Shown here piece by piece: positions 1 to 64,000 of a stretch of DNA of 64,000 bases (the first letter of the stretch is position 1; every line of letters starts with the position of its first letter). The position numbers and the translations under genes were made by a program. The notes beneath the pieces were generated by a model. That model made no database searches, was not told where the DNA came from, and worked only from the letters and a program-made list of their open reading frames with translations. Source of the DNA: Candidatus Pacearchaeota archaeon. GTDB taxonomy: Archaea > Nanobdellota > Nanobdellia > Pacearchaeales > GW2011-AR1. The stretch lies in contig JAGVXA010000004.1 in NCBI GenBank assembly GCA_018304025.1, positions 9,719 through 73,718 on the forward strand. Reading direction: 5' to 3'.

Positions 1-522
1 AAGATAAGTTTTCAAATCTTCTCCTAAATTCGAGGATAAAATAAACAATCTGTCCTTTCCGCCTTTTCCACGCCGAACCCACCCAGTATTTTCCGCGAAA
101 TTCACGTCATCAACTTTCAAATTCACAATTTCGCTGACTCGCAGTCCGGAAGAATAGAGCAAGGAAACAATCAGCCGTGATTTTTCAGCGTCAGAAAAAT
201 CAATAAGTCTTCTGACTTCTTCCTTCGACAAAACTTCCGGCAATTTCCTGTCTTTTTTCGGCAGAGGAATTTTGTCAAATTCCTTGTCTAAAATCTGCTT
301 GAAGAAAAATTTTAGCGACGCCGCAGCCAGCATGATTGTATTTTTCGACTTAGTGTCGAACATTTCTCCCAAATATTTTTTGGCGTCGTCCTGATTCACC
401 TCCGACGGTTTCTTCTCTGCGCTCTGCAAAAATTTCTCGACAAAAAAACTATAGTTCCGAACAGTCAACGGAGAAAACCCGCGAATTCTCAACTCTGTTT
501 TTAATTTTTCTATTTCTTCCAT
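1..522 (-). CDS. Tyrosine recombinase XerC/XerD-like (N-terminal SAM-like domain plus start of catalytic domain); C-terminus runs off the window edge
   Basis: Reverse-strand translation from the ATG at 522 gives MEEIEKLKTELRIRGFSPLTVRNYSFFVEKFLQS...LPEVLSKEEVRRLIDFSDAEKSRLIVSLLYSSGLRVSEIVNLKVDDVNF...GKGRKDRLFIL. This matches the Xer integrase core-binding domain and the start of the catalytic domain (LYxtGLRxSEl...GKGnKeR). There is no stop codon before position 1. Confidence 0.55.
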   Translation of the reverse strand, partial: MEEIEKLKTELRIRGFSPLTVRNYSFFVEKFLQSAEKKPSEVNQDDAKKYLGEMFDTKSKNTIMLAAASLKFFFKQILDKEFDKIPLPKKDRKLPEVLSKEEVRRLIDFSDAEKSRLIVSLLYSSGLRVSEIVNLKVDDVNFAENTGWVRRGKGGKDRLFILSSNLGEDLKTYL

Positions 523-644
523 AATATCCTCTTTTCTAAAAAAGGATTAAACCGAACTCTTATTTAAATTTTTAGTTACACCAGCCCAACTATCCTTCCC
601 GCGTTTTACGTAAATTATATATACTGCAAGATAATTCTATCTCT

Positions 645-908
645 ATGAACAAAAGAGCTCTTGTTTTAAAACTCCTCTTCATATTTTTAGTAGTAGGAAT
701 AATTTTTCTGTCTTTATCAGCATACATAAAATTTAACAAGAACAACGTTAAAATCACGACAGGCAACATCATAATTACTGTTGATTATAACAATACCGAA
801 AGCAAGAGCGATACAATTTCTCCCCCTTCAAATTTGCCGAATGCAAACCAAACAAATTTCTCTCCAGAAAATTTAACGCGCACAAACCAAACAAATGCAT
901 CTCAATAA
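645..908 (+). CDS. Small N-terminally membrane-anchored secreted protein with Asn/Thr-rich (N-x-S/T sequon-rich) tail
   Basis: The N-terminus is a hydrophobic signal/anchor (LVLKLLFIFLVVGIIFLSLSAY). The overlapping antisense ORF 590..772 looks less protein-like. Confidence 0.3.
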   Translation: MNKRALVLKLLFIFLVVGIIFLSLSAYIKFNKNNVKITTGNIIITVDYNNTESKSDTISPPSNLPNANQTNFSPENLTRTNQTNASQ

Positions 909-939
909 TCTTTAAATAACTCTCTTGCAAAGAAATACA

Positions 940-1092
940 ATGAAAGAGGAAGATTATAAATTAAAAATAGCACTTATTTCTGGCGCGTCTGAAGCAGCCA
1001 AGTTCAAATCAGAAAACCCCTACGCAACCGACGAAGAAATCATAAAGCACGTCACAGACAACGCAGAAAAAATACTCTCTGAAATTGACTAG
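940..1092 (+). CDS. Small hypothetical protein (50 aa)
   Basis: The ORF reads MKEEDYKLKIALISGASEAAKFKSENPYATDEEIIKHVTDNAEKILSEID. It fills an otherwise empty gap, but it is below the ORF-track cutoff. Confidence 0.2.
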   Translation: MKEEDYKLKIALISGASEAAKFKSENPYATDEEIIKHVTDNAEKILSEID

Positions 1093-1152
1093 CGATTCTA
1101 ATAATTAATTAGCAAGACAAACTTATTTAAAATCCTTTTTCTATTTAAAATA

Positions 1153-2256
1153 ATGCAAAACAAAACCTATATTCTTCTGATTCTTTCTTTCCTGATTCTA
1201 ATCGGAAGTGCAATCGCTTTTTTAATAATAACAGAACCTGAAATTCTCCCTTCCTCCCCGTCAGAAACTATCGAGGAATGCCAAAACCTTGCCTACTCCT
1301 CCCCAAACGCAATCAATCTCGTATTTTTCTCCGAAAAAGCAGACGCCCAAAAATATTCTGATTACATAGCAGGAATAAAACCCTTCGATAAAAATCCTCT
1401 CAACATTTATTACATTCCAACCTACATTCCAAAATGCGAGCTGTATAAAGAAATAGCAGTGCTTTGTTATTCAAAAGAATTAATAAAAAAAGCTTCTTCC
1501 TGCCCCAACGATTATTTGATCGTCTTGAAAGAAGAGCCGTCATCCATAAGGAGCTCAGCTTATATGAATGTTTTAAGCATTAATACTCGGCATCCAAAAT
1601 CCGTTTTCCCCCACGAAATCGCCCACGCGCTGGCAAATTTAGCAGAGGAATACACTCCTGCAAATCTTCCGTCAGGACAAAAAAATTGCGTCTCGTCCTG
1701 CAATAAATTTGAAACAGAAATAAATGCTTGCGAACTCGGCTGCTCAAAGGACTCATACTACCGTTCAATAGACAGGGGAATAATGCGCACGCTCTCGTCA
1801 AATGAATACGGAATCTACGACGAGAATTTAATTCAGGAAAGAATAATTTCACAAGTCTCTTCCTCCCCTATAACAGGAAACGCGATATATGAAAATTGCC
1901 TGGATAAAAATTATTATCTAATCGAAGCAGTTTACATCTCGCAGCAAAATGAAATTCAAGTTCAGTCGCAGACAATAGAGCTCGGTTGTGTCGGAAGCAA
2001 CGGATACGGAAACTTTAATTACACCCTTTACGATAATAACGGCATGCCGTTAGACTCAAAATCTTTCAACGCTGAACTAATTTTCACAGATGCGCCCGGT
2101 GAAATAGAAATAGAAGGTGAAATCTACGAAAACGACGGCCCTTTCATTTTAAAAATCTCGGCAATTCCCGACGTCAAAAAATTAGAAATAAGCCATAAAG
2201 AAAAAATCACAGAAATAAATATGCGGGGAATAGGAGCAAGACCATGCAGAATATAA
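1153..2256 (+). CDS. Membrane-anchored extracellular protein with an HExxH zinc-metalloprotease-like motif
   Basis: An N-terminal TM/signal anchor is followed by the motif PHEIAHALANLAEEY (HExxH) and several conserved Cys. Confidence 0.5.
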   Translation: MQNKTYILLILSFLILIGSAIAFLIITEPEILPSSPSETIEECQNLAYSSPNAINLVFFSEKADAQKYSDYIAGIKPFDKNPLNIYYIPTYIPKCELYKEIAVLCYSKELIKKASSCPNDYLIVLKEEPSSIRSSAYMNVLSINTRHPKSVFPHEIAHALANLAEEYTPANLPSGQKNCVSSCNKFETEINACELGCSKDSYYRSIDRGIMRTLSSNEYGIYDENLIQERIISQVSSSPITGNAIYENCLDKNYYLIEAVYISQQNEIQVQSQTIELGCVGSNGYGNFNYTLYDNNGMPLDSKSFNAELIFTDAPGEIEIEGEIYENDGPFILKISAIPDVKKLEISHKEKITEINMRGIGARPCRI

Positions 2257-2696
2257 ATAAAAAAGCAGTTTCAGACCACATAGCAATAGTTTCCGTAGTT
2301 TTGTTAGCGCTAATTTTTGTTTCAGTAATGTCGTATGTATTCAACAAAATAACCGCGGCACCAGAGCTCGCTCCGGCAGTGTCTTGTTTGGAAATGCAGA
2401 CTTCTTTTCCACTCGCAATCCAAAACTCCTGCTTCAATTCGGAGACAAACCAAATAGAAGCAACTCTAAAACGAAAACTCGGCACAGAAATAAATTCCTT
2501 TGACTTTTCGATAACAACTCCGTCAGAAACTTCAGCGTGGCATGCAGGTCCTGGCTGCGAGGGCTGCGAAGTTCTGTCAGAGGGGCAAGTTAAGACATAC
2601 TACATAGAGCAAAATATAAATGCAGGCGAAAACAATAAAATAGGCGTCTTAATTAATAACTGCTTGATACAGACCAAAGAAATTCTGCCTTGTTAA
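2244..2696 (+). CDS. Small membrane-anchored secreted protein
   Basis: An N-terminal hydrophobic anchor is followed by Cys-containing domain. Its start overlaps the upstream gene by 13 nt, which suggests an operon. Confidence 0.4.
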   Translation: MQNINKKAVSDHIAIVSVVLLALIFVSVMSYVFNKITAAPELAPAVSCLEMQTSFPLAIQNSCFNSETNQIEATLKRKLGTEINSFDFSITTPSETSAWHAGPGCEGCEVLSEGQVKTYYIEQNINAGENNKIGVLINNCLIQTKEILPC

Positions 2697-2749
2697 AATT
2701 TTCTGCAAGCATACAAATAATTAAATAATTCTTTTTCAGAAAATTAAAA

Positions 2750-4318
2750 ATGGAAAGGGTTTTGACAAAAGGAGAGATTGCGCGGCGAAAAGAATCTGCA
2801 GTCCAGGAGATTAAAAAAAATTATCCGCAGTTTGTGGAGCGAAGGAGCCATATCGATTCAGGAATATTTTCAACAGTGCATACGAGAGATGTTCCTGATA
2901 TTGGCATTGAATTTGTTTTATGGGAGGAATTAGAGCGGGAACGCTACTGGCGCGTCTTGCCTCCGCTAAATGAATTAAAGCATCGCGGCAAGCTTGCGAA
3001 ATTTGATGAAGTAGTCCAGCGCGATATCGTCGAGCTAATGGTCGAGCAGGCGATGGAAGGAAAAAGCATAACATCGAGTATTCCTCTCTACTCAGATATC
3101 TGGGCTAAAGTCGGAAACCCCGAGGAAAATCCTCTCGCGCATTTTGTAACAAAAGAAAATAAGCACAGGGCATTAAATGTCGGGTTTTGGGATTGCTTGT
3201 ATAAAGTAACCGACGCGCGGAAAAGCAAAGACGCAGGAAAACAATTTGTAGAGATTTTTTATTATCCCGGTTTCTTTTTCAATTTTGATTATCTGGAGGG
3301 AAGTCGGAGAGCGCCGGACTTGCCGGATATCGACGAGATTCCTTCTTTTGGGATGTGGAAAGATTATACAGGGTGGCTAATTGTGCAGCAGGATGCAATC
3401 AGACAAACTCTGCCTCGCGAAGATGCGATAAGCGCGCTTGGAAAACTTTCCGCTCCGTTGGCATACGGCCTGCTTAAAATTGGCGATTATGACAGAGACG
3501 CAGGATTAAAAAAATTATTCAACGAATTTATTCCCAAAGAAGTTTTGCACACAAAACCAATGCAGCGCGTTTTAGGAATTGCGTTTGAGGACGAGCTGAA
3601 AAATTTATTTTTAGTAGAAAATGGATATTATCTGTCAACAGAAAATCTAAAAAGAACAGAAGAATTGCTAGATGACGCGCCTGACAGGGTCGAAAAAGTT
3701 TGGAATAAAGTTAGGGGCGGTATAGATCTGGGTGGCATCTCTCCAATAGCACGAAAATATATTCCTGCCAGCGAATATAAAACGCGCGTCGATTCTTTAA
3801 CTGCTGAAATGGAAAAAATGGAAAGATTTGATATTGAACTTTTCAATAAATGGATGCAGCCAGAAATACAAAGAGCTGTTTCTCCGTCTACTTTTGGAAG
3901 AGTGCGAAATTCTGCTCTTGAGAATTATGTTTGTCAGGAGCGAAGACCAAAGATAGAAACAGCAAAACAGCTTTTTCGTATGCGCGAGAGATTTGGGGAG
4001 CCAATCGGCGACGAAGTCTGCGCAGCAATTTTTGCAGATTTTCTTTCAAAAAAAAATTATCCTGACGCAAATAATCTTCTTCATTATTACGGCATTCCTT
4101 TCGGAAGAAGCGAAGGCAAAGCAGCTGCGGCGACGCCAAAACACAGGCGCGCATTCATCGGGGGAATTGAATCTTATGTCTCCCGCCATGGGCAAATTCC
4201 TGTTTCGCCGGAAGCACTATGGGAAAAACTTTGTTATCCTCTTTACAATTCAATTCCTGATTTCGTTAAAGATTATAATTCGCTCGTTAAGCCTGTTGAA
4301 AATAAAAAGAGAAAGTAA
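2750..4318 (+). CDS. Hypothetical cytoplasmic protein (522 aa)
   Basis: This is a long clean ORF with no signal peptide. I do not recognise the family. Confidence 0.5.
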   Translation: MERVLTKGEIARRKESAVQEIKKNYPQFVERRSHIDSGIFSTVHTRDVPDIGIEFVLWEELERERYWRVLPPLNELKHRGKLAKFDEVVQRDIVELMVEQAMEGKSITSSIPLYSDIWAKVGNPEENPLAHFVTKENKHRALNVGFWDCLYKVTDARKSKDAGKQFVEIFYYPGFFFNFDYLEGSRRAPDLPDIDEIPSFGMWKDYTGWLIVQQDAIRQTLPREDAISALGKLSAPLAYGLLKIGDYDRDAGLKKLFNEFIPKEVLHTKPMQRVLGIAFEDELKNLFLVENGYYLSTENLKRTEELLDDAPDRVEKVWNKVRGGIDLGGISPIARKYIPASEYKTRVDSLTAEMEKMERFDIELFNKWMQPEIQRAVSPSTFGRVRNSALENYVCQERRPKIETAKQLFRMRERFGEPIGDEVCAAIFADFLSKKNYPDANNLLHYYGIPFGRSEGKAAAATPKHRRAFIGGIESYVSRHGQIPVSPEALWEKLCYPLYNSIPDFVKDYNSLVKPVENKKRK

Positions 4319-4439
4319 TTGTTTGATACGAAAATAAAAATTATGCGGGGATCTTCGTTCGCCGCAGCGAGGAGCTTCGCAGTCGGCGTTAGCCAGACGA
4401 GAAAGCCCGCAGCAAGAGCGAATCGAAGAAAAATAAAAA

Positions 4440-4571
4440 TGCGGGGAGTAGGATTCGAACCCACGAAGGCACTAAGCACACAAGATTTCTCAAGGAAATC
4501 TCATCTTAAATTTTCCCAACGGAAAACCGACTTCTTAAGTCTTGCCCGTTTGACCACTCCGGAATCCCCGC
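4440..4571 (-). tRNA. tRNA-Leu(TAA) with ~47-nt anticodon-loop intron
   Basis: On the minus strand the acceptor stem GCGGGGA pairs with TCCCCGC. A 3-bp D-stem (CCG/CGG) with a long D-loop is typical of class II tRNAs. The anticodon stem CAAGA with loop CTTAAG(A) gives anticodon TAA. Its pairing strand TCTTG appears only ~47 nt downstream, implying an intron at 37/38. The T-arm GTGGG-TTCGAAT-CCTAC and a long variable arm follow. No CCA is encoded, and an oligo-T (ATTTTTATTT) follows the 3' end. Confidence 0.6.
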
Positions 4572-4795
4572 ATCGATGCGAGACAAAAATAAAGAACAAA
4601 TTACTCTTTTAAACATTTCCTATCACAACACCTTATTAACTTCAACTATCAAATAAAATATTCGGAAATTGCTCTTCGAGCAATTTCTCGATTCTACCAA
4701 ACTAATTATTTCCCCCAAGATTCTACCAAAATAATTATCCCCAACTACAATATTATTTTTATACTTCGCCAATTTCTCCGAATCCTAAAAAGAAA

Positions 4796-5179
4796 ATGAT
4801 TTCATGGTTTGAAAAGAATTCAAAAATTTCTTGGCTGATAACTTTAGCAATCGCAGTAACAATTTTCTACGTCTCTTCTCTGACATTCCTGCCAGGCAAG
4901 CTCGGCGGTTCAAATCTAAAATCAGTATTATATCATTTTTCAGTTTTTTTCGTTCTCGCAATTTTCCTGCTCATCTCTCTAATAAAAAGAAAAAACATAA
5001 AATTTCTGCCGATAGCTTTAGTCATTCTGATTCTTTACGCAATCTCCGACGAGCTCCACCAGGTTTTCGTCCCAGGAAGAGCCTGCGCTCTCGAGGATAT
5101 TTTTACAGACACTGCAGGAATAATCTTCGCGTTCCTGATTTATTCAATTAGAATTATCACAGCCAAAAAATCTAAATAA
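4796..5179 (+). CDS. VanZ-like family membrane protein
   Basis: The motif DELHQVFVPGRACALEDIFTDTAGII matches the VanZ signature DExhQxFvpgR...D...D..G. The protein is short (127 aa) with TM segments. Confidence 0.55.
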   Translation: MISWFEKNSKISWLITLAIAVTIFYVSSLTFLPGKLGGSNLKSVLYHFSVFFVLAIFLLISLIKRKNIKFLPIALVILILYAISDELHQVFVPGRACALEDIFTDTAGIIFAFLIYSIRIITAKKSK

Positions 5180-5181
5180 TT

Positions 5182-5589
5182 CTATCCATAAAAAAGTCTC
5201 GGACTTGGTCCAGAAGCCTCTGAGCAAACGCGTCTTGCAAACGCCCTCGTATTTCCAACCACTGCGCCCAATTCGTCGGCAACTTTTTCAATCCACCCAA
5301 TTTCTTTGGCAGGCCGAACAACTGCTCCAAAATCATAAGCAAGATTAAATAATTCTCTAATCGCTTCTCTAACTTCCCCGTCGGGTTTTCTTCCGTATGA
5401 ACACTCCGCAAACCTCAGGCAAGATTTCAATTTTATCATTCTAATAACGCATCCTTGTCTATTCTTGCCGCAATAAATTCCGTTGACAATCGCATATTCA
5501 AACGGCGGCGCGAACTCTCTGCTTTTAGAAACTTTTCTCAGTCTTTCAATAACTTTGTCGGTAAAACCTTCTGGTAATTTTTGTTCCAT
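5182..5589 (-). CDS. Hypothetical protein
   Basis: The ORF is 135 aa. A second same-strand ORF in another frame (5172..5411) overlaps it, so an indel or misassembly is possible here. The region has locally elevated GC. Confidence 0.35.
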   Translation of the reverse strand: MEQKLPEGFTDKVIERLRKVSKSREFAPPFEYAIVNGIYCGKNRQGCVIRMIKLKSCLRFAECSYGRKPDGEVREAIRELFNLAYDFGAVVRPAKEIGWIEKVADELGAVVGNTRAFARRVCSEASGPSPRLFYG

Positions 5590-5621
5590 AAGTTTAATAT
5601 TAATAGACAGTTAAAATATCT

Positions 5622-6119
5622 TTAGGACATTTCAACTTTGCAAACGTGCCTTTTAGTATCGCAGACGCATTTTCCTCTTCGCCCGCCGCATCGCGAATCT
5701 AAATTAATTTTCAAATCGCAATTAGGAGTATAAATAACTGAGTCACAATCAGGCAGAGTAGTGCAGCTTTCCTCTCCTTCGGCAAACGAACATTCCCGCG
5801 TGGCCTCATCGAGCACATTGTATTCAGTTACGTAATAATTAACATCTGTCTCTTCTCTCACAATTGTTTTATTGCAATTTTCAGTGTACTCAATACTCTC
5901 GCAATAATACTGGTTCGGATATTCGATAAAAGCAACAGGCACGCATTCATTCGGATCATAGCACGTCGCCGGCGCGCAGTTAAAATTAGTTTGGCATTCG
6001 TAAGCGTTATCCGTCGGCTCCCACTGCATCCAAATCATCACAGCAGCAATCACAGCCCCAACCAAAAACATCGCGACAATAACCCATATCGTCACCTGCG
6101 CGCTCTTTTTTATCTTCAT
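5622..6119 (-). CDS. Membrane-anchored Cys-rich extracellular protein
   Basis: A start at MKIKK is followed by a TM helix and an ectodomain with ~20 Cys (CQTNFNCAPATC...). Confidence 0.45.
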   Translation of the reverse strand: MKIKKSAQVTIWVIVAMFLVGAVIAAVMIWMQWEPTDNAYECQTNFNCAPATCYDPNECVPVAFIEYPNQYYCESIEYTENCNKTIVREETDVNYYVTEYNVLDEATRECSFAEGEESCTTLPDCDSVIYTPNCDLKINLDSRCGGRRGKCVCDTKRHVCKVEMS

Positions 6120-6169
6120 ACACAATAATAAAAAATAATGTTTATATAGTTAATGAAATTTATTGAACG

Positions 6170-6364
6170 ATGCCAAACAGATTAATAAAAAAGAAAAAAG
6201 ATAAAACCCCTTGGGGAGTTTTGGGAGTTATTCTTTTAATCGGAGGAATTACAGCAACAATACCCTTGGCTCTAAAAGGAGGGCAATATCTAATAGGAAT
6301 TTTAATTACTGCTCTTGCAGTAATCACAGGAATACTTTTAATCGCCTGGGCATTCAGCAATTAG
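6170..6364 (+). CDS. Small two-TM membrane protein
   Basis: There are strongly hydrophobic helices (GVLGVILLIGGITATIPLAL ... ILITALAVITGILLIAWAF). The antisense ORF 6160..6360 is a less convincing alternative. Confidence 0.3.
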   Translation: MPNRLIKKKKDKTPWGVLGVILLIGGITATIPLALKGGQYLIGILITALAVITGILLIAWAFSN

Positions 6365-6631
6365 ATGAACCTCAAAATAAAAAAGAATCTTCTTGACTTG
6401 CATTTTCAGAAATATTTAACTTTTCTCTCGTTATCCGTCGTGATATCTTTTACTTATTTGATTGCCGTAGTAATCGCAGTATTAACAGCCCAGATAAAAC
6501 TAGACAGTTTTTTCTCAATGTCAATATTATTTATTTTTTCAACAGCAGTATTAGGCCTATGTTCTTTTTTATTTTTCAAATCTTTGTTTCATTTAAAGAA
6601 CATAATAAACAGTCTCAAGGAATTAAGTTAA
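6365..6631 (+). CDS. Small membrane protein
   Basis: Hydrophobic TM segments directly follow the previous small ORF. Confidence 0.3.
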   Translation: MNLKIKKNLLDLHFQKYLTFLSLSVVISFTYLIAVVIAVLTAQIKLDSFFSMSILFIFSTAVLGLCSFLFFKSLFHLKNIINSLKELS

Positions 6632-6815
6632 TTTATCTAAAATCCTATCATTATAAAAAAGTAATGACAGAAATAACCTAATCTGGAATAACCTTTCAAA
6701 TGCAGTATTATTTATATAACAGTCAGAATTACGGTTAACTTATGAAAAAGACGAACCAAGCCAAATTAATAACTTACAATTTATGTTTATCAACTGAAAG
6801 GAGGTTTTACAAATA

Positions 6816-8000
6816 ATGAAGAAAACATTAAGCTTTCTAGTAATGGCTATATTGGCATTATCTGTAATGCCTTCAGTTTTCGCAGTTAGCGTAGGTGGAG
6901 GTATCGGCATAGATATTCAACCAGAGGAGTTCGCTCCTTTAATATGGCAATGCGACTCAAGACTTGTTCTTGAAGACTGCGTTGAAGCAGGAAGAACAAC
7001 TGACTGCAACCAAGACCTTTACGAAAGAATAACAAACTATGCTTTCGAAGGAGAACAAATCGGTTGGGAAATTCTTGTTATGGATAAGAACAAGATTGAA
7101 GAAATCGAGGATGTTGTCGGAACAATCGGCTCAAGCCAAGGAACAGGCAACGATATTGAAGTTGAATGTGACGAAATTGCAACAGAATTTGATGATGGTG
7201 ACAAGCTTCCAGTATCTTGCGAGGCAAGAATTGGCGAAGAGAAATTAACAACTTTTGACTCAGACACAATGGGATTCTATAGATGTCTATTCACTGTTGA
7301 AACACCAGACTCAATGGCTGGAGAATATTTCCTTACAGCAGAAGTAATTTCTGTTGACGGAGAAGCAATAATGGCAGAGAACGAATATTGGTTCTTGAAC
7401 CCTGTGATTGCTTTAACAATAGACGGAGATGTTGAATTCGCAGAAGTTAGACAAGGCTCTGTAGCTTACTCAAATACAATTTTGGTAGGCAATGATGCAG
7501 AAGCTGGCTCAGGCGTTTTGCTTGACATGTTCATTTCAGGAACAGATTTCTACGACTCAGATACATCTGGCGCAATGTGCCCATCTACAAATCACTTGAA
7601 GCTATCTCAAGACTTGAGAAGCCAAGCTAATTTGGGAGCAAAGCTAACTTCTGGTCCATCGCAGAGCACAAAGTGCAATGCAGGAACAGGAGGATTAACT
7701 GGCGTTGACAACAACGACCACTTATGCTACTTTGCAACAAGCGGTGCTTACAGCACAGCAGGTGCACCAAACGCTGATGTAGAAGGTTACAGACCGATTG
7801 TTTACAGCGATGCTTTCACAAGAGATTTCTACAATGATGCAGAAATTATCTGGAACGGTGCTCTTACCGGCGGATACTCCGCAGGAAACACACTAACACC
7901 AGGCAGTGAAATCGCTATGACATTCAAGTTAGGATTACCAGAGCCATGCGTTGGAAACTTTGATTCAGGAGATATATTCTTCTGGGGCGAAGCTATCTAA
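6816..8000 (+). CDS. Secreted protein (signal peptide MKKTLSFLVMAILALSVMPSVFA), probably abundant surface protein
   Basis: A strong SD (AAAGGAGG) sits 8 nt upstream. There is a Sec signal peptide with AxA cleavage. The codon and GC usage is somewhat richer than the neighbours. A TATA-like TTATTTATATAA lies ~110 nt upstream. Confidence 0.6.
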   Translation: MKKTLSFLVMAILALSVMPSVFAVSVGGGIGIDIQPEEFAPLIWQCDSRLVLEDCVEAGRTTDCNQDLYERITNYAFEGEQIGWEILVMDKNKIEEIEDVVGTIGSSQGTGNDIEVECDEIATEFDDGDKLPVSCEARIGEEKLTTFDSDTMGFYRCLFTVETPDSMAGEYFLTAEVISVDGEAIMAENEYWFLNPVIALTIDGDVEFAEVRQGSVAYSNTILVGNDAEAGSGVLLDMFISGTDFYDSDTSGAMCPSTNHLKLSQDLRSQANLGAKLTSGPSQSTKCNAGTGGLTGVDNNDHLCYFATSGAYSTAGAPNADVEGYRPIVYSDAFTRDFYNDAEIIWNGALTGGYSAGNTLTPGSEIAMTFKLGLPEPCVGNFDSGDIFFWGEAI

Positions 8001-8195
8001 TAACCAAAATTTATTTTTTATTTTTCCTTTCCCTTCTTTTTTCGGGAAAACAGAACGAGGTGAATTCTAGAGGCGACAGGCGAGTCCTGTAAAACTCAAA
8101 ATAGAAAGACAAAAACCAAAATGAAACAAAACAAAAAAACCATAGCGAAAGAAGATAGAAATAATTTAAAAGCCAGCTCATATCTCGTAAACAAA

Positions 8196-9875
8196 ATGAA
8201 ACCAACAAGATTCTTCTTCGCATTAATTATCTCCCTCTCAATTTTATTAACTCTCTCCCTAGTCAGCGCAAATCTTCTCTACTGTCTTAGCGACGGAGAA
8301 AAGCTCCCCCCGAATTGCGTCGGAAGCGCCTGCAAATACACTTGTGATTTACATTCAGGACAGGGATTCTGCCAGATTTGCACAACTAACTTAGGAACAC
8401 CGGGAGTAGACCCATTATCTTGCGGCGATAAAACCTGCAGTTTTCTCGACGGTAGTGCTGGCGGCGGAAGCGTAGATCCAAACCCTCCAACTCTAGTAAT
8501 AAACACTCCTTCAAACGGAGAAACATACGATTCAGGCAGAGTAATATTTGACTTGTCAGTAGACTCTGCGTCGAGAATAGAATATCGCTCTTTAACAGAC
8601 ACAAGCTGGCACAAACTCTGCGACGGCTGCACAAAGTACAACAGGCACGTCTCTGTTGAAGAAGGGCAAAACCAAATAATAATCAAGGCAACAAAATTCA
8701 GCAACAATATGGAAACTGAAAAAACAATCACATTCAACGTGGACTCAAAAGTGCCCGAGTGCAAGTCCTCAACTCCCCTAAATAATCAATACTCCAACGG
8801 CAAATTCACAGTTGAATACTCCGAAGCAAATTTAGACAAGGTAGAATTATATTACATGGGCCAAGCAGACACCAGCTACAAAAAAGTTTTGTTAACCTGT
8901 CTCCCCGGAGAAGACCAAACTTGCTCAGCAAATGTTAATTTAGACCAATATAAAAATTCCCAGGTGTTGTATTACTTCAATGTCTGCGACAAAGCATCCT
9001 GCGACTCCTGCAAGAGCCAGATAGTAAAAGTAACTTCAAACACACCGCCAGTTTTAACTGTCGCCCCGATTCCATCTCTCAGCACAGACAAGAAAATTCT
9101 TTTGGACATTCAAGCAGACAAATTAGTTTCAATGTATTACATAGACAATTCAGACATAGAACAAAAACCTAAAACTCTCTGCAAAAACTGCAATTCCTAC
9201 AACAAGTTAAGAAGTTTTAACGACGGAGAATGGGACATCACAATTTACGCAGAAGATGAAAACCAAAAGCAGGCAGTTCCTTTCAACGCAAAATTCTTCG
9301 TCGACACAAAAATTCCGATAATCCAGAAAACATATCCTAAGAACAACGAACTGACAAACGGATTATTCACAGCAGTATTCAAGGAGCAAAATCCAGAATC
9401 TCTAGTCTTGCGTTATGGCGAAGATAAATTCCCAGTCGACATTTCCAAATGCACCGAATTCAAGAAGAAATATACTTGTGACGTAGACATTTCAACAAAT
9501 GTAAAAAAATACGACGGCGAAATGATATCTTACTGGTTTGAATTAACAGACAAAGCAGGCAATGAAGCAAAATGGAAAACAATTCCGACAACAATCGACA
9601 CCACTCCCCCTGTCTTGAACGAATTAATAAAAGAGCAGGACGAAAAGAAAGTTGAATTCGCTTTGGACATAACAGAATTAAACTTCGACGAAGTTCTTTA
9701 TATTATAGACCAAGAATCAGATTCAAAAGCAAAATGGAAACCCCTGTGCACAAAACTCAAAGGAGAATTATGCATTAAAACAATAACATTCAGGGAAGGA
9801 ACGCACAAAGTTGACTTCCAGATTTTTGACAAAGCAGGTAATTCAATAGGAACGCAGGAAACAATAACAGTTTAA
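8196..9875 (+). CDS. Secreted Cys-containing protein with repeated Ig-like domains ending in DKAGN motif (alternative upstream start 8121)
   Basis: The signal peptide is MKPTRFFFALIISLSILLTLSLVSA. It has repeated modules containing KLCDGCTKYNRH / TLCKNCNSYNKLRSF and a terminal FQIFDKAGN. It is paralogous to 37603..39861 and 42864..43781. Confidence 0.6.
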   Translation: MKPTRFFFALIISLSILLTLSLVSANLLYCLSDGEKLPPNCVGSACKYTCDLHSGQGFCQICTTNLGTPGVDPLSCGDKTCSFLDGSAGGGSVDPNPPTLVINTPSNGETYDSGRVIFDLSVDSASRIEYRSLTDTSWHKLCDGCTKYNRHVSVEEGQNQIIIKATKFSNNMETEKTITFNVDSKVPECKSSTPLNNQYSNGKFTVEYSEANLDKVELYYMGQADTSYKKVLLTCLPGEDQTCSANVNLDQYKNSQVLYYFNVCDKASCDSCKSQIVKVTSNTPPVLTVAPIPSLSTDKKILLDIQADKLVSMYYIDNSDIEQKPKTLCKNCNSYNKLRSFNDGEWDITIYAEDENQKQAVPFNAKFFVDTKIPIIQKTYPKNNELTNGLFTAVFKEQNPESLVLRYGEDKFPVDISKCTEFKKKYTCDVDISTNVKKYDGEMISYWFELTDKAGNEAKWKTIPTTIDTTPPVLNELIKEQDEKKVEFALDITELNFDEVLYIIDQESDSKAKWKPLCTKLKGELCIKTITFREGTHKVDFQIFDKAGNSIGTQETITV

Positions 9876-10018
9876 TTTTTGTAATTATTTCATTTTATCT
9901 TCATCAATTATCTTTCAGTCATTAAAACAGAATCCCAAAGTATGATTTTACCAAGATAATTATCCCTCTTCCAATACACAACCAAATAACTTTTAAACTT
10001 CCTTATCTAAAAAAATAA

Positions 10019-10501
10019 ATGGATAAAAAAATTATAATCTCCTTAGCCATAATAGCGTCGGTATTATTGATTTATTTTTCAAATCCTCCTTTAATCAGAA
10101 CCCAGATTGAATCTCCTCAAAAACAGCTTCCAGAAAAAACAAAACCTGTAGCAATAACGCAGGAAAACTTCCCAGTTTATCTCCAGCAAAATTCATTAAT
10201 TAAAGAGCTTCCGAAAAAAGCGATTCTCTCATTAAGACTTTATAATTTTGACACAGGCGAAAGAAGATGGGTCGGAGATTACACAATAGAAAAAGATTCT
10301 GTCTCAGAAGGATTGCCAGAATCTCCGGACGCTGAAATTATAATCCATTCGAAATATGCAGGAGAACTAATAAATAATTTTTGCCAAACAATCCAGAATG
10401 CAAAAACCAACAGAGATTTTGCGTTTGAATTAAAAGCAGAAAAATCCTCTCTGCTGTGGAAATACAAAGGCATGATGAAATATAGAGATTGCTTCAGTTG
10501 A
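10019..10501 (+). CDS. Membrane-anchored hypothetical protein
   Basis: An N-terminal TM anchor (IIISLAIIASVLLIYF) is followed by a soluble domain. Confidence 0.4.
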   Translation: MDKKIIISLAIIASVLLIYFSNPPLIRTQIESPQKQLPEKTKPVAITQENFPVYLQQNSLIKELPKKAILSLRLYNFDTGERRWVGDYTIEKDSVSEGLPESPDAEIIIHSKYAGELINNFCQTIQNAKTNRDFAFELKAEKSSLLWKYKGMMKYRDCFS

Positions 10502-10548
10502 CTTTCAAAACCACTAAGTTTAAAACCTGCAATTTGATTAACTATAAA

Positions 10549-11349
10549 ATGACAGTAAAATCATTGAAAAGAACACAAGGAAAAATACCGAGAGAAAGAT
10601 TTTATAAAAATCCGGCAGCCCACATATCAGAAGAAAAGCGGGCGTATTTGTGTTCTCCAGAAGCCAGAAAAAAATATGTAGACATTTCTTACGAAGAAGC
10701 AGAAAAGCTCGGGCAACTAGAAGAATTTTATCGTTTGTTTGCATTGGGCGAGCTGGCTCATCTCGCCGCGACAGGCGCCAGCGGAGAATCAGGCAAATTT
10801 GATTATTACGCAAAAGAATTCGACAGCATGCACGATAAAATCGCCAGAAAAAACACAGGATTAGTTTACAAAATGATTGGTGGGCAGCCTAAAACAGATC
10901 TTGACGATTTAGAATCAGAAGGATTTTATGCTTTGGCAAGAGCAATAGATAAGTTTAATCCATGGTCAGGATATCACTTTTCAACTTATGCCTGCTTTGC
11001 AATAATTCGCGCCGTCGGCAGAAGCAAAAAAAAGCAGTATAGAAACAAAGAAAGATTTAGGCTTTTAACAGATCCTTCCGCAGCATTGGACATTCCAGTA
11101 GAAAATTACGAGCTGTCTTCAGACAATACAGAACGTTTCCTTAAAAACCTCCCAAAGATTTTGATAAACCCAGATGTCCTAGATTTTCTCGATGCTGAAG
11201 TTATATCATCGCGATTTCCAAAAACAGGCGAAAAAGAAAGTCTCGAGTCAATAGGCAGGAGAATTGGTTTGTCAAAAGAAAGAGTCAGGCAGATTCAGAA
11301 CAAAGCATTAGTAAAATTAAGATTCAAATTAGAAGAGTTAGTAGTTTAA
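10549..11349 (+). CDS. Sigma-70 family RNA polymerase sigma factor-like protein (regions 2 and 4); alternative start 10489
   Basis: GFYALARAIDKFNPWSGYHFSTYACFAIIRAV resembles sigma-70 region 2.2-2.4 (GLmkAveKFdp.rGykFSTYAtwwIRqai). LESIGRRIGLSKERVRQIQNKALVKLR resembles region 4.2 (LEEvGkqfgvTRERIRQIEaKALRKLR). Confidence 0.5.
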   Translation: MTVKSLKRTQGKIPRERFYKNPAAHISEEKRAYLCSPEARKKYVDISYEEAEKLGQLEEFYRLFALGELAHLAATGASGESGKFDYYAKEFDSMHDKIARKNTGLVYKMIGGQPKTDLDDLESEGFYALARAIDKFNPWSGYHFSTYACFAIIRAVGRSKKKQYRNKERFRLLTDPSAALDIPVENYELSSDNTERFLKNLPKILINPDVLDFLDAEVISSRFPKTGEKESLESIGRRIGLSKERVRQIQNKALVKLRFKLEELVV

Positions 11350-11360
11350 TTTTCAGCAAT

Positions 11361-11639
11361 CTAATATCTTCTCATGACAAATAACGCTTTCAAATTTTTA
11401 TTCCTTGTTCCGTCGCTGTGAAAAGCTCTTCTGTCAAGAAGAACGTGAAATGTCTCTTCAGGATATTGCTCGTTCCAATACTCCATATCTTCTTCTCTTA
11501 CGTTTGATATAAATTCATATCCCATTTCAAGAAGTCCCGCATGGAATTTTCTGGATTTTCTCTCCCCTTCTGTCATTTCTTCATCTTGCTCTCGCAAGCC
11601 AATTCTCGTTTCTTCAGGAAAATTCTGTCTTGAGTTCAT
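11361..11639 (-). CDS. Hypothetical protein
   Basis: The ORF is 92 aa and acidic. I see no recognisable motifs. Confidence 0.3.
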   Translation of the reverse strand: MNSRQNFPEETRIGLREQDEEMTEGERKSRKFHAGLLEMGYEFISNVREEDMEYWNEQYPEETFHVLLDRRAFHSDGTRNKNLKALFVMRRY

Positions 11640-11930
11640 AGAATTTATTTTAAAGTGCGCTATTTAAACTTTTTTGAAAACCGATATTGTAAACTTCTCG
11701 GGATAAATTTTGAATTCTCTGCTGTCATTAAATTTCTAAGGTTTATATAAACAGAATAAAATGAGATACCTGCGATTAATCGAGTTCAAGATAATTATCT
11801 GTAATCTGATATCTTTGACAAAAAAGAAATTTTGTTTTATCTCGTTAACTTGACAGTATCTTGAAAACCGCAGAATCATCTAATCTCTAGCAATTCGAAT
11901 TCGGACAATCATTCTGTTGTTTTCACAAAT

Positions 11931-12320
11931 TTATTTTCTCTTCCAATAAACTAATCCCAGAGAAATTGCAATAATTCCTAATATCGTCAGAAAGCTGTTC
12001 AGTAAATTAATTTTTACGCCGATTAAATTCAGATAAAAAACAGCGAGGGGAACAATAGCAATTGAAAGCGCAAATGAAAGTGCAATTCTCTCAATCCAGT
12101 CAATCGCGCCGTTTTCTTTTTCTTTAGAATCAAATTCTTTCGTCCTCGGAAAAAACACAAAAGTCAAGATAAATCCCGGCAGAAATAAAACATAAACAGA
12201 ACCAAAAACAATTCTAAAACTCTCGGAATATTCAAGCGCCCCGAATCCTCCAATTACCAAGCTTGCGACTGCTAAAACCGCAATAGCAATTCCAGTCCGA
12301 TAAAGCCATTTATTTTTCAT
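11931..12320 (-). CDS. Small integral membrane protein (4 TM)
   Basis: It shows a hydrophobic helix pattern. Confidence 0.4.
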   Translation of the reverse strand: MKNKWLYRTGIAIAVLAVASLVIGGFGALEYSESFRIVFGSVYVLFLPGFILTFVFFPRTKEFDSKEKENGAIDWIERIALSFALSIAIVPLAVFYLNLIGVKINLLNSFLTILGIIAISLGLVYWKRK

Positions 12321-12370
12321 TAAAAACCCAAATCAAAAACGTATTTAAGCCTTCCGAAACTGGTAATACT

Positions 12371-13729
12371 ATGAAAAAATATGCAACTCTCTTGCTGGCA
12401 ATTCTGGTAGTTTCATCAGCTTTTCTTAATTTCCTTCCCCATCAAAATTACAAATACCCTTTGCATGTTGACGAATGGGTTCATTTTCAATTTTCAAATC
12501 ATCTTTCAAACAATTCTCCGTTGTATCTCGGCGGAGAAGTTTATAGTTTAGAAGGAGGATTCCATTTTTTGCTCGCCACCTTGAATTCCCTAGGAATCTC
12601 TTATCTGATTATGTTCACTTTTTTCGCTTCGCTGGTGACAATTCTGATTTGCTTGGGGGTTTTCATCCTCGCAAGAAAATTATTTGGCGAAACAGCTGCG
12701 TTGTTTTCTGTATTGTTCGTCGTGCTTCTAAAAAGTACAGTTGCTCTTCTTGGTCCAGTGTTCTTGGTGCCGATGGCAGTAGGACTTTTTTTTATCCCTG
12801 TCGCTGTCTATTTAGTTCATATAAAATCAAGCGCATGGGTGTTGATTCTTTCGTCTACTCTGATAATTCATCCTCCGACAGCTTTGGCTCTTTTACTTTT
12901 AATCAACACGCAATTCATAACCGAAAAAAAATTCAATGCCAAAAACATTTTGCTTCAGGGATTATCCGGTCTAATTGCCCTCCCATTCTATCTTCCTTTC
13001 TTTTTTGAAAGAGGCGCAGATTCTGTCAACGCCCTGTCTTTCACAATTATTTCCGGCGCGCTGTTTATCCCCAGCTTCTTAGGATATTTCATAACAGCGA
13101 TAATCGCCGCAGGCATATATTTTTCAACATCAAAAAAGAAATATTTTATAGCTGCCTCTTCTCTCGTCTTGCTCTTTTTCATTATTTTATTTTACAAATT
13201 CAAGATTGAATTTTTCCTGCCCTACAGGCGAACGCTGATGTATCTGTTTATCATCTTCGCAATTTCTTTCGGCTTGGGCTGCGCAGAAATCATCAGCTTG
13301 TTCAGGTCTAAAAAAATAAAAATAATAATCACAATAATTTTGTCAGTCCTTATTCTTGTATTTTCTCTTCCGCAAAAATTAGAGTCTAACTCTCCGATTT
13401 ATCACATAATTAACGAAGAAGATTTCAGGGCATTGAGTTACATAAAAGAGAACACGCCCGAAGAATCAATCGTTTTGGCAGACCCGTGGAAATCAAACGC
13501 AATCACTCCAATCGCAGAAAGGCAGGTTTACTCGCGAATTGTTCAGGGCCCCAGCAGGGAATCAGAAGCTAAAAACGAACAAGCCAGAATCTTTTTTGCA
13601 AACAATTGTCAGGACACCGCTTTCTTAGAACAAAATAATATCTCTGTAATCTACGGAAAATGCAGCTCGCAAAATCTGCAGGAAGTTTATCCTAATGTTC
13701 ATCGTTTTCAGTCAGCAGCAGCCAGCTAA
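12371..13729 (+). CDS. Polytopic membrane protein, putative GT-C-fold glycosyltransferase (PMT/ArnT/Stt3-like)
   Basis: There are more than 10 predicted TM helices. The first extracytoplasmic loop motif HVDEWVHF resembles the DE/DExxH motif of GT-C enzymes. It lies at the start of a glycosylation gene cluster. Confidence 0.45.
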   Translation: MKKYATLLLAILVVSSAFLNFLPHQNYKYPLHVDEWVHFQFSNHLSNNSPLYLGGEVYSLEGGFHFLLATLNSLGISYLIMFTFFASLVTILICLGVFILARKLFGETAALFSVLFVVLLKSTVALLGPVFLVPMAVGLFFIPVAVYLVHIKSSAWVLILSSTLIIHPPTALALLLLINTQFITEKKFNAKNILLQGLSGLIALPFYLPFFFERGADSVNALSFTIISGALFIPSFLGYFITAIIAAGIYFSTSKKKYFIAASSLVLLFFIILFYKFKIEFFLPYRRTLMYLFIIFAISFGLGCAEIISLFRSKKIKIIITIILSVLILVFSLPQKLESNSPIYHIINEEDFRALSYIKENTPEESIVLADPWKSNAITPIAERQVYSRIVQGPSRESEAKNEQARIFFANNCQDTAFLEQNNISVIYGKCSSQNLQEVYPNVHRFQSAAAS

Positions 13730-14096
13730 GCAAGGCAATAATCAATCCGCCGAGAATTGAAATCACATAGCCAATCCATCCCAGTTCTTTCAGCTTCAGA
13801 AAAATAATCGCAGCTCCTAAAACTCCCAGCCCGATAATCAGTAATTTGTCCCTTAGATTAAATTCTTCTTTTCTTTCTGTTTTCTCAACAGGAAACAAAA
13901 TACTCAGCGCCCCGAAGACAATAACAATCAGCATGAACCAATTCACGTTGATTCTTGTGTCTATAAATGACGGATAAAATTCCTTGACTAGAAGAACAAT
14001 CAAAAACAAAATCAGCAGCGTCTGAAAAACATAAGAAAAAATATACTTGGCATGCTCCCAAACGCGCCTTTCTTCGTAGCTCAAATTGAATCTCAT
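13692..14096 (-). CDS. Small integral membrane protein
   Basis: It has 3-4 TM helices. Confidence 0.4.
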   Translation of the reverse strand: MRFNLSYEERRVWEHAKYIFSYVFQTLLILFLIVLLVKEFYPSFIDTRINVNWFMLIVIVFGALSILFPVEKTERKEEFNLRDKLLIIGLGVLGAAIIFLKLKELGWIGYVISILGGLIIALLSWLLLTENDEH

Positions 14097-14097
14097 T

Positions 14098-15285
14098 TTA
14101 TCCTATCTCTCCAACAACTTTAGATATATAATCATTTACACTTCCGGCGTACTGCTCAGATTCAATGTACCAGTCATTCCCGCCGTGCAGCAATTCCGGC
14201 TCCTCAACAACAATAAAATATACCGGTGCGTATCCGTCGTCGTAAGGAGTGTAAACCCAGAACACGTTCCACAAAAATGAATTTTTAAACTGGGCAGATT
14301 CTGGCGAATAAACAATTATCGCTTTTTCCTCTTCGGGATTATAAAATATTTCGTATTTCGAATCTGAAACATCGCTTGCGCTCCCGCTTCTCGTTGTCAC
14401 CTTCTGATTCACATTAATTTTGTTTAAAACATTTTCTCGCAGTTCATCAGAAATATCTGTCGTCGCGCTCCCGCTTTTGTTAAGGATAATTTCAGGAGTT
14501 TGTTCAATCTCTACAACTTCGTTGTCATTTTTCAGCCAAGTTCCATTCTCCAGCAAAACATCATAGCCTTTCATTGTAAACCCGTAAGCGAAATCCCCCA
14601 GCTTTTCATTTTCATCTGCGTTAAACTTGATTTTGAAATAAGGTTTTTTCTTGTAAAAATTATAATCAAATCCCGCCCCTTCAATTTCTCCGCTCCCCAG
14701 CAAAACATCAACTTTCTTCTCGTCCCAGGACGTTTCTTCGTTGACTGTTATTTTCTCCAAATCAGTAAACCATCCGATTCTTGTAACTTCCTCGGGATTT
14801 GTCGTGAGCGGTTCTAATCTTATTTCTTTATCTAGAGAAATAACAGTATACGCCTCTCCGTTTTCATCAAAAACAAGTTCTTTGTAGCTTTCCTTTCCGA
14901 ATAATCTGTCTTCTTTTCCGTCGTATTCCAGTTTGCTTTCCCATCCAGTCAGGGTGAATAAATTAGTTCCCTTGTAATAAATATCTCCGGGCAATCCAGT
15001 CGTGTCTTTGACAATCACGTCAATGTCCTTGAACTTTGCTTCAACCGGCGGGGTAGTCGCAAATGAAATAATCAAGACAGCAGCCAATACCAAGACAATG
15101 CTTCCCAAGACAATCCATTTTTTGTTGATTGACTTTTCAACTCCCGAGATTTTTTCCCTCGTCTCTTCCTTAATTTGAGAAGAATAAATTTCATGAAACT
15201 CTGCGGGCTTGGCTGCTTTTTTCTGGCTCTCTTTTCTCCACTTCTCAAATTCTTCTTCCCATTCGTCTTTTTTTCCTTTGTTCAT
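14098..15285 (-). CDS. Type-II membrane protein with large extracellular domain
   Basis: A charged cytoplasmic N-terminus is followed by a TM (WIVLGSIVLVLAAVLIISF) and a ~320-aa ectodomain. Confidence 0.5.
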   Translation of the reverse strand: MNKGKKDEWEEEFEKWRKESQKKAAKPAEFHEIYSSQIKEETREKISGVEKSINKKWIVLGSIVLVLAAVLIISFATTPPVEAKFKDIDVIVKDTTGLPGDIYYKGTNLFTLTGWESKLEYDGKEDRLFGKESYKELVFDENGEAYTVISLDKEIRLEPLTTNPEEVTRIGWFTDLEKITVNEETSWDEKKVDVLLGSGEIEGAGFDYNFYKKKPYFKIKFNADENEKLGDFAYGFTMKGYDVLLENGTWLKNDNEVVEIEQTPEIILNKSGSATTDISDELRENVLNKINVNQKVTTRSGSASDVSDSKYEIFYNPEEEKAIIVYSPESAQFKNSFLWNVFWVYTPYDDGYAPVYFIVVEEPELLHGGNDWYIESEQYAGSVNDYISKVVGEIG

Positions 15286-15365
15286 ATAATTACGTTTCAG
15301 TAGTGCATATTTAAACTTTGCTCACGATTAGCAACATTTAAAATCTTTAACGCTCTATACTCTAT

Positions 15366-15575
15366 ATGTCAAAAACAACACAGGAAATAAACTACGATTA
15401 TTTTATGGAAGCAGATATTAGCGGATTTATCGGAGAGTGGATTGCAGTTTGTGAAAATAAAATTATCGCCCATGGGAGAAACTTGAAAGAAGTTGTAGAA
15501 CATGCAAAAAAAGTTTCTCAAGGAAAGAAATTCCTTCTTGCTCGCGTGCCAAGCAAAGAGGCGATGATATTCTAG
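15366..15575 (+). CDS. Small protein, DUF5678-like (putative antitoxin-like)
   Basis: The segment GEWIAVCENKIIAHGRNLKEVVEHAKK...KFLLARVP resembles short archaeal/bacterial antitoxin-like proteins. The call is weak. Confidence 0.3.
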   Translation: MSKTTQEINYDYFMEADISGFIGEWIAVCENKIIAHGRNLKEVVEHAKKVSQGKKFLLARVPSKEAMIF

Positions 15576-15744
15576 AATGAGTTTAACATTTAAATACAAA
15601 AGAGTGAAAAGACCAAACAACACAGAGATTAAGTCTCCTTTTATTCTTTGATAAGTTCGTTATAACTTTCGATCAAAAAGAAGAAAAAGTAGTTTTGAAG
15701 TATAATCCAAATAATTAGTTTTTGCTTTTTATCAGCACTCAAAT

Positions 15745-15905
15745 TTTCAGAAGCAGTGCGATACTGTAAACTCATCAGGATAAATCCTCCAAGTTGTCAT
15801 ATCTTAAACCTCCAAGGCATATCAACAACGACGATAAATCAAATGCAGATAATTATTTTGAATTCTTGATGAAACAGAAACTTTGTCATGTCTTGCTGTC
15901 TTGAC
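15745..15905. repeat. ~160-bp dispersed repeat, copy A (copy B at 28135..28300; partial third at 28626..28690)
   Basis: About 85% identity over ~160 bp, including gatactgtaaact(c/t)atcaggataaa...caagttgt(c/t)atatctta...gataaatcaaat(g/c)cagataattatttt...gaaacagaaa...tttgtcatgtct. Confidence 0.65.
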
Positions 15906-15955
15906 AAGTATCCAGAAGCACTCAAATTTATATATTCGAAAAATCAAATTGTTTT

Positions 15956-17011
15956 ATGAGCCTGATAAAAAACAGCACGATCGTGGTGGCAGGAATAATT
16001 ATCTCAAATATTTTTGCGTACGTCTTCCACATTTACGTCGGCAGAGTTCTCGGCCCGGCAGATTACGGGGTTTTCGGTGCGCTGATGTCCCTCTTTTTGC
16101 TAGTCTCTCTTCCGGCAGGTTCAATCGGCTCTGCAGTCACGAAATTTACAGCGAGATTTAAGTCAAAAAAAGAATACCAAAAAATAGGAGCGTTGAGAAA
16201 AAGAATGAGTAAAAAAGTTTTTCTGATTTCGGCATTTATTTTCTTGTTTATTGTTCTGTTGTCCGGAGAGATTGCAGATTATTTGAAAATTGATTCAAAT
16301 GTTCCTGTGATGCTTGTGGGTTTCACGCTAATTTTCGCTTTTATTCTGCCGATAAATCGGGGAGTTTTGCAGGGAATGAAGAAATTTAAAATTTATAGCA
16401 TCAATACTATTTTGGAATCTGTTTCAAGATTGATTCTTGTTGTTTTTCTCGTCATGCTGGGATTGGGAGCAGACGGCGCAATTTTAGCTTACGGCCTGGC
16501 TTATCTTGTTGCGTTTGCCGCGATATTTCCTTTCATCAAGGACGTGAACGGAAAAGAGAAAAGTTTTGAATTAAAACCCGTTTGGAAGTTTGTGATTATA
16601 GTCTTGTTTACAAATCTGATTTTGCAGCTCGTCATAAATCTGCCCACAATTTTTATCAAGCATTATCTCTCTGCAGAATTCACAGGACTTTGGACAGCAG
16701 CGCTTACACTTGCGAGAGTTTCTTTGTTTGTCACGGGGGGAATAGCGTTGGTAATGTTTCCGGAAGTCGCGGAGAAAGAGAATAAGAAAGAGAGAAGAAA
16801 AGTCTTGCTGCATTGTTTGCTGTTGACAGTCGCGGCGTCAGTCGGAATTGCGTCAATATTTCTTTTGTTCGGAAATCTGGCTGTTTCGTTGTTGTACGGA
16901 GTTGAATATCTCGGCGCTGTTCCACTTTTGCAGTGGATGGCTTTTGCAATGATTTTTCTTGCGGTGATTCAGCTGTTTGTAAATTATTGGCTTGCGAAGA
17001 TGGGGAGTTGA
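15956..17011 (+). CDS. Polysaccharide/oligosaccharide flippase (Wzx/AglR-like, MOP superfamily)
   Basis: The N-terminus IKNSTIVVAGIIISNIFAYVFHIYVGRVLGPADYGVFGALMSLF is typical of Wzx-type flippases. It has ~10 TM. Confidence 0.6.
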   Translation: MSLIKNSTIVVAGIIISNIFAYVFHIYVGRVLGPADYGVFGALMSLFLLVSLPAGSIGSAVTKFTARFKSKKEYQKIGALRKRMSKKVFLISAFIFLFIVLLSGEIADYLKIDSNVPVMLVGFTLIFAFILPINRGVLQGMKKFKIYSINTILESVSRLILVVFLVMLGLGADGAILAYGLAYLVAFAAIFPFIKDVNGKEKSFELKPVWKFVIIVLFTNLILQLVINLPTIFIKHYLSAEFTGLWTAALTLARVSLFVTGGIALVMFPEVAEKENKKERRKVLLHCLLLTVAASVGIASIFLLFGNLAVSLLYGVEYLGAVPLLQWMAFAMIFLAVIQLFVNYWLAKMGS

Positions 17012-17066
17012 TTCTTCTCAGGGCTTTTTTCCGAGGGAAGTTTAGATAAGTAAGATTATAAATTTA

Positions 17067-17324
17067 TTAATCATAAACTCTTCCTCTCTTGTCTATATCT
17101 GAAATAAGAAGCGCGTTTTTTTCATCAAAAACAACATAAAGAATCCTGTAACTTCCAACTCTTACTCTGAAGACTTTCTCTTTTCTTCCACCAACTCTTT
17201 TCCTGTCTTTAGGATAAGGATTCACTGCTAACGAATTTATTTTATCATTTATCCTGTTGTATAAATCGTCATCACAATCTCTAAGAAATTTCTTGGAGTT
17301 ATTTGAAAACTCTAGTTTTAGCAT
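17067..17324 (-). CDS. relE: RelE/ParE-family toxin
   Basis: The C-terminal RVGSYRILYVVFDEKNALLISDIDKRGRVY matches the RelE core (vgdYRiiY...lihRkdvY). It overlaps the upstream antitoxin ORF by 26 nt. Confidence 0.65.
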   Translation of the reverse strand: MLKLEFSNNSKKFLRDCDDDLYNRINDKINSLAVNPYPKDRKRVGGRKEKVFRVRVGSYRILYVVFDEKNALLISDIDKRGRVYD

Positions 17325-17514
17325 TTTTTCTCTCTTTTTCTAGTTCTTCTAAAGAAATAGTTTTCCCTTCTTCAAATTCTATTAAACTTTCATCTAATCT
17401 TTCTTCTTCCTCAGGAGTCAAAACACAATCCGCGTCTATCATGTGGCTTTTAATAAAATCCAATTCTGCCTTTATCATGTCTAATTTGCTTATTATTATT
17501 CTTTCGTTTTCCAT
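17299..17514 (-). CDS. Putative antitoxin partner of RelE (71 aa, acidic)
   Basis: It lies immediately upstream and overlaps the relE-like gene. It is small and acidic, with a helical C-terminus. Confidence 0.45.
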   Translation of the reverse strand: MENERIIISKLDMIKAELDFIKSHMIDADCVLTPEEEERLDESLIEFEEGKTISLEELEKERKNAKTRVFK

Positions 17515-17933
17515 AAAAATGAACCCTCCGTTGCCGAAACAAAGGAGGGGAGTTAATTAATTTATTTAGTTATCCTCTATATTTAATCTTTTCGTTGTCT
17601 TGAGTTTCTGGATTCTCGGTTGTTATTTCGCGTCGGTAATTCGGATTCGCGCGGTTGCGGCGATGTTATGTTATGATGGTTGCGGCGACACGACGACCAA
17701 AGACGAGGGGAGTTGGTAATTTGGATTCGCGAGGTTAACGAAACGGGCTTATTCTCTTTTTTGGATTTACAAAATTCCAAATCAAAGTAAAAAGAATTAC
17801 AACCCCAATAAAACCAAGTACTATCTTTATTGTTTCCATAATTTATCTTCGGCATTTATCTATTTAATAATTTAGATATTGGTTGGTTAAGAAGGAGAGT
17901 TAATTTTATAACCGCTCTAACCAATCAAATACC

Positions 17934-18971
17934 ATGAAGAAAAAATTATTAGTCTTTATAGACAGAAACGATATTGCCGATTTTCTAAAGAGAAATTTAT
18001 CAAAAGACTTTGAAGTCACTATTGCCCCATTTGAACAAGAGAAATACAGTATAAAAGATTTATTAAAATATTCTAAGAATTTTAAAAATTACGACATTAT
18101 TCATACTTCTTCTTTCTTTATCCCCGCTTATCTTCTTTACAGAAACAAAAAGAAATACGGAACTAAGTATACTATAACGCTTAATGGTTTAATTTGGAAA
18201 GAACTTGAAGACTATCTACCTAACCGAATGCTTCTCAAGTTTTTGGCTTGGAGAACTCTTCAAAAATTAACAGAAAAGATTTTTGCAAAAGCAGACCATA
18301 TATTCTTTGTCAGCAAATCTCTTGAAGAAAAGTTTAGAAAAAGATATAGAGGAATAGATAAAATGAAACTTAGCATATCATACAGGCCATTACAAAAAAT
18401 TTCAAAAAAGCATTTAAAAAAAGACCACAGAATAGAAGACAAAATTAGATTTATAACTATAACCTCTGGGAAGTTCAAGGAAAAAGCTGAAGGTATAAAA
18501 GAGATTATAAAAATGTTAGAAAAATTGAAATTAGAATTTACCTTCGACATAATTGCTAGCGCAGGTAAACATGAAAAGTTAATCAAAGAGATAATAGAAA
18601 ACAGTAAAATAAAAGAAAAGATTAATTATTTTGGCGAGGTAGACACTGTTTACTCCCTTCTAAAAAATGCAGACATCTTTATTTATTCTTCTAAACTAGA
18701 TGCTTTTCCAAGAGTTATTCGTGAAGCAAAATACATCGGATTGCCAGTCATTTTAATAAAATCTCCGGACATAAAAGAAACTGTAAGACATAACAAAACA
18801 GGTTTTATTGTTAAAAACTCAAACGAACTTCAAGACTCACTAAACAAAATAATTAAAGACAAAAAATTTAGAGAAGAACTACTAAAAAACTCTAGAGAAG
18901 AAGTCATTAATCAATTTAGTGAACTCGAAATTTTTAAAAAATATAAAAAAGTATGGGAAGAACTCGTTTAA
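17934..18971 (+). CDS. Glycosyltransferase family 4 (GT4, group 1)
   Basis: The C-terminal domain YSSKLDAFPRVIREAKYIGLPVILIKSPDIKETVRHNKTGFIV matches the GT4 E-x7-E region. Confidence 0.6.
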   Translation: MKKKLLVFIDRNDIADFLKRNLSKDFEVTIAPFEQEKYSIKDLLKYSKNFKNYDIIHTSSFFIPAYLLYRNKKKYGTKYTITLNGLIWKELEDYLPNRMLLKFLAWRTLQKLTEKIFAKADHIFFVSKSLEEKFRKRYRGIDKMKLSISYRPLQKISKKHLKKDHRIEDKIRFITITSGKFKEKAEGIKEIIKMLEKLKLEFTFDIIASAGKHEKLIKEIIENSKIKEKINYFGEVDTVYSLLKNADIFIYSSKLDAFPRVIREAKYIGLPVILIKSPDIKETVRHNKTGFIVKNSNELQDSLNKIIKDKKFREELLKNSREEVINQFSELEIFKKYKKVWEELV

Positions 18972-18980
18972 ACTTAATCT

Positions 18981-20453
18981 TCAACCTTTAACCAAATCAA
19001 ATCTATAAATTTGGATATTGTTCTTGTTATAAACCAAATAGCCCTCTTTTTTAATTTTTGCTTCTCCACCAATTTCTTCACTATAATTTGTCGGAATGTA
19101 TGCCATCTCCCCCCTGTTAGCCCACAATCTAGTTCTATTACTAATAATTATGTACCTTACGGGTGAAGAACATCTTTGAACTTTCCAGTTAGGATCATAA
19201 TTTACATCTTCCAATATTTGCCTTTGCTTCGCACTCCACGTTTCTTGCGTGAATATTTCTCGCATCATATTCTCTCCTTCGGTGTCGAAGTTAGCGCCTT
19301 CTTTTTTAGACACAGATTTAGATATCAATAAAGTAATGGGATCTGAAATTAAACATTCCTTGCTAGATGACAACATTTCTAACGAAGAAAACGCTTCAAC
19401 TTCGGCGGGATCTATTCTTTCAACAGAAATCTTGGAGAGATTCTTTATATTCTCCGTTAGACCAATAGACAAAAATACAAGAATCATTATTAAAACCAGA
19501 ATAACCTTTTTTTTCTTTAAAATAAAAATTGCTAGATAAATTCCAATAACACAAAAAAGAATAAAGAGGGGCACTAACCTCTTGGTATGGTATGGCAAAA
19601 ATAAGATTAAAGAACCTAATGAGACTAAAGATATTATAATATTCTGATTTAAACTTTGTTTTATTTTAGAAAACAAAAACGGAATAAAAATTAGTAGCAA
19701 TGGAAAAACCTTCAACTCTTTTAAAAATTGAAGAGAGGTTTTTGTCGAATATAATGAGTTAATATCAATTTTAGAGAGTAATTCAACTATTAAAATAAAA
19801 ACGAGAATAAAACTTAAAAAAATCACCCACAAAATAAACTTTTTCGGTATCTCTGAAAAGTTTCTTATTGTATAAGCTATGAACAAGGGGATAACAACAA
19901 ATAAAATAAGAAGATTCAAAAATATAGAAGCCACAGAAAAGATTAATAGGAGCAAAATATTTTTTTTCGAAAATTCTTTTGAAAAGTAGTTTACTGCTAA
20001 AATAAGAAAAGCCATAGAAAGTGTAGATGGAAGAAAATATGGAATACCTAACCAAAAGTTACTAGAGACAAATAAAGAGATAATCAACAAAGGGAGTATG
20101 GGTGCAAATTTTTTGTCATATGAATAAGCCAATTTATAGGTGCTGATAAAAATGAGCAACCCTGTCAAAACAGCCCCAATTTTATTTAGGACAGAGTATA
20201 CTAAGAGACCATCCCCACATAATATTCTAAATAGAGCGACTAGTGTTATCCAAGGATATTGGCTTCCAAAAAAATATGTATTGGTGTGTGTATTATAAAA
20301 AGAAAAATAACTAGCAGAATTATAATAAGATATTGCATCTTTAGAATTAACAAAAGTTATATCATAAAAAGAATAAAATAGATAAATAAAATATATAAAT
20401 AGAACGAATGCTATCAAAAGTTGCTTACTAAACCATTTATTTTGTCTTGTCAT
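18981..20453 (-). CDS. Large polytopic membrane protein (possible O-antigen polymerase/ligase-like or GT-C); alternative start 20510
   Basis: It has more than 10 TM helices and sits inside the glycosylation cluster. Confidence 0.45.
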   Translation of the reverse strand: MTRQNKWFSKQLLIAFVLFIYFIYLFYSFYDITFVNSKDAISYYNSASYFSFYNTHTNTYFFGSQYPWITLVALFRILCGDGLLVYSVLNKIGAVLTGLLIFISTYKLAYSYDKKFAPILPLLIISLFVSSNFWLGIPYFLPSTLSMAFLILAVNYFSKEFSKKNILLLLIFSVASIFLNLLILFVVIPLFIAYTIRNFSEIPKKFILWVIFLSFILVFILIVELLSKIDINSLYSTKTSLQFLKELKVFPLLLIFIPFLFSKIKQSLNQNIIISLVSLGSLILFLPYHTKRLVPLFILFCVIGIYLAIFILKKKKVILVLIMILVFLSIGLTENIKNLSKISVERIDPAEVEAFSSLEMLSSSKECLISDPITLLISKSVSKKEGANFDTEGENMMREIFTQETWSAKQRQILEDVNYDPNWKVQRCSSPVRYIIISNRTRLWANRGEMAYIPTNYSEEIGGEAKIKKEGYLVYNKNNIQIYRFDLVKG

Positions 20454-21402
20454 TTTTATATAGCGTGATAAACTCTTTAGCGAGACTTTTCCAAGATAAC
20501 TTTTTTTCAATTAATTTTTTTCCTGATTTACCCATCTTTCTCCGTTTCTTCGGATTTTTCAACAAATCAATTAAACTTTCTATATATTTCTTGTTTTCAT
20601 TCGTGCAAACACCAAAGTTATCTTCAGATATTATTTCTTTCACAGCACCAACATCATTGCTCACAACAGGTAATCCACAAGCCATCGCTTCAAGTATGGT
20701 GCCCGGATAGTTATCATGTAAAGAATAATAAACAAAAATATCTGATTTTTGCAGTATCTCTTTGGGATTAGGATGAAATCCAATAAACTCAACAGGAACA
20801 TCGTATTTCTTGGACTCTTCTTTTATCTTATCTAAGTAAGGCCCGCCGCCAACGACGACAAATTTGAATTTTTGTTTAGTCTTTTTCTTAACCTCTTCCA
20901 AAATCTTTAATAGTTCTAAAACGCCACGAGATTTTTCAGGAAAACTAAAACCAGTAACAGTTACTAAACATATTTTCTTAGAATTGTTACTATTTTTTAT
21001 ATTATATTCTTCCAAAAAAATTCCGGTGTTAATAACTTTGGCTCTGTTTAGATTTAACTCTTTTTTCATAAATTCACTAGACGTTGTAATCTCATTAGCT
21101 CTCTTTATAGCAAGGGGCCAAGTAAAATCCCATGGGTGGCTTTCTCGCCTGTAATCGCCGTGGATTGTTAACACGATTGGCTTACCTAAGAGATTAAAAA
21201 ATAATGGTACACTTGCTGCGTGAATCACATCAGCATCAGTCCAAAAAAATCTCTTAACTATCCCCCAGAAATTATGAATATTCCTCGCTTCAACTCCTTC
21301 TTTCTTCAAAGCCCTGACTAAATCATCTCCCCATTTCTGCGGTCCGCCAAATCTTATCGGCGTTAAAATATCAACCTTCAATTTCTTAATATCTTTTCCC
21401 AT
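20437..21402 (-). CDS. Glycosyltransferase family 4
   Basis: The segment EAMACGLPVVSNDVGAVKEIISEDNFGV matches the GT4 signature. Confidence 0.65.
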   Translation of the reverse strand: MGKDIKKLKVDILTPIRFGGPQKWGDDLVRALKKEGVEARNIHNFWGIVKRFFWTDADVIHAASVPLFFNLLGKPIVLTIHGDYRRESHPWDFTWPLAIKRANEITTSSEFMKKELNLNRAKVINTGIFLEEYNIKNSNNSKKICLVTVTGFSFPEKSRGVLELLKILEEVKKKTKQKFKFVVVGGGPYLDKIKEESKKYDVPVEFIGFHPNPKEILQKSDIFVYYSLHDNYPGTILEAMACGLPVVSNDVGAVKEIISEDNFGVCTNENKKYIESLIDLLKNPKKRRKMGKSGKKLIEKKLSWKSLAKEFITLYKNDKTK

Positions 21403-22493
21403 TGTTTTATGATTTTCTCCCAATCAAATTTCTCCTTGATTAGATTATTTAAATTATTAGCATACATCTCCCTTTTAGTTCTGTTCATAACCATAAACTC
21501 AATTGCTTTCTTCAACCCGTTACTATCTTTTTCTTTAATCAAAATCCCCGTTTTTCCGTCGATAATTACTTCTCTCGTTCCCCCCGCATCAGTCGCAATT
21601 ACAGGCAGTCCAACAGCCCCCGCCTCAAGAACAGAAGTCGGCAAACCTTCAGAGTAAGACGGATTAACAAACAAATCTGATTTAGCCAATTCTTTCATAA
21701 CTTCTTTTCTGTCTTTCTCTCCAACAAAATTAATTCTATTCTTCAAATTCAATTTTGCGGTTAATTCCCCCAACTCTTTTCTATAAGGCCCGTCTCCAAC
21801 AATTGTCAATTTCAAATTCTTATCTTCTAGTTCAGCAAAAGCATTAATCAAATCTTGAACTCCTTTAGCGTAAATCAATCTGCCGACAAAAACTATATTC
21901 TTAATTTCTTTTTTTACTTTATACTTTGATTCTATATTAGCATTAACTCCATTAGGAATATAAGTTGCTTTTTTTCCGCCGAGATGTCCAACAAATTCGC
22001 ACGCCCTCGGAGATATTCCAATATTCTTTCTTGAATTTTTAACAATTAGACTACCGATAGAGTGGTCATAAATTCTATTCACCATACCAACAATCTTATT
22101 ATCGGTAACAGTATGGCAAGAGCCATGTTCAACATGAATCAACGGAACGTTGCTCTTCTTTGCAAACTTGTAACCTAAATAAGATGTCGTAAAAAATCTA
22201 GTGTGTGTGATAATAACGTCCCACTTCTTCATCCTCAATCCCTTCCAAATCCTAAAAAAATCTTTATTAAATGCAGGAAGAGGATAAGTTCCCCCAAGAA
22301 TATCAAAACCCGGAAGACGATAAATATCAAAATTCTTGTTTATCCTCTCATATTCTTTAACTTTAGACGTATTAATCGTAACCACGCTAATCTCATGCCC
22401 TCTCTTTGACATCTGCTCTGCAAATTGATAAATGTGATTTTCATATCCCCCCGCATAAGGATAAAAATGTCCTGCAAAAATCAGAATCTTCAT
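21378..22493 (-). CDS. Glycosyltransferase family 4
   Basis: The start is MKILIFAGHFYPYAGGYENH. The segment EGLPTSVLEAGAVGLPVIATDAGGTREVIIDGKTGIL is the GT4 C-terminal signature. Confidence 0.65.
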   Translation of the reverse strand: MKILIFAGHFYPYAGGYENHIYQFAEQMSKRGHEISVVTINTSKVKEYERINKNFDIYRLPGFDILGGTYPLPAFNKDFFRIWKGLRMKKWDVIITHTRFFTTSYLGYKFAKKSNVPLIHVEHGSCHTVTDNKIVGMVNRIYDHSIGSLIVKNSRKNIGISPRACEFVGHLGGKKATYIPNGVNANIESKYKVKKEIKNIVFVGRLIYAKGVQDLINAFAELEDKNLKLTIVGDGPYRKELGELTAKLNLKNRINFVGEKDRKEVMKELAKSDLFVNPSYSEGLPTSVLEAGAVGLPVIATDAGGTREVIIDGKTGILIKEKDSNGLKKAIEFMVMNRTKREMYANNLNNLIKEKFDWEKIIKQWEKILRN

Positions 22494-22497
22494 CTCC

Positions 22498-22836
22498 TCA
22501 CTCCCCCTTCTGCATATTCTTAATCGCCAAAACCCTAACCATCTCCTCAATCCTCTTCTCATTCTCCTTCACAACTCTGAACAAATAAAAAACAATAAAC
22601 AGAAAAAACATGAATCCAATAATAGTATACAAATCAAAAACTCTCATAATGCTAAGGCTCTCCAAGAACAAGCCCAATTTTTTATTAAGAAAAATCCCGA
22701 AAATCCCTGCAGCCCAAACCAAAAACCAAAACAACGCAGACAATTTAGACAAACGCTTTGTCTTGTACGACGTGAAAGTAATATAAATCATAATAACCAA
22801 GAATACAACAGCCAGCACTTCAAACCCTGCAATCAT
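22498..22836 (-). CDS. Small membrane protein, DUF2304-like (partner of GT2)
   Basis: It is a 3-TM protein immediately downstream of the GT2 gene. This GT2 + small membrane protein arrangement is typical. Confidence 0.45.
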   Translation of the reverse strand: MIAGFEVLAVVFLVIMIYITFTSYKTKRLSKLSALFWFLVWAAGIFGIFLNKKLGLFLESLSIMRVFDLYTIIGFMFFLFIVFYLFRVVKENEKRIEEMVRVLAIKNMQKGE

Positions 22837-23519
22837 CCTCTTATCCTCCAGCTAATCATGTTCGCCAATATTTTAAGCCCGTCTATCGGAGTAGTCCCCT
22901 TGTAATCGTCGTTATAAATAGTTTCAACCTTCACTTCCGAATGCGAAAGATTATGCTTGGCCAAATTCTTCAGCATCTCTGTCTCGATAGCGTAGCCCTT
23001 GGACTCCCACGCAATCTTCGGATAAATATTTGTGTTGAAAGCGCGGTAGCCTGTCTGAGTGTCTGAAACTTTCGTCCCAAAAAAAAGTTGAGTAAGCTTA
23101 GTCAAAATCTTGTTTCCCATTCTCGAATGAAACGGCATCTCTTTGTTAAATTCTCTCACGCCGATAGCCAAATCAAACTTGTCCAGCTTTTCAAGCAGCT
23201 GCGGAATTTCATCAGGATTATGCTGCCCGTCGCCGTCGAGAGTCAGAATTATTTTAGCGCCAAGCCCGATTGCAGCTTCGCATCCTGTTTTCAAAGTAGC
23301 TCCCTTATGAAGATTTATGCAGTGCCGAAGAACAACCGCCCCCATCCTCCTTGCAATCTCCCCCGTATTATCCTTTGAAGCGTCGTCGACAACTATGACT
23401 TCATCAACATATTTCCTCGTCTCCCTGACAACATCCCCGATATACTTCGACTCGTTGTACGCGGGAATCACCGCGATAACTTTTTTGTTTCCCACGATTT
23501 CTCTAAGTTTCTTGTTCAT
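22833..23519 (-). CDS. Glycosyltransferase family 2, dolichyl-phosphate-sugar synthase-like
   Basis: The segment VIAVIPAYNESKYIGDVV...VVDDASKDNTGEIA...LDGDGQHNPDEIPQL (DxD, QxxRW-less DPM/DPG synthase type) identifies it. Confidence 0.7.
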   Translation of the reverse strand: MNKKLREIVGNKKVIAVIPAYNESKYIGDVVRETRKYVDEVIVVDDASKDNTGEIARRMGAVVLRHCINLHKGATLKTGCEAAIGLGAKIILTLDGDGQHNPDEIPQLLEKLDKFDLAIGVREFNKEMPFHSRMGNKILTKLTQLFFGTKVSDTQTGYRAFNTNIYPKIAWESKGYAIETEMLKNLAKHNLSHSEVKVETIYNDDYKGTTPIDGLKILANMISWRIRG

Positions 23520-23597
23520 ATAATTCTTTTCATCCCCCCACTTTTAAACTTTCCGCTTATTACTATTTTATAATTACACAATTACGGCAAATCAAAA

Positions 23598-23703
23598 CTC
23601 TCCCCTCCCTTTTTCGCTTCGCTCAAAACCCCTCCCCCAAATTCCCCAATTCCCCAACCCCAAAACCTCCCCCAATCAAAAGTTTTAATCCCTGCGTTTG
23701 TCG
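23598..23703. repeat. C-tract-rich (C4A2-like, G4-forming on minus strand) intergenic element + conserved leader caaaagttttaatccctgcgtttgtc
   Basis: The sequence is cccctccctttttcgcttcgctcaaaacccctcccccaaattccccaattccccaaccccaaaacctcccccaatcaaaagttttaatccctgcgtttgtc. Related copies occur at 24972..25030, 26216..26344 and 26963..26996. Confidence 0.6.
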
Positions 23704-23772
23704 TCAAATTAAAGGAGTTGCAAAAATCAGAATCATCCCAAAAGTTTAATATCCTATACGGCAATTAATTGT

Positions 23773-24630
23773 ATGATAAGTTTTATTTTAGCATGCTCAG
23801 ATGATCCCCTCAAACAAATAACAGAATGTCTGGATGTAACAGGACGAATCGAAAAAGAGTGTGAAAAAAATTCAAAGATAACTCTTGATTTATCTAGACT
23901 GGAATGGATTTTGCCCTGTTCTGCTTTGATTCTAAGCAATAAAATAAGCGAAGTCGCAGGGAAAGGATGTGCAATAACATTCATCAAACCAGAGAAACCT
24001 CAGGTAAAAAATTATCTCGAAAGTGTCGGCTTTCCGTTAGGAGGAGTTGGCACAAATGCAACTTACATGCCGATACATCACTTTAGCAGAAAAAAAGGCG
24101 AAGACTCAACCAAAATAATCGAAAAAGAAATGGAAGAGATTTACAGTGTTGTAGAAAAAAACTTGCCTTCCGAATTAAGCAGCGGAATTTATTATTTGCT
24201 TGGAGAACTTTCTGACAACATTGACCAGCATTCAAATTTTACCATTGTGTCTATAATGGTGCAGTATTACAAAAAGAAGGGGCATATAGATATTGGGGTT
24301 TTAGATAATGGCGAGACTATTCCAGGAGTATTCGAAAAAAATGGCATAAAATTCGAGAGAGATGAAGAAGCCATTAAAATGGCTTTGCAGGGAATCTCAA
24401 CAAAAGAAGGAGAAATAGGAAGGGGAAAGGGGCTGATAACATCTAAACGTTTGGTTCAGAAAGGTTTGAACGGAGAATTTTTTATTTTATCACGAAAGGG
24501 ATTTGTCAAAGCAGTAGGAGAGAAAACAATTTTTAACGAACTCGGCGGAAGATCTTTCAAAGGAACTTTAATTTACATGCGTTTTTCAGACCCAAGAAAA
24601 GGTTTAAATATTTACAAGTATGTAGAATAA
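23773..24630 (+). CDS. STAS-like N-domain fused to GHKL (histidine-kinase-like/RsbW-like) ATPase
   Basis: The N-terminal ITLDLSRLEWILPCSALILSNKI is STAS-like. The C-terminal GHKL boxes are LGELSDNIDQHS (N box), GVLDNGETIP (G1) and GRGKGL (G2). Confidence 0.5.
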   Translation: MISFILACSDDPLKQITECLDVTGRIEKECEKNSKITLDLSRLEWILPCSALILSNKISEVAGKGCAITFIKPEKPQVKNYLESVGFPLGGVGTNATYMPIHHFSRKKGEDSTKIIEKEMEEIYSVVEKNLPSELSSGIYYLLGELSDNIDQHSNFTIVSIMVQYYKKKGHIDIGVLDNGETIPGVFEKNGIKFERDEEAIKMALQGISTKEGEIGRGKGLITSKRLVQKGLNGEFFILSRKGFVKAVGEKTIFNELGGRSFKGTLIYMRFSDPRKGLNIYKYVE

Positions 24631-24631
24631 C

Positions 24632-24913
24632 ATGGTTTTACAAATTTCTTTATTTGAATATTTTGGAAGATTTATAGTCACTAGAAACGCGATGTCAAGG
24701 TTTCTGGATGAACTTAGCCGCGCTTCAGATAAAAACATTATCGTCGATTTTAAGGGAACTGAGTTTATTTCCCGATCCTGTGCAGACGAGTATATCCGGA
24801 GAAGAATTATTTTTAAAAAAAACATAACGGAAATTAATGTTAGCCCAACTGTTCTCTCCATGTTTAAATTAGTCAGAAGCCAGTATAAGAAAAATATGGG
24901 TTTAACAGCTTAA
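24632..24913 (+). CDS. DUF4325-like STAS-domain protein
   Basis: The segment IIVDFKGTEFISRSCADEYI matches the DUF4325/STAS-like pattern (IdFkGVefisrSFadE). It lies 1 nt after the GHKL gene. Confidence 0.5.
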   Translation: MVLQISLFEYFGRFIVTRNAMSRFLDELSRASDKNIIVDFKGTEFISRSCADEYIRRRIIFKKNITEINVSPTVLSMFKLVRSQYKKNMGLTA

Positions 24914-25109
24914 CTTCTCTTAGACAATTCATAAACAAACGGCGTAATCGCATCCTCTTTTCCATCTCAAAAACGCCGGCGCAAAAACCCCCAACCCCCC
25001 AAATTCCCCAAACCCAAATTCCCCAAAATCAAAAAAGCTGCAGAAGAAAGTTTTATATAGCACATTAACCAAAAGTTAACATACATTAACTAATAGTTAA
25101 TATAACCAA

Positions 25110-25679
25110 ATGAAACCATCTAAAGAACAGGAAATAATTCGGAGAATATTCAAGGACTTTCAAACTTCCTACAATAGCCGGAGCATTAGCAAGCTAGTTG
25201 GACTTAGCCACGTGGGAGCTTTCAAAATTTTAAAAAAAATAGAAAAAAAAGGAATTGCATCCTCAAAAAAAATAGGAAACGCCGTCATCTATTCGTTAAA
25301 CCTTGCTAACCCCCTCGCACGAAAAGAAATAGAATTATCTCTCCTGATAGATGCTCAAAACCATAAACGCTGGCTGGAAGAATTCAAGGATTTAGAAAAT
25401 ATCTCTGACTTTGTTGTTTTGTTTGGCTCTGTTATCCGCAGCGAATCTTCTGCAAAAGACATAGATGTATTAGTCGTCGCAGAAAGAAGCAATTTCAGCA
25501 AAATAAAAGAAATAATCAAAAAGAGAAATGAAGTTTCAAATAAAAAGATTCATTTGATTCTGCAGGAGCCGGAAGAATTTAAAAAAGACTTAGACAGCAG
25601 AAACAAAGCAATCTTGGAAATAATCAAAACAGGAATTGTTTTGTTTGGACAGGACAATTTTGTACGGAAAATAAAATAA
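25110..25679 (+). CDS. Minimal nucleotidyltransferase (MNT) with N-terminal wHTH
   Basis: The NTase motif is VLFGSVIRSESSAKDIDVLVV (GSxxRGxxxxxSDIDllV). An upstream near-palindrome TTAACTAATAGTTAA is a candidate operator. Confidence 0.6.
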   Translation: MKPSKEQEIIRRIFKDFQTSYNSRSISKLVGLSHVGAFKILKKIEKKGIASSKKIGNAVIYSLNLANPLARKEIELSLLIDAQNHKRWLEEFKDLENISDFVVLFGSVIRSESSAKDIDVLVVAERSNFSKIKEIIKKRNEVSNKKIHLILQEPEEFKKDLDSRNKAILEIIKTGIVLFGQDNFVRKIK

Positions 25680-26188
25680 TGACTCACGCGTCTAACAAAG
25701 TTGAATGGTGCTTAAGAAAAGCCAGAGAAGAGAAAGAGCAGGAAAAGAAGCACAGAGGATTAGTCAAAATAAATCCCGATGTCGAAGAAGCCAGAAAGCA
25801 TATCGAGAAAGCAGAACACAATCTTCGGGCTATAAGTTATTTTAGCGTCGGAGGATTCTCTGACTGGAGTATGAGCGCAGCCTTCTATTGTATTTATCAC
25901 TGTTTCTTGGCAATAAGCATAAACTTAGGTTACGAAAGCAGAAACCAGGAATGCACAATTGCACTGATAAAATATCTTAAAGAAAAAGAAGAAATAGAAA
26001 TTGAAGACAGATTTATCAGCGCTTTGGAAATCTACGACGAACAGGGGCGGCACGAGTCAAATATAATTGAAAAAAGAGAATTATTTACTTACGGAACCAC
26101 AGTTTCAGCAGACAACAGCGAAATTGAGAAAAATGTCCAATTATGCAAAGACTGCTTGTATCAAACAAAGAAAATTATTTTCAAGTGA
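25679..26188 (+). CDS. HEPN-domain protein (partner of MNT)
   Basis: Its start overlaps the MNT stop. The helical core SMSAAFYCIYHCFLAISINLGY resembles COG2250-type HEPN. The canonical Rx4-6H is not obvious. Confidence 0.5.
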   Translation: MTHASNKVEWCLRKAREEKEQEKKHRGLVKINPDVEEARKHIEKAEHNLRAISYFSVGGFSDWSMSAAFYCIYHCFLAISINLGYESRNQECTIALIKYLKEKEEIEIEDRFISALEIYDEQGRHESNIIEKRELFTYGTTVSADNSEIEKNVQLCKDCLYQTKKIIFK

Positions 26189-26215
26189 TTTTTTCATTAC
26201 TCTTCTTTTCCCCAG

Positions 26216-26344
26216 GAAACGCCGACGCAAAAACCAACAATTTCTCCCCCTCAACTTCCCTCCCAAATCCCCCAACCCCAAAACTCCCCAATTCCCCAAA
26301 ATCAAAACCTCCCCCAATCAAAAGTTTTAATCCCTGCGTTTGTC
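26216..26344. repeat. C-tract-rich intergenic element, copy upstream of DUF4258/DUF2283 pair
   Basis: It reads aaacgccgacgcaaaaacc...cccccaacttccctcccaaatcccccaaccccaaaactccccaattccccaaaatcaaaacctcccccaatcaaaagttttaatccctgcgtttgtc. Its 3' half is ~95% identical to 23640..23703. Confidence 0.6.
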
Positions 26345-26414
26345 ATCTAAAAAAGGAGTTGCAAATCAAAAGCACAGTCTTAACATTTATTAACTTCTTT
26401 AGTTTGTTCAACAA

Positions 26415-26708
26415 ATGGTTTATTTATTTGAAGCAGTTGATAAAACCGGCAGAAAAATACATTTGTCAAAAGAAAGATGGACGCATATAAGAAAGAAACA
26501 TCCAGAAGTTGTAGATATAGACGAAATTGAAGAAACCTTAAAAAATCCCGATAAAGTTACTTTTCCTAAATTAGACGAAAACGCTGGCTTGTATTACAAA
26601 TATTTTAAACACAGACACTCACCTTACAAATATCTTCTCGTTTTAGTTAAATATTTAAACGGCGAAGGTTTTGTTATAACCTCTTATTACGAGGATAAAA
26701 TAAAATGA
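26415..26708 (+). CDS. DUF4258-like small protein (putative toxin of DUF4258/DUF2283 pair)
   Basis: It is 97 aa, with HLSKERWTHIRKKHPEV. Its stop overlaps the downstream DUF2283 gene. Confidence 0.4.
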   Translation: MVYLFEAVDKTGRKIHLSKERWTHIRKKHPEVVDIDEIEETLKNPDKVTFPKLDENAGLYYKYFKHRHSPYKYLLVLVKYLNGEGFVITSYYEDKIK

Positions 26709-26950
26709 CAGACACAATATACGAAATTTATTATGATAAAGAAGCAGATTTCTTAGAAGTATTTTTCGGAGAGCCGACACCGTGTTATGCTGAAGAACCA
26801 GAAGAAGGCGTTTTTATAAGAAAAGATGAAAACACAAACGAAGTAAAAAGTGTTGGAATACTTTCCTTCGGAAAGAGAGCGTATCTTCTTAAAAAATTAT
26901 TGCAAAATTTAAATAAAACCCTTCCTAACGAAATAGATATATCTGATTGA
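26705..26950 (+). CDS. DUF2283-family small protein
   Basis: The segment EIYYDKEADFLEVFF matches the DUF2283 signature (YDxEaDaLyI). Confidence 0.55.
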   Translation: MTDTIYEIYYDKEADFLEVFFGEPTPCYAEEPEEGVFIRKDENTNEVKSVGILSFGKRAYLLKKLLQNLNKTLPNEIDISD

Positions 26951-27195
26951 ACATTTGAATCTCATCTCCCCATCCCCCCAAATTCCCCAACCCCTCCAAG
27001 AAATTTTCTCTTCATCATATTAAACCAAACCAAAAGTTTTATATGTTCTCATAATCTAAGTATCTTGTAAGTGAACCGGCTCCATAAAAGGTTTGTGTAT
27101 GCAGACTGGCCAGCGCGTATGCGTGTGATTGGTTGGGAAGGCCGCTACTCACTTACATTAATTTACCATTATTATTAATATTCTTTGTCTGCATA

Positions 27196-27435
27196 TCACT
27201 CAACTTCCCATTTATATTCCTTCTCAATTAATTGCTCTCTCAGCGCAAAAAGATATTCAGAATAATTCCGGCTGCGCAGTTCTTTGTCACCAATCAATCT
27301 CCTTAGCGCCCTGTGATCTTCGCACGCGTTTTGAATAATAACATCATTCTGCCCGTCGTAGATTCTCCCGCTCAAAAAAGCCAGAAAACTATTTGCTCTC
27401 ATCAGCAATTTCCGTTCTTCTGTTTTTCTTTTCAT
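27196..27435 (-). CDS. Small hypothetical protein, paralog of 28350..28592
   Basis: The true ATG is at 27435. The track's MEGFC extension is the translated SD GGAGGG. It has ~40% identity to 28350..28592 and an identical upstream 45 nt. Confidence 0.4.
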   Translation of the reverse strand: MKRKTEERKLLMRANSFLAFLSGRIYDGQNDVIIQNACEDHRALRRLIGDKELRSRNYSEYLFALREQLIEKEYKWEVE

Positions 27436-27502
27436 ACAAAATCCCTCCAATCAATAGTTTTAAACTTTCCGTTTATTGTCTAAGAAAGAGATTACAAAAC
27501 AT

Positions 27503-27904
27503 TCAGAAAGAAACCTGCCCAGGTTCTAATCTTTTTACTTGGGTTTTATCAAAATGCTTGTCAAAACTTACAATAGACAACGAATATTTTTTGCAAACAG
27601 CTAATTGAATAGAATCATCAAAATCAATCTGAAACTCTTTCATATCTTTAACAGCAGTTGATTCATCAGAAGTTACAGTATCCACCCGGATAATTTTACT
27701 TCGGGTAATAAATGAAAGAAAACTCTCCAGCGCTTCTGTCTTGTTATTTCTAGCCATGATTACTTCAATAGAATGCAAGGTGAAAGAACTGACGTAAAAA
27801 GAGTCTTTGCTTTTGTCAATGCTCTTCAAAAAAGATTCGCATTCATCCGCCCTTTCTTGATTAAGGAGAACCTCTAAGAATATATTTGTATCGATTAAAT
27901 ACAT
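27503..27904 (-). CDS. vapC: PIN-domain nuclease (VapC-like toxin)
   Basis: The N-terminal MYLIDTNIFLE is the PIN hallmark, and there are conserved acidic residues. An antitoxin-like gene lies immediately upstream. Confidence 0.65.
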   Translation of the reverse strand: MYLIDTNIFLEVLLNQERADECESFLKSIDKSKDSFYVSSFTLHSIEVIMARNNKTEALESFLSFITRSKIIRVDTVTSDESTAVKDMKEFQIDFDDSIQLAVCKKYSLSIVSFDKHFDKTQVKRLEPGQVSF

Positions 27905-27905
27905 T

Positions 27906-28103
27906 TTACCACTTATCTTTTATTTCGTGCTGTAAATCAACTGACTTTTTATTTACATTTTTTAACGCGCCGCGCCAAGACAATTTCTCGTCTTTTTCCG
28001 GGATAATTTCAATTTCAATAATCATTCCATTTTTCAAGTTCACTCTACTCAAAGGCACAAAATGCCCGTTCACAAATTTAACTTTTATTTCTTTAGGTTC
28101 CAT
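27906..28103 (-). CDS. DUF104-like antitoxin (AF2212/PRC-barrel-like) partner of PIN
   Basis: The segment VKFVNGHFVPLSRVNLKNGMIIEIEI matches the DUF104 pattern (aiYeNGvlkPLepvdLpEGteveI). It lies 1 nt upstream of the PIN gene. Confidence 0.5.
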   Translation of the reverse strand: MEPKEIKVKFVNGHFVPLSRVNLKNGMIIEIEIIPEKDEKLSWRGALKNVNKKSVDLQHEIKDKW

Positions 28104-28134
28104 AATCGCTTTAGCGCGTTTACATTTATATAAT

Positions 28135-28300
28135 TTTCGTTTTTCTGATACTGTAAACTTATCAGGATAAACCCTTCAAGTTGTTATATCTTAATCTATC
28201 TTAAACCTCAAAACATATCAATAACGAAGATAAATCAAATCCAGATAATTATTTTAGTTATTAACGAAACAGAAAATTTTTGTCATGTCTCGTTATCTTA
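28135..28300. repeat. ~160-bp dispersed repeat, copy B
   Basis: See copy A. It lies between the DUF104-PIN operon start and the 28350 gene end. Confidence 0.65.
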
Positions 28301-28349
28301 ACAATATCCCTTTTTCTTTTCTCAAATCTCTCTTCCAAAAATCTCCTCT

Positions 28350-28592
28350 TCATTCTCTCTCAATCTTCCACTTCCTTTCATACTCATCCAACTGGTACTT
28401 CAATGCAGAAATATAAGCATTATAATTTTGATTGCGTAATTTTTTATCACAAACTAATCTCCTCAATCTTCTGCTGTCCCGGCACATTCTTTCAAGAATC
28501 GCGCTGTCTTGGTCGTCGTGTATTCCGCTTCCAAATAAATAAAGAATGTCATCTGCCCTTTCCCTTAGCTGTTCTTCTGTTCTTCTATCCAT
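28350..28592 (-). CDS. Small hypothetical protein, paralog of 27196..27435
   Basis: It has the same upstream SD/promoter block. The ATG is at 28592. Confidence 0.4.
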   Translation of the reverse strand: MDRRTEEQLRERADDILYLFGSGIHDDQDSAILERMCRDSRRLRRLVCDKKLRNQNYNAYISALKYQLDEYERKWKIERE

Positions 28593-28867
28593 GTAAAATC
28601 CCTCCAATCAATAGTTTTAAACTTTCCGCTTGTCAGAATTGGCTCCGTAGAATAACTCCTCCAAGTTGTTACATTTAGTTATAATTTATTGCTACTTGCA
28701 AAAACAACATTTGCAGTCTAAGATGCTGTCCAGTTATCGCGAGATAGATTATAAAAAAGCACCAGAAAAACGAAGAGGTTTCTTTCTAATTATATTTAAA
28801 AGTTGATGATAATTTGACAGTATCCGCAAACAAATAAATTTATATACATCTTTCAATCCCAAAGAAA

Positions 28868-29290
28868 ATGAAGCGAAGTACTCTCGTGGGCATTTTGTGC
28901 GGCGGCGCAGCTGTTTTGCTTACTGCAGGTTATACCGCAAGAAATTATAATGGTTCTCCTTCTAACAACCCTTCAAGCTACGACGCATCCCACGATTACA
29001 TCGGCTTTTCCCCAAGAGGAGAAAACGTCCTCGCCGCAGACAGGGACGGGCTGAAAAGAGTCAGAGTCTGGGACGAGAACGGAAAATTCTATCTGGATGA
29101 AAAAATCTCTCCGGAAATCTGGGACAACTCCCAATCTCCTCCACTCTCTCCAGAAAACAAAATCGTGTCTCCGATTGCCCAAACATTCATATTTGAAAAA
29201 CCATTAAGGGAAGGAGATTACACAATTGAAGTGACAGACACAAAAAATAATATCCAGACATTCAGAAAATATTTCAAGCCGGAAAAATAA
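28868..29290 (+). CDS. Small secreted protein
   Basis: It has a signal peptide (LVGILCGGAAVLLTAGYTA). It sits 1 nt before the giant gene. Confidence 0.45.
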   Translation: MKRSTLVGILCGGAAVLLTAGYTARNYNGSPSNNPSSYDASHDYIGFSPRGENVLAADRDGLKRVRVWDENGKFYLDEKISPEIWDNSQSPPLSPENKIVSPIAQTFIFEKPLREGDYTIEVTDTKNNIQTFRKYFKPEK

Positions 29291-29291
29291 T

Positions 29292-32200
29292 ATGGTTTCA
29301 ATCCAAAACAAAAAGATATTATTCGTTTCATTAGTTCTGGCGCTTCTCTTCGCCTCCATCGCTTTTGTCGAGTCAGCTTCTGAGGAAAGAATCGTCCTAA
29401 AAAACTCAATCCAAAAAAAATCCCCTCCAGAAAAATCAAGCATATCATTGTTAAAAACTGCTCAAGCCAAGTTGAAACAAAAAAATATTTCAATCAACGA
29501 TTCTCTTCTTTCACCTGTCCAGCCCGCAAGCTCCCCTCCCATTGAAACAGAATGTTTCTGGTTTGATGCAGACACTGACAAAGACATTGACCAATCAGAC
29601 TTCGGAAGATTCACAGCTTGTCTGACAGGACAAGGCAGCCCAATCTCTGTAGAATCCTGCAGAAGATTCGACTCAGATTCAGATAACGACGTCGATTCTT
29701 CAGACAGCGCTGTTTTCCAAACCTGCCTCTCAGGCCCGCAAACTCTTTATCCAAATTTCAATCCGCAGATTTATTATTCAACAATATTATTAAAAAATTT
29801 AGAAGAATCAATTTTAGGCGCAGATGTCAGCGAGCCCTTCGCGCTTTCCCAATCCCAGATAATCTCAATAAATAATTTCATAGAATCAACAAAATCCCCC
29901 TCGTCAAAAAACAATCTGGCTGTAATCAGCAAAAAATTATACTACCCTGTCCAGAATAATCTTTTCACATTCAATCCTTCAGCAGACATAGTCCAGTCAG
30001 GAGACTCAACTCTTTATTACTTGTCCATCTCCGACGGAAACAAATTCCTGCTTTTAGAAAAATCAAATTCTTGGGAGCCCTGCGCAGTCGCGAACACGAA
30101 TAATCCATTTGAAATTTTCAAAGACGTGAATTGCATTTTTGAAACAACAGTTTCAGAAGGAAACCCCCCGTTCTTGATAGAGAATCAGGAAGCAATACAG
30201 CAGATTAATTCTTATCTCTCAGCTAAAAAAACAGAAGGAGTCATAACAGACTACGTCCTGCACGCGCTCGACGACGACCCGAATGAATTAGTCGTCTTAA
30301 CAATTCCAAGCCCAGACTTCCCAGAATTAAGCTTTGCTGTTTCAATGCACGATGCAGACAAATTCGCGCCAGAGCCAAACATGACTCTGAATAAAGATTT
30401 ATTCAACGAGCTAATCAACGACGACGTATTCTTATTCTTGGGCGAAAATTACCAATATGTCTCAGATTTCAAAACTCCTCTCTCAGCTCTAAAATCAATT
30501 TCAGAAAATTCAAATTACAAAGAAAAAACCGCAAGAGCTATTGAAATAATTTCTTCAACAGAATTAACAGACTACGGAGTTTGCGGAGATGGTTATTGCG
30601 ATTCAGATGAAACCTGCATAGAAGATTGCGGCGCAAGAGTTTTCGTGACAAGCCAGATTTACGACGGCAATCTCGGCGGCTTGGCGGGCGCAGACGAAAA
30701 ATGCAGGCAAGCTGCAAAAACCGCAAATCTCGGAGGAATCTGGAAAGCTTACATCGGCACAGAAATACTTCCCGCAGAATCAAGAATTTATCCTTCCCCC
30801 CTGCCTTACAAAAAATTAGACGGAACTTTAATAGCAAACAATTACAATGATTTAACAGACAGCAGTATTGAATCGCAGATTAACATCGACGAGTTCAACG
30901 AATCAGTGCCTGCGCCGGAATATTCAAATTTTATTTTTGCATGGACAGGTTCTGCCGGCTCCGACGGCAAAATAGCTGATTGTAACGATTGGACAAATAA
31001 TAATCTTGTATTCTCTAACGGAAATTGGATTCTGCCGTCTTCTTGGAATAATTATGGCGGCGCAGGAATTATAAACTGGGAAAGTGAAAGGCAAGCGCAA
31101 TGGTCAAGCGCAGTGTCTTCGGGATGCCACGTTAAAAATAAATTATATTGTATCGAACAGCCAGCTTCAGAGCCCTCAAGAATTTTGCAGGCTTCTGCAA
31201 ATCCAAATCCCTCCCCAATTCCAATCCCTCAGGGCATGAATACCGACGAATATTACAGGCTTGTTCAGGGAACAGTCCCGTTCAGAAACGGAATTTTCTT
31301 TTTCCAGGGCCCGATGCTCGGATTGAACAAAATCGAGCAAACTCAGATACTAAGCACAAAAAACACGCTGATGAGATTCAAAAAATTTGGCTACACTTTC
31401 AAATCTCTTTCCGCAGGCCCTTATCCAAATGTGAAAGCAATTGAAAAATTTATAGAATACGTAAAGAACCCTGAATACCAGATTATTTATTCAGATGTTC
31501 ACGCTTCTTCCGGAACTCCTCAGTTGATAGAATGCTGGAAAAGCGACGACGCTGTTTTCATGCAGGGCCCTGATTTCAACGCAGCAATGGCGAGAGTCCA
31601 GCAATTAAGAAACGACCCAAGATACGCCAACTACCAGATAGCAATTAACTCTGTCTGCAAGTATCTTGATGTTCATACCGGAAAAATTAAAACAGAAGGA
31701 TACGGAATTACAGTTTCTCCAATCTGGCTATACCGGATGGATGCCAACGGGCAGAACAGAAAATCAATTGTCTTCCAGGCAACTTGCTTCGGCGGAGTTT
31801 CCCACCTAGTTCCGAATTCTGCAGTGAACAGCTGGATTTCAGTCCCCGACAGAATAACAAAACTAGCTTATTCCGCGGGCGTGAAAGATGTTCTTCTCTT
31901 CACAGATTATTTCCTGACTGAAAGAAGTTTCCCGATGGAAGATTTTCCGTACATTTCAAGCGGGTTGTTAAGAACGCCTTCATTAATTTTCAATAAAGTC
32001 GGAACAAAATATGCTTCGTCCAAAGCGTATTACGACGGAGAAACTACTTTGACCGTCGGAAACACAATAATTTTAGACGGTAGTATCGACACAAATAATC
32101 CCTGCCTTACAAAGCGCTCGTTTTCTTCAGCAAGCATTTTCACAGATTATATTTTCTGCCAGATGATTCACCACGGCGGGACAGGCCCCCAGCCGGAAGT

Positions 32201-33173
32201 TGCGCCAAGAGTCTCGTCTGTTTCAGGCCCCGGATTCAGCAAAAAAACAGAGCCATATGAAGGATGCAACAAATACGGATACCAAGTTAAATACACAAAC
32301 ATGTCAAACGAAATCGAAATTAATTTTAACACGCCGATTCTTCCCGAGCCGAACTCCGTCGAAGTAGATGTCACCGGCTGCGTCGCTGATTTTGAAAAAA
32401 ACCCGGACGTATTGCTAAATTATTACGAATCTGCTTATCCAAAATATTCAATTGATTCTCTGAAAGCGCTGAGCGAATTCAAGCAGGTATATAACTTGCC
32501 AATTAATCCGGATAATTTGTACGACATAAATTGGAGCACAGCGCAGACAAATGCCTACAGCGCAAATTACAAGAATAAATTAAATATAAAATTAAATTGG
32601 TGGCCGTCGAGAAGATACGAGATGTGCCTTCCCCAATCTTTCGAAGGAGAGGCAATCTATCCAGATTACACAAAAATAAACTTCCCAGAACACGATCATT
32701 CCTTCCTTGAAAGCGGCGGAAGAAATCAAAATAGATTAGTCGAGTCAGATGCAACAAGCGATAGCGGATGGAAGGACGACACAATCGAGCCGCCTTGGAC
32801 TAGCGGAGATCCGGACATATGGCAGGACGACTGGTCTTCAGACAGATTTGTAAAAATAACTTTGAAAGGAAATTTAATACGAAGCTGGCCCGCAGGAATA
32901 AAATTCAACGGGCAGAACGCAGATGTCTCTCGGTTTAACATGCTCCAGTCAGGATATAATTATTACGGCGTTTACAATCCCTCGACAAAAAATTTCGATT
33001 TGAAATGGGAGTACTACAACGGCAACGACGCTCCTGGAAAAGATTTCCAAATCTGGTTCCCATGCCAAAAGCCCGTCGTCACTTATAACATACAGCAAAT
33101 TTACTGCGAATCAAACGAAGACTGCCCGCCGGATAATTATTGTCTAGTCGATAAGCATATATGCGTAGGATAA
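29292..33173 (+). CDS. Giant secreted protein (1293 aa) with N-proximal dockerin-like double Ca-binding module and Cys-rich segments
   Basis: There is a signal peptide. Residues 91-150 read DADTDKDIDQSDFGRFTACLTGQG...DSDSDNDVDSSDSAVFQTCLSGPQ. A GDGYCDSDETCIEDCG segment follows, and the protein ends CESNEDCPPDNYCLVDKHICVG. Confidence 0.6.
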   Translation: MVSIQNKKILFVSLVLALLFASIAFVESASEERIVLKNSIQKKSPPEKSSISLLKTAQAKLKQKNISINDSLLSPVQPASSPPIETECFWFDADTDKDIDQSDFGRFTACLTGQGSPISVESCRRFDSDSDNDVDSSDSAVFQTCLSGPQTLYPNFNPQIYYSTILLKNLEESILGADVSEPFALSQSQIISINNFIESTKSPSSKNNLAVISKKLYYPVQNNLFTFNPSADIVQSGDSTLYYLSISDGNKFLLLEKSNSWEPCAVANTNNPFEIFKDVNCIFETTVSEGNPPFLIENQEAIQQINSYLSAKKTEGVITDYVLHALDDDPNELVVLTIPSPDFPELSFAVSMHDADKFAPEPNMTLNKDLFNELINDDVFLFLGENYQYVSDFKTPLSALKSISENSNYKEKTARAIEIISSTELTDYGVCGDGYCDSDETCIEDCGARVFVTSQIYDGNLGGLAGADEKCRQAAKTANLGGIWKAYIGTEILPAESRIYPSPLPYKKLDGTLIANNYNDLTDSSIESQINIDEFNESVPAPEYSNFIFAWTGSAGSDGKIADCNDWTNNNLVFSNGNWILPSSWNNYGGAGIINWESERQAQWSSAVSSGCHVKNKLYCIEQPASEPSRILQASANPNPSPIPIPQGMNTDEYYRLVQGTVPFRNGIFFFQGPMLGLNKIEQTQILSTKNTLMRFKKFGYTFKSLSAGPYPNVKAIEKFIEYVKNPEYQIIYSDVHASSGTPQLIECWKSDDAVFMQGPDFNAAMARVQQLRNDPRYANYQIAINSVCKYLDVHTGKIKTEGYGITVSPIWLYRMDANGQNRKSIVFQATCFGGVSHLVPNSAVNSWISVPDRITKLAYSAGVKDVLLFTDYFLTERSFPMEDFPYISSGLLRTPSLIFNKVGTKYASSKAYYDGETTLTVGNTIILDGSIDTNNPCLTKRSFSSASIFTDYIFCQMIHHGGTGPQPEVAPRVSSVSGPGFSKKTEPYEGCNKYGYQVKYTNMSNEIEINFNTPILPEPNSVEVDVTGCVADFEKNPDVLLNYYESAYPKYSIDSLKALSEFKQVYNLPINPDNLYDINWSTAQTNAYSANYKNKLNIKLNWWPSRRYEMCLPQSFEGEAIYPDYTKINFPEHDHSFLESGGRNQNRLVESDATSDSGWKDDTIEPPWTSGDPDIWQDDWSSDRFVKITLKGNLIRSWPAGIKFNGQNADVSRFNMLQSGYNYYGVYNPSTKNFDLKWEYYNGNDAPGKDFQIWFPCQKPVVTYNIQQIYCESNEDCPPDNYCLVDKHICVG

Positions 33174-33236
33174 ATTATATCACTTTAAAATTACTACAAA
33201 AGCAAAGTTTAAATACCATTATACTCTAAAATAATT

Positions 33237-34073
33237 ATGAAAACAAAAGTTTTCTCTGTACTGGCAGCAGGATTAATTTTAGCAATGCTAATTCTCGCAG
33301 GCCCTGCGCAGGGTTTTACATTAAGTCTTGCGTTGGATAATTCCTCGCCGACAATCGGAGATAAAATAAATTTCACAGCCGAAATAAATATTCCTTCGGG
33401 AGAGCAGCTTCCAATGGAATATCTAACATTAGAATTATCCGGCCCGGAAACAGGCGCTTGCAAATTTTCTCCAGACGGAACAATCATAAGTGGATGCAAG
33501 GGAATAACAATTTCATTAAATCAAAATTCAAATTATGGTTACGGTTACGGATATGGATACGGCTACCAATCGGGAAAATTAATTTACACAATTACCGTCG
33601 ATACTTCACAATACAAGACAGGAGAATACTCGACAAGTTTTAATGTAAAAACAAATCCTTTGTTCACTCAGTCAGGTCCGTCTTTCAATATAATAGCAAA
33701 ACAATCAAGCGGCGGTTCAGGATGCTACACTCAATGGCAATGCACAGACTGGACTGAATGCGTCGACGGCGAGCAATTCCGTTCATGTTCTAAAAAAATA
33801 AATTACTGCTCCGCAGCCAAGCAGCCGGAATTGGAAAGAACTTGTTTGAATCAAAAATCTTTGGCTTCCGTCAGCAAAAACAAGAATAGCGACGGCAAAA
33901 TAGAATTAAACGAGACAGAAACATTAAGCCAGTCGTCTCAAAAATTAGCTTCAGCAATAACCGGAGCAGTTACAGGCGTGGCTGGCGACGTCGGCTACGG
34001 CGGAATTATAATTTTTGTTGTCGTGGTTTTGGGCTCGCTTTTCTTGATTGTTTTCCTGAGAAGAGTCTTGTAA
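33237..34073 (+). CDS. Surface-anchored protein with (GY)n repeat and C-terminal TM anchor
   Basis: It has a signal peptide, a NYGYGYGYGYGYQ repeat and a C-terminal GGIIIFVVVVLGSLFLIVFLRRVL anchor. It is paralogous to the next gene. Confidence 0.55.
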   Translation: MKTKVFSVLAAGLILAMLILAGPAQGFTLSLALDNSSPTIGDKINFTAEINIPSGEQLPMEYLTLELSGPETGACKFSPDGTIISGCKGITISLNQNSNYGYGYGYGYGYQSGKLIYTITVDTSQYKTGEYSTSFNVKTNPLFTQSGPSFNIIAKQSSGGSGCYTQWQCTDWTECVDGEQFRSCSKKINYCSAAKQPELERTCLNQKSLASVSKNKNSDGKIELNETETLSQSSQKLASAITGAVTGVAGDVGYGGIIIFVVVVLGSLFLIVFLRRVL

Positions 34074-34144
34074 TTGTAAAATTTACCACTGGAATATAAT
34101 GAAAGAGATTTATATATTTGCTATTCTTCTATAAATCAAGTAAA

Positions 34145-35029
34145 ATGGGGGATGTGAGCAAAATTTCTGCAACTGCAATAACTTTGTTAGTTCTTTCCAT
34201 CTTGATTATAACTGGTCCTGCAAGAGCTTTTGTCCTCGGTTTTTCAGTGTTGAATAACATCCCAATTCCCGGCGCGCCAGTTAATTTTTTAGTTTCAGCT
34301 GAAATAGAGCACGATGAAATTTTAAATATAAAAAATTTCACTTTCGAATTAACAGGTCCACAAAGTTTAACCTGCGATTTTCTTCCGAACGGAACTATTT
34401 TAACTTCTTGTCCGGGAATTAAAATTGAACAAATCGAATCTGCAGAATTTCAATTCGGATATGGCTACGGCTACGGTTATGGATATGGCTACGGCTACGG
34501 CTACGGCGAAAATGGTTTCCTCCGAGGATTTCTAAAATATAATATTACTCTCGACTCAAACACATTGCCCGCAGGAGAATACACCGCAAAACTTTTCGCA
34601 GCAACACCGACGGAGAGATTCCAGAGTTCAGAAGAAGAATTAACAATATTCAAGGAGTTGGCGCCAGTGGAAAAATGCTCGATACGTGCAGAGAAAGGAA
34701 AAATATCTATCGATGGCAAATCCCTGGAATCTCCAAGAACAAAACTTAATCTCGGTGTTCCAGAAAACAGGGCGCAGAAAGGAAAAGGATTTATAACAGC
34801 GCAGGGAGGAAGAGACAGAATAACTTACCAGTTTAAAGTAGACAAAGCAGCTAGAATCAGCGCAGACACAATTCTTTTCTTCACGTCGGGAGTTTTAGAG
34901 CATAATAAGGAAAAAACTTCAGAGTCCGCGCTGATTTCATTCAACACAAAATCCTTTAAGACACAAGTTATTGTCGACGGAGAGTCGCTTAAAATTCAGG
35001 AAATGGATGTTAATTTCGCCAAATGTTAA
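34145..35029 (+). CDS. Secreted (GY)n-repeat protein, paralog of 33237..34073
   Basis: It has a signal peptide (ITLLVLSILIITGPARA), the conserved LTGPQSLTCDFLPNGTILTSCPGIKI block, and a (GY)11 repeat. Confidence 0.55.
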   Translation: MGDVSKISATAITLLVLSILIITGPARAFVLGFSVLNNIPIPGAPVNFLVSAEIEHDEILNIKNFTFELTGPQSLTCDFLPNGTILTSCPGIKIEQIESAEFQFGYGYGYGYGYGYGYGYGENGFLRGFLKYNITLDSNTLPAGEYTAKLFAATPTERFQSSEEELTIFKELAPVEKCSIRAEKGKISIDGKSLESPRTKLNLGVPENRAQKGKGFITAQGGRDRITYQFKVDKAARISADTILFFTSGVLEHNKEKTSESALISFNTKSFKTQVIVDGESLKIQEMDVNFAKC

Positions 35030-35030
35030 G

Positions 35031-35810
35031 ATGAAAAAAATTTTTTGTATTTTCTTTTTCGCTGTAATTTTTTCTGCGCTGGTGTCCTCTGCAGAATTCA
35101 GCCCGAATATTTTAGTTTATAGTCTTGAGCCAAATCAAGAACTATGCCAGCAGATAATAATCTTCTCTGAAACATTAAAAAAATTTGAAGTTTCCGACAG
35201 ATTGTCTGAAAATTCCAGAATTGAAATCAACTTCACAAAAACCATAGACAGATTCAAGGGAGAAAAAATAATTGACATCTGCATAAAAGGAAACCAGAAC
35301 GGAATTTACAACGGAATGGTTTTTTTCAGAGATCCGGCAGAAAAAAATACTAGTCTGTTCGCCGGTTCTGTCCAAATTTTCGTCGACGTTTCAGAAATTC
35401 AGCAATCTCCTTCTGAAATTATCTCTTCCCCCTCGGCAAGTTCAGGCGGCGGGGGAGGTGGTGGGGGTGGCGGCGGCAGTTCAGCAAAACCAAAAACAAC
35501 AGCAAATAAAAATCAAACAATAGCCAACAAAACAATTCAATCACTCTCCGTCCAAACCAAGGAAATTTCAAATTCAAATAACGAGTCTCCCCACGACGCT
35601 TCAGAAATAACCGGCGCAGCAGTCAGCACAAATTCCAAATTAAAACCAATTATCCCGATAATTTTCATCCTCGCTGTTTTGGTATTCTTCGTATACTCGA
35701 AAATAAACCCTTCGGGAAAAAATCCAAGTTCACCAAAGAAAAGGAGTAACACGCATTTAAATAAATCCTCGTCTATTAAACTTATTGAAAGGAGGTTAAA
35801 AAAGAGATGA
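35031..35810 (+). CDS. Surface-anchored protein: signal peptide, conserved N-domain, Ser/Gly-rich linker, C-terminal TM anchor
   Basis: The start is MKKIFCIFFF. It has a G10 run and a C-terminal PIIPIIFILAVLVFFVY anchor. It is paralogous to 36882..37670. Confidence 0.5.
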   Translation: MKKIFCIFFFAVIFSALVSSAEFSPNILVYSLEPNQELCQQIIIFSETLKKFEVSDRLSENSRIEINFTKTIDRFKGEKIIDICIKGNQNGIYNGMVFFRDPAEKNTSLFAGSVQIFVDVSEIQQSPSEIISSPSASSGGGGGGGGGGGSSAKPKTTANKNQTIANKTIQSLSVQTKEISNSNNESPHDASEITGAAVSTNSKLKPIIPIIFILAVLVFFVYSKINPSGKNPSSPKKRSNTHLNKSSSIKLIERRLKKR

Positions 35811-36880
35811 AAAAACTTTTAGTTTTAACAGTTTTGTTTGGCTTGATGCTTTCTATAAGTGGAGTTTTTGCTATCAGTGCATCAATTAGTCGTTCTTCAA
35901 CAGGCGCAGCATATTCTGTTACAAGCGACGTGCAATCAAGTTCTATTCCTAATTCGTTGCATACGAATGCAGACTTAATTACTAATTATCCTCCCTCAAA
36001 TGAAGGAAGAATTAGAATAACTTTTGACACGCCTATGCCTCTTAACAATTTAGAAAAAATTTCTTGGATGCAGTATGTAACGAAAGGATACTTAACACAC
36101 GTCGATATATTGTTAGAATCAGGAGAAGTTCTAGTAGCAGAAGGAGCCCATCAACACGGTAATCTTATAACTGGCTGGCCAGAAAATACTTGGATTAAAA
36201 CATTTAATGGAGTTAATTGTGATATGTCCACACACTGGGCTGATGGCTGGATAGATTGTCCTTCTGATTTAACTAGTGTTAATAACTGGACAAATGTTTG
36301 GAAAGATAGTGGTGGGACGGATGGAACAGGAACCGACGGTCCAAATCTTCAGTCCTTAGAAAAATACAAAAAAGGTTGGAACAATATAATCGGAACCAAT
36401 TTAGTAACTGCCATAGAAATCGAAGTAGACGGATGGGTAGCAGAATCTGAAGCATATATAGATGACATAAAAATAAATGACGATTTAATCACAAACTTTG
36501 ATGATTCAACGCAAATCATCGGAGAAATTAATGAAAATGTAGAGGTTCAAATTTCTCCAGCAGTTCTTAACTTTGGATCCCTCTTACCAGGAACTTCAGG
36601 AAATCCTGCGATTAATGGACCAATAACAATTAATCCAACAGGAAGCAATGTTGATGTGCAGGTTACAGTAACGAATGTAGCAGGATTCCCGTTCGAAACA
36701 GGACTTAAACTCGATGGAAATAATCCTATTGGAAAAATTTGGAATATGGATTGTGTAGGAACAAACATTTGTGCGTATACTTCAGCAACAACTATTCCAA
36801 CTCTGAACATTCCTGCAGGAGCATCAGTCGGAGCAAAGAGCGGGGTAATAACTTATTTCGTTGCGGCACAACCACATTAA
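35807..36880 (+). CDS. Secreted hypothetical protein
   Basis: The SD is GAAAGGAGG. The signal peptide is MKKLLVLTVLFGLMLSISGVFA. Confidence 0.55.
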   Translation: MKKLLVLTVLFGLMLSISGVFAISASISRSSTGAAYSVTSDVQSSSIPNSLHTNADLITNYPPSNEGRIRITFDTPMPLNNLEKISWMQYVTKGYLTHVDILLESGEVLVAEGAHQHGNLITGWPENTWIKTFNGVNCDMSTHWADGWIDCPSDLTSVNNWTNVWKDSGGTDGTGTDGPNLQSLEKYKKGWNNIIGTNLVTAIEIEVDGWVAESEAYIDDIKINDDLITNFDDSTQIIGEINENVEVQISPAVLNFGSLLPGTSGNPAINGPITINPTGSNVDVQVTVTNVAGFPFETGLKLDGNNPIGKIWNMDCVGTNICAYTSATTIPTLNIPAGASVGAKSGVITYFVAAQPH

Positions 36881-36881
36881 G

Positions 36882-37670
36882 ATGAAACGCTTTTTTCTTT
36901 TTTTCTTTTTTATATTAATATCAGTCCAAACAATAACAGCAGTCAGATTTTCTCCTTCAAGTCTGACTTATATGTTAGAGCCAAACGAAGAATTATGTCA
37001 AATGATTTCCCTCAACTCAGAATCTTCACTGATAATTGTTTCAGATGCTTGGACGAAGAACGAGAGTGATGAATGGAAAATCACCCTATTCAACACAACA
37101 GCAGAAGAACATGGCTTGGCAATTTCTTATCCAAAAACTCTTTCAATAAACGAAAGGCAAGTTAACGTCTGTATTTCTGGAACAAAAGAGGGAGAGTTTC
37201 ATGGCGTAATAATAATGAGTCAGAAACAACAAGGAAATTCTATCATTCAGATGGGAGTCTGGCTCAAAGTAATCATTAAAGAAAAACCAATAGAGCAAGC
37301 AACTTCCCAAACAACTTCCCAAACAACAACCACCCCAAGCAGCAGCGGAGGCAGCAGCTCCCCGCCAAAAACAATCCCCCAGAACCAAACTCAAAAAAAC
37401 AAAACATCGACGGAAAACAGCATCAGGCAGTTATCAGCCGAAAAAACCCAGCCCCAAGAAGAGAAAGTATCCAATATAGGAATAACCGGAAAAGTCGTTA
37501 CTGAATCAAACAACAAACTAAGATACTCCACTGCCATAATCATTTTAATAATCATAGCACTCGCCATTGCAGTAGTTTACATAAAAAAAAGGCAAAATCC
37601 ATATGAAAAAATATTTTCTCGCGCTCGCAGGAATTCTTTTAATTACAACTGTCTTTGCAGTTTTAGTTGA
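36882..37670 (+). CDS. Surface-anchored protein, paralog of 35031..35810
   Basis: It has MKRFFLFFFFILISVQTITA, the shared LEPNxELCQ block, a Thr/Ser/Gln-rich linker and a C-terminal TM anchor. Its tail overlaps the next gene by 67 nt. Confidence 0.45.
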   Translation: MKRFFLFFFFILISVQTITAVRFSPSSLTYMLEPNEELCQMISLNSESSLIIVSDAWTKNESDEWKITLFNTTAEEHGLAISYPKTLSINERQVNVCISGTKEGEFHGVIIMSQKQQGNSIIQMGVWLKVIIKEKPIEQATSQTTSQTTTTPSSSGGSSSPPKTIPQNQTQKNKTSTENSIRQLSAEKTQPQEEKVSNIGITGKVVTESNNKLRYSTAIIILIIIALAIAVVYIKKRQNPYEKIFSRARRNSFNYNCLCSFS

Positions 37671-39861
37671 ACAGCAATTAACCGCAACAGTTTTAGAATA
37701 TCCGAAAGTTTTAATCAATGAATTCACAGTAGACCCGCAGACAGACTGGGACGGAAGCGGCTCAGCAACTACGTCAGACGAATGGGTGGAATTATACAAC
37801 ACCCAGCCAATCCCAATTGATTTAACCAGCTGGACTTTAGTCCTCAACGATTCAACAGACGAATTCGAATCCCTAATAGGAATTATTCCGCCATATAGTT
37901 ATTTAGTTATCTATCCAGACGGATCCCAAAATAACGACGGGCAATTGCTTCTTTACGACAATTCAAGCATTCTTATCGACGCAGTAGCATACGGAGACTG
38001 GGACGACGGAAACACAGCAGACAACGCGCCGGATGGAAACGCAAATAACATTACAAACGAATGTCTCTCAAGATTGCCGAATGCAAAAGACACAAACACA
38101 GACAATACTGATTTTACAAAATTAACTTGCACTTACGAACAGTCCAATAATGCCTGGAACATGACTCTCATCCCAGTTGTCATAACAGATATTCCTTCAA
38201 TTCCTTTCTGCCTCTTGGAAACAGACAGCTTAATAGTTTCAGCAAACATAACAGGCAGCATAAAAAAAATCTCTCTCTCTTATAGCACGGGCGGAGCTTG
38301 GAAAGAAATTTCTCTCCCCGGAAATACCGAAGGAATTTATTCAGCAGCAATACCCTCTTCAGAATTAAATGGCAAATCAACGGTCTCTTGGAAATTTGTT
38401 GTCGAAAACATCGCCGGAGATTTAACCTACGGAACAGAGCAAAGCAAAAGCATTGCTAAAAGAACTCTCCTCTCAATCTCCCCATCACAGCCAGATGGAC
38501 AAAACAACTGGTACATCACCGAACCGACTTTCACTTTGGAAAATCCTGACGCATCAATTATAGAATACAGATGGAATGGAAACTTTTTCATATACTCAAA
38601 ACCATTCAAACTCGAAGGCACGCCAAACAACGCAAGCCTCACTGGCGGAATCAGCATGCTAAAATATTGGAGTGATGTTTGTTCAGGAGAGCCAGAACAA
38701 AATCAAACATTTCATTTTGATTTCACAAGCCCAATAATAGAACAAACATCTCCAACAGGGCAGATAACAAAACTAAAACCTACGATAAGCGCGTACATCG
38801 ATGAAAAATATTCGCAAAACTCAGGAATTAATATCTCAAAAATAACAATAAAATTAGACAACGCCGACGTAACCAAAGACGCTGTAATCTCTCCGATAGA
38901 CGCGATCGACGCAGCAATAACTTATTCTCCGGTGGAAAACTTGTCAGTTGGCCAGCACGAAGTAACAATCAGCGCAGAAGACAAGGCAGGAAGAAACTCG
39001 CAATTAACTTGGACATTTGAAATTGTAAAAAGCTTCACGCTAAAATTAGCAGTTGACTATCCTGAATCAAAAGATTACAACATCAAAAGAATTCCGTTCA
39101 ATCTGACAACTTCAGAACAATCAAGAAAAATAGAATACATAAATTACGCAGACAACAAGCCAAGATGGCAGACGCTCTGTTCAAACTGCGACAGCTACGG
39201 CGCCGAAAAAATAAAAACCAAAATCCTCAAAGAAGGATGGAACAATCTGACAATTAGAGCAATAGGAGAATTTAGCACGGACGAAAAAAATATTTCAATA
39301 TTCATCGACTCAAAAGCGCCGGTAATATCAAAAACAGAACCAGCCAGAAATAAAATAATCAACGGCTCTTTCTTCCGGGTAAAATACACAGAAGAAAATC
39401 CTGCAAATATAAAATTATTCTGGAATCCAAACATAACCTTGCAAAATTGCACATCAGGAAGAAACCAAGTCTGTTCTACTTCAATAAATCTCTCTAACTT
39501 TGATGACCAATTGATTGATTATTATTTTGAAATCTCCGACGGAATAAACACAGTAAAGTCAAAAACTAATAAAGTTTTTGTTGACACAACTTCTCCCCGA
39601 TTAGCAATTAACCTTCCACAAAACGAAACAGTTTACAGAAGCAAGGTTCCATTCAACCTCACAGTTTCAGAAAAAGCAGAAATTGAATACTTCGATATTT
39701 CATCAGGAGCAAAATGGATAAAGCTCTGTTCAAACTGCGACAGCTACGGCGCCGAGAAAATAAAATACAAAAGATTCAGCAGGGGAAATCACAACATTCT
39801 AATCAGCGCAACAGACAAGGCTGGAAACTCCGACGTCAAACAGGTTTTTTTCACAGCTTAA
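37603..39861 (+). CDS. Large secreted protein with repeated Ig-like DKAGN-type domains
   Basis: It has a signal peptide. The repeated WQTLCSNCDSYGAEKIK module occurs twice and ends in ATDKAGN. It is paralogous to 8196..9875. Confidence 0.6.
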   Translation: MKKYFLALAGILLITTVFAVLVEQQLTATVLEYPKVLINEFTVDPQTDWDGSGSATTSDEWVELYNTQPIPIDLTSWTLVLNDSTDEFESLIGIIPPYSYLVIYPDGSQNNDGQLLLYDNSSILIDAVAYGDWDDGNTADNAPDGNANNITNECLSRLPNAKDTNTDNTDFTKLTCTYEQSNNAWNMTLIPVVITDIPSIPFCLLETDSLIVSANITGSIKKISLSYSTGGAWKEISLPGNTEGIYSAAIPSSELNGKSTVSWKFVVENIAGDLTYGTEQSKSIAKRTLLSISPSQPDGQNNWYITEPTFTLENPDASIIEYRWNGNFFIYSKPFKLEGTPNNASLTGGISMLKYWSDVCSGEPEQNQTFHFDFTSPIIEQTSPTGQITKLKPTISAYIDEKYSQNSGINISKITIKLDNADVTKDAVISPIDAIDAAITYSPVENLSVGQHEVTISAEDKAGRNSQLTWTFEIVKSFTLKLAVDYPESKDYNIKRIPFNLTTSEQSRKIEYINYADNKPRWQTLCSNCDSYGAEKIKTKILKEGWNNLTIRAIGEFSTDEKNISIFIDSKAPVISKTEPARNKIINGSFFRVKYTEENPANIKLFWNPNITLQNCTSGRNQVCSTSINLSNFDDQLIDYYFEISDGINTVKSKTNKVFVDTTSPRLAINLPQNETVYRSKVPFNLTVSEKAEIEYFDISSGAKWIKLCSNCDSYGAEKIKYKRFSRGNHNILISATDKAGNSDVKQVFFTA

Positions 39862-39961
39862 ATTTTAATAATAGTAGACGAGTCCGATTAACTTGAACAA
39901 AATTTGAGTTATATTTTGTAAGATATATATTATTTAAAATTAAACAAAATTACTTCATTTT

Positions 39962-40405
39962 ATGATAATTCAAGTTTTTTTGTTGATTTTCATAAATATT
40001 TTCATAATTCTAATACTAGGTATAAACTGGAGAAAAATTAGAAATTTTTTTGTTGAAGAAACATATACTTATTTTGAAGTTGTTTTTATAGCCCTATATT
40101 TTTTAGAACAAGCAGCGTTCATAGGGCTATCTTATTTCTATGAAGAGTATAACACTCTTTTAGTAGGCTTCTTCGCACTCGTTGTTTTGACGACAGTTGC
40201 CCTCAACAAATTGATGATGGAAAGTAAAAACAGAAGACTAGCTCAGAAAATCAATCAACTCGTCGATAAATCCTTAGAGAAGTTTGTTTCTGCAATAGAA
40301 CAATATGAAAAATTGATGGACGAAGTTAGAATAAATGTAGAAGAGCTTGAGCAGGAAAATAGAGCATTAAGAAATTTTATAAAAAAGAACAGAAAAAATT
40401 TGTAA
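39962..40405 (+). CDS. Membrane protein with C-terminal coiled coil
   Basis: It has 3 TM helices and a heptad-like C-terminus. Confidence 0.4.
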   Translation: MIIQVFLLIFINIFIILILGINWRKIRNFFVEETYTYFEVVFIALYFLEQAAFIGLSYFYEEYNTLLVGFFALVVLTTVALNKLMMESKNRRLAQKINQLVDKSLEKFVSAIEQYEKLMDEVRINVEELEQENRALRNFIKKNRKNL

Positions 40406-40758
40406 TATTAAATTAATAATCTTATCTTATTGTGTATCTCTAAAACTTCTTTTTCTATTTTATTTACATTTGCTCTTGCACGAGTCATGCTCGAATTCGT
40501 CTCTTTGCTGTAATTTTTATCATTCTCTAAAATTTCTTTTATTTCAATATTCCTTTTAGAAATTTTTTTTGTCATAAATAATTCAGCCTCTTTTTGTATA
40601 TAAAATCTTGTGCAGTAAAGTATATAAATTAATCGTTCTATTGTAAGTAAAATAAAGCGATGCATTCTTCTTGCCGCCAAAGATTCTTTCACCAACTAAT
40701 TTTTCATCAAAAAAAAGTAGTCACGAACATTTAAATAGAAAACCATTTTTTACCCGCT

Positions 40759-42195
40759 ATGAAAAAAAGTGGTGTCGTCATAACAGCTATTCTATCAATA
40801 TTTCTTCTTGTTTCCCTCGCATCAGCAGCAGACGTTGCTTATCTTTACAAAAAAAATTCTCAGGTGGACGATAATGTCCTTGCTGTTTTCAACGAGCTTT
40901 CTCTGACAGTTGATCTAATCCAGGAAAACTCTCTCCCAAATAATTTCAATTCCTACAAATTAATTTATGTCGGAAAAGAAAATTATAGAAACAATGAAAA
41001 CTTTCCAGTTAACAATTATCCTTCTGTAATCTCAAATCGCAACCCTTCAAAGTCATGGGGCTTGACAGACAGCAACGGAGTCAGCCAGATGGGTTCAACA
41101 TCTCCTTTAAGCGTAGTAGTCAACTCAAACTCGCTTGCAGTTTATACGCAGGGGCTAAAAGAAAACAAAGTCGCAGTCTCCTATTATTATCTAGGTAAAG
41201 ACAGCAAAGCGCAATCATTGCAGCAAATCGCAGCAACAAAAACAACTTCATCAGGAGTCAAATTTGGCGACGTTGTTTCCTACGCTGAAGCAGGAGCGCA
41301 ATTGCTCAACGGAAAAACACAAAAGAAAAACCTATGTTTCTTCGGAATAGTCGAATCAGACTACTGGACGCCAGAAGCAAAAAACTTGTTCAAGGAATGC
41401 ATTAATTTTGCCGTCGGCACTGTTCAGCCAGCTCCAGAATGCACAAATAACACAGAGTGCCCAGCAGAACAATTATCACAGCCGTTCTGCCAAAATAATA
41501 ATGTTTACAAAACAAAAACAACGAGCTCTTGCGTAGAAAACAAATGCGTTCCTTCCGGAGAAAATGTTTCCGTTGAGACATGCTTGTTCGGCTGTGAATC
41601 AGGCGCATGCAAGCCAGCTCCAACACCAATAGAAGAATGCAACGCAACCAAAATCTGCAATTCAACATTTTCAGAGCCGTTCTGCCAAAATAATAATGTT
41701 TACAAAACACAATTCAATTCCTCTTGCGTAGCAGGACAATGCGTCGCATCATCAAATCAAAGCATCCTAATAACAGTATGCCCTTACGGCTGTTCGCAAG
41801 CCCAATGCCTTCAACCAGAAATTCACGACGTCGCATTAATCGACTTCGCAAACTCCACAAATAAAATCCGTATCAAAGACGCAGCAGGAATAATTATTTC
41901 AAACAACCAGTTGCAATGCAATTCAAAATACAAGTTTGAAATAAGCGCCGAGAACAAAGGAAACTTCACAGAGGATGTTTCTTTCGCAGGCTCAATCGGC
42001 TCCCTCGAATTAAATCACAATTCAATCTCAAACTTTTCAGCCGGAGAAAAAACAACAACACCAAAGTCAAAGACAATAAACATGACTCTCACAGAAGGAT
42101 ATTACAACATCTCAATCGAAGCAATCCTTGACGGATTCACAGACGCAAACCCATCGAACAATAAAGCTCTAAGAGAAATTTTTGTTTCTTGTTAA
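40759..42195 (+). CDS. Secreted protein: conserved ~220-aa N-terminal domain + two 8-Cys repeat modules
   Basis: The signal peptide ends in ASAADVAYLY. Its N-domain is shared with 43847 and 50256 (VNNYPSVI...WGLTD...CFFGIVESDYWTPEAK). It has two CPAEQLSQPFCQNNNVYKT...C repeats. Confidence 0.6.
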   Translation: MKKSGVVITAILSIFLLVSLASAADVAYLYKKNSQVDDNVLAVFNELSLTVDLIQENSLPNNFNSYKLIYVGKENYRNNENFPVNNYPSVISNRNPSKSWGLTDSNGVSQMGSTSPLSVVVNSNSLAVYTQGLKENKVAVSYYYLGKDSKAQSLQQIAATKTTSSGVKFGDVVSYAEAGAQLLNGKTQKKNLCFFGIVESDYWTPEAKNLFKECINFAVGTVQPAPECTNNTECPAEQLSQPFCQNNNVYKTKTTSSCVENKCVPSGENVSVETCLFGCESGACKPAPTPIEECNATKICNSTFSEPFCQNNNVYKTQFNSSCVAGQCVASSNQSILITVCPYGCSQAQCLQPEIHDVALIDFANSTNKIRIKDAAGIIISNNQLQCNSKYKFEISAENKGNFTEDVSFAGSIGSLELNHNSISNFSAGEKTTTPKSKTINMTLTEGYYNISIEAILDGFTDANPSNNKALREIFVSC

Positions 42196-42204
42196 TAAAA
42201 TTAA

Positions 42205-42744
42205 TTATTTGCTTGCTTCAATAGGTTCTATTTCTCTATTAAAGTTTATTCTTCTGTGTTCTGTCCTTTCTTGAGTTAGAAATGCACATAAATTATCTGT
42301 AATTATATGAACTTTTGCCGTATTTATTTCTGAATAATGATCTCTTAACAGAATCCCTCGCTTTGCTCTCCAGTCTCCTTGAGTAAATCCTGGCATTGTT
42401 CCGTCATAACGATATAACTTACAGTGGGGGAAAAAATATTCTCCAAACTTTCCGCTAATTCCTCCCTCTTCATTATTCCACTTCCAACGCGGATTATAAA
42501 ATTCATTTGCATTAAACCTCGTCATCCAATTATTTTCTAATTCATCAATAAACCAAATTCTATACTCTTTAACATCTTGAATATCAGGACGAGGAATTTC
42601 AACAAAAGTCATGCTATGCATATCAATTAATTCCTCTGCCCTTTTACTAATTTTTTCCATTTGTTCTTGAATTCTTGCTAAGACATCTTCTTCTGCCATG
42701 AAAAGTTTAGCAATTTCATAGATATATAAATATTTCTTCCCCAT
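42205..42744 (-). CDS. Hypothetical cytoplasmic protein
   Basis: The ORF is 179 aa with no signal peptide. It lies antisense, between the surface genes. Confidence 0.4.
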   Translation of the reverse strand: MGKKYLYIYEIAKLFMAEEDVLARIQEQMEKISKRAEELIDMHSMTFVEIPRPDIQDVKEYRIWFIDELENNWMTRFNANEFYNPRWKWNNEEGGISGKFGEYFFPHCKLYRYDGTMPGFTQGDWRAKRGILLRDHYSEINTAKVHIITDNLCAFLTQERTEHRRINFNREIEPIEASK

Positions 42745-42863
42745 CTGTCAAAAAATCTTTTTTCCGTCGGCATTAGGCAATGTAATCCATAAACCATAAA
42801 TTACGCATTCATTAATTCCAAGTGGTAACCAACATTTAAATACAAAATCTATTTTTCCAAGTC

Positions 42864-43781
42864 ATGAAAAAAAGAGTGCTCATAATATCTGTTTTGTGTC
42901 TCGTCATGTCTTGTCTTTTTGTTTCCGCCCTGGAAATAATTTCGCCGGAAGATGAGCAATGGTATGACTCTCGTTCTGTGATGTTCAGCTTAAAATCCGA
43001 CAACCCCAGCGATTTTTTTTATGTCAAAGAGCCGGCACTCAGAGAAAGATGGTCTAAACTTTGCAGCAATGTTAAATCCTGCGAAAAGTTAGTAAAGCTT
43101 CAGGAAGGGAAAAACAATGTCGCAGTGAAATCAGACGGCGTGGTGGTAAGCGAAATGGACTACCAGGAAATAATTGTATACGTTGATTCTAAAAAGCCAA
43201 TTATAAAAAAGATATGGCACCAAAGAAATTCCCTTCTTCAAGAGGAAGAATTTGGAATCGATTTCGAGGAAAAAAATTTAGATGAGGTTCTTTTGCAGTA
43301 TGGCTCAAATGAAGCAGAAATGAACTCAAATGAAATCTCTGCTGATACAAACTCAGACTGCGAAAGCACAGGCGAAGATAATCAGAGATGTGTCTTCCGC
43401 GTGCCTGGCAGCATGGCAAATTACGAAGGGGAAAAAATAAAATACCGAATCATAGTCGCAGACAAGGCAGTCAACGAAGCTTCAAAAACAGAATTTTTCG
43501 AAGTTGATCAGACAGCTCCGGAAATAAAATTCTCCGATTATGTCGTCAGGCAAAGAACAGTTGATTTTGTTCTTGACATCTTCGAAAAAAACTTTCAGGA
43601 AGTTTATTATACCGACGATAACGATGCAGCAGGCACAAAAAGAAGAATATGCAGCGTGCTAAAGTACGGCAGATGTTTCAAGACAAAAACCTTTGGCCCC
43701 GGTGATTACGCTTTCACGATTCACGTAGTAGACAAGGCAGGCAACGAAGCAGTTGAATCCTTGGACATTTCAACACGTTAA
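42864..43781 (+). CDS. Secreted protein with two Ig-like DKAGN-type domains
   Basis: It has a signal peptide. The modules WSKLCSNVKSCEKLVKLQEGKN...ADKAVNEA and ...VVDKAGNEA are homologous to modules of 8196 and 37603. Confidence 0.55.
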   Translation: MKKRVLIISVLCLVMSCLFVSALEIISPEDEQWYDSRSVMFSLKSDNPSDFFYVKEPALRERWSKLCSNVKSCEKLVKLQEGKNNVAVKSDGVVVSEMDYQEIIVYVDSKKPIIKKIWHQRNSLLQEEEFGIDFEEKNLDEVLLQYGSNEAEMNSNEISADTNSDCESTGEDNQRCVFRVPGSMANYEGEKIKYRIIVADKAVNEASKTEFFEVDQTAPEIKFSDYVVRQRTVDFVLDIFEKNFQEVYYTDDNDAAGTKRRICSVLKYGRCFKTKTFGPGDYAFTIHVVDKAGNEAVESLDISTR

Positions 43782-43846
43782 TCTTTTCCTTCACCAAACA
43801 AAAGTAGTAAGATGCATTTAAATAAAAAACAATCCCTTGATTTTCC

Positions 43847-46453
43847 ATGAAAAAGAGAACGCAGCTGTTCGCAGTATCTTTCACACTTCTAATTTTAACA
43901 TCTGCCATCGCGTCAGCAGGAGACGTCGCATATCTTTACAGAAAAACATTTCAAATAGACAAGAATATAATTGATGTTTTCGAAGAGCTCGGTTTGACAG
44001 TTGATTATATTCAGGAAAAAAATCAGCCGTCAAGTTACAGCGGATACAGATTAATTTTTGTTGGAGACGAAAACTTCAGGGCAAATATTCCAGTTAACAA
44101 TTACCCTTCTGTAATCGTAAGCTACTACGACGCAGAAAGATGGGGATTGACAGACGAGGAAGGAATCAGCCAGATGGGAGCAAACGCCCCTATGAGTGTT
44201 GTAATAAACAGCCATCAAACTCAAGTTTATACGCAGGCATTAATTCAAGAGACAGTTGCAGTTCCTTATTATTATCTTGACATCGAGGACAAAACACCTG
44301 GAATGCAGCAGGTAGCGGCAACAGAAACAACAGAATCTGGATTCAAAATTGGCGACGTGATTTCTTACGCGCCCATCGGAACCCAGATGTCAAATGGAAA
44401 AACACAGCAGGCAGAACTCTGCTTTTTCGGGATAGTCGAATCAGATTACTGGACACCTGCAGCAAAAGAGTTGTTCGTCGATTGCGTGAATTACGTGGCA
44501 GCAGAATGTTCGCAGGACTCAGACTGCCCGGCGCCAACAACCTCCGCGCCGTTTTGCGTCGGAAATGACGTTTACTTTACGCAATATTCAAACACTTGTG
44601 AAAACACTTTGCTGGCGCGCTGCGTTGCGCACGAGCAGGATATATTCAGCAAAACCTGCCCTTACAGCTGCCTTGACGGGCAATGCGCAGGCGAATGCAA
44701 CAACAACGCAGACTGCGACGACAGCAACTCTTCAACAGAAGACATCTGCCATAATCCTCAAACACCCCAATCATTTTGCACTAACGAACCAATAGAATGT
44801 TCTTATAATTCAGACTGCGGAACAGACGGACTAATCAACCAACCAACTTGCTCAGGACTAAATGTCGTTCAAGATTACAAAACATTTACTTGCAATAATC
44901 CTGGCACAGCACAATCATCCTGCTCTTCTTCAATCTCACAGCAAATCTTAGAAACATGCTCAGACATTTGCGTTAATGGAGAATGCAAAGATATAGAATG
45001 CTACAACAACGCAGATTGCGGCACAGACGGATTAATTGGAGAATTATTTTGCACCGGAGACAACGTATTCCGGAATTTCAAAACATTTACTTGCAATAAT
45101 CCTGGCACACCCGAATCTTCTTGCTCTTCTTCAATCTCTCCGCAATTAATCCAGACTTGCCAAGAGACTTGTCTTGAAGGAATCTGCGTCGATATAGAAT
45201 GCAACAACAACGCAGATTGCGGCACAGACGGACTAATCAACCAGCCAACTTGCTCAGGACTAAATGTCGTTCAAGATTACAAAACATTTACCTGCCACAA
45301 CCCAGCAACACCGTCGTCATCCTGCTCTTCCTCAATCACACAGCAAATCTTAGAAACATGCTCAGACATTTGCGTCAATGGTGCATGCCATGACGTAGAA
45401 TGTGATGAAAACTCAGACTGCAACGACGCAAATCCTTTAACGCTGGACGAATGCATCAACCCTGGAACAATAATAAGCGACTGCAGAAACACTCCGATTA
45501 ATTGCAACAACAATTTGGACTGCGGATTCACAGGATTTTTCGGAAATGAATTCTGCTCTAACGACGACATCGTAAAAAATTATCAGCTTGCAGTTTGCCA
45601 CAACCCAAACACTTTGAGTTCATCATGTGATTTGCAAATCTCGCAAGAGACAATCCTCTCTTGCCCATACGCATGCCACGACGCAGCGTGCATTAGATGC
45701 GACGGAAACTCAGACTGCAACGACCAAGATTCAGACACATTAGACATCTGCCGCAATCCAGGTGAATTAAACTCGTACTGTGAAAATCAAAACACAACTC
45801 CGCAAAACATAGACTGCTACACCAACGCAGACTGCGGAACAAACTCCCCAGTCAGCCAATTATTCTGCTCGCTCAACAACGTAAATCAATTATTCCTGAC
45901 ATGGACTTGCAATAATCCTGCGACAATTCAATCATACTGTTCATCAAGCTTCCAGCAGCAAATAATCCAAACCTGCCCAGACATCTGCCAAAACGGGCAG
46001 TGCATCGGAATTACTTGTTACAACAACGCAGACTGCGGAACAGACGGACTAATCAACCAACCAACTTGCTCAGGATTAAATATCGTCCAGGATTACAAAA
46101 CATTTACCTGCCACAACCCAGCAACACCGTCGTCATCCTGCTCTTCCTCAATCTCTCCGCAGTTAATTCAAATTTGCAGTTATGCGTGCGCAGGAGGAAG
46201 TTGTATAGGACAATGCATTCCAGGACAAACTCAGCAATGCGGAAATTCAAATGTCGGAGAATGCGAGTTCGGAACAAAGACATGTAATTCTTACGGTTCT
46301 TGGAACAGCGAATGCGTCGGTGAAGTTTTGCCTTCAAATGAAATCTGCGACGGAAAAGACAACGACGCCTGTCTGTTCAAACGAATGCTCTTCATCAGGA
46401 ACAAGTCAATGTTACGGCGCAGGTTACAGAGTTTGCGGAAACTTCGACGCTGA
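43847..46453 (+). CDS. Large secreted protein: shared N-terminal domain + >=8 tandem 8-Cys repeats + MopE-like C-terminus; reading frame breaks near 46365 (likely frameshifted/pseudogene or assembly error)
   Basis: It has the paralogous N-domain and tandem ECxNNADCGTDGLINQPTCSGLNVVQDYKTFTCxNPxTPxSSCSSSI repeats. After EICDGKDND the frame degenerates into an Arg/Leu-rich tail, while the homologous C-terminal domain continues in another frame (46251..46688). Confidence 0.55.
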   Translation: MKKRTQLFAVSFTLLILTSAIASAGDVAYLYRKTFQIDKNIIDVFEELGLTVDYIQEKNQPSSYSGYRLIFVGDENFRANIPVNNYPSVIVSYYDAERWGLTDEEGISQMGANAPMSVVINSHQTQVYTQALIQETVAVPYYYLDIEDKTPGMQQVAATETTESGFKIGDVISYAPIGTQMSNGKTQQAELCFFGIVESDYWTPAAKELFVDCVNYVAAECSQDSDCPAPTTSAPFCVGNDVYFTQYSNTCENTLLARCVAHEQDIFSKTCPYSCLDGQCAGECNNNADCDDSNSSTEDICHNPQTPQSFCTNEPIECSYNSDCGTDGLINQPTCSGLNVVQDYKTFTCNNPGTAQSSCSSSISQQILETCSDICVNGECKDIECYNNADCGTDGLIGELFCTGDNVFRNFKTFTCNNPGTPESSCSSSISPQLIQTCQETCLEGICVDIECNNNADCGTDGLINQPTCSGLNVVQDYKTFTCHNPATPSSSCSSSITQQILETCSDICVNGACHDVECDENSDCNDANPLTLDECINPGTIISDCRNTPINCNNNLDCGFTGFFGNEFCSNDDIVKNYQLAVCHNPNTLSSSCDLQISQETILSCPYACHDAACIRCDGNSDCNDQDSDTLDICRNPGELNSYCENQNTTPQNIDCYTNADCGTNSPVSQLFCSLNNVNQLFLTWTCNNPATIQSYCSSSFQQQIIQTCPDICQNGQCIGITCYNNADCGTDGLINQPTCSGLNIVQDYKTFTCHNPATPSSSCSSSISPQLIQICSYACAGGSCIGQCIPGQTQQCGNSNVGECEFGTKTCNSYGSWNSECVGEVLPSNEICDGKDNDACLFKRMLFIRNKSMLRRRLQSLRKLRR

Positions 46454-46688
46454 TTCATGTCTTGAATGGTCTTCGGTAACAACATGTAATTACGGCTGCG
46501 CAAATGGAAATTGCAATCCACAACCCCCAATTACTTGCACAAATGAATGCTCTTTCACAGGCCAAAGGCAATGCACAAGCGCAGGTTACAGAATCTGCGG
46601 AAACTTCGACGCTGATTCATGTTTAGATTGGTCTCTGATAACTCAATGCGGTTTAGGAGCCGCGTGCACTTCAGGATACTGCGTTTAA
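46251..46688 (+). pseudogene. Out-of-frame C-terminal domain of the 43847 gene (Cys-rich YRVCGNFDADSCLxWS repeats)
   Basis: The translation ...CSNECSSSGTSQCYGAGYRVCGNFDADSCLEWSSVTTC...GYRICGNFDADSCLDWSLITQCGLGAACTSGYCV is about 80% identical to the C-terminus of 46749..48428. It sits +1 relative to the upstream frame. Confidence 0.5.
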
Positions 46689-46748
46689 TTTGCTACTCAT
46701 GAAGATGACATTTTGCCAACAAAATTTAAAAACCTCTTGCAATCCTAA

Positions 46749-48428
46749 TTGTTACTCCAAAAAATGACACCAAATCTAAGCGATAACAAAAAAGCACAAT
46801 CTTCAATTCTGGTATTTTTATTTATACTCATTTTATTTCTGCTTGCAAGTGCTGCTCTCGTCTTTTTATTATTCTCTTATTCTCCTTCAACTGTAAAAAA
46901 AGAAATCACTAATTCAAATTACAATGAAATTGAACAAGACGCAGTTTTCATTCCAATAAGCAAAGATATAATAGACACAGACGAGGACAGCGTGGAAGAC
47001 ATCGAGGATAACTGCCCGCTCCATTTTAATCCGTTCCAAGAGGACAAAGACGAAGACGGAAAAGGAGACGCCTGCGACGTCTCAAGGTCAAATAGAAACA
47101 GTCACGACGATGACGACGAAATAGAGTGTTCTTCTAATTCAGACTGCGGCACAGGCGCATTAACAGGAAATAGATTTTGCCAATCAGGCGACGTCTATCA
47201 AAATTTCAAAAATCACACTTGCAATAATCCCGGTAAAACATCTTCATCCTGCTCTTCTTCAACAACCCCTAAATTAATTCAAGATTGTATCTTCGGATGC
47301 GCTAACGGAACTTGCATTGTTCCGGCTTGCAGCACAAACACAGACTGCGACGACAGCAATAATTACACAGAAGACATCTGCAAAAATCCAGGCACATCTC
47401 AAAGCTATTGCGAGCACAATCCTATTGCTTGTTTGAAAAATATGGACTGCGGATTTAACGAATTAATCGGCAATTTATTTTGTTCTTCAAATAATTTAAA
47501 TGTGTTGCAATTATTCCAGTCTTGGATTTGTCTTTCTCCGGGCACAGCGCAATCCTCTTGCTCTTCTTCAACAACTCCCCAAATAATCCAAACATGCTCA
47601 GACATTTGCGTTAATGGAGAATGCAAAGATATAGAATGTTACAACAACGCAGATTGCGGCACAGACGGATTAATCAACCAGCCAACTTGCTCAGGACTAA
47701 ATGTCGTTCAAGATTTTAAAATATTCCGTTGCAATAATCCTGGAACTCCGCAATCATCTTGTTCTTTCTCGCTCTGCCAGGAAATCCAGCAGTTATGTTC
47801 AGATGCTTGCATTGCAGGAATTTGCGCCGATATAGAATGTTATAACAACGCAGATTGCAATGACGCAAATCTTCTAACAGAAGACATTTGCCACAATCCA
47901 GCAACACCAGAATCTTACTGCACCAACGAATTAATATCAGAATGTATTCCAGGACAAACTCAGCAATGTGGAACTTCTAATATTGGAGAATGCGATTTCG
48001 GAACAAAGACATGTAATTCTTACGGTTCTTGGAACAGCGAATGCGTCGGTGAAGTTTTGCCTTCAAATGAAATCTGCGACGGAAAAGACAACGACGGGCA
48101 AGTTTGTTATTCAGGAACAGGACAATGCAGAAAAGCTGGAAACTTTGTTTGTTCATCAAATGGATTAACAACAAATTGTAATGCGGTTGCTGGAACACCA
48201 ACAGCAGAAATCTGCGACGGAAAAGACAACGACTGCGACGGTTCAACAGACGAAAATAATGTCTGCGCATCTGGATGTACAAGCGAATGTCCAGTATTTG
48301 AAGCAAGACAATGCACAAGTGGCGGTTACAGAGTCTGCGGAAACTTCGACACTGATTCATGCCTTGATTGGTCTCTGATAACTCAATGCGGCTTGGGTTC
48401 AACATGCTCAGGAGGCTACTGTGTTTAA
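46749..48428 (+). CDS. Secreted/membrane-anchored protein with thrombospondin type-3-like Ca-binding repeat, 8-Cys tandem repeats and MopE-like (CDGKDNDCDG) repeats
   Basis: It has an N-terminal TM, then DNCPLHFNPFQEDKDEDGKGDACD (TSP3 consensus DNCPxxxNPxQxDxDxDGxGDACD). Its repeats are homologous to those of 43847. It also has EICDGKDNDGQ / EICDGKDNDCDGSTDENN. Confidence 0.6.
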   Translation: MLLQKMTPNLSDNKKAQSSILVFLFILILFLLASAALVFLLFSYSPSTVKKEITNSNYNEIEQDAVFIPISKDIIDTDEDSVEDIEDNCPLHFNPFQEDKDEDGKGDACDVSRSNRNSHDDDDEIECSSNSDCGTGALTGNRFCQSGDVYQNFKNHTCNNPGKTSSSCSSSTTPKLIQDCIFGCANGTCIVPACSTNTDCDDSNNYTEDICKNPGTSQSYCEHNPIACLKNMDCGFNELIGNLFCSSNNLNVLQLFQSWICLSPGTAQSSCSSSTTPQIIQTCSDICVNGECKDIECYNNADCGTDGLINQPTCSGLNVVQDFKIFRCNNPGTPQSSCSFSLCQEIQQLCSDACIAGICADIECYNNADCNDANLLTEDICHNPATPESYCTNELISECIPGQTQQCGTSNIGECDFGTKTCNSYGSWNSECVGEVLPSNEICDGKDNDGQVCYSGTGQCRKAGNFVCSSNGLTTNCNAVAGTPTAEICDGKDNDCDGSTDENNVCASGCTSECPVFEARQCTSGGYRVCGNFDTDSCLDWSLITQCGLGSTCSGGYCV

Positions 48429-48518
48429 TCTTAATTTTTTACTAACACCGGGTAGAAACAAAAAACCCCTCTCGCAAGACATAAATGTTTATAACTTAAA
48501 TTCAGCTCAAAAAATAAA

Positions 48519-49574
48519 ATGAAAAACCCAGCAAAAACAATACGCGGAAGAATTTTAGGAACTGCAGCAAGTATCGCATCTCTAGTTATGCCAGGCTGCG
48601 CCCCGCAAGAAAATTATGCCCCTGAATTTTATCTTGAAGATAACGCTGGAAATCCTGTCGCAGCAATTACAGGAGCAAAAGCAGAAGAATACGGCGTCGA
48701 CGAAGTTTACGAAGCTTCATTAGACAAATTCCCGCTTGTTGTAAGAGCTGAAGATTCTGACGGCCCAGAATTAATCGGACATGTTGAGCCATATCAAACC
48801 AATCCTCCAGCAAATCTCGGAACAGAAGTTTCAAGACTGAATAGCGGAGAAGGAAGTTTGGAATGGCTTCTTCAAGCAAATCAAACAGGCCCAGTTGCCG
48901 ACGGAGAAAGACAAATTGCAGGCGCATGGGCATCTGACAGATATAACGGCTCGCGTCCTTCAATCGGAATTGGCGCAGTAGTTTGCGGAGTAGGCGTTTT
49001 CTATAATCTCGGAGATCCTCTGCCTCCAAAAAGAAAAACAGTTGCAGTAATTACAAATATTAACAACCACGAAATTCCTAAACCTTGGGAAGACGGCGAC
49101 GGAAAATGCGACGCGAATTTAGGCGAGCCCTATTCTTCAACAGACTGTTCTCCAACAACAGACGAACTTGTTAAATCAGGGCATATAAAATCTTATTTTG
49201 TCAACGAGCAAGGAGAAAGAATAGACACTGTTACAACAAACCCCGCAACACTTAGAATCTGGGTTTCTAACCAGCTAGATAATAGAAAAGCAGCATGGCC
49301 AACCATAGTTGACCCTCAAGAAAATGGACAGAGTGACTGCATCGATATCAGGAATAATTATTCGCAGCCCCAGCTCAAGGGCTCTGCAACTTATAATAAT
49401 TTATCCGGAGTAGCTTATGACACAAGAATAATTTTCAATGTTGCTCCAAATTGCAGGCAAGATGAAGTTGCAGGATTTGCAGTTTCTTTAACAACAAAAG
49501 ATGGTGACGTTATCTATCCAGTAATTGGCTCGGGCTTTGTTCCTCGTACTCTTCCTCCATACTCACAAGATTAA
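48519..49574 (+). CDS. Secreted (possibly lipo-)protein, compositionally atypical (higher GC)
   Basis: The signal peptide has SLVMPGCAPQ, a lipobox-like Cys. The GC content is noticeably higher than in the flanking genes. Confidence 0.5.
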   Translation: MKNPAKTIRGRILGTAASIASLVMPGCAPQENYAPEFYLEDNAGNPVAAITGAKAEEYGVDEVYEASLDKFPLVVRAEDSDGPELIGHVEPYQTNPPANLGTEVSRLNSGEGSLEWLLQANQTGPVADGERQIAGAWASDRYNGSRPSIGIGAVVCGVGVFYNLGDPLPPKRKTVAVITNINNHEIPKPWEDGDGKCDANLGEPYSSTDCSPTTDELVKSGHIKSYFVNEQGERIDTVTTNPATLRIWVSNQLDNRKAAWPTIVDPQENGQSDCIDIRNNYSQPQLKGSATYNNLSGVAYDTRIIFNVAPNCRQDEVAGFAVSLTTKDGDVIYPVIGSGFVPRTLPPYSQD

Positions 49575-49669
49575 TCCTGTCACTTTGAATAGTAGATACA
49601 CACCTTTATTCTGCAAAGCATATATAACATTACATTATTGTTTATAAACAAAATAACTCCCACTTAAAC

Positions 49670-50263
49670 ATGGTAAAAAATTTCTTGCCAGCCGCGTTAG
49701 CAATAATTTTAATCCTCAATATAACAGCAGCCGCAGCAATTACAGGAGCAATCGGAAATTCCCGAATGGTTTTAAGAATGGAGCAGGGCGAGGAAATTGA
49801 AAAATACGTTCTGGTAAAAAACGTAAATGATATTCCTCTGACAATAGACTTGATTATAACAGGAGATTTGGCAGACGAAGTTGAATTAGAAGAAGAGTCG
49901 TTTGTTCTGCAGCCAAAAGAAGAAAAGAAAGCATACTTCACAATCACGGCTGCAAAATCAGGAACAACAGAAACAAAAATTAATGTCAAATTCACGCCCG
50001 AAGAAGGAAACGGCGTCGGATTATCCTCGTCGGTAATTGTAATAACTTCGGGCGAGGGCGAAGAAGAATTAGACGATTCAGAAACAGATGATTCAGGCGC
50101 AGGCTCTCCATTAACAGGCTCAGTGATATCAGACAATCTTTCAAAAATATCAAGCACAACAATTTTAACAGTTTCAGCAGCAGTTTTGATTCTCGCACTG
50201 TTAGCATTAATAATCTATTCAATAAACAAAAAGAAAAAAAAGGTGAGGAGGTCCAATGCCTAA
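49670..50263 (+). CDS. Secreted protein with acidic linker and C-terminal TM anchor + poly-Lys tail
   Basis: It has a signal peptide, a beta-rich domain, a DDSETDDSGAG linker and a C-terminal ILTVSAAVLILALLALIIYSINKKKKK anchor. Confidence 0.5.
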   Translation: MVKNFLPAALAIILILNITAAAAITGAIGNSRMVLRMEQGEEIEKYVLVKNVNDIPLTIDLIITGDLADEVELEEESFVLQPKEEKKAYFTITAAKSGTTETKINVKFTPEEGNGVGLSSSVIVITSGEGEEELDDSETDDSGAGSPLTGSVISDNLSKISSTTILTVSAAVLILALLALIIYSINKKKKKVRRSNA

Positions 50264-52913
50264 AGCATGGAAATTTATTTTTCTCTTGGCGATTTTAATT
50301 CTTCCGTTGGCATCAGCAGCAGACGTCGCTTATATTTTGGAAGACCCTCCATCAGGTCAAACAAGTCCCCAACTAAATCTAGTAATTATATCAGCATTAA
50401 ATAATAAGGGATTAACATACGACGTAATAAAAGATTCCCAAATTCCGACGACAGATTTCTCCCAGTATTCTCTCTTGTTAATCGCAGAAGACGTTGACAA
50501 ACTAGATTATTCGCGGGTAAGTCAAAAAAATAAAATCTTTTTCAATGATAGAGTAGCAGAAGATGTTTGGAAGGGCGTTAGCGCTACGTATACAACAAAC
50601 AGAAAAACAATAAAATCAACAAATATTAACCATGAAGTTTTCGAAGGAATAACTTTTCCAACAGATTGGACAATGGAAATTTATAGTACAACAAATCAAA
50701 TACATTTTTTACAAATTAAACCATCATATATTACTACGCTGGCAATTAGGTCTGATTTAAACGTTCCAGTAATTGCATACTCAGAATCAAATGAAATAAA
50801 AAATTTCTTTTTCGGAGCCCCTTTCTTCAATGACTGGAACAGCAACGGAAAGCAGATATTTGAAAACGCATTAACCTGGATGACTCAATTACCAGACGAA
50901 TGTAATTTAAACTCAGAATGCGACGACAGTAATCCCCTAACACAAGACATCTGCCACGAACCGCAGGCAGAAACATCTTATTGCACAAACGACTTGCTTC
51001 CCCCTGAAAACAACCCTCCAACATTCACAGGCCCAATCCCAGAAATTAGATGGATAAAAGGAACAGCATCTGAACCTCTTAATCTAAATAATTATTTTGA
51101 TGATTTAGACGGAGAGGATTTAACTTTTGGAATATCAGCATATAATCCGGAGAATACAGGAATTCATATTAACCCGCCAGAAGAAAACGGTATCTTCTCA
51201 TTTTGGTCAGACGCAGAATTCACAGGAGAAGACTGGATTGTCTTTTACGCCGACGACGGAGAAGACAGAACATCAACCAACACAATAATCCTGTCAGTAA
51301 TTCCAATTATTCCGCCGGAAAATCAGCCGCCTGTTTTTCAAGCTCTTCAGTGCGAAACGCAAATAGACGAAGACGCAGAAGAGAAAACCTGCGTTCTGCA
51401 AGCATCTGATCCCGAAAACGACGAATTAACATTTGAAGTTGAATCGCAGGCAAATTTAATCTGCGCAATAAATGAAAACACCCTAACATACTCCCCAGAA
51501 GAAAATTACAACGGTTCAGCATCCTGCACTATCTCAGTTTCCGACGGAACTTCAGCAGATTCAAAAACATTAGAAATAAACATTCAGCCAATTAACGACG
51601 CTCCTGAAATTATCTCTGCCACCCCAAGCCAAAGCGTAATTAATTTATTCGAAGGAAAATCTCAAATTTTCTCATTGGAAACGCAAGACATAGATTCTGA
51701 AAAAACGCTCCAGTGGTTTTTAGATGATATCCTGCAATTAACAACAGCTTCGCAATACACCTTCCTGCAATCTCCAGGCTCTTACATTCTTTCCGCCAAA
51801 GTTTCCGACGGACAATTTACAAATGAAAAAATCTGGAGCGTAATAGTGGGTAATATCGAAGATTACACTTGTTCTGAAGTTTCTGGATATATTACAAAGG
51901 AAAACGAAATCTGCAGAGGGGAATTCTTAGGCGTAAAAGACTACCCTGAATCGTGCTGCTCAACCATTCCCGAACCAAAATTCGGAGACGCAAAGACTTG
52001 CGAATCTTTAAGCAATGAAATAGAGATAGAAATAGAAAATCCAGAAGACGGTGATGCAATAGAATTCGGAAGCACACTAGATATAGAATTAGACATAACA
52101 AATAATCAGGATGAAGAGCAGGACATTGAAGTAGAAGCGTATCTTTATGATTTAACCGACGACAAAGTATTAATGGAAGACAGCGCTTCAATTTCAGTCG
52201 GAGACGACAGCTCAAGAGTATTAAAATTCAATTTCGAAATTCCAAATGATTTGGACTTGGAAAACAAATACGCAATTTTAACAAAGGCGTATTCCGAAGA
52301 CGATAAAGATACATGTAATCAGATTTACAAGAAAATAGAATTAAACAGGCCGAATGAAAATGTTATAATCTCGGCATTTGATTTGCCCTTGACAGCAGTA
52401 TGCGGGCAGGTAATATCCTCAAAAATAAAATTAGAAAATCTTGGTTCAGAAAGCCAGGAAGCAGCAATTTCTTTAAAGAATAAAGACTTGGGCATTTCGC
52501 AGACATCAGAGAAATTCACAATTGAAGAATATGACGAAGACAATGATAAAAAAACAATGGAATTTTCCCTAAAAATTCCCGAAGATGCGGAAACAAAGGC
52601 GTATGTGATAACAGCAACGCTTTCTTACGGCGCGCTAAGAGAAACACTGACAAAAGAAATTAAGATACAATGCAGCTCGCAAGAACCAAACACTTCATTT
52701 ACAGCTGAAACTCTCTCTGACGAACAAACGCAGATAAATTTGAATAAAAACCAACCAGCAGTAGCCTCCCAGCAGACAAAACCAAAGACATTTCTCTATA
52801 TGATGATTTTATCTAACATAAGCCTAATCATAGTCTCTGTCTTGGCTTATCTTTTGATTTTGCCGTCGGTAAATTCAAAGATTTCAATAAGAAGAGAGTT
52901 GTTAAAAAAATGA
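50256..52913 (+). CDS. Large surface protein: shared N-terminal domain, cadherin/Ig-like repeats, C-terminal TM anchor
   Basis: The signal peptide ends in ASAADVAYIL, the same start as the 40759 and 43847 N-domain. It has the CNLNSECDDSNPLTQDICHEPQAETSYC module and a C-terminal IIVSVLAYLLILP anchor. Confidence 0.6.
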   Translation: MPKAWKFIFLLAILILPLASAADVAYILEDPPSGQTSPQLNLVIISALNNKGLTYDVIKDSQIPTTDFSQYSLLLIAEDVDKLDYSRVSQKNKIFFNDRVAEDVWKGVSATYTTNRKTIKSTNINHEVFEGITFPTDWTMEIYSTTNQIHFLQIKPSYITTLAIRSDLNVPVIAYSESNEIKNFFFGAPFFNDWNSNGKQIFENALTWMTQLPDECNLNSECDDSNPLTQDICHEPQAETSYCTNDLLPPENNPPTFTGPIPEIRWIKGTASEPLNLNNYFDDLDGEDLTFGISAYNPENTGIHINPPEENGIFSFWSDAEFTGEDWIVFYADDGEDRTSTNTIILSVIPIIPPENQPPVFQALQCETQIDEDAEEKTCVLQASDPENDELTFEVESQANLICAINENTLTYSPEENYNGSASCTISVSDGTSADSKTLEINIQPINDAPEIISATPSQSVINLFEGKSQIFSLETQDIDSEKTLQWFLDDILQLTTASQYTFLQSPGSYILSAKVSDGQFTNEKIWSVIVGNIEDYTCSEVSGYITKENEICRGEFLGVKDYPESCCSTIPEPKFGDAKTCESLSNEIEIEIENPEDGDAIEFGSTLDIELDITNNQDEEQDIEVEAYLYDLTDDKVLMEDSASISVGDDSSRVLKFNFEIPNDLDLENKYAILTKAYSEDDKDTCNQIYKKIELNRPNENVIISAFDLPLTAVCGQVISSKIKLENLGSESQEAAISLKNKDLGISQTSEKFTIEEYDEDNDKKTMEFSLKIPEDAETKAYVITATLSYGALRETLTKEIKIQCSSQEPNTSFTAETLSDEQTQINLNKNQPAVASQQTKPKTFLYMMILSNISLIIVSVLAYLLILPSVNSKISIRRELLKK

Positions 52914-52985
52914 ATTGATTCAATTCAATTTGTTAGTTTATGTTCATTAAAATAGGGGCGCTTCTCAAGATTCATTTTGTATTAA

Positions 52986-53260
52986 TTATTCCCCTCCCAA
53001 TTTAATTTTATCTCACAACCCAACCGAACTCTTTCCCCAATTTATTTTTGTCTATCGCAATAAATCCCCAACCCCTCTTGAATTTTCTCCCCAATAATTA
53101 TTCCCCTCCCCATTTAATTTTATCTCACAACCCAACCGAACTCTTTCCCCAATTTATTTTTGTCTATCGCAATAAATCCCCAACCCCTCTCGAATTTTTC
53201 TCCCCATTAATTATTCCCCTCCCCAAAACTCCCCACCCATCTTTAAATCCTCACCCCATT
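52986..53260. repeat. Tandem ~113-bp direct repeat (2.3 copies) rich in C4-5 tracts (CCCCAA-like)
   Basis: The unit ttattcccctccc(c)a(a)tttaattttatctcacaacccaaccgaactctttccccaatttatttttgtctatcgcaataaatccccaacccctct repeats at 52986 and 53099. A partial third copy follows. Confidence 0.7.
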
Positions 53261-53263
53261 CCC

Positions 53264-54001
53264 CTAAAATAATTTCCTGAAATTCCCCTCAATCTCCCTC
53301 TCAACTTCCTTCAAACTCTTCCCCTTAATTTCAGCGATTTTACGGTAACTCTCGACGACAAAAGCCGGTTCGTTCTTTCCCTCTCGCAAAGGATGCAAAA
53401 AAGGAGAATCTGTCTCGCACAATAACTGCGAAAGCTCAACGCGCCGAACCAAGTTCTGAAAATGCTCATTATATTTAACAGAAGCAGGCACACTGAAACT
53501 CCAGCCGTTAGCAGAAATCCTGTCAATTAATTTGAACCCTCCCGAAAAGCAATGCATCACAATTTTTTTCGCGCCAGATTCCTCAAGCATCTCAACACAT
53601 TCTTTCTCAGCTTTTCGCGAATGCACAATCAACGGCTTGTTTAATTCAATAGCCAGCTCAATAAATTTCTGAAAAACTTTTTTCTGCTTTTCCCTATCAG
53701 CTCCGCTTTCAAGAAAATCCAGTCCCACTTCACCAATAGCAATAATCTTGCCGGCGTTCGCCCGAATAAACTCAATTTCCTCGTCGATATCTCTCAAGAT
53801 TTCAGTCGGATGCACGCCCAAAGCGCCCCTAATTTCTTTATACTTCTTAGCCAATTCAATTACTTCTTTATTCTCCGAAATTCCAATTCCGTTGGCAACA
53901 ATCAATTTGACATTTTCTTTCTTCGCTCTCTCAACTACTTCCCCAACTTCTCCAGCGCTGTAAAACCGCGAATCCAAATGGCAATGCACGTCGATGAACA
54001 T
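53264..54001 (-). CDS. tatD: TatD-family metal-dependent hydrolase/DNase
   Basis: The N-terminal MFIDVHCHLD and further conserved His/Asp/Glu of the TIM-barrel TatD family identify it. It is 245 aa. Confidence 0.7.
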   Translation of the reverse strand: MFIDVHCHLDSRFYSAGEVGEVVERAKKENVKLIVANGIGISENKEVIELAKKYKEIRGALGVHPTEILRDIDEEIEFIRANAGKIIAIGEVGLDFLESGADREKQKKVFQKFIELAIELNKPLIVHSRKAEKECVEMLEESGAKKIVMHCFSGGFKLIDRISANGWSFSVPASVKYNEHFQNLVRRVELSQLLCETDSPFLHPLREGKNEPAFVVESYRKIAEIKGKSLKEVEREIEGNFRKLF

Positions 54002-54044
54002 TTTATTTCAATGTAGGGAGAGTTTAAAAATATAGCCAAGCATT

Positions 54045-54539
54045 TTAGATTACATCTATTTTCTTAGGTTCGCTAATCGCATTTTCGCATATAATTTCTT
54101 TTCCGTAGACGAGAATTACCGGGATTGCTTTGATCGCGAGTCCCTGAGTAGCCAAATCAATACCAACATTACTCGGATTCGCATTATTATTCTTGAATTC
54201 TTTCGAACCAAACTCAGTTAAATCAGTTGCGTCATCGTCATCGACACTTATAGTCTTATCATCAATAATAAAATTTATTTTTGATAGAGCTCCTGCACCG
54301 TTATTTCTTGTTACAATAATTGTCAGAATCGGATCTGCGCCCGGACCAGGATCACTGTTAAATTCAGCTTTCGTAACTTCAATATCAAAATCTCTGCAAG
54401 CTTCATTAAACTCTATCGAGCTTTTCAAATCATCTATCATTGGAAAGAAAAAACTAGCAACAACACCAACAGCCACAATCACAAGTAAAACAATTAACAC
54501 ACTAGTTATAATTGAAGACAATCCTCTTTTTTTTATCAT
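54045..54539 (-). CDS. Archaeal type-IV pilin-like protein with class III signal peptide
   Basis: The segment MIKKRG|LSSIITSVLIVLLVIVAVGVV has a KRG cleavage motif followed by a hydrophobic stretch and no Glu at +5, which is archaeal-type. Confidence 0.5.
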   Translation of the reverse strand: MIKKRGLSSIITSVLIVLLVIVAVGVVASFFFPMIDDLKSSIEFNEACRDFDIEVTKAEFNSDPGPGADPILTIIVTRNNGAGALSKINFIIDDKTISVDDDDATDLTEFGSKEFKNNNANPSNVGIDLATQGLAIKAIPVILVYGKEIICENAISEPKKIDVI

Positions 54540-54581
54540 ATAAACAATAAATATCTTTAACTCATAAACTTTTCTATTTTA

Positions 54582-57107
54582 TTAGTTGGAAAAATTACAG
54601 TTTGTCGGAATGCCAGGTCCGCTCAAGCACATGTCAAACTTATTCAAATCGTCTTTGTCGACGTCATTATCTCTATCGAAATCCACATCAGAGCATTCAA
54701 ATGTTAGCGGATTTTCAAGCCCAGAAAAACAAGATTGCAAATGTCCAAAATCAATCATGTCAATATCGCCGTCTCTGTCATAGTCAAGGTTTAGTTTTTT
54801 CTGCAGCAGCGGAGCGTTTTGAGGAAGGCGAGCCATGTAAATATCTCCGTAGTATGTGCCTGCATTATTTCTAGTATCTGTCCAGACAAGAATGTTCCCA
54901 CCAAGATTTGGTTCATATTGGTGCTCATTATTTGGTGTAATAATAAATTCTCCTCTGTCGTCATTTGTGCCAAAAACTTTATCTTCTCCAAAATCAAAAG
55001 CAAAAACATCCGCCGTAGCAGAACCTGGCGGATTATTATTATTTCTCCAATCCGAAAATAATAAATATCTATCTCTAATAAAATGATCACCAAGACGCAC
55101 TTTCCCACTCTTAGTTATCTGAAAAGGCCCCCTATCATCGCCTGTTCCGTGTTTCAAATCAACTCCGATATCATAACCATAAATATTTCTAGCCCCAGAA
55201 ATTCCATTTTGCCAGACAATCATTCTTTCCGAGATTTGCGGATTGCAAGAGCTATCAGAAAGATTTTGTGCTATAGTAAAGTCTCTATTAGTCGAAATTT
55301 CTTTCCCATAAATATTTTTAATTTGCAAAGCATATTTCGCCGCATATACAAAATTATCTCCAGACATGTCCAAGACAGTTATAGCAGAATACGGAAGAGT
55401 TAAAACATTCTCATTTCCAGAATTAATATCTTTTATGTGCGCTTCAGACACGTTATTGACTAAAGAAAGCACGCGCCCATTATCGATTGATTGGGCCACA
55501 CTAAATACACCATTACTTAATTGCGTTTTTTCTTTTGTATTCAAATTGTAAAGAATTGCACGAGAATTAGAATAAGGATTCATATTTGTTGAATAAATCA
55601 ACCAACCATTCTCGATACATTTGTATGCACCCATCCTTTTTGACAGTATGTCCGAATCAATTGAAATCTCCTCCCCACCATCTATCTGTCTCGCCTTTAT
55701 CGAATAAACACCATTATTCAATTCTCTCCAAGCTACCCAATTCCCATCAGTTTTCGGATTATCTTCTGTTAAATCGCTAGTCGATAAAGCACTAACAAAG
55801 CCCTGTGGCAGCGTCCCCATCGCCCCCGCCCCATTCACCCTCCCCGCCCCCGAATCAGTATCCCACCCACTGGGAATATCAGCAGTCATTTCCAAATGAG
55901 CCCGCATCGCGTCTGGAAAAGTGCCGGGAAACCGCCCAAGAACCAGCGCAGCCAACCCAGAAACATGCGGAGCAGCCATCGAAGTCCCCGAAGCAATTCG
56001 ATAATCAGCGCCAACAGCAACAGTATTGTTGTCAAAATCAGCATCTCTCTGCGCAGCGCTCAACGAAAGAATTTCTGTCCCCGGCGCGCCCACACTTATT
56101 CCCGCGCCATAATTAGAAGAAGCACTGCGGACATCCTCTGAAGTCAAATTTGAAACAGCAATCACGTGCTCCATGTTCGCAGGAAAAACTCCAGACACGT
56201 CAGCACTTTCATTGCCCGCCGCAGCAACCAATAAAACATTTTTATGAAAAGCATAATCAACAGCTTCTTCAAGATGCGACGGCGCAGCTCCCGATGTCCC
56301 AATGCTCATGTTAATTACATTAGCCCCGTTGTCAGCAGCATATATAATCGCCCGCGCAATATCTGTTGAAGCGCCGTTCCGCCCGCTCGCGCCAATAACT
56401 TTCAAAGGCATTATTTTTGCCCCATACGAAACTCCTATAATTCCTTCATTATTATTTCCTCGTCCAGCAACAATTCCAGCAACATGCGTCCCGTGCCCGT
56501 TGTCATCCATCGGATCAGTATCTTCATTCACAAAATCAAATCCCCGCGCCCCATCAACAGGATTCGTCCAGACATCCCCGACGTCAATTTGATTATAATC
56601 CAAGCCAGTGTCAATCACAGCAACAGTTATATTATTTCCAGCAAGCGGAACACCGTCGCCATTCTTAGGAAAACTATCCCACGCCTTGTCCGCCTGAATT
56701 TTTTTCAATCCCCACAAATCATTATACAAACTATCGTTCGGCTCATAAAAACAATGAACATAAAAGTCAGGTTCAGCATAAGCAATCCGCGCATCTTTTT
56801 TTAATCTGCCAATCACATCCTCAACTTTTTCCCCGTGCGCTATCTTAGCAGTATAAGTTCCAGAAAGTTCTTTAGAACCCGACAGATGCAGCGCTTTCAT
56901 TTCATGAATCCCGTGCCTGCGGACAACATCATCGAGAACTTCTTTTCCGTATCTTCCCTCGAATGTATTTTCATTTAATTTAACAACAACTCTGTCAGAA
57001 ACATATTTTTCCGAGCCGCCAAAAGAAGTTTGCCCGAACATACTCGCGAGTGCAAAAGCCCCGCCAACAAGCGCCTTCTTGAAATTTCCAAAATCGTTGC
57101 GTGTCAT
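54582..57107 (-). CDS. Secreted subtilisin-like serine protease (S8) with beta-propeller-like extension and C-terminal dockerin-like module
   Basis: It has a signal peptide. The catalytic triad motifs are VAVIDTGLDYNQ (Asp), HGTHVAGIVAG (His) and GTSMAAPHVSGLAALV (Ser). The C-terminus reads DYDRDGDIDMIDFGHLQSCFSG...DVDFDRDNDVDKDDLNKFDMCLSGPG. Confidence 0.75.
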   Translation of the reverse strand: MTRNDFGNFKKALVGGAFALASMFGQTSFGGSEKYVSDRVVVKLNENTFEGRYGKEVLDDVVRRHGIHEMKALHLSGSKELSGTYTAKIAHGEKVEDVIGRLKKDARIAYAEPDFYVHCFYEPNDSLYNDLWGLKKIQADKAWDSFPKNGDGVPLAGNNITVAVIDTGLDYNQIDVGDVWTNPVDGARGFDFVNEDTDPMDDNGHGTHVAGIVAGRGNNNEGIIGVSYGAKIMPLKVIGASGRNGASTDIARAIIYAADNGANVINMSIGTSGAAPSHLEEAVDYAFHKNVLLVAAAGNESADVSGVFPANMEHVIAVSNLTSEDVRSASSNYGAGISVGAPGTEILSLSAAQRDADFDNNTVAVGADYRIASGTSMAAPHVSGLAALVLGRFPGTFPDAMRAHLEMTADIPSGWDTDSGAGRVNGAGAMGTLPQGFVSALSTSDLTEDNPKTDGNWVAWRELNNGVYSIKARQIDGGEEISIDSDILSKRMGAYKCIENGWLIYSTNMNPYSNSRAILYNLNTKEKTQLSNGVFSVAQSIDNGRVLSLVNNVSEAHIKDINSGNENVLTLPYSAITVLDMSGDNFVYAAKYALQIKNIYGKEISTNRDFTIAQNLSDSSCNPQISERMIVWQNGISGARNIYGYDIGVDLKHGTGDDRGPFQITKSGKVRLGDHFIRDRYLLFSDWRNNNNPPGSATADVFAFDFGEDKVFGTNDDRGEFIITPNNEHQYEPNLGGNILVWTDTRNNAGTYYGDIYMARLPQNAPLLQKKLNLDYDRDGDIDMIDFGHLQSCFSGLENPLTFECSDVDFDRDNDVDKDDLNKFDMCLSGPGIPTNCNFSN

Positions 57108-57131
57108 CTTATATTATTAATATCTCCGTCG

Positions 57132-57626
57132 TTAAAAATTTATCTCCATATGCGCAATCATCTCCCTATAATCTGAAAAATAAGTTCCGCCTTCAACATA
57201 CCACCTAAACTCTCTCTCTTTCAGTTCGCCTCCCCCGTTCGCTATCGTGTCATCAGAAGTAAAAACATTAAATCCCCTTCGCAGCGCGCCCTCTGCAGTC
57301 GCAGTAACACACGCAGCTCCGCTAATTCCCATAAAATACAAATCTTTCGCTCCCCATTTGGAAAGAATCTTTTCCAAAGTCGTTCCTGCAAACCCGTCAG
57401 CCCCCCTCTTAACAATTCTCGTCTTCCGTTTTAAATTCCTAATTTGCTCCCGAAGCTCTTCGACAGTCTCCCCCATATTATTGTATTCCACCAGCGCAAC
57501 CGGAATTTTCTTGTCGCCCGCGTATCTCAAAACCTCTCCCTGCGCATAGCACAAAAGTTTTCTTTCAGCTATCGCTCTAGCAAACGCATCCTGCATATCC
57601 ACGACAACAATCGCCTTTCCGTTCAT
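57132..57626 (-). CDS. Isochorismatase-family (cysteine hydrolase) protein
   Basis: The N-terminal AIVVVDMQDAF and the downstream catalytic Cys context identify it. It is 164 aa. Confidence 0.6.
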   Translation of the reverse strand: MNGKAIVVVDMQDAFARAIAERKLLCYAQGEVLRYAGDKKIPVALVEYNNMGETVEELREQIRNLKRKTRIVKRGADGFAGTTLEKILSKWGAKDLYFMGISGAACVTATAEGALRRGFNVFTSDDTIANGGGELKEREFRWYVEGGTYFSDYREMIAHMEINF

Positions 57627-57797
57627 AAAAATTAGGAAAAAAGGAGGTATTTAAATTATCTGGAAATCTATTTGTGCCGGTTAACTATATATTCTATTTT
57701 TAATTAATAATTTAATCAAATAATTCCAAAATATATGAAAAATTAATCATAGATTAATCTTTCGACTCTAACAACAATCTCTTAAAATCCCAAAAAA

Positions 57798-59105
57798 TTA
57801 TCTCGGATCAACTACTTTGCCCATGAATAATATGTTTCCAGTTTGCCTTTCTTGAATTATAAAAACAAAAGGATGATCTGCTCTAAATATATTTCTTGGC
57901 ATTGGCGAAATAGTCTCTGCGATAACGGCTGTTGCAGCTGCAGCTTCTGTCCCTTCTTCATCAACTTTCACATATGCCTGATGAATCACTTGACTAATAA
58001 ATAAATCTCTCTTGCCAGTCATTCCAGAGAAATCAGCACTGTCAGAAAAAGAATTAGGCATTCCTAAATTACTTAGAGTTTCTTTCATAAAGTATTTTGT
58101 ATCAAACTCAAATTTAGGCAAATAAATAGCATCCAAATCTGTTTCTTGCATTTTTGATTTATATTCTTCAAGTTTTTCAGAAGAAAGTTCAATATCTTCA
58201 AGAGTGTAATTAGAAGTAATTATCTCGTTGGTTTCGTAGTCATAGTCTTCCCCTTGCTTTGGCAACAAAACTAACATTGAAATATCCTCTCCTTTGTACG
58301 GAAGTTCTAAAATTTGTAAGTCTCCTAAGTCAGCATAATTAAACATTGCTTTGTCATTATCCATGTACATCATTGGAACCCGAATAACATTATCTGTAGT
58401 TATTTTAAACTCCCCCTCTCTTGTGTCGCTCTTATCAAATTCCCATTCCCACGTACCTTTGAAATAAATCGCATTGGTTAAAACCAATCTTGTGTCTGAA
58501 CCTATCACGCCTTCAGGAATCAAATCCCGGATTTTGTCATTAGTTTGTTCCTCAATAAAACTATTAATTGTTTGTCTCGATTTCTCTGTTTCACTAATAA
58601 AATCCAAATTTGCTGCTTTTCCGCCGTAATATTTCTCCGTAGTTGTTATGTACTCTTGAAGAAATGGATAATCTTTTTGAACCCATAGCGCATTTCCTGT
58701 ATTTAACTGATAATCTTTCTGCCCTTTGTTTATGTTGTTATAAATAGCAGCAAAATTCGATCTTAAAATATCACTTTCAGGAAAATGAAAAACAGATTTC
58801 ATTTCATCAGCTGTCGCTCCTCGCGCTCCCTCATAAGTCATTGCTAAAGCAGCAGAAATACTATAAGGCGAATAAAACATATTTCCTTGCTCACTTTTGT
58901 CTAGTTGAGAATAAACCTCAAAAGCAAACCGATTATTTGCAGTTACTACTTCCCGAATTCCTTGTTGCGCCGAACCGTCGTCATCTGCTCGAGGAGGTTG
59001 ATTCGGAGAATAAGGGTATAAAAATAATCCTATCGTAATAACCGCAATAGCAGCCACAACAATTATTGCCACAATCGTTGCACTTGCAGTTTTTTGTTTT
59101 ACCAT
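57798..59105 (-). CDS. Serpin (serine protease inhibitor) with N-terminal membrane anchor
   Basis: The N-terminal TM is TIVAIIVVAAIAVITIGLFL. The hinge/RCL is EEGTEAAAATAVIAETISPMPRNI and the C-terminal signature is FRADHPFVFIIQE. Confidence 0.7.
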   Translation of the reverse strand: MVKQKTASATIVAIIVVAAIAVITIGLFLYPYSPNQPPRADDDGSAQQGIREVVTANNRFAFEVYSQLDKSEQGNMFYSPYSISAALAMTYEGARGATADEMKSVFHFPESDILRSNFAAIYNNINKGQKDYQLNTGNALWVQKDYPFLQEYITTTEKYYGGKAANLDFISETEKSRQTINSFIEEQTNDKIRDLIPEGVIGSDTRLVLTNAIYFKGTWEWEFDKSDTREGEFKITTDNVIRVPMMYMDNDKAMFNYADLGDLQILELPYKGEDISMLVLLPKQGEDYDYETNEIITSNYTLEDIELSSEKLEEYKSKMQETDLDAIYLPKFEFDTKYFMKETLSNLGMPNSFSDSADFSGMTGKRDLFISQVIHQAYVKVDEEGTEAAAATAVIAETISPMPRNIFRADHPFVFIIQERQTGNILFMGKVVDPR

Positions 59106-59182
59106 CTCAATTAACTCGTTCTTCTCCTTTTAAAATTTGTTTAGACTTCAATCACAGTTGAAGTATCGTATAATCAGAGAGA

Positions 59183-60034
59183 CTATTTCTTCAATCCCTT
59201 AACTTTCCCAGCACTCTTCACATCCTCAACTTCCCCAAACCCATCCCACGCCAAATTAAACATCTGCTCCATTGACTTTGCAAAATAGTCAGTAGTAAGC
59301 CAGACAGCGACGTCATAATTCGGATGCACGTGCTTGTCATCAATCAGCATGAACATCAGTTGATTTGAATCAACAATCGCAAATCTTCCGTTAAGATTCA
59401 CGCCCTTCGTGTCCCGAACTTCAGCAACTTTCATCAAATCTTTCGCAATCTTAATATTTTTCTCAGTAATCGGCGCGGCAATCTTTATGCTGACTCCTCG
59501 TTTTTTGGCTTTTTCAAAAGCAGGCAGCAGCGTTTCCATTTTTCTGTTTAACCCGTCTTCAGTCGTAGCAATTGTAATATTCTTTTCAGCAGCGCGAACC
59601 ATCATGTCCAAATGATTGTACATATTCTGTCTTCCCCTCAAACTCCCGGACATGTCAGACGGTTCAACAAATTTAATTCCGTTGTCAAATAGCGAAGTCA
59701 GCTCCCCCAAAACACTGTCTTTTTTCAATTCTTCCAGTCTTTTAGACCGCTCAGAAGCGTTGCTAATTAAATTCCTCTTGACTCTTTCAACAACTTCTTC
59801 CGGCTTAAGAGCAACAAATTTAATCGGCTTCCCAATTTTCATGACGATAAATCCTTTTTTCTCCAGCGATTCCAAAATATCATACGTCCTCGAACGCGGA
59901 ACATCAGAAATATTGCTCAATTCCCCCGCAGTAGAAACACCCCGAGACAGCAAAGCAGTCCAAACTTTCGCTTCGTATAAATTTAAATCGAAGATTTTTC
60001 TGAGCTGACTTAAAAATTCATCCTTTATTATCAT
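59183..60034 (-). CDS. TrmB-family transcriptional regulator
   Basis: The N-terminal wHTH reads LYEAKVWTALLSRGVSTAGELSNISDVPRSRTYDILESLEKKGFI. The C-terminal domain is sugar-binding-like. Confidence 0.65.
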   Translation of the reverse strand: MIIKDEFLSQLRKIFDLNLYEAKVWTALLSRGVSTAGELSNISDVPRSRTYDILESLEKKGFIVMKIGKPIKFVALKPEEVVERVKRNLISNASERSKRLEELKKDSVLGELTSLFDNGIKFVEPSDMSGSLRGRQNMYNHLDMMVRAAEKNITIATTEDGLNRKMETLLPAFEKAKKRGVSIKIAAPITEKNIKIAKDLMKVAEVRDTKGVNLNGRFAIVDSNQLMFMLIDDKHVHPNYDVAVWLTTDYFAKSMEQMFNLAWDGFGEVEDVKSAGKVKGLKK

Positions 60035-60105
60035 ATGATTTTAACCTCTTATAAAAACTAAATCGCTATACTATTTAAACTTTATCAACATATACTACCC
60101 TATAA

Positions 60106-62922
60106 TTAAGAAAAAATTATATTAAATTTTTTACTCCTTATTTCAAATGAAATTTCGTTTTTCCCCAAACTTTTGTCGTCGGTAAATTCAATTTTGCTGG
60201 AGTTGGTTCTCTCTTTCAAGAATTCAATGTGCTTTTCCAGCATCTCTTGGACATCAGAACTAACGTGTATCTTGGTAGAAATCATCTCGCCTTTCTTCAA
60301 TCCTCTGTTCTTTCTTTCCGCCTGGATTTTTCTCGCTAATTCCCTCGCAAAACCCTCTGCCTCCAGTTCAGGCGTCATCCTAAAATCGAATTTAACATTA
60401 AATTCTTTGCCTTGCTTAATCTCTATCTCTTTAACATTCAATTGTCTTGCAATTATTTCTTTTAGATTATCAGGCAAATCAAGACTTTCTGTCACAGCCA
60501 CAGTTGCTCTCTTCAATGGCCATCTCAATCCAACTCCTTCTTTGTCTCTTATCCCCAGCCCCTTTTCAACAACTTCAAAAATTATTTTGAATCTTTCTTC
60601 AAGCTCTGCGTCAATTTTCTTCTCGTCTGGCGCAGGCCAGTCGCATAAATGAACAGATTTCTCATCCACAATCTTTTTTTCCAATAACTTCTGCCAAATA
60701 TCTTCTGTGCTGAATGGAATAATCGGCGCGCACAATTTCATCAGCCCGGCATAAACTTCTTCCAAAACAGATAAAACTTCCGAATCATTTTCAGCTAATC
60801 TGTCTCGAACAATCTGGATATATCCTCTGCTCAAATCATTAAGCCAAAATTCCTGCAGCGCGCGAGTAGCCAGATGCGGGTGCAGTTCTTCCAGCTCCGA
60901 AGTAACTTTTTTAATCAAAGAATTAAATTTGGAAATAATCCATTTGTCTTCCGCGTTTTTTATTTTATTCTTTCCGCTCTTTACAACAAGTCTTTCTATA
61001 TTTTGCAAAATATTCAAGTTGCTTTTCGGCTCCTTCAAAACACTAAACCCAAATCTTAATTCCTGCGAAGGATCCTGCAGGCAATAGAGCAATCTCATAG
61101 GGTCTGCGCCGATTTTTTCGACAGCGTCGTCAAACCAAATCGCGTTCCCCTTGCTCTTGTGCATCTCATCTCCCTTCTCGTCTTTCAAACTTTCGTAGCC
61201 GAAAATAGATTTAAACGGCGCTCTCCCGTCCAAACAAACCGACGCCCAAAACAAGGCATTGAACCATCCCCGATACTGCCCAGGCATGTTTTCTGAAATC
61301 AAGTCAGCAGGAAACCATTCCTCCCAATATTTTTTGTCTTTCAAATAATTCAGAGTAGAAAACGGAACAATTCCAGCGTCGAGCCACGCGTCTCCGACGT
61401 CAGGAATTCTTGAAACATTTTTCCCGCATGAAGCGCATTTGATTTTAATTTCGTCAATCCACGGGCGGTGAATTTCCGGCAGGGAATCAACTTTCTTTTT
61501 GTCGACGGATTTAGCTTTCAATTCCTCCAAACTTCCGATGACTTCAACTTCTCCGCACTCGCATTCCCAAATCGGCAGCGGCAGTCCCCAATATCTTTTT
61601 CTGGAAATCAGCCAGTCGCCCATATTATTGAACCAATCCTCTTGCCTTCTCCCCCCATATTCAGGATACCATTTTATTTTTTGATTCTCGTCAATTAACT
61701 TCCCCCGCATTTCCGAAGATTTAATATACCATTCATCAACTAATCTAAATACAAGTTCTTCTCCGCATCTCCAGCAATGAGGATATCTGTGTTTTATCCT
61801 AGCTGTTTTGTAAACAAATCTTCTCTGCTCTAAATCGTTTAAGACAGCAGTATTAACATCAGAATATTTTTTCATGCTAAACTCTCCAAATCCAACTTCA
61901 TAAATTCCAGCGTCGTTCAACGGCGAAATCGCCGGCAGATTTTCTTTTTTCCCTAAGTCAAAATCCTCTGCTCCGCACCCAGGCGCAATATGAACAATTC
62001 CAGTTCCTTCTTCTCCCGACGCCAAATCCCACAAAACAACCTTGTGCGGAGATTTTTTTTGCGATTCAAAATCAGAGTAAGGCATAAGATATTCCATCCC
62101 CTTCAATTCTCTCCCTTTTTTCCTGTCTAAAATTTTATATTCTCCTTCAAGTTCTTCAAGCCGCGATTCAGCAAGCCAATATCTGAGCCCCTCATTTTCA
62201 ACCTTCACATAATCAATATTTTCATTGACAGCAATTGCAACATTTGCAGGAACTGTCCACGGCGTCGTCGTAAAAATCAGGAAATAAGTATTATGTTCTC
62301 CTTTCAAAGGGAACTGCATAAATAAAGCAGTATGAGTGACTTCTTTGTAACCTTCTGTCGCAATATCATGTTTTGAACTCGCAGTCCCGCACCGCCAGCA
62401 CCAAGGCACAGCGTCTTTTCCTTTATACAATTCTCCTCTTTCAAAATATTTTTTCAATAAAAACCAATTGTGCAAATTATTAGCATCAGTCATCGTGTAA
62501 TAGCTGTTGTCCCAATCCATCCACTGCCCAAGCCGGACAGATTGTTCTTTTTGTATCTTGGAAAATCTCTCAACTCTTCTTCTGCACGATTTCACAAATT
62601 TCAAAACACCAAACATCTCAATGTCTTCCTTGTCTTTCAATCCCAAATCTTTTTCTTCTTCTCTTTCAACCCAAAGCCCCTGGCAGTCAAAACCGTTTTG
62701 GTATCTCATCTCATGCCCCTGCATCGCCTTGAATCTGTGGAAAACATCTTTGTAAGTTCTTCCCCACGCGTGATGCACGCCCATCGGATTATTCGCAGTT
62801 ATCGGCCCGTCGATAAAACTCCATTTTTTCTTCCCGCGATTTTTCTGCCTGAGCTTGTCAAATATCTTTTCTTTCTCCCAGAATTTCAGGATTGCTTCTT
62901 CTGCCTTGTTAAAGTCTAACAT
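60106..62922 (-). CDS. ileS: Isoleucyl-tRNA synthetase (class I; archaeal/eukaryotic-type C-terminus without Zn finger)
   Basis: The HIGH-region analogue is PITANNPMGVHHAWGRT. The motifs GFDCQGL (compare GWDCHGLP), GTGIVHIAPGCGAEDF, WCWRCGT and KMSKS-like MHKSKGN are present. The C-terminus lacks the bacterial Cys4 finger. Confidence 0.75.
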   Translation of the reverse strand: MLDFNKAEEAILKFWEKEKIFDKLRQKNRGKKKWSFIDGPITANNPMGVHHAWGRTYKDVFHRFKAMQGHEMRYQNGFDCQGLWVEREEEKDLGLKDKEDIEMFGVLKFVKSCRRRVERFSKIQKEQSVRLGQWMDWDNSYYTMTDANNLHNWFLLKKYFERGELYKGKDAVPWCWRCGTASSKHDIATEGYKEVTHTALFMQFPLKGEHNTYFLIFTTTPWTVPANVAIAVNENIDYVKVENEGLRYWLAESRLEELEGEYKILDRKKGRELKGMEYLMPYSDFESQKKSPHKVVLWDLASGEEGTGIVHIAPGCGAEDFDLGKKENLPAISPLNDAGIYEVGFGEFSMKKYSDVNTAVLNDLEQRRFVYKTARIKHRYPHCWRCGEELVFRLVDEWYIKSSEMRGKLIDENQKIKWYPEYGGRRQEDWFNNMGDWLISRKRYWGLPLPIWECECGEVEVIGSLEELKAKSVDKKKVDSLPEIHRPWIDEIKIKCASCGKNVSRIPDVGDAWLDAGIVPFSTLNYLKDKKYWEEWFPADLISENMPGQYRGWFNALFWASVCLDGRAPFKSIFGYESLKDEKGDEMHKSKGNAIWFDDAVEKIGADPMRLLYCLQDPSQELRFGFSVLKEPKSNLNILQNIERLVVKSGKNKIKNAEDKWIISKFNSLIKKVTSELEELHPHLATRALQEFWLNDLSRGYIQIVRDRLAENDSEVLSVLEEVYAGLMKLCAPIIPFSTEDIWQKLLEKKIVDEKSVHLCDWPAPDEKKIDAELEERFKIIFEVVEKGLGIRDKEGVGLRWPLKRATVAVTESLDLPDNLKEIIARQLNVKEIEIKQGKEFNVKFDFRMTPELEAEGFARELARKIQAERKNRGLKKGEMISTKIHVSSDVQEMLEKHIEFLKERTNSSKIEFTDDKSLGKNEISFEIRSKKFNIIFS

Positions 62923-62924
62923 CT

Positions 62925-63530
62925 TTATCCCTCGCTCCCTACATTTTTATACCTTGCCCCCCAAAAATCTTCCTTAGCTAGCTTAAAATATTTCGAACAA
63001 CAAGAAATTAATTCATTAGACAAAGAAAACTTTGACATTCTCTTTCTATCAAAAAAACTGTACAATATAACTTCAATTTCAGCGCGTTTTTTAATATCTC
63101 TTATTGCAGGACAAAAATCAGTATCAGAAGAAACCAAAATCACTTTTTTAATCAGAGGGTAATCTTTTTCTATGTGGCTCAAATCAAGTGTTAATAACGT
63201 ATCAACTCCTTTTTGAGAATATTCAATTTCCCCAGCAGGATTTATTATCTTCTGGCATCTCCCTTCCCGGAGTGTAATATTTTTGTTTTTCGATAATGCA
63301 GAGATAAACCTATCGTATCCTTCCCGCATATTTCTCTCTTTTTCTGTCGGAGGTGTTCCTTGAAAAGGTGGAGCAGTATAATAAAACAAATGTTTACAAA
63401 AAAGATTTTGTTTTTTAGAAATATTCTTGGCAAATTCAAATTTGTCAAATTTTAATCTAATCCCTTTCCCAAAAAACTTAGTTAATTTATCTAAAAATCC
63501 CTCATCAATAAAAACCAGCGTTTCATTCAT
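62925..63530 (-). CDS. NYN/LabA-like domain protein
   Basis: The segments VFIDEGFL...QKGVDTLLTLDL...KKVILVSSDTDFCPAIRDIKKRAEIEVIL match the NYN pattern (vfiDgaNl...kgvDvalavDa...vvlvSgDsDfvplv). Confidence 0.6.
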   Translation of the reverse strand: MNETLVFIDEGFLDKLTKFFGKGIRLKFDKFEFAKNISKKQNLFCKHLFYYTAPPFQGTPPTEKERNMREGYDRFISALSKNKNITLREGRCQKIINPAGEIEYSQKGVDTLLTLDLSHIEKDYPLIKKVILVSSDTDFCPAIRDIKKRAEIEVILYSFFDRKRMSKFSLSNELISCCSKYFKLAKEDFWGARYKNVGSEG

Positions 63531-63805
63531 TATAAAAACCTCCCAAAAAATTCAAACAAATCACCAAAAAAAAGTCATCTAGTGACCCCGTGAGATCACT
63601 AGGGAACATTCTAATATTCTTATCAGTTTGAAGTTTATAAAAGTTGCTATGTTCAAGATTTAGAACTAACATCTTAATATTCCATCTCCCCGCCTTTTAT
63701 ATTTTGTTCCAAGCATAGAAATCACGAGGTAACATTAATAGCGGATACTACATCAGAAAAATTAATTAAATAGTTTTTTAAGTCCTAATTCATTATATTT
63801 TTATC

Positions 63806-64000
63806 ATGGAAAGTTCTGAACAAATCCAAAAAACAGCTAGCACTCTTATTAATTTGAGTGAACATTCAAACGTTAGATATGCCAAAGCTATTGCTAAAAA
63901 GTTGCTTGAAGAAAAGGATACCAAAGGGCCTATGCTGTCTATAAAACCCTTCAGCGCTTTTCCAGTTTCAAGGTTTATTACAAATCAAAGATTACTTGAA
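63806..64000 (+). CDS. Hypothetical protein, N-terminal fragment (runs off window)
   Basis: An ATG at 63806 opens an ORF that runs to the window end. Confidence 0.25.
   Translation, partial: MESSEQIQKTASTLINLSEHSNVRYAKAIAKKLLEEKDTKGPMLSIKPFSAFPVSRFITNQRLLE

Follow-up and report, generated by a model that had tools for sequence, protein, structure and literature searches.

Divergent four-cysteine dockerin-type modules, predicted to bind calcium, on a giant secreted protein and a subtilisin-type protease of a Pacearchaeota archaeon

Two secreted proteins encoded in the MAG of a very small archaeon from groundwater, Candidatus Pacearchaeota archaeon (GW2011-AR1; GCA_018304025.1, contig JAGVXA010000004.1, 9,719–73,718 of the forward strand), one a giant adhesin-like protein and the other a subtilisin-type S8 protease, each carry one copy of a small four-cysteine module that, judged from its sequence and predicted fold, is a genuine though divergent dockerin-type module with predicted Ca binding. 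The whole stretch of 64,000 nt (64 kb) that was analyzed is referred to here as the window. Both modules are non-cellulosomal dockerins, a known type of module, and the reading that we favor, with a probability of roughly 0.6, is that the four-Cys dockerin fold serves both carriers as a Ca2+-dependent, non-covalent docking tag for a surface receptor; the Ca2+ binding, disulfides, docking and retention that this entails are features that we infer.

The giant protein is identical to MBS3088418.1 (Candidatus Pacearchaeota archaeon) and comprises a signal-peptide-like N terminus, the module at residues 88–150 and, spanning roughly residues 426–572, a DUF1554/LenA-like region. The module starts ∼60 residues past the signal-peptide-like N terminus, so the first-pass annotation, which had reported two loop segments in the N-terminal part of this protein, was correct both in their sites and in describing them as near the N terminus. 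The S8 protease consists, in order, of a signal-peptide-like N terminus, a fervidolysin-like propeptide, the S8 catalytic domain (residues 157–421), β-propeller repeats and the C-terminal module. Neither the giant protein nor the protease has a transmembrane anchor, a feature that several neighboring proteins do have. The subtilase gene adjoins a serpin gene.

Table 1. Positions of the two carriers, their modules and segments, and other proteins of the window that are discussed in the text
Feature	Position in window	Strand	Description
Giant secreted protein (carrier 1)	29292..33173	+	1293 aa
Dockerin-like module of giant protein	29553..29750	+	AF2 model; family profile 85 bits
Giant-protein segment 1	29565..29630	+	DADTDKDIDQSDFGRFTACLTG; 12-residue loop DADTDKDIDQSD, exiting helix FGRFTACLTG
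Giant-protein segment 2	29670..29735	+	DSDSDNDVDSSDSAVFQTCLSG; loop DSDSDNDVDSSD, helix SAVFQTCLSG
PapD/ASH-like protein, first	34971..35810		Signal peptide, Ig-like domain, long linker, C-terminal transmembrane helix
Partner candidate of the first-pass annotation	35807..36880		No Pfam match
PapD/ASH-like protein, second	36861..37670		Layout as for the first
Lamin-tail-domain protein	37603..39861		
Partner candidate of the first-pass annotation	49670..50263		Weak Ig/ASH-like matches only
Subtilisin-type S8 protease, secreted (carrier 2)	54582..57107	-	841 aa; Pfam Peptidase_S8, E 2e-53
Dockerin-like module of S8 protease	54585..54800	-	Residues ∼770–841; family profile 82 bits
S8 segment 1	54720..54785	-	DYDRDGDIDMIDFGHLQSCFSG; loop DYDRDGDIDMID, then FGHLQSCFSG
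S8 segment 2	54618..54683	-	DFDRDNDVDKDDLNKFDMCLSG; loop DFDRDNDVDKDD, then LNKFDMCLSG

Each module contains two segments of 22 residues, a loop and then a helix, giving four segments in all. The first loop of the giant protein, DADTDKDIDQSD, has Asp at positions 1, 3, 5, 7, 9, and 12 and Ile at position 8. When a dockerin segment is defined by Asp or Asn at loop positions 1, 3, 5, and 9, Asp at position 12 and a hydrophobic residue at position 8, followed by a helix and a short linker, this loop and the other three (DSDSDNDVDSSD, DYDRDGDIDMID, and DFDRDNDVDKDD) all conform, with linkers of 12–13 residues. A six-frame regex scan of the window found the pattern at these four sites only, and when the 30,779 residues of the window ORFs were shuffled 300 times, the strict pattern did not occur once; a chance or low-complexity origin of the segments was rejected. 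The two modules are 48% identical over 58 residues in a pairwise BLASTP alignment (E 5e-18) and 43% identical over 80 columns when aligned by MAFFT, which bears out the earlier proposal that the module recurs at the C terminus of the S8 protease. A foreign-only profile, made from 59 family members, matches both modules with the scores given in Table 1 and nothing else in the whole window at E ≤ 1. The exclusivity of the four sites, the shuffles, the alignment of the modules and the foreign-only profile therefore mark the recurrence as genuine and far above chance.

A word-index homology search with the 77-residue module returned no matches; the family to which the modules belong emerged by exhaustive profile search and comprises 6,719 representative clusters at E ≤ 1e-3, or 609 at E ≤ 1e-10. 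Its subtype consensus is DFDxDGDVDQxDFGxFQxCLSG...C...DxDxDxDVDxxD...FxxCxSGP...C, and the window modules are 38–58% identical to family members. This four-Cys subtype is abundant in environmental bacteria, mostly at the C terminus of secreted multidomain proteins: of the 149 best matches scored, 108 have the module at that end, and the co-domains of the family proteins are extracellular (PKD, BACON, TSP3, F5/8-C, RHS, and CBM). All of the named relatives are Planctomycetes/Phycisphaerae. Altiarchaeota and a JGI metagenome both contain homologues of the giant protein itself; their modules are 50–58% identical to that of the window protein, as compared with ∼30% for the remainder of the chain, and in P0021 and two tandem Altiarchaeota copies the module occupies the same N-terminal site. 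A contig scan of the GTDB species representatives with the giant protein gave no relative, and one with IleRS reached only Woese-/Pacearchaeota MAGs at ∼72% identity.

The cysteines of the S8 module (QSC, FEC, DMC, and TNC) follow the four-Cys pattern that is canonical for the family. The giant-protein module is arranged differently, as Cys88, predicted Ca loop 1, helix 1 leading to Cys110, a short linker helix with Cys123, predicted Ca loop 2, and helix 3 leading to Cys145. Across the family, the third and fourth cysteines are both present in 91 cases, both absent in 23 and discordant in 17 (Fisher p 1e-12), and in all three cases that lack the fourth cysteine, the giant protein of the window among them, a pre-loop cysteine is found instead. 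On these co-occurrence statistics, the four conserved cysteines probably form two disulfides. Each predicted disulfide probably ties the end of a helix to the next strand or, in the giant protein, to the preceding strand; the predicted pairs are Cys110-Cys123 and Cys88-Cys145 in the giant protein and C1-C2 and C3-C4 in the protease. The literature searched on dockerin with DPANN or planctomycete lineage names contained no description of the four-Cys subtype, no demonstration of Ca2+ binding, a disulfide or docking for any of its members, and no report of a dockerin in a DPANN lineage.

The direct match to Pfam Dockerin_1 falls below the gathering threshold of 22.9 bits for both modules (15.6 bits, E 0.019, for the giant protein; 10.3 bits, E 0.85, for the protease), and an NCBIfam scan gave no matches to either. 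The relation to recognized dockerins runs instead through intermediates and profiles. Dockerin_1 is matched by 36 of 61 family modules at E ≤ 0.01 (best 1.2e-9) and by 30 of 73 full-length family members at E ≤ 0.001 (best 1e-12); PF00404 is already annotated on several database entries of the family, one of which is named "Dockerin type I domain." The family profile also covers solved dockerins along their full length. With the type I dockerin of Cel5A (2vn5_B, E 8.4e-6) it aligns over profile positions 8–67 and chain residues 3–58. Its best match among solved structures is PDB 8x39/8x3a (8x39_A, E 5e-7), chains of 151–152 residues that were named "Serine protease" by the depositors, in which the complete profile aligns twice, to one stretch of the chain and then to the next; unlike the window modules, this protein seems to contain two modules in tandem and lacks the conserved cysteines.

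The AF2 model of the giant-protein module (pLDDT 91) predicts the three-helix dockerin fold, with helices at protein residues 101–109, 121–126, and 136–145; the helices that follow the loops begin at loop position 10. In a Foldseek search of the PDB with the 77-residue model, nine of the best 10 matches are dockerins, and 2y3n_B superposes with a TM-score of 0.70 and an rmsd of 2.5 Å over 60 columns. The Foldseek E-values are weak (0.4–2), and the fold match therefore relies on ranking, TM-score and rmsd. The first-pass description of duplicated dockerin-like Ca-binding segments thus stands by way of intermediates and predicted fold, whereas the direct Dockerin_1 match is sub-threshold.

We give almost no weight to the reading of the modules as a generic EF-hand pair or a thrombospondin type 3 (TSP3) Ca-binding repeat in place of a dockerin. 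Such a reading can draw on weak matches to EF-hand_7, EF-hand_6, and EF-hand_5 (E 0.06–1.2), on the 12-residue DxDxDxxxDxxD Ca loop and succeeding helix that EF-hand pairs such as CIB1 and calmodulin share with the modules, and on the few family members that have TSP_3 elsewhere in the protein. However, the best of these matches, to EF-hand_7, reaches 14 bits where 30 are needed, all four loops have Asp at position 12, as dockerins do, where EF-hands use Glu, the family profile covers a single loop of CIB1 and other EF-hand proteins, and EF-hand structures superpose on the model with an rmsd of >10 Å. No TSP_3 match to the modules was obtained even at E ≤ 10, and in the confident model a helix of 9–10 residues comes after every loop, unlike in TSP3 repeats.

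With type I dockerins (PF00404, for example Clostridium cellulolyticum Cel5A, 2vn5_B) the modules share a size of ∼65 residues with duplicated 22-residue loop-helix segments, Asp or Asn at loop positions 1, 3, 5, 9, and 12 (Asp at 12) with Ile or Val at position 8, a short linker helix, a terminal location on secreted enzymes, and a match over the whole domain in both profile and predicted fold. They differ in having four cysteines, those at the helix ends replacing the Tyr/Leu of "kkyllg," in loops in which the ligand positions are all Asp, in scoring below the Pfam threshold, and in their carriers, which are an archaeal protease and an adhesin-like protein without CAZyme context. Closer in setting, as reviewed in PMC9012536 (after Peer et al. 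2009 and Haimovitz et al. 2008), are the non-cellulosomal dockerin and cohesin modules of Archaeoglobus fulgidus and ANME archaea, for which cell-surface or cell-cell assembly has been suggested: these too include dockerins on archaeal secreted proteins unconnected with cellulose degradation, but cohesins are detectable in those genomes, and binding has been shown for A. fulgidus. The four-Cys modules of Planctomycetes/Phycisphaerae have the same subtype consensus, are attached to peptidases and co-occur with lamin-tail-domain proteins; a "planctosome" with dockerin-tagged peptidases has been proposed for Phycisphaerae (PMC6461901), purely as a hypothesis. The window copies are, by comparison, divergent and archaeal, and one of them is N-terminal with a pre-loop Cys in place of the last Cys.

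The first-pass annotation suggested a cohesin-dockerin surface assembly whose partner may lie in the same island, and nothing found in this analysis supports that suggestion. A canonical version, in which both modules bind cohesins on a scaffold or anchor protein that the same archaeon displays at its surface and encodes beyond the 64-kb window, seems to us unlikely. It would agree with the dockerin fold and profile links, with the pairs verified experimentally in Archaeoglobus and abundant in ANME (PMC9012536), and with the lamin-tail-domain anchor proposed alongside the peptidases of the planctosome (PMC6461901), a lamin-tail-domain protein also being encoded in the window. Yet none of the 52 window ORFs matches Pfam Cohesin (PF00963), and the window contains no cohesin, scaffoldin or dockerin-tagged CAZyme that would indicate a cellulosome-type system. 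Cohesin is also absent among the 25 most frequent of the 55 co-domain families of 73 family members. The positions that contact cohesin in type I dockerins (10/11 of each segment) are QS/SS in one window module versus MI/KD in the other, a difference that argues against a single shared partner. The two candidate partners put forward earlier fare no better: one has weak Ig/ASH-like matches and the other no Pfam match (Table 1).

The best candidate by conserved neighborhood is the second PapD/ASH-like protein, which adjoins the candidate at 35807..36880, is co-conserved with a homologue of the giant protein, and models as a PapD/ASH-like Ig sandwich and not as a cohesin jelly roll. That the two membrane-anchored PapD/ASH-like proteins could be the receptors in a non-cohesin docking pair is, in our judgment, highly improbable. 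Surface display is predicted for both from their layout (Table 1), and in one other locus (L085) the giant-protein homologue has beside it a PapD/ASH-like homologue (E 5e-41) and a protein homologous to the C-terminal domain of 35807..36880 (E 6e-41). However, in all five other loci with the PapD/ASH-like cassette (L087–L091, ∼73 kb) a dockerin-like module is absent, and the cassette resembles an independent fiber or pilus-type module. In the Altiarchaeota locus with two giant paralogues (L086), the single 207-aa upstream gene compared gave no BLAST match, and the other called genes belong to unrelated Pfam families. The second PapD/ASH-like protein has accordingly been demoted as a receptor, given its non-cohesin fold and the lack of dockerin-like genes in those five loci.

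A module without any specific partner, acting as a Ca2+- and disulfide-stabilized structural cap, a folding or solubility element, or a "fold after export" device, appears improbable to us. The conserved residues (DVDQxDFGxFQxC) recur across thousands of proteins from unrelated taxa at both buried-looking and surface-looking helix positions, which is unlike the species-specific recognition surfaces of dockerins and would suit such a cap, as would the failure to detect a partner in the window. Against it, a terminal, single-copy, autonomously folding module of 65 residues on diverse catalytic and adhesive domains is what typically marks out a tag for targeting or docking, and the nearest structural relatives are docking modules.

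In the docking-tag reading that we favor, each carrier would have one module of two tandem F-hand units (a 12-residue Ca2+ loop and then a helix) with a short linker helix. The carrier would first be exported by Sec, the module would then fold around two Ca2+ ions, and the disulfides would lock the folded module. As a non-covalent tag, the module would keep the anchorless subtilase and the giant adhesin-like protein on a surface receptor, which may lie on the surface of the archaeon or on that of its host and may be either a cohesin encoded beyond the window or a non-cohesin ligand. A more far-reaching version, which we regard as doubtful, would make the four-Cys dockerin-fold module a distinct family with a non-cohesin ligand, used in ultra-small DPANN archaea (Pacearchaeota and Altiarchaeota) as a Ca2+/disulfide-locked tag that secures the protease and the giant adhesins on the envelope of the host or of the archaeon itself, with the N-terminal, Cys-permuted version as an archaeal adaptation; if true, the system would achieve surface attachment with no scaffoldin.

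Dockerins outside cellulosomes are familiar from both bacteria and archaea, and the four-Cys subtype found on the two Pacearchaeota proteins is already common in bacteria; the present finding widens a known theme, with neither a partner nor a new mechanism found. Because standard Pfam thresholds miss the window copies, counts of dockerin-type tags in DPANN genomes are probably too low. A life attached to other cells is assumed for DPANN archaea such as Pacearchaeota, and how secreted enzymes and adhesins are retained at their surface is little understood. A dockerin-fold tag common to a subtilase and a conserved giant protein bears on this question and therefore offers a testable handle on the binding partner.

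The giant secreted protein and the S8 protease each carry a module of two 22-residue segments, each a Ca-binding loop followed by a helix; in the protease the C-terminal end reads DYDRDGDIDMIDFGHLQSCFSG and then DFDRDNDVDKDDLNKFDMCLSG. In a six-frame regex scan of the window the segment pattern was confined to these four sites, and a chance origin was rejected because the strict pattern occurred 0 times in 300 shuffles of the window ORF residues. The two modules are 48% identical over 58 residues (pairwise E 5e-18) and 43% identical over 80 columns of an alignment. The scan, the shuffles and the pairwise alignment confirm the first-pass annotation in that the duplicated Ca-loop segments of the giant protein recur at the C terminus of the protease.

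Carriers of the module and segments of the giant-protein copy
Feature	Position	Strand	Description
Giant protein	29292..33173	+	1293-aa ORF, signal-peptide-like N terminus ahead of module
Giant-protein segment 1, DADTDKDIDQSDFGRFTACLTG	29565..29630	+	ORF translation
Giant-protein segment 2, DSDSDNDVDSSDSAVFQTCLSG	29670..29735	+	ORF translation
Subtilase (S8 protease)	54582..57107	-	841-aa ORF; Pfam Peptidase_S8 E 2e-53

The annotation had called the module dockerin-like and proposed an HMM comparison with Dockerin_1, EF-hand and TSP3 profiles. In direct Pfam scans Dockerin_1 stayed below its gathering score of 22.9 for both the giant-protein (E 0.019, 15.6 bits) and protease (E 0.85, 10.3 bits) modules, EF-hand models scored both weaker than Dockerin_1, TSP_3 matched neither even at E<=10, and NCBIfam gave no match to either. 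Support for the dockerin assignment came from the family. When 1.84 billion representative proteins were searched exhaustively by profile with the two modules, 6,719 fell at E<=1e-3, of which 609 reached E<=1e-10; they have in common the consensus DFDxDGDVDQxDFGxFQxCLSGxGxPxxxPxCxxAxLDxDxDVDxxDxxxFxxCxSGPxxPxxPxC and four conserved cysteines. Of the 149 best hits scored, 108 have the module at the C terminus, the co-domains listed for 73 members are extracellular (PKD, BACON, TSP3, F5/8-C, RHS, Ig, CBM), and the named relatives are all Planctomycetes or Phycisphaerae. Against a profile of 59 foreign members only, the giant-protein and protease modules score 85 and 82 bits, respectively, and are thus clear family members. 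Dockerin_1 matches 36 of 61 family modules at a cutoff of E<=0.01 and, at E<=0.001, 30 of 73 full-length members (best E 1e-12), several database entries are already annotated PF00404, and one is titled 'Dockerin type I domain'. Among sequences of solved structures, the family profile matches 8x39_A, a 'Serine protease' chain, in two successive whole-profile matches (E 5e-7) and 2vn5_B, the type I dockerin of C. cellulolyticum Cel5A, at E 8.4e-6 (profile 8-67 on chain residues 3-58), whereas EF-hand proteins give one-loop matches only. Loop position 12 is Asp in dockerins and Glu in EF-hands, and it is Asp in all four window loops. The EF-hand reading was rejected on this residue, the single-loop matches and the weaker Pfam scores, and the TSP3 reading on the missing TSP_3 match; a generic repeat of either type is extremely unlikely. 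Asp12, together with the Pfam and solved-structure links, assigns the module to the dockerin fold as a divergent member.

The 559-aa product of 46749..48425 (+) is matched weakly by TSP_3 (E 5e-4, residues 76-97) and by the MopE metal-binding motif (E 5e-5). It showed no relation to the dockerin-like profile in the family profile search and would be another Ca/metal-binding secreted protein of the island. The giant protein also has, at residues ~426-572, a sub-threshold DUF1554 / LenA-LenB (endostatin-like, Leptospira) region, which opens with a Cys-rich 'CGDGYCDSDETCIEDCG' motif and is kept in the 1609-aa homologue P0021. Two genes from the dockerin-tagged protease, in an arrangement kept on all contigs seen, lies a full-length serpin (57798..59105, -; Pfam Serpin E 3e-118) that lacked the module in the family profile search; the two may form a protease-inhibitor pair.

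Across 131 family modules the helix-3 and C-terminal cysteines are both present in 91, both absent in 23 and discordant in 17 (Fisher p 1e-12), and the helix-1 and pre-loop-2 cysteines are nearly always both present; this pairing points to two disulfides, C1-C2 and C3-C4. The canonical four-Cys pattern is seen in the protease module. The giant-protein module lacks C4 and carries a Cys four positions ahead of loop 1 (ECFWFD), a combination found in only three modules of the 131-module sample; a separate alignment of archaeal modules has it in the window giant protein, P0021 and P0027. Because dockerin termini lie together, the pre-loop-1 Cys probably replaces C4. A weak DsbB-like match at 5622..6125 (-; E 5e-4; 21 bits, threshold 22.1) hints at a capacity for extracellular disulfide formation and, if real, would supply it for the island's many Cys-rich secreted proteins.

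Homologues of the giant protein are P0021, from a JGI metagenome, and two tandem genes of an Altiarchaeota MAG (L086). Identity is ~30% across the first ~480 residues and in a second stretch near the C terminus; the module has the same N-terminal position in all, with 50-58% identity there. Conservation in this protein family, common to distant archaeal lineages, is thus highest in the module, which argues for function, not drift. Beyond the N-terminal module, single loop-helix half-segments lie deep inside the giant homologues L085 2614..7443 and L086 4887..9692 (residues ~537-569 and ~904-933 in one, ~1042-1070 in the other); they match profile positions 40-70 at domain E 0.015-0.23 and are possibly remnants or else single F-hand Ca sites.

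The source of the window is a DPANN archaeon. MBS3088418.1, from a Candidatus Pacearchaeota archaeon MAG, has exactly the sequence of the giant protein, 23 metagenomic contigs (ENA, JGI and Logan assemblies) carry the S8 gene, and the isoleucyl-tRNA synthetase has its best identity (~72%) to Woesearchaeota, Pacearchaeota and Nanoarchaeota MAGs. An archaeal-pilin-like N terminus read at 54045..54539 and the intron-length, 132-nt tRNA at 4440..4571 (-; Rfam 40.7 bits, missed by ARAGORN), which presumably contains an intron, fit an archaeal source. On this otherwise archaeal contig, ORF 10489..11349 (+) has bacterial Sigma-70 regions 2 (E 2e-8) and 4 (E 5e-12), unusual in an archaeon, and may be a transfer from bacteria. 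The secreted-protein island is immediately preceded by what look like toxin-antitoxin genes, a nucleotidyltransferase/HEPN pair together with a PIN-domain gene (25110..26188, 27503..27904).

The cohesin-dockerin assembly system that the first-pass annotation had proposed is unsupported within the window, where none of the 52 ORFs scanned matches Pfam Cohesin; a classical cohesin partner whose gene lies in another part of the genome is possible but doubtful. Type I dockerins contact cohesins through segment positions 10/11; here the giant protein has QS/SS and the protease MI/KD, so a single partner common to both modules is not obvious. That the module is a partner-less structural or folding cap is unlikely.

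Two proteins are encoded beside the P0021 gene. One, of 236 aa, is homologous to 36861..37670 (42%, E 5e-41) and also to 34971..35810; the other, of 147 aa, is a homologue of the 35807..36880 C-terminal domain (56%, E 6e-41). This adjacency favors the PapD-like proteins of the window as receptors of the module. The 36861..37670 family was DPANN-only in the homology search (22 hits, all without a Pfam domain). In the protein a signal peptide precedes a beta domain of ~110 residues; a long linker follows, then the invariant I-T-G motif, a transmembrane helix and a basic tail. The beta-domain model (block-mean pLDDT mostly 80-95) matches ASH/PapD-like Ig sandwiches, namely hydin, CEP192 and chaperone-usher chaperones such as CsuC, Caf1M and FaeE; with no cohesin among the top 50 structure matches, 36861..37670 was rejected as a cohesin. 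It was also rejected as a module-specific partner because the three-gene cassette recurs in all five further loci carrying the family (L087-L091, ~73 kb), from which the dockerin-like module is absent; a receptor role for the PapD-like proteins is thus very unlikely.

The DPANN cassette (35807..37670, with a paralogue at 34971..35810) is present in 6/6 foreign loci examined (the P0021 locus L085 and L087-L091). It comprises, in order, a ~150-aa secreted beta-rich protein, which in the window is the fused C-terminal domain of 35807..36880, a ~235-aa membrane-anchored PapD/ASH-like Ig protein, and a ~310-aa or LTD/Big_13 protein. Chaperone-usher chaperones have this PapD-like fold, so the cassette may be an archaeal module, as yet uncharacterised, for fibre or pilus assembly. 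The C-terminal tails of 33237..34073, 34971..35810 and 36861..37670 consist of ITGxVxG, a transmembrane helix and a basic tail, with I-T-G invariant in 23/23 aligned family members; the tail matched no known sorting or processing signal and is a possible C-terminal signal of this type, perhaps archaeosortase-like. The adjacent secreted paralogues 33237..34073 and 34118..35029, neither matched by Pfam, have in common an Ig-like region at the N terminus and a run of (GY)n, GYGYGYGYGY.... The 752-aa product of 37603..39861 (+) has a lamin tail domain (E 3e-12), Big_13 and duplicated 'CSNCDSYGAEKIK' motifs; proteins with LTD/SNase-LTD and Big_13 are likewise found beside the cassette in L087, L088 and L091. 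The 752-aa protein resembles the LTD 'anchor' of the planctosome model, in which dockerin-tagged peptidases with a lamin-tail-domain anchor are hypothesised for Phycisphaerae (PMC6461901).

The window modules belong to an already known kind, the non-cellulosomal dockerins, which with cohesins are known in bacteria and archaea, with binding verified in Archaeoglobus (PMC9012536 and references therein); dockerin-rich giant proteins have been described in Omnitrophota (bioRxiv 10.1101/2023.11.21.568195). A literature search found no paper connecting dockerins with Pacearchaeota, Woesearchaeota or Altiarchaeota, and what is new here is an unreported host lineage for dockerin modules and a minor cysteine-permuted N-terminal variant. 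The best-supported reading, to which we assign a probability of about 0.6, is a Ca2+-binding dockerin-fold tag, clasped by disulfides, that would dock the giant protein and the S8 protease, both without a membrane anchor of their own, onto a surface receptor.

What the first reader, a model, noticed from the sequence alone, without database searches (positions are those of the whole stretch)
40759..52913. Paralog array of surface proteins: conserved N-terminal domain fused to hypervariable 8-Cys tandem repeats, with near-identical intragenic DNA copies
Three genes (40759, 43847, 50256) start with the same ~220-aa domain (ADVAYLY...VNNYPSVI...WGLTD...CFFGIVESDYWTPAAKELF). They then diverge into different numbers (2 to >=8) of a ~65-aa repeat with the pattern EC.NNADCGTDGLINQPTCSGLNVVQDYKTFTC.NP.TP.SSCSSSI.Q.I..CSD.C.NG.C.

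Within 43847 and between 43847 and 46749, stretches of >100 nt are virtually identical. Examples are 45221-45340 vs 46041-46160 and 44990-45040 vs 47630-47690. This implies ongoing gene conversion or repeat expansion. I do not recognise the 8-Cys module as a named domain. It looks like a rapidly diversifying surface-adhesin family, possibly for host or episymbiont attachment.
Basis: seen in the sequence. Interest (0 to 1): 0.75.

Follow-up and report, generated by a model that had tools for sequence, protein, structure and literature searches.

The report
Cysteine-rich surface protein cluster, Pacearchaeota
A tiny groundwater archaeon carries a conserved cluster of secreted proteins made of an enzyme-like but apparently inactive head domain followed by strings of a previously uncatalogued 8-cysteine building block; these look like rigid cell-surface rods, and some repeats have been copied over one another by gene conversion, but they are not hypervariable.

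Summary
The window comes from a Candidatus Pacearchaeota (DPANN) genome from groundwater.

Only g40759 and g43847 share the clear N-terminal domain. g50256 has a 20%-identical version of it, with one short 4-Cys module and no 65-aa repeat. g46749 has the repeats but no N-domain.

- **Family size:** N-domain plus module arrays form a large unannotated family of 786 cluster representatives, up to 2594 aa. They sit in a gene order that recurs in Pacearchaeota and Woesearchaeota genomes.

Comparison with a syntenic relative shows clear gene-conversion tracts within g43847 and between g43847 and g46749. Module number and order are nevertheless conserved, dN/dS is 0.15–0.25, and three full-length independent assemblies match the window at every aligned base. 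"Hypervariable" and "repeat expansion" are therefore not supported.

The frameshift in g43847 is very probably an assembly error. Function is inferred, not shown: a surface rod or adhesin.

The parts
40759..42195 (+). g40759 (478 aa). Signal peptide, then N-domain (about 40828-41415), then two short-variant 8-Cys modules (41440-41610 and 41638-41808), then an unassigned C-terminal β-rich domain (41821-42192).
   Evidence: It is identical to database protein P0120, which occurs on at least 23 contigs. Relatives P0007-P0010 have the N-domain joined directly to the same C-terminal domain.
43847..46688 (+). g43847, really one 958-aa gene. Signal peptide, then N-domain (43916-44500), then modules in the order L S L L L S L S L L (44501-46210), then an EGF/MopE-like Cys region (46211-46367), then two C-terminal 'GYRxCGNFDxDSC' modules (46368-46688). 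In this window it is broken by a 35-nt gap after 46366.
   Evidence: Searches give the unit coordinates. The intact 957-958-aa versions are in L002, L054, L055 and L058.
43916..44500 (+). N-domain of g43847, a non-catalytic class-I glutamine-amidotransferase-like α/β domain.
44993..45193 (+). One L module (unit 3 of g43847), the unit that was modelled. The other L units are at 44501-44692, 44792-44992, 45194-45394, 45497-45697, 45809-46009 and 46010-46210.
46024..46153 (+). Gene-conversion tract in unit 7 of g43847. It matches unit 4 (about 45208-45337).
   Evidence: 48 of 49 informative sites follow the paralog rather than the ortholog lA7, and the flanks follow the ortholog. Maximum chi-square 69.6, permutation p ≈ 0.002.
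47590..47799 (+). Mosaic conversion tract in g46749, running from the end of unit 2 through unit 3. It matches g43847 units 2, 3 and 4.
   Evidence: Exact runs 44952-45000 = 47590-47638, 45002-45036 = 47640-47674 and 45234-45278 = 47671-47715. Site test p ≈ 0.002. Ortholog identity drops to 48-63% here.
46205..46367 (+). EGF/MopE-like segment, 94% identical to 47934-48096 in g46749, including a 100-nt exact run. This is an intergenic conversion tract.
   Evidence: The corresponding L002 paralogs differ visibly in protein sequence. The 56% DNA figure is unreliable because that comparison was ungapped.
46366..46367 (+). Site where this window lacks 35 nt (TGCGACAGCTTAACAGATGAAAATAATATCTGCCC). 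The loss frameshifts g43847. A matching 36-nt loss lies after 48095 in g46749.
   Evidence: The segments are present in five other assemblies of the same population: L052, L053, L054, L055 and L058.
46749..48428 (+). g46749 (559 aa here, 566 aa called in other assemblies). N-terminal transmembrane anchor (about 46803-46877), thrombospondin-type-3-like acidic repeats (about 46974-47084), modules L S L L S (47121-47939), EGF/MopE-like region, and one C-terminal module. It has no N-domain.
   Evidence: It equals P0016, 'hypothetical protein J4402_01485 [Candidatus Pacearchaeota archaeon]'.
50256..52913 (+). g50256 (885 aa). Signal peptide, divergent N-domain (50313-50888), one S module (50901-51002), Big_9/cadherin-like Ig domains (about 51309-51584), a region resembling a putative S-layer protein (about 52026-52628), and a C-terminal transmembrane anchor (about 52791-52865).

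Best explanation
This is a conserved cell-envelope gene cluster of a Pacearchaeota (DPANN) archaeon. It encodes modular extracellular proteins.

**Shown**
- Three proteins start with a Sec-type signal peptide. It appears to be cleaved directly before a ~195-aa domain with a glutamine-amidotransferase-like fold and no catalytic triad.
- Two proteins carry arrays of a 67-aa module with eight essentially invariant cysteines. The module is predicted with high confidence to be a long three-stranded β-sheet plus a hairpin. A 34-aa four-Cys derivative is interspersed.
- One protein has an N-terminal membrane anchor and one has a C-terminal membrane anchor.
- The domain combination and the gene order recur across Pacearchaeota and Woesearchaeota genomes.
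- Repeats are occasionally overwritten by gene conversion, both within g43847 and between g43847 and g46749. They otherwise evolve under purifying selection with stable copy number between close relatives.

**Inferred**
- The cysteines form four disulfides per module, which would make stiff rods tens of nanometres long.
- The rods project the N-domain head, and/or the shared C-terminal modules, from the cell surface.
- The N-domain would act as a binding or oligomerisation head, as non-catalytic relatives of this fold do in other proteins.
- The set would then serve as envelope scaffold and/or attachment fibres for contact with host cells or particles.
For: **Organism and reproducibility.** g46749 equals an NCBI Pacearchaeota protein. 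Assemblies from separate groundwater sequencing runs and projects match the window at every aligned base.

**Export and anchoring.** Signal peptides, transmembrane anchors and Ig-like domains are visible in the translations. Big_9 and cadherin-like Pfam hits are.

**N-domain.**
- The AlphaFold2 model has pLDDT 89.8.
- No catalytic residues are conserved across 148 representatives.
- A profile search finds 786 cluster representatives, with the domain at the N-terminus in nearly all of the 150 listed hits.
- 124 of the 148 top representatives carry L modules, up to 20 per protein.

**L module.**
- pLDDT is 96.8.
- All 8 Cys are present in 679 of 682 units.
- There is no Pfam, NCBIfam or PDB sequence match and no fold match.
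- S matches only part of the L profile.

**Conserved cluster.** 30 of 52 loci have two or more N-domain ORFs. The order short-N, long N+L array, anchor+L array, N+Ig recurs.

**Gene conversion.**

**Purifying selection and stable copy number.**
Against: - There is no experimental or expression evidence for location, disulfides or binding.
- Model coordinates could not be inspected, so disulfide geometry is unchecked.
- These organisms come from groundwater that is often anoxic. Extracellular disulfides are not guaranteed there, and no disulfide-forming enzyme was identified in the window.
- Neither g43847 nor g40759 has a membrane anchor. Their attachment to the cell is hypothetical.
- dS is near saturation (about 1), so the dN/dS values are rough.
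Confidence: 0.6

Rival explanations
1. The proteins are S-layer or envelope-lattice components, a structural coat rather than adhesins. The N-domains would act as lattice-forming oligomerisation units.
For: - g50256 partly matches NCBIfam NF033506, 'putative S-layer protein': 83.8 bits, E 1e-23.
- The cluster is conserved across the order, as expected for core envelope genes.
- Evolution is purifying and the locus has no base differences across samples.
- The GH42 middle domain, a structural neighbour, is described as a trimerisation domain. This last point is from my own knowledge.
Against: - The NF033506 score is below its cut-off of 110, and only residues 591-791 match.
- L-module number varies from 5 to 20 between species. 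That is unusual for a lattice protein of fixed geometry.
- No abundance data are available.
Confidence: 0.25
2. The family is a rapidly diversifying, contingency-type surface family. Repeat expansion, contraction and gene conversion would generate variants for host switching or evasion.
For: - Several conversion tracts of different ages, 93% to 100% identical.
- L-module counts differ widely between species.
- The long genes are often fragmented in MAG assemblies.
Against: - Module number and order are the same in an ortholog with dS about 1.
- dN/dS is 0.15-0.25 in the repeats.
- Three assemblies spanning the locus, from different sequencing runs, match it at every aligned base.
- Most units are closest to their positional ortholog.
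Confidence: 0.1
3. The Cys-rich modules bind metals (Zn, Fe, Cu or Fe-S) rather than form disulfides. The proteins would then act in extracellular metal capture or redox chemistry.
For: - Eight invariant Cys per module.
- Adjacent weak hits to the MopE 'putative metal-binding motif'.
- A 2026 survey of archaeal 'dark' domains proposes that some small eight-Cys domains bind several metal ions (PMC13607799).
Against: - No His or Asp ligands are conserved in the module apart from one Asp before C2.
- The predicted fold is an extended β-sheet with Cys spread along its length, not knuckle-like clusters.
- The proteins are exported.
- The MopE hit is below its cut-off, 23.9 versus 27 bits.
Confidence: 0.1
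4. The near-identical stretches are assembly artefacts, either collapsed or chimeric repeats.
For: - Contigs of four other assemblies end inside the repeat region: L052 and L053 inside the 100-nt exact repeat, L056 and L057 near 44600-44720.
- This window itself has two losses of about 35 nt at the 3' edge of that repeat.
Against: Three assemblies from different runs and assemblers (L054, L055, L058) span the whole region and agree with the window at every aligned base outside those two losses.
Confidence: 0.03

Closest known systems
Non-catalytic class-I glutamine-amidotransferase-like domains: ThuA-like proteins, the GH42 middle domain, and the GIFT domains of GldG/IFT52/OST48
   Different: - There is no detectable sequence relationship: no Pfam hit at E ≤0.1 and 6-14% identity in the structural alignments.
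- Here the domain is an exported N-terminal head fused to Cys-rich arrays.
- It has its own conserved pair C168/C189 and many conserved Tyr and Trp residues.
Disulfide-stapled extracellular repeat modules of eukaryotes, such as thrombospondin type-1 repeats, EGF-like domains, and the 8-Cys periodic repeats of ciliate surface antigens. This is an analogy from my own knowledge.
   Same: Both are small (35-70 aa) modules with invariant Cys spacing, arrayed in tandem in exported proteins. The predicted shape is elongated and β-rich. Repeats of this kind are prone to recombination.
   Different: No sequence or fold match to any solved structure. The Cys pattern is different: C-x5-C-x10-C-x13-C-x9-C-x11-C-x3-C-x4-C. 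The lineage is archaeal.
MopE-type 'putative metal-binding motif' Cys-rich regions (Pfam PF11617) and thrombospondin type-3 repeats
   Same: g46749 carries CDGKDNDCDG-type motifs and acidic DxDxD repeats that weakly match these models. The same region follows the L arrays in g43847.
   Different: Scores are below the curated cut-offs: 23.9 versus 27 bits and 20.1 versus 25 bits. These motifs are accessory to the L and S arrays and do not explain them.
NCBIfam 'tandem-95 repeat protein' / Big_9 Ig-like surface proteins, and NF033506 'putative S-layer protein'
   Same: g50256 has Big_9 and cadherin-like domains above the Pfam cut-off. Its Pacearchaeota homologues are named 'tandem-95 repeat protein'. 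Residues 591-791 resemble NF033506.
   Different: Both NCBIfam scores are below their cut-offs: 73.6 versus 90 bits and 83.8 versus 110 bits. Neither model covers the N-terminal GATase1-like head or the S module.

Membership tests
Class-I glutamine amidotransferase (GATase1) enzymes | α/β GATase1 fold | tested here: met
Class-I glutamine amidotransferase (GATase1) enzymes | Conserved Cys-His-Glu catalytic triad | tested here: not met
   Across 148 family representatives no His column reaches 80%. The only conserved Cys are C168 and C189, near the C-terminus, and both are absent together in g50256.
ThuA-like (Pfam PF06283) and other Pfam GATase1-like families | Match to the family profile at or above the gathering score | tested here: not met
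   No Pfam family at E ≤0.1 for g40759 or g43847. No PDB sequence hit below E 1.7 with the family profile.
Cu-binding_MopE (PF11617) | Profile match at or above 27 bits | tested here: not met
   g46749 scores 23.9 bits, E 4.8e-5, over residues 486-502 only. The motif is visible, but it is a small accessory element.
Known small disulfide-rich extracellular domains (EGF, TSP1, Kazal and others) | Sequence profile or fold similarity of the L module | tested here: not met
NF033506 'PACE-CTERM-PROT' putative S-layer protein | Whole-protein score at or above 110 bits | tested here: not met
   g50256 scores 83.8 bits, covering residues 591-791 against profile positions 232-452 of 627.
Big_9 / cadherin-like bacterial Ig domains (PF17963, PF17892) | Profile match above the gathering score | tested here: met
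   g50256: Big_9 60.5 bits against a cut-off of 23.6, and Cadherin_5 45.2 bits against 26.5. This applies only to the middle of g50256.
Contingency or antigenic-variation repeat families | Within-population or between-close-relative variation in repeat number or sequence, with relaxed or positive selection | tested here: not met
   The module order is the same in ortholog L002. dN/dS is 0.15-0.25. Independent assemblies match the window at every aligned base. Read-level variation could not be tested.

The most novel reading that the evidence does not exclude
The 67-aa eight-Cys unit would be a genuinely new protein fold family specific to Pacearchaeales/Woesearchaeales-type DPANN archaea. Together with the GATase1-like head, it would form the attachment apparatus: rods anchored by g46749 and g50256 and tipped by N-domains or C-terminal modules. 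These uncultivated episymbionts would use it to hold on to their hosts. The N-domains of the three proteins would heteromerise to assemble the complex.
Probability: 0.25. Interest if true: 0.8.

Novelty: new variant of a known kind. Interest (0 to 1): 0.55.

Why it matters
How Pacearchaeota and Woesearchaeota contact other cells is unknown, because none is cultivated.

This locus offers a concrete candidate: a widely conserved gene set built from an uncatalogued disulfide-rich module and a repurposed amidotransferase-like head.

Both domains model with high confidence. They could be added to domain databases, which would annotate hundreds of large 'hypothetical' DPANN proteins.

The locus is also a clean natural example of intragenic and intergenic gene conversion in an archaeal repeat protein.

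Finally, it shows how repeat boundaries create false frameshifts in metagenome-assembled genomes.

Tried and rejected
- **Domain libraries.** Pfam and NCBIfam scans gave nothing for the N-domain or the L, S and C-terminal modules.
- **PDB sequence searches.** Profile searches with the N-domain and L-module alignments gave nothing significant.
- **AlphaFold database fold search.** This was not possible because the library was unavailable. An AFDB or ECOD match for the L module therefore cannot be excluded.
- **Word-indexed protein search.** For the N-domain it found only 10 relatives and suggested a rare family. The exhaustive profile search corrected this to 786 representatives.
- **Look-up and scan failures.** The exact-sequence look-up of P0016 found no contig. 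The broad alignment A1 was too divergent for the genome scan and was replaced by A3.
- **Disulfide partners from co-loss.** All eight Cys are essentially invariant, so there was no signal. The only hint is that the S module keeps the positions matching C1, C2, C4 and C5.
- **Real pseudogene or programmed frameshift in g43847.** Rejected, because five other assemblies of the same population carry the missing 35 nt.
- **Literature.** Searches for DPANN, Pacearchaeota or Woesearchaeota combined with cysteine-rich, surface, S-layer or adhesin found no description of this family.
- **Ungapped quartet comparison of the EGF/MopE region.** The comparison is distorted by indels in the L002 sequences. 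Only the 94% window paralog identity is relied on.
Full report
**Source and layout**

The window is an archaeal contig.
- g46749 equals NCBI protein 'J4402_01485 [Candidatus Pacearchaeota archaeon]'. The single residue difference is the TTG start codon.
- g40759 equals a protein found on at least 23 contigs of groundwater metagenomes.

The region 37.6-53 kb is a run of + strand genes for exported proteins. Outside it lie glycosyltransferases, a subtilase next to a serpin, TatD and an aminoacyl-tRNA synthetase.

**Checking the observation**

The DNA repeats are real. There is a 201-nt periodicity in 44.7-46.2 kb and 47.1-47.8 kb.
- The best stretches are 84/85 identical (44952-45036 vs 47590-47674) and an exact 100-nt run (46268-46367 = 47997-48096).

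The protein description needs correcting.
- g40759 and g43847 share a clear N-terminal domain.
- g50256 shares it only remotely: 20% identity, and 18 bits against a profile built without it. BLASTP does link it to N-domains of other L-array proteins at E 1e-11 to 1e-15.
- g50256 has no 65-aa repeat.
- g46749 has the repeats but no N-domain.

**Module anatomy**

L is 67 aa with the pattern C-x5-C-x10-C-x13-C-x9-C-x11-C-x3-C-x4-C. S is 34 aa with four Cys. S matches only positions 1-10 and 31-47 of the L profile, that is C1, C2, C4 and C5.

| Gene | Architecture |
|---|---|
| g40759 | signal peptide, N-domain, 2 short-variant L, unassigned β domain |
| g43847 | signal peptide, N-domain, L S L L L S L S L L, EGF/MopE-like region, 2 C-terminal Cys modules |
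| g46749 | N-terminal transmembrane anchor, acidic thrombospondin-3-like repeats, L S L L S, EGF/MopE-like region, 1 C-terminal module |
| g50256 | signal peptide, divergent N-domain, 1 S, Big_9/cadherin-like Ig domains, C-terminal transmembrane anchor |

All three signal peptides end in ASA immediately before DVAY, the first strand of the N-domain.

**What the domains are**

Neither Pfam nor NCBIfam recognises the N-domain or the L, S and C-terminal modules.

*N-domain.*
- It models at pLDDT 89.8.
- No catalytic triad is conserved across 148 representatives. The conserved residues are mainly Tyr, Trp, Gly and a Cys pair, C168/C189.
- It is best read as a non-enzymatic head domain.

*L module.*
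- It was modelled with 147 diverse units and reaches pLDDT 96.8. The model has three long β-strands and a short hairpin.
- All eight Cys are present in 679 of 682 units.
- I infer four disulfides. Because S keeps C1, C2, C4 and C5, I also infer that these four pair among themselves.

**How widespread it is**

The word-indexed search found only 10 N-domain relatives. The exhaustive profile search found far more.
- There are 786 cluster representatives: 677 at E ≤1e-10 and 320 at E ≤1e-30. The domain is at the N-terminus in nearly all of the 150 listed hits, in proteins up to 2594 aa.
- 124 of the 148 top representatives carry L modules, up to 20 per protein.
- S-type modules occur 493 times in 151 of 316 collected proteins.
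- L/S arrays without the N-domain occur in Pacearchaeota, Nanoarchaeota and Aenigmarchaeota records, plus a few records labelled Patescibacteria.

In one genome per species, 49 loci were found. Nearly all are Pacearchaeota, Woesearchaeota or Nanoarchaeota MAGs.

The gene order recurs: a short N-domain protein, a long N+L-array protein, an L-array protein without the N-domain, then an N-domain+Ig protein.
- 30 of 52 loci hold two or more N-domain ORFs.
- By my reading, in about 20 of roughly 29 loci with enough downstream sequence, a long N+L gene is followed by an N-domain gene without L modules.

So this is an old, conserved cluster of distinct family members, not a recent paralog array.

**Gene conversion**

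L002 is a syntenic locus from a relative, at about 77% nucleotide identity. It carries orthologs of 477, 957 and 566 aa with exactly the same module order.

Most L units are closest to their positional ortholog, at 71-85%. The exceptions are:
- **Unit 7 of g43847.** Over 46024-46153, 48 of 49 informative sites follow unit 4, and the flanks follow the ortholog (permutation p ≈ 0.002).
- **Units 2-3 of g46749.** They carry a mosaic of g43847 units 2, 3 and 4 (p ≈ 0.002).
- **The EGF/MopE-like segment.** It is 94% identical between g43847 and g46749, while the L002 paralogs differ visibly.

Ortholog identity dips exactly in these tracts. L002 shows a conversion of its own, with its g46749-ortholog unit 3 following unit 1. 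Tract identities range from 93% to 100%, so the events have different ages.

**Not hypervariable**
- dN/dS against L002 is 0.09-0.10 for the N-domains, 0.15-0.25 for the repeat regions and 0.32 for the neighbouring LTD protein. dS is near saturation, so these values are rough.
- Copy number and order are conserved.
- Three assemblies from other runs (L054, L055, L058) match the window at every aligned base over 40001-52124.

Between species, the number of L modules does vary, from 5 to 20.

**The frameshift is an artefact**

The window lacks 35 nt after 46366 and 36 nt after 48095. Both sites are at the 3' edge of the 100-nt exact repeat.

Five other assemblies contain these segments. They give an intact 958-aa g43847 and a g46749 with 12 more residues.

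Two assemblies start inside that repeat, and two end near 44.6-44.7 kb. Similar splits of the long gene appear in other MAGs.

**Mechanism and rivals**

My preferred reading is that these are stiff, disulfide-stapled surface rods with a binding or oligomerising head. They would serve as envelope scaffold and/or attachment fibres. The location and architecture are read directly from the sequence. The function is inference.

- A purely structural, S-layer-like role is the main rival, given the sub-threshold NF033506 match.
- Metal binding by the Cys and true contingency variation are less likely, for the reasons given above.

No paper in the searchable library describes the family. One 2026 survey notes unclassified eight-Cys archaeal domains in general terms.

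Noticed in passing
window 10489-11349 (+): An ORF with Pfam Sigma70 region 2 and region 4 matches sits on an otherwise archaeal contig. A bacterial-type sigma-like protein in a Pacearchaeota genome is unexpected.
   Followed up: no
window 46366/46367 and 48095/48096: The window lacks 35 nt and 36 nt that are present in five other assemblies of the same population. Both losses sit at the 3' edge of a 100-nt exact repeat. The first creates a false frameshift in g43847, and the second removes 12 residues from g46749.
   Followed up: yes
window 52983-53206: A 112-nt tandem duplication (95% identical) lies in the C/T-rich spacer after g50256. Assembly L053 has one copy, while the window and L052 have two. 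There is no Rfam match.
   Followed up: partly
window 4440-4571 (-): Rfam finds a 132-nt tRNA match, probably intron-containing (40.7 bits). ARAGORN did not report it.
   Followed up: no
window 54582-59105 (-): An exported subtilase (841 aa) lies two genes from a serpin (435 aa), with an isochorismatase-family gene between them. This may be a protease-inhibitor pair.
   Followed up: no
window 40703-40782 and 42808-42887: The 80 nt upstream of g40759 and of the 305-aa gene at 42864 are 71% identical. Both include an 'ACATTTAAATA' TATA-like box about 30 nt before the ATG. They probably share a promoter type.
   Followed up: no
window 37603-39861, 42864-43781, 48519-49574 and 49670-50263 (+): The cluster holds further exported proteins. 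One is an LTD plus Ig-like protein with repeated 'LCSNCDSYGAEKIK' segments. One is a 305-aa relative of it. One is a 351-aa protein with a lipobox-like 'PGC' after its signal sequence. One is a 197-aa Ig-like protein with a C-terminal anchor. Most have counterparts in the syntenic locus L002.
   Followed up: partly
loci L001, L007, L030, L034, L043: In other MAGs the long N-domain/L-array gene is split into 2-4 consecutive ORFs. This is probably the same kind of repeat-boundary assembly error as in this window.
   Followed up: no
window 25110-26188 (+) and 15956-23519: There is a nucleotidyltransferase/HEPN gene pair. There is also a cluster of GT4 and GT2 glycosyltransferases with a polysaccharide flippase. 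The latter could glycosylate the surface proteins.
   Followed up: no
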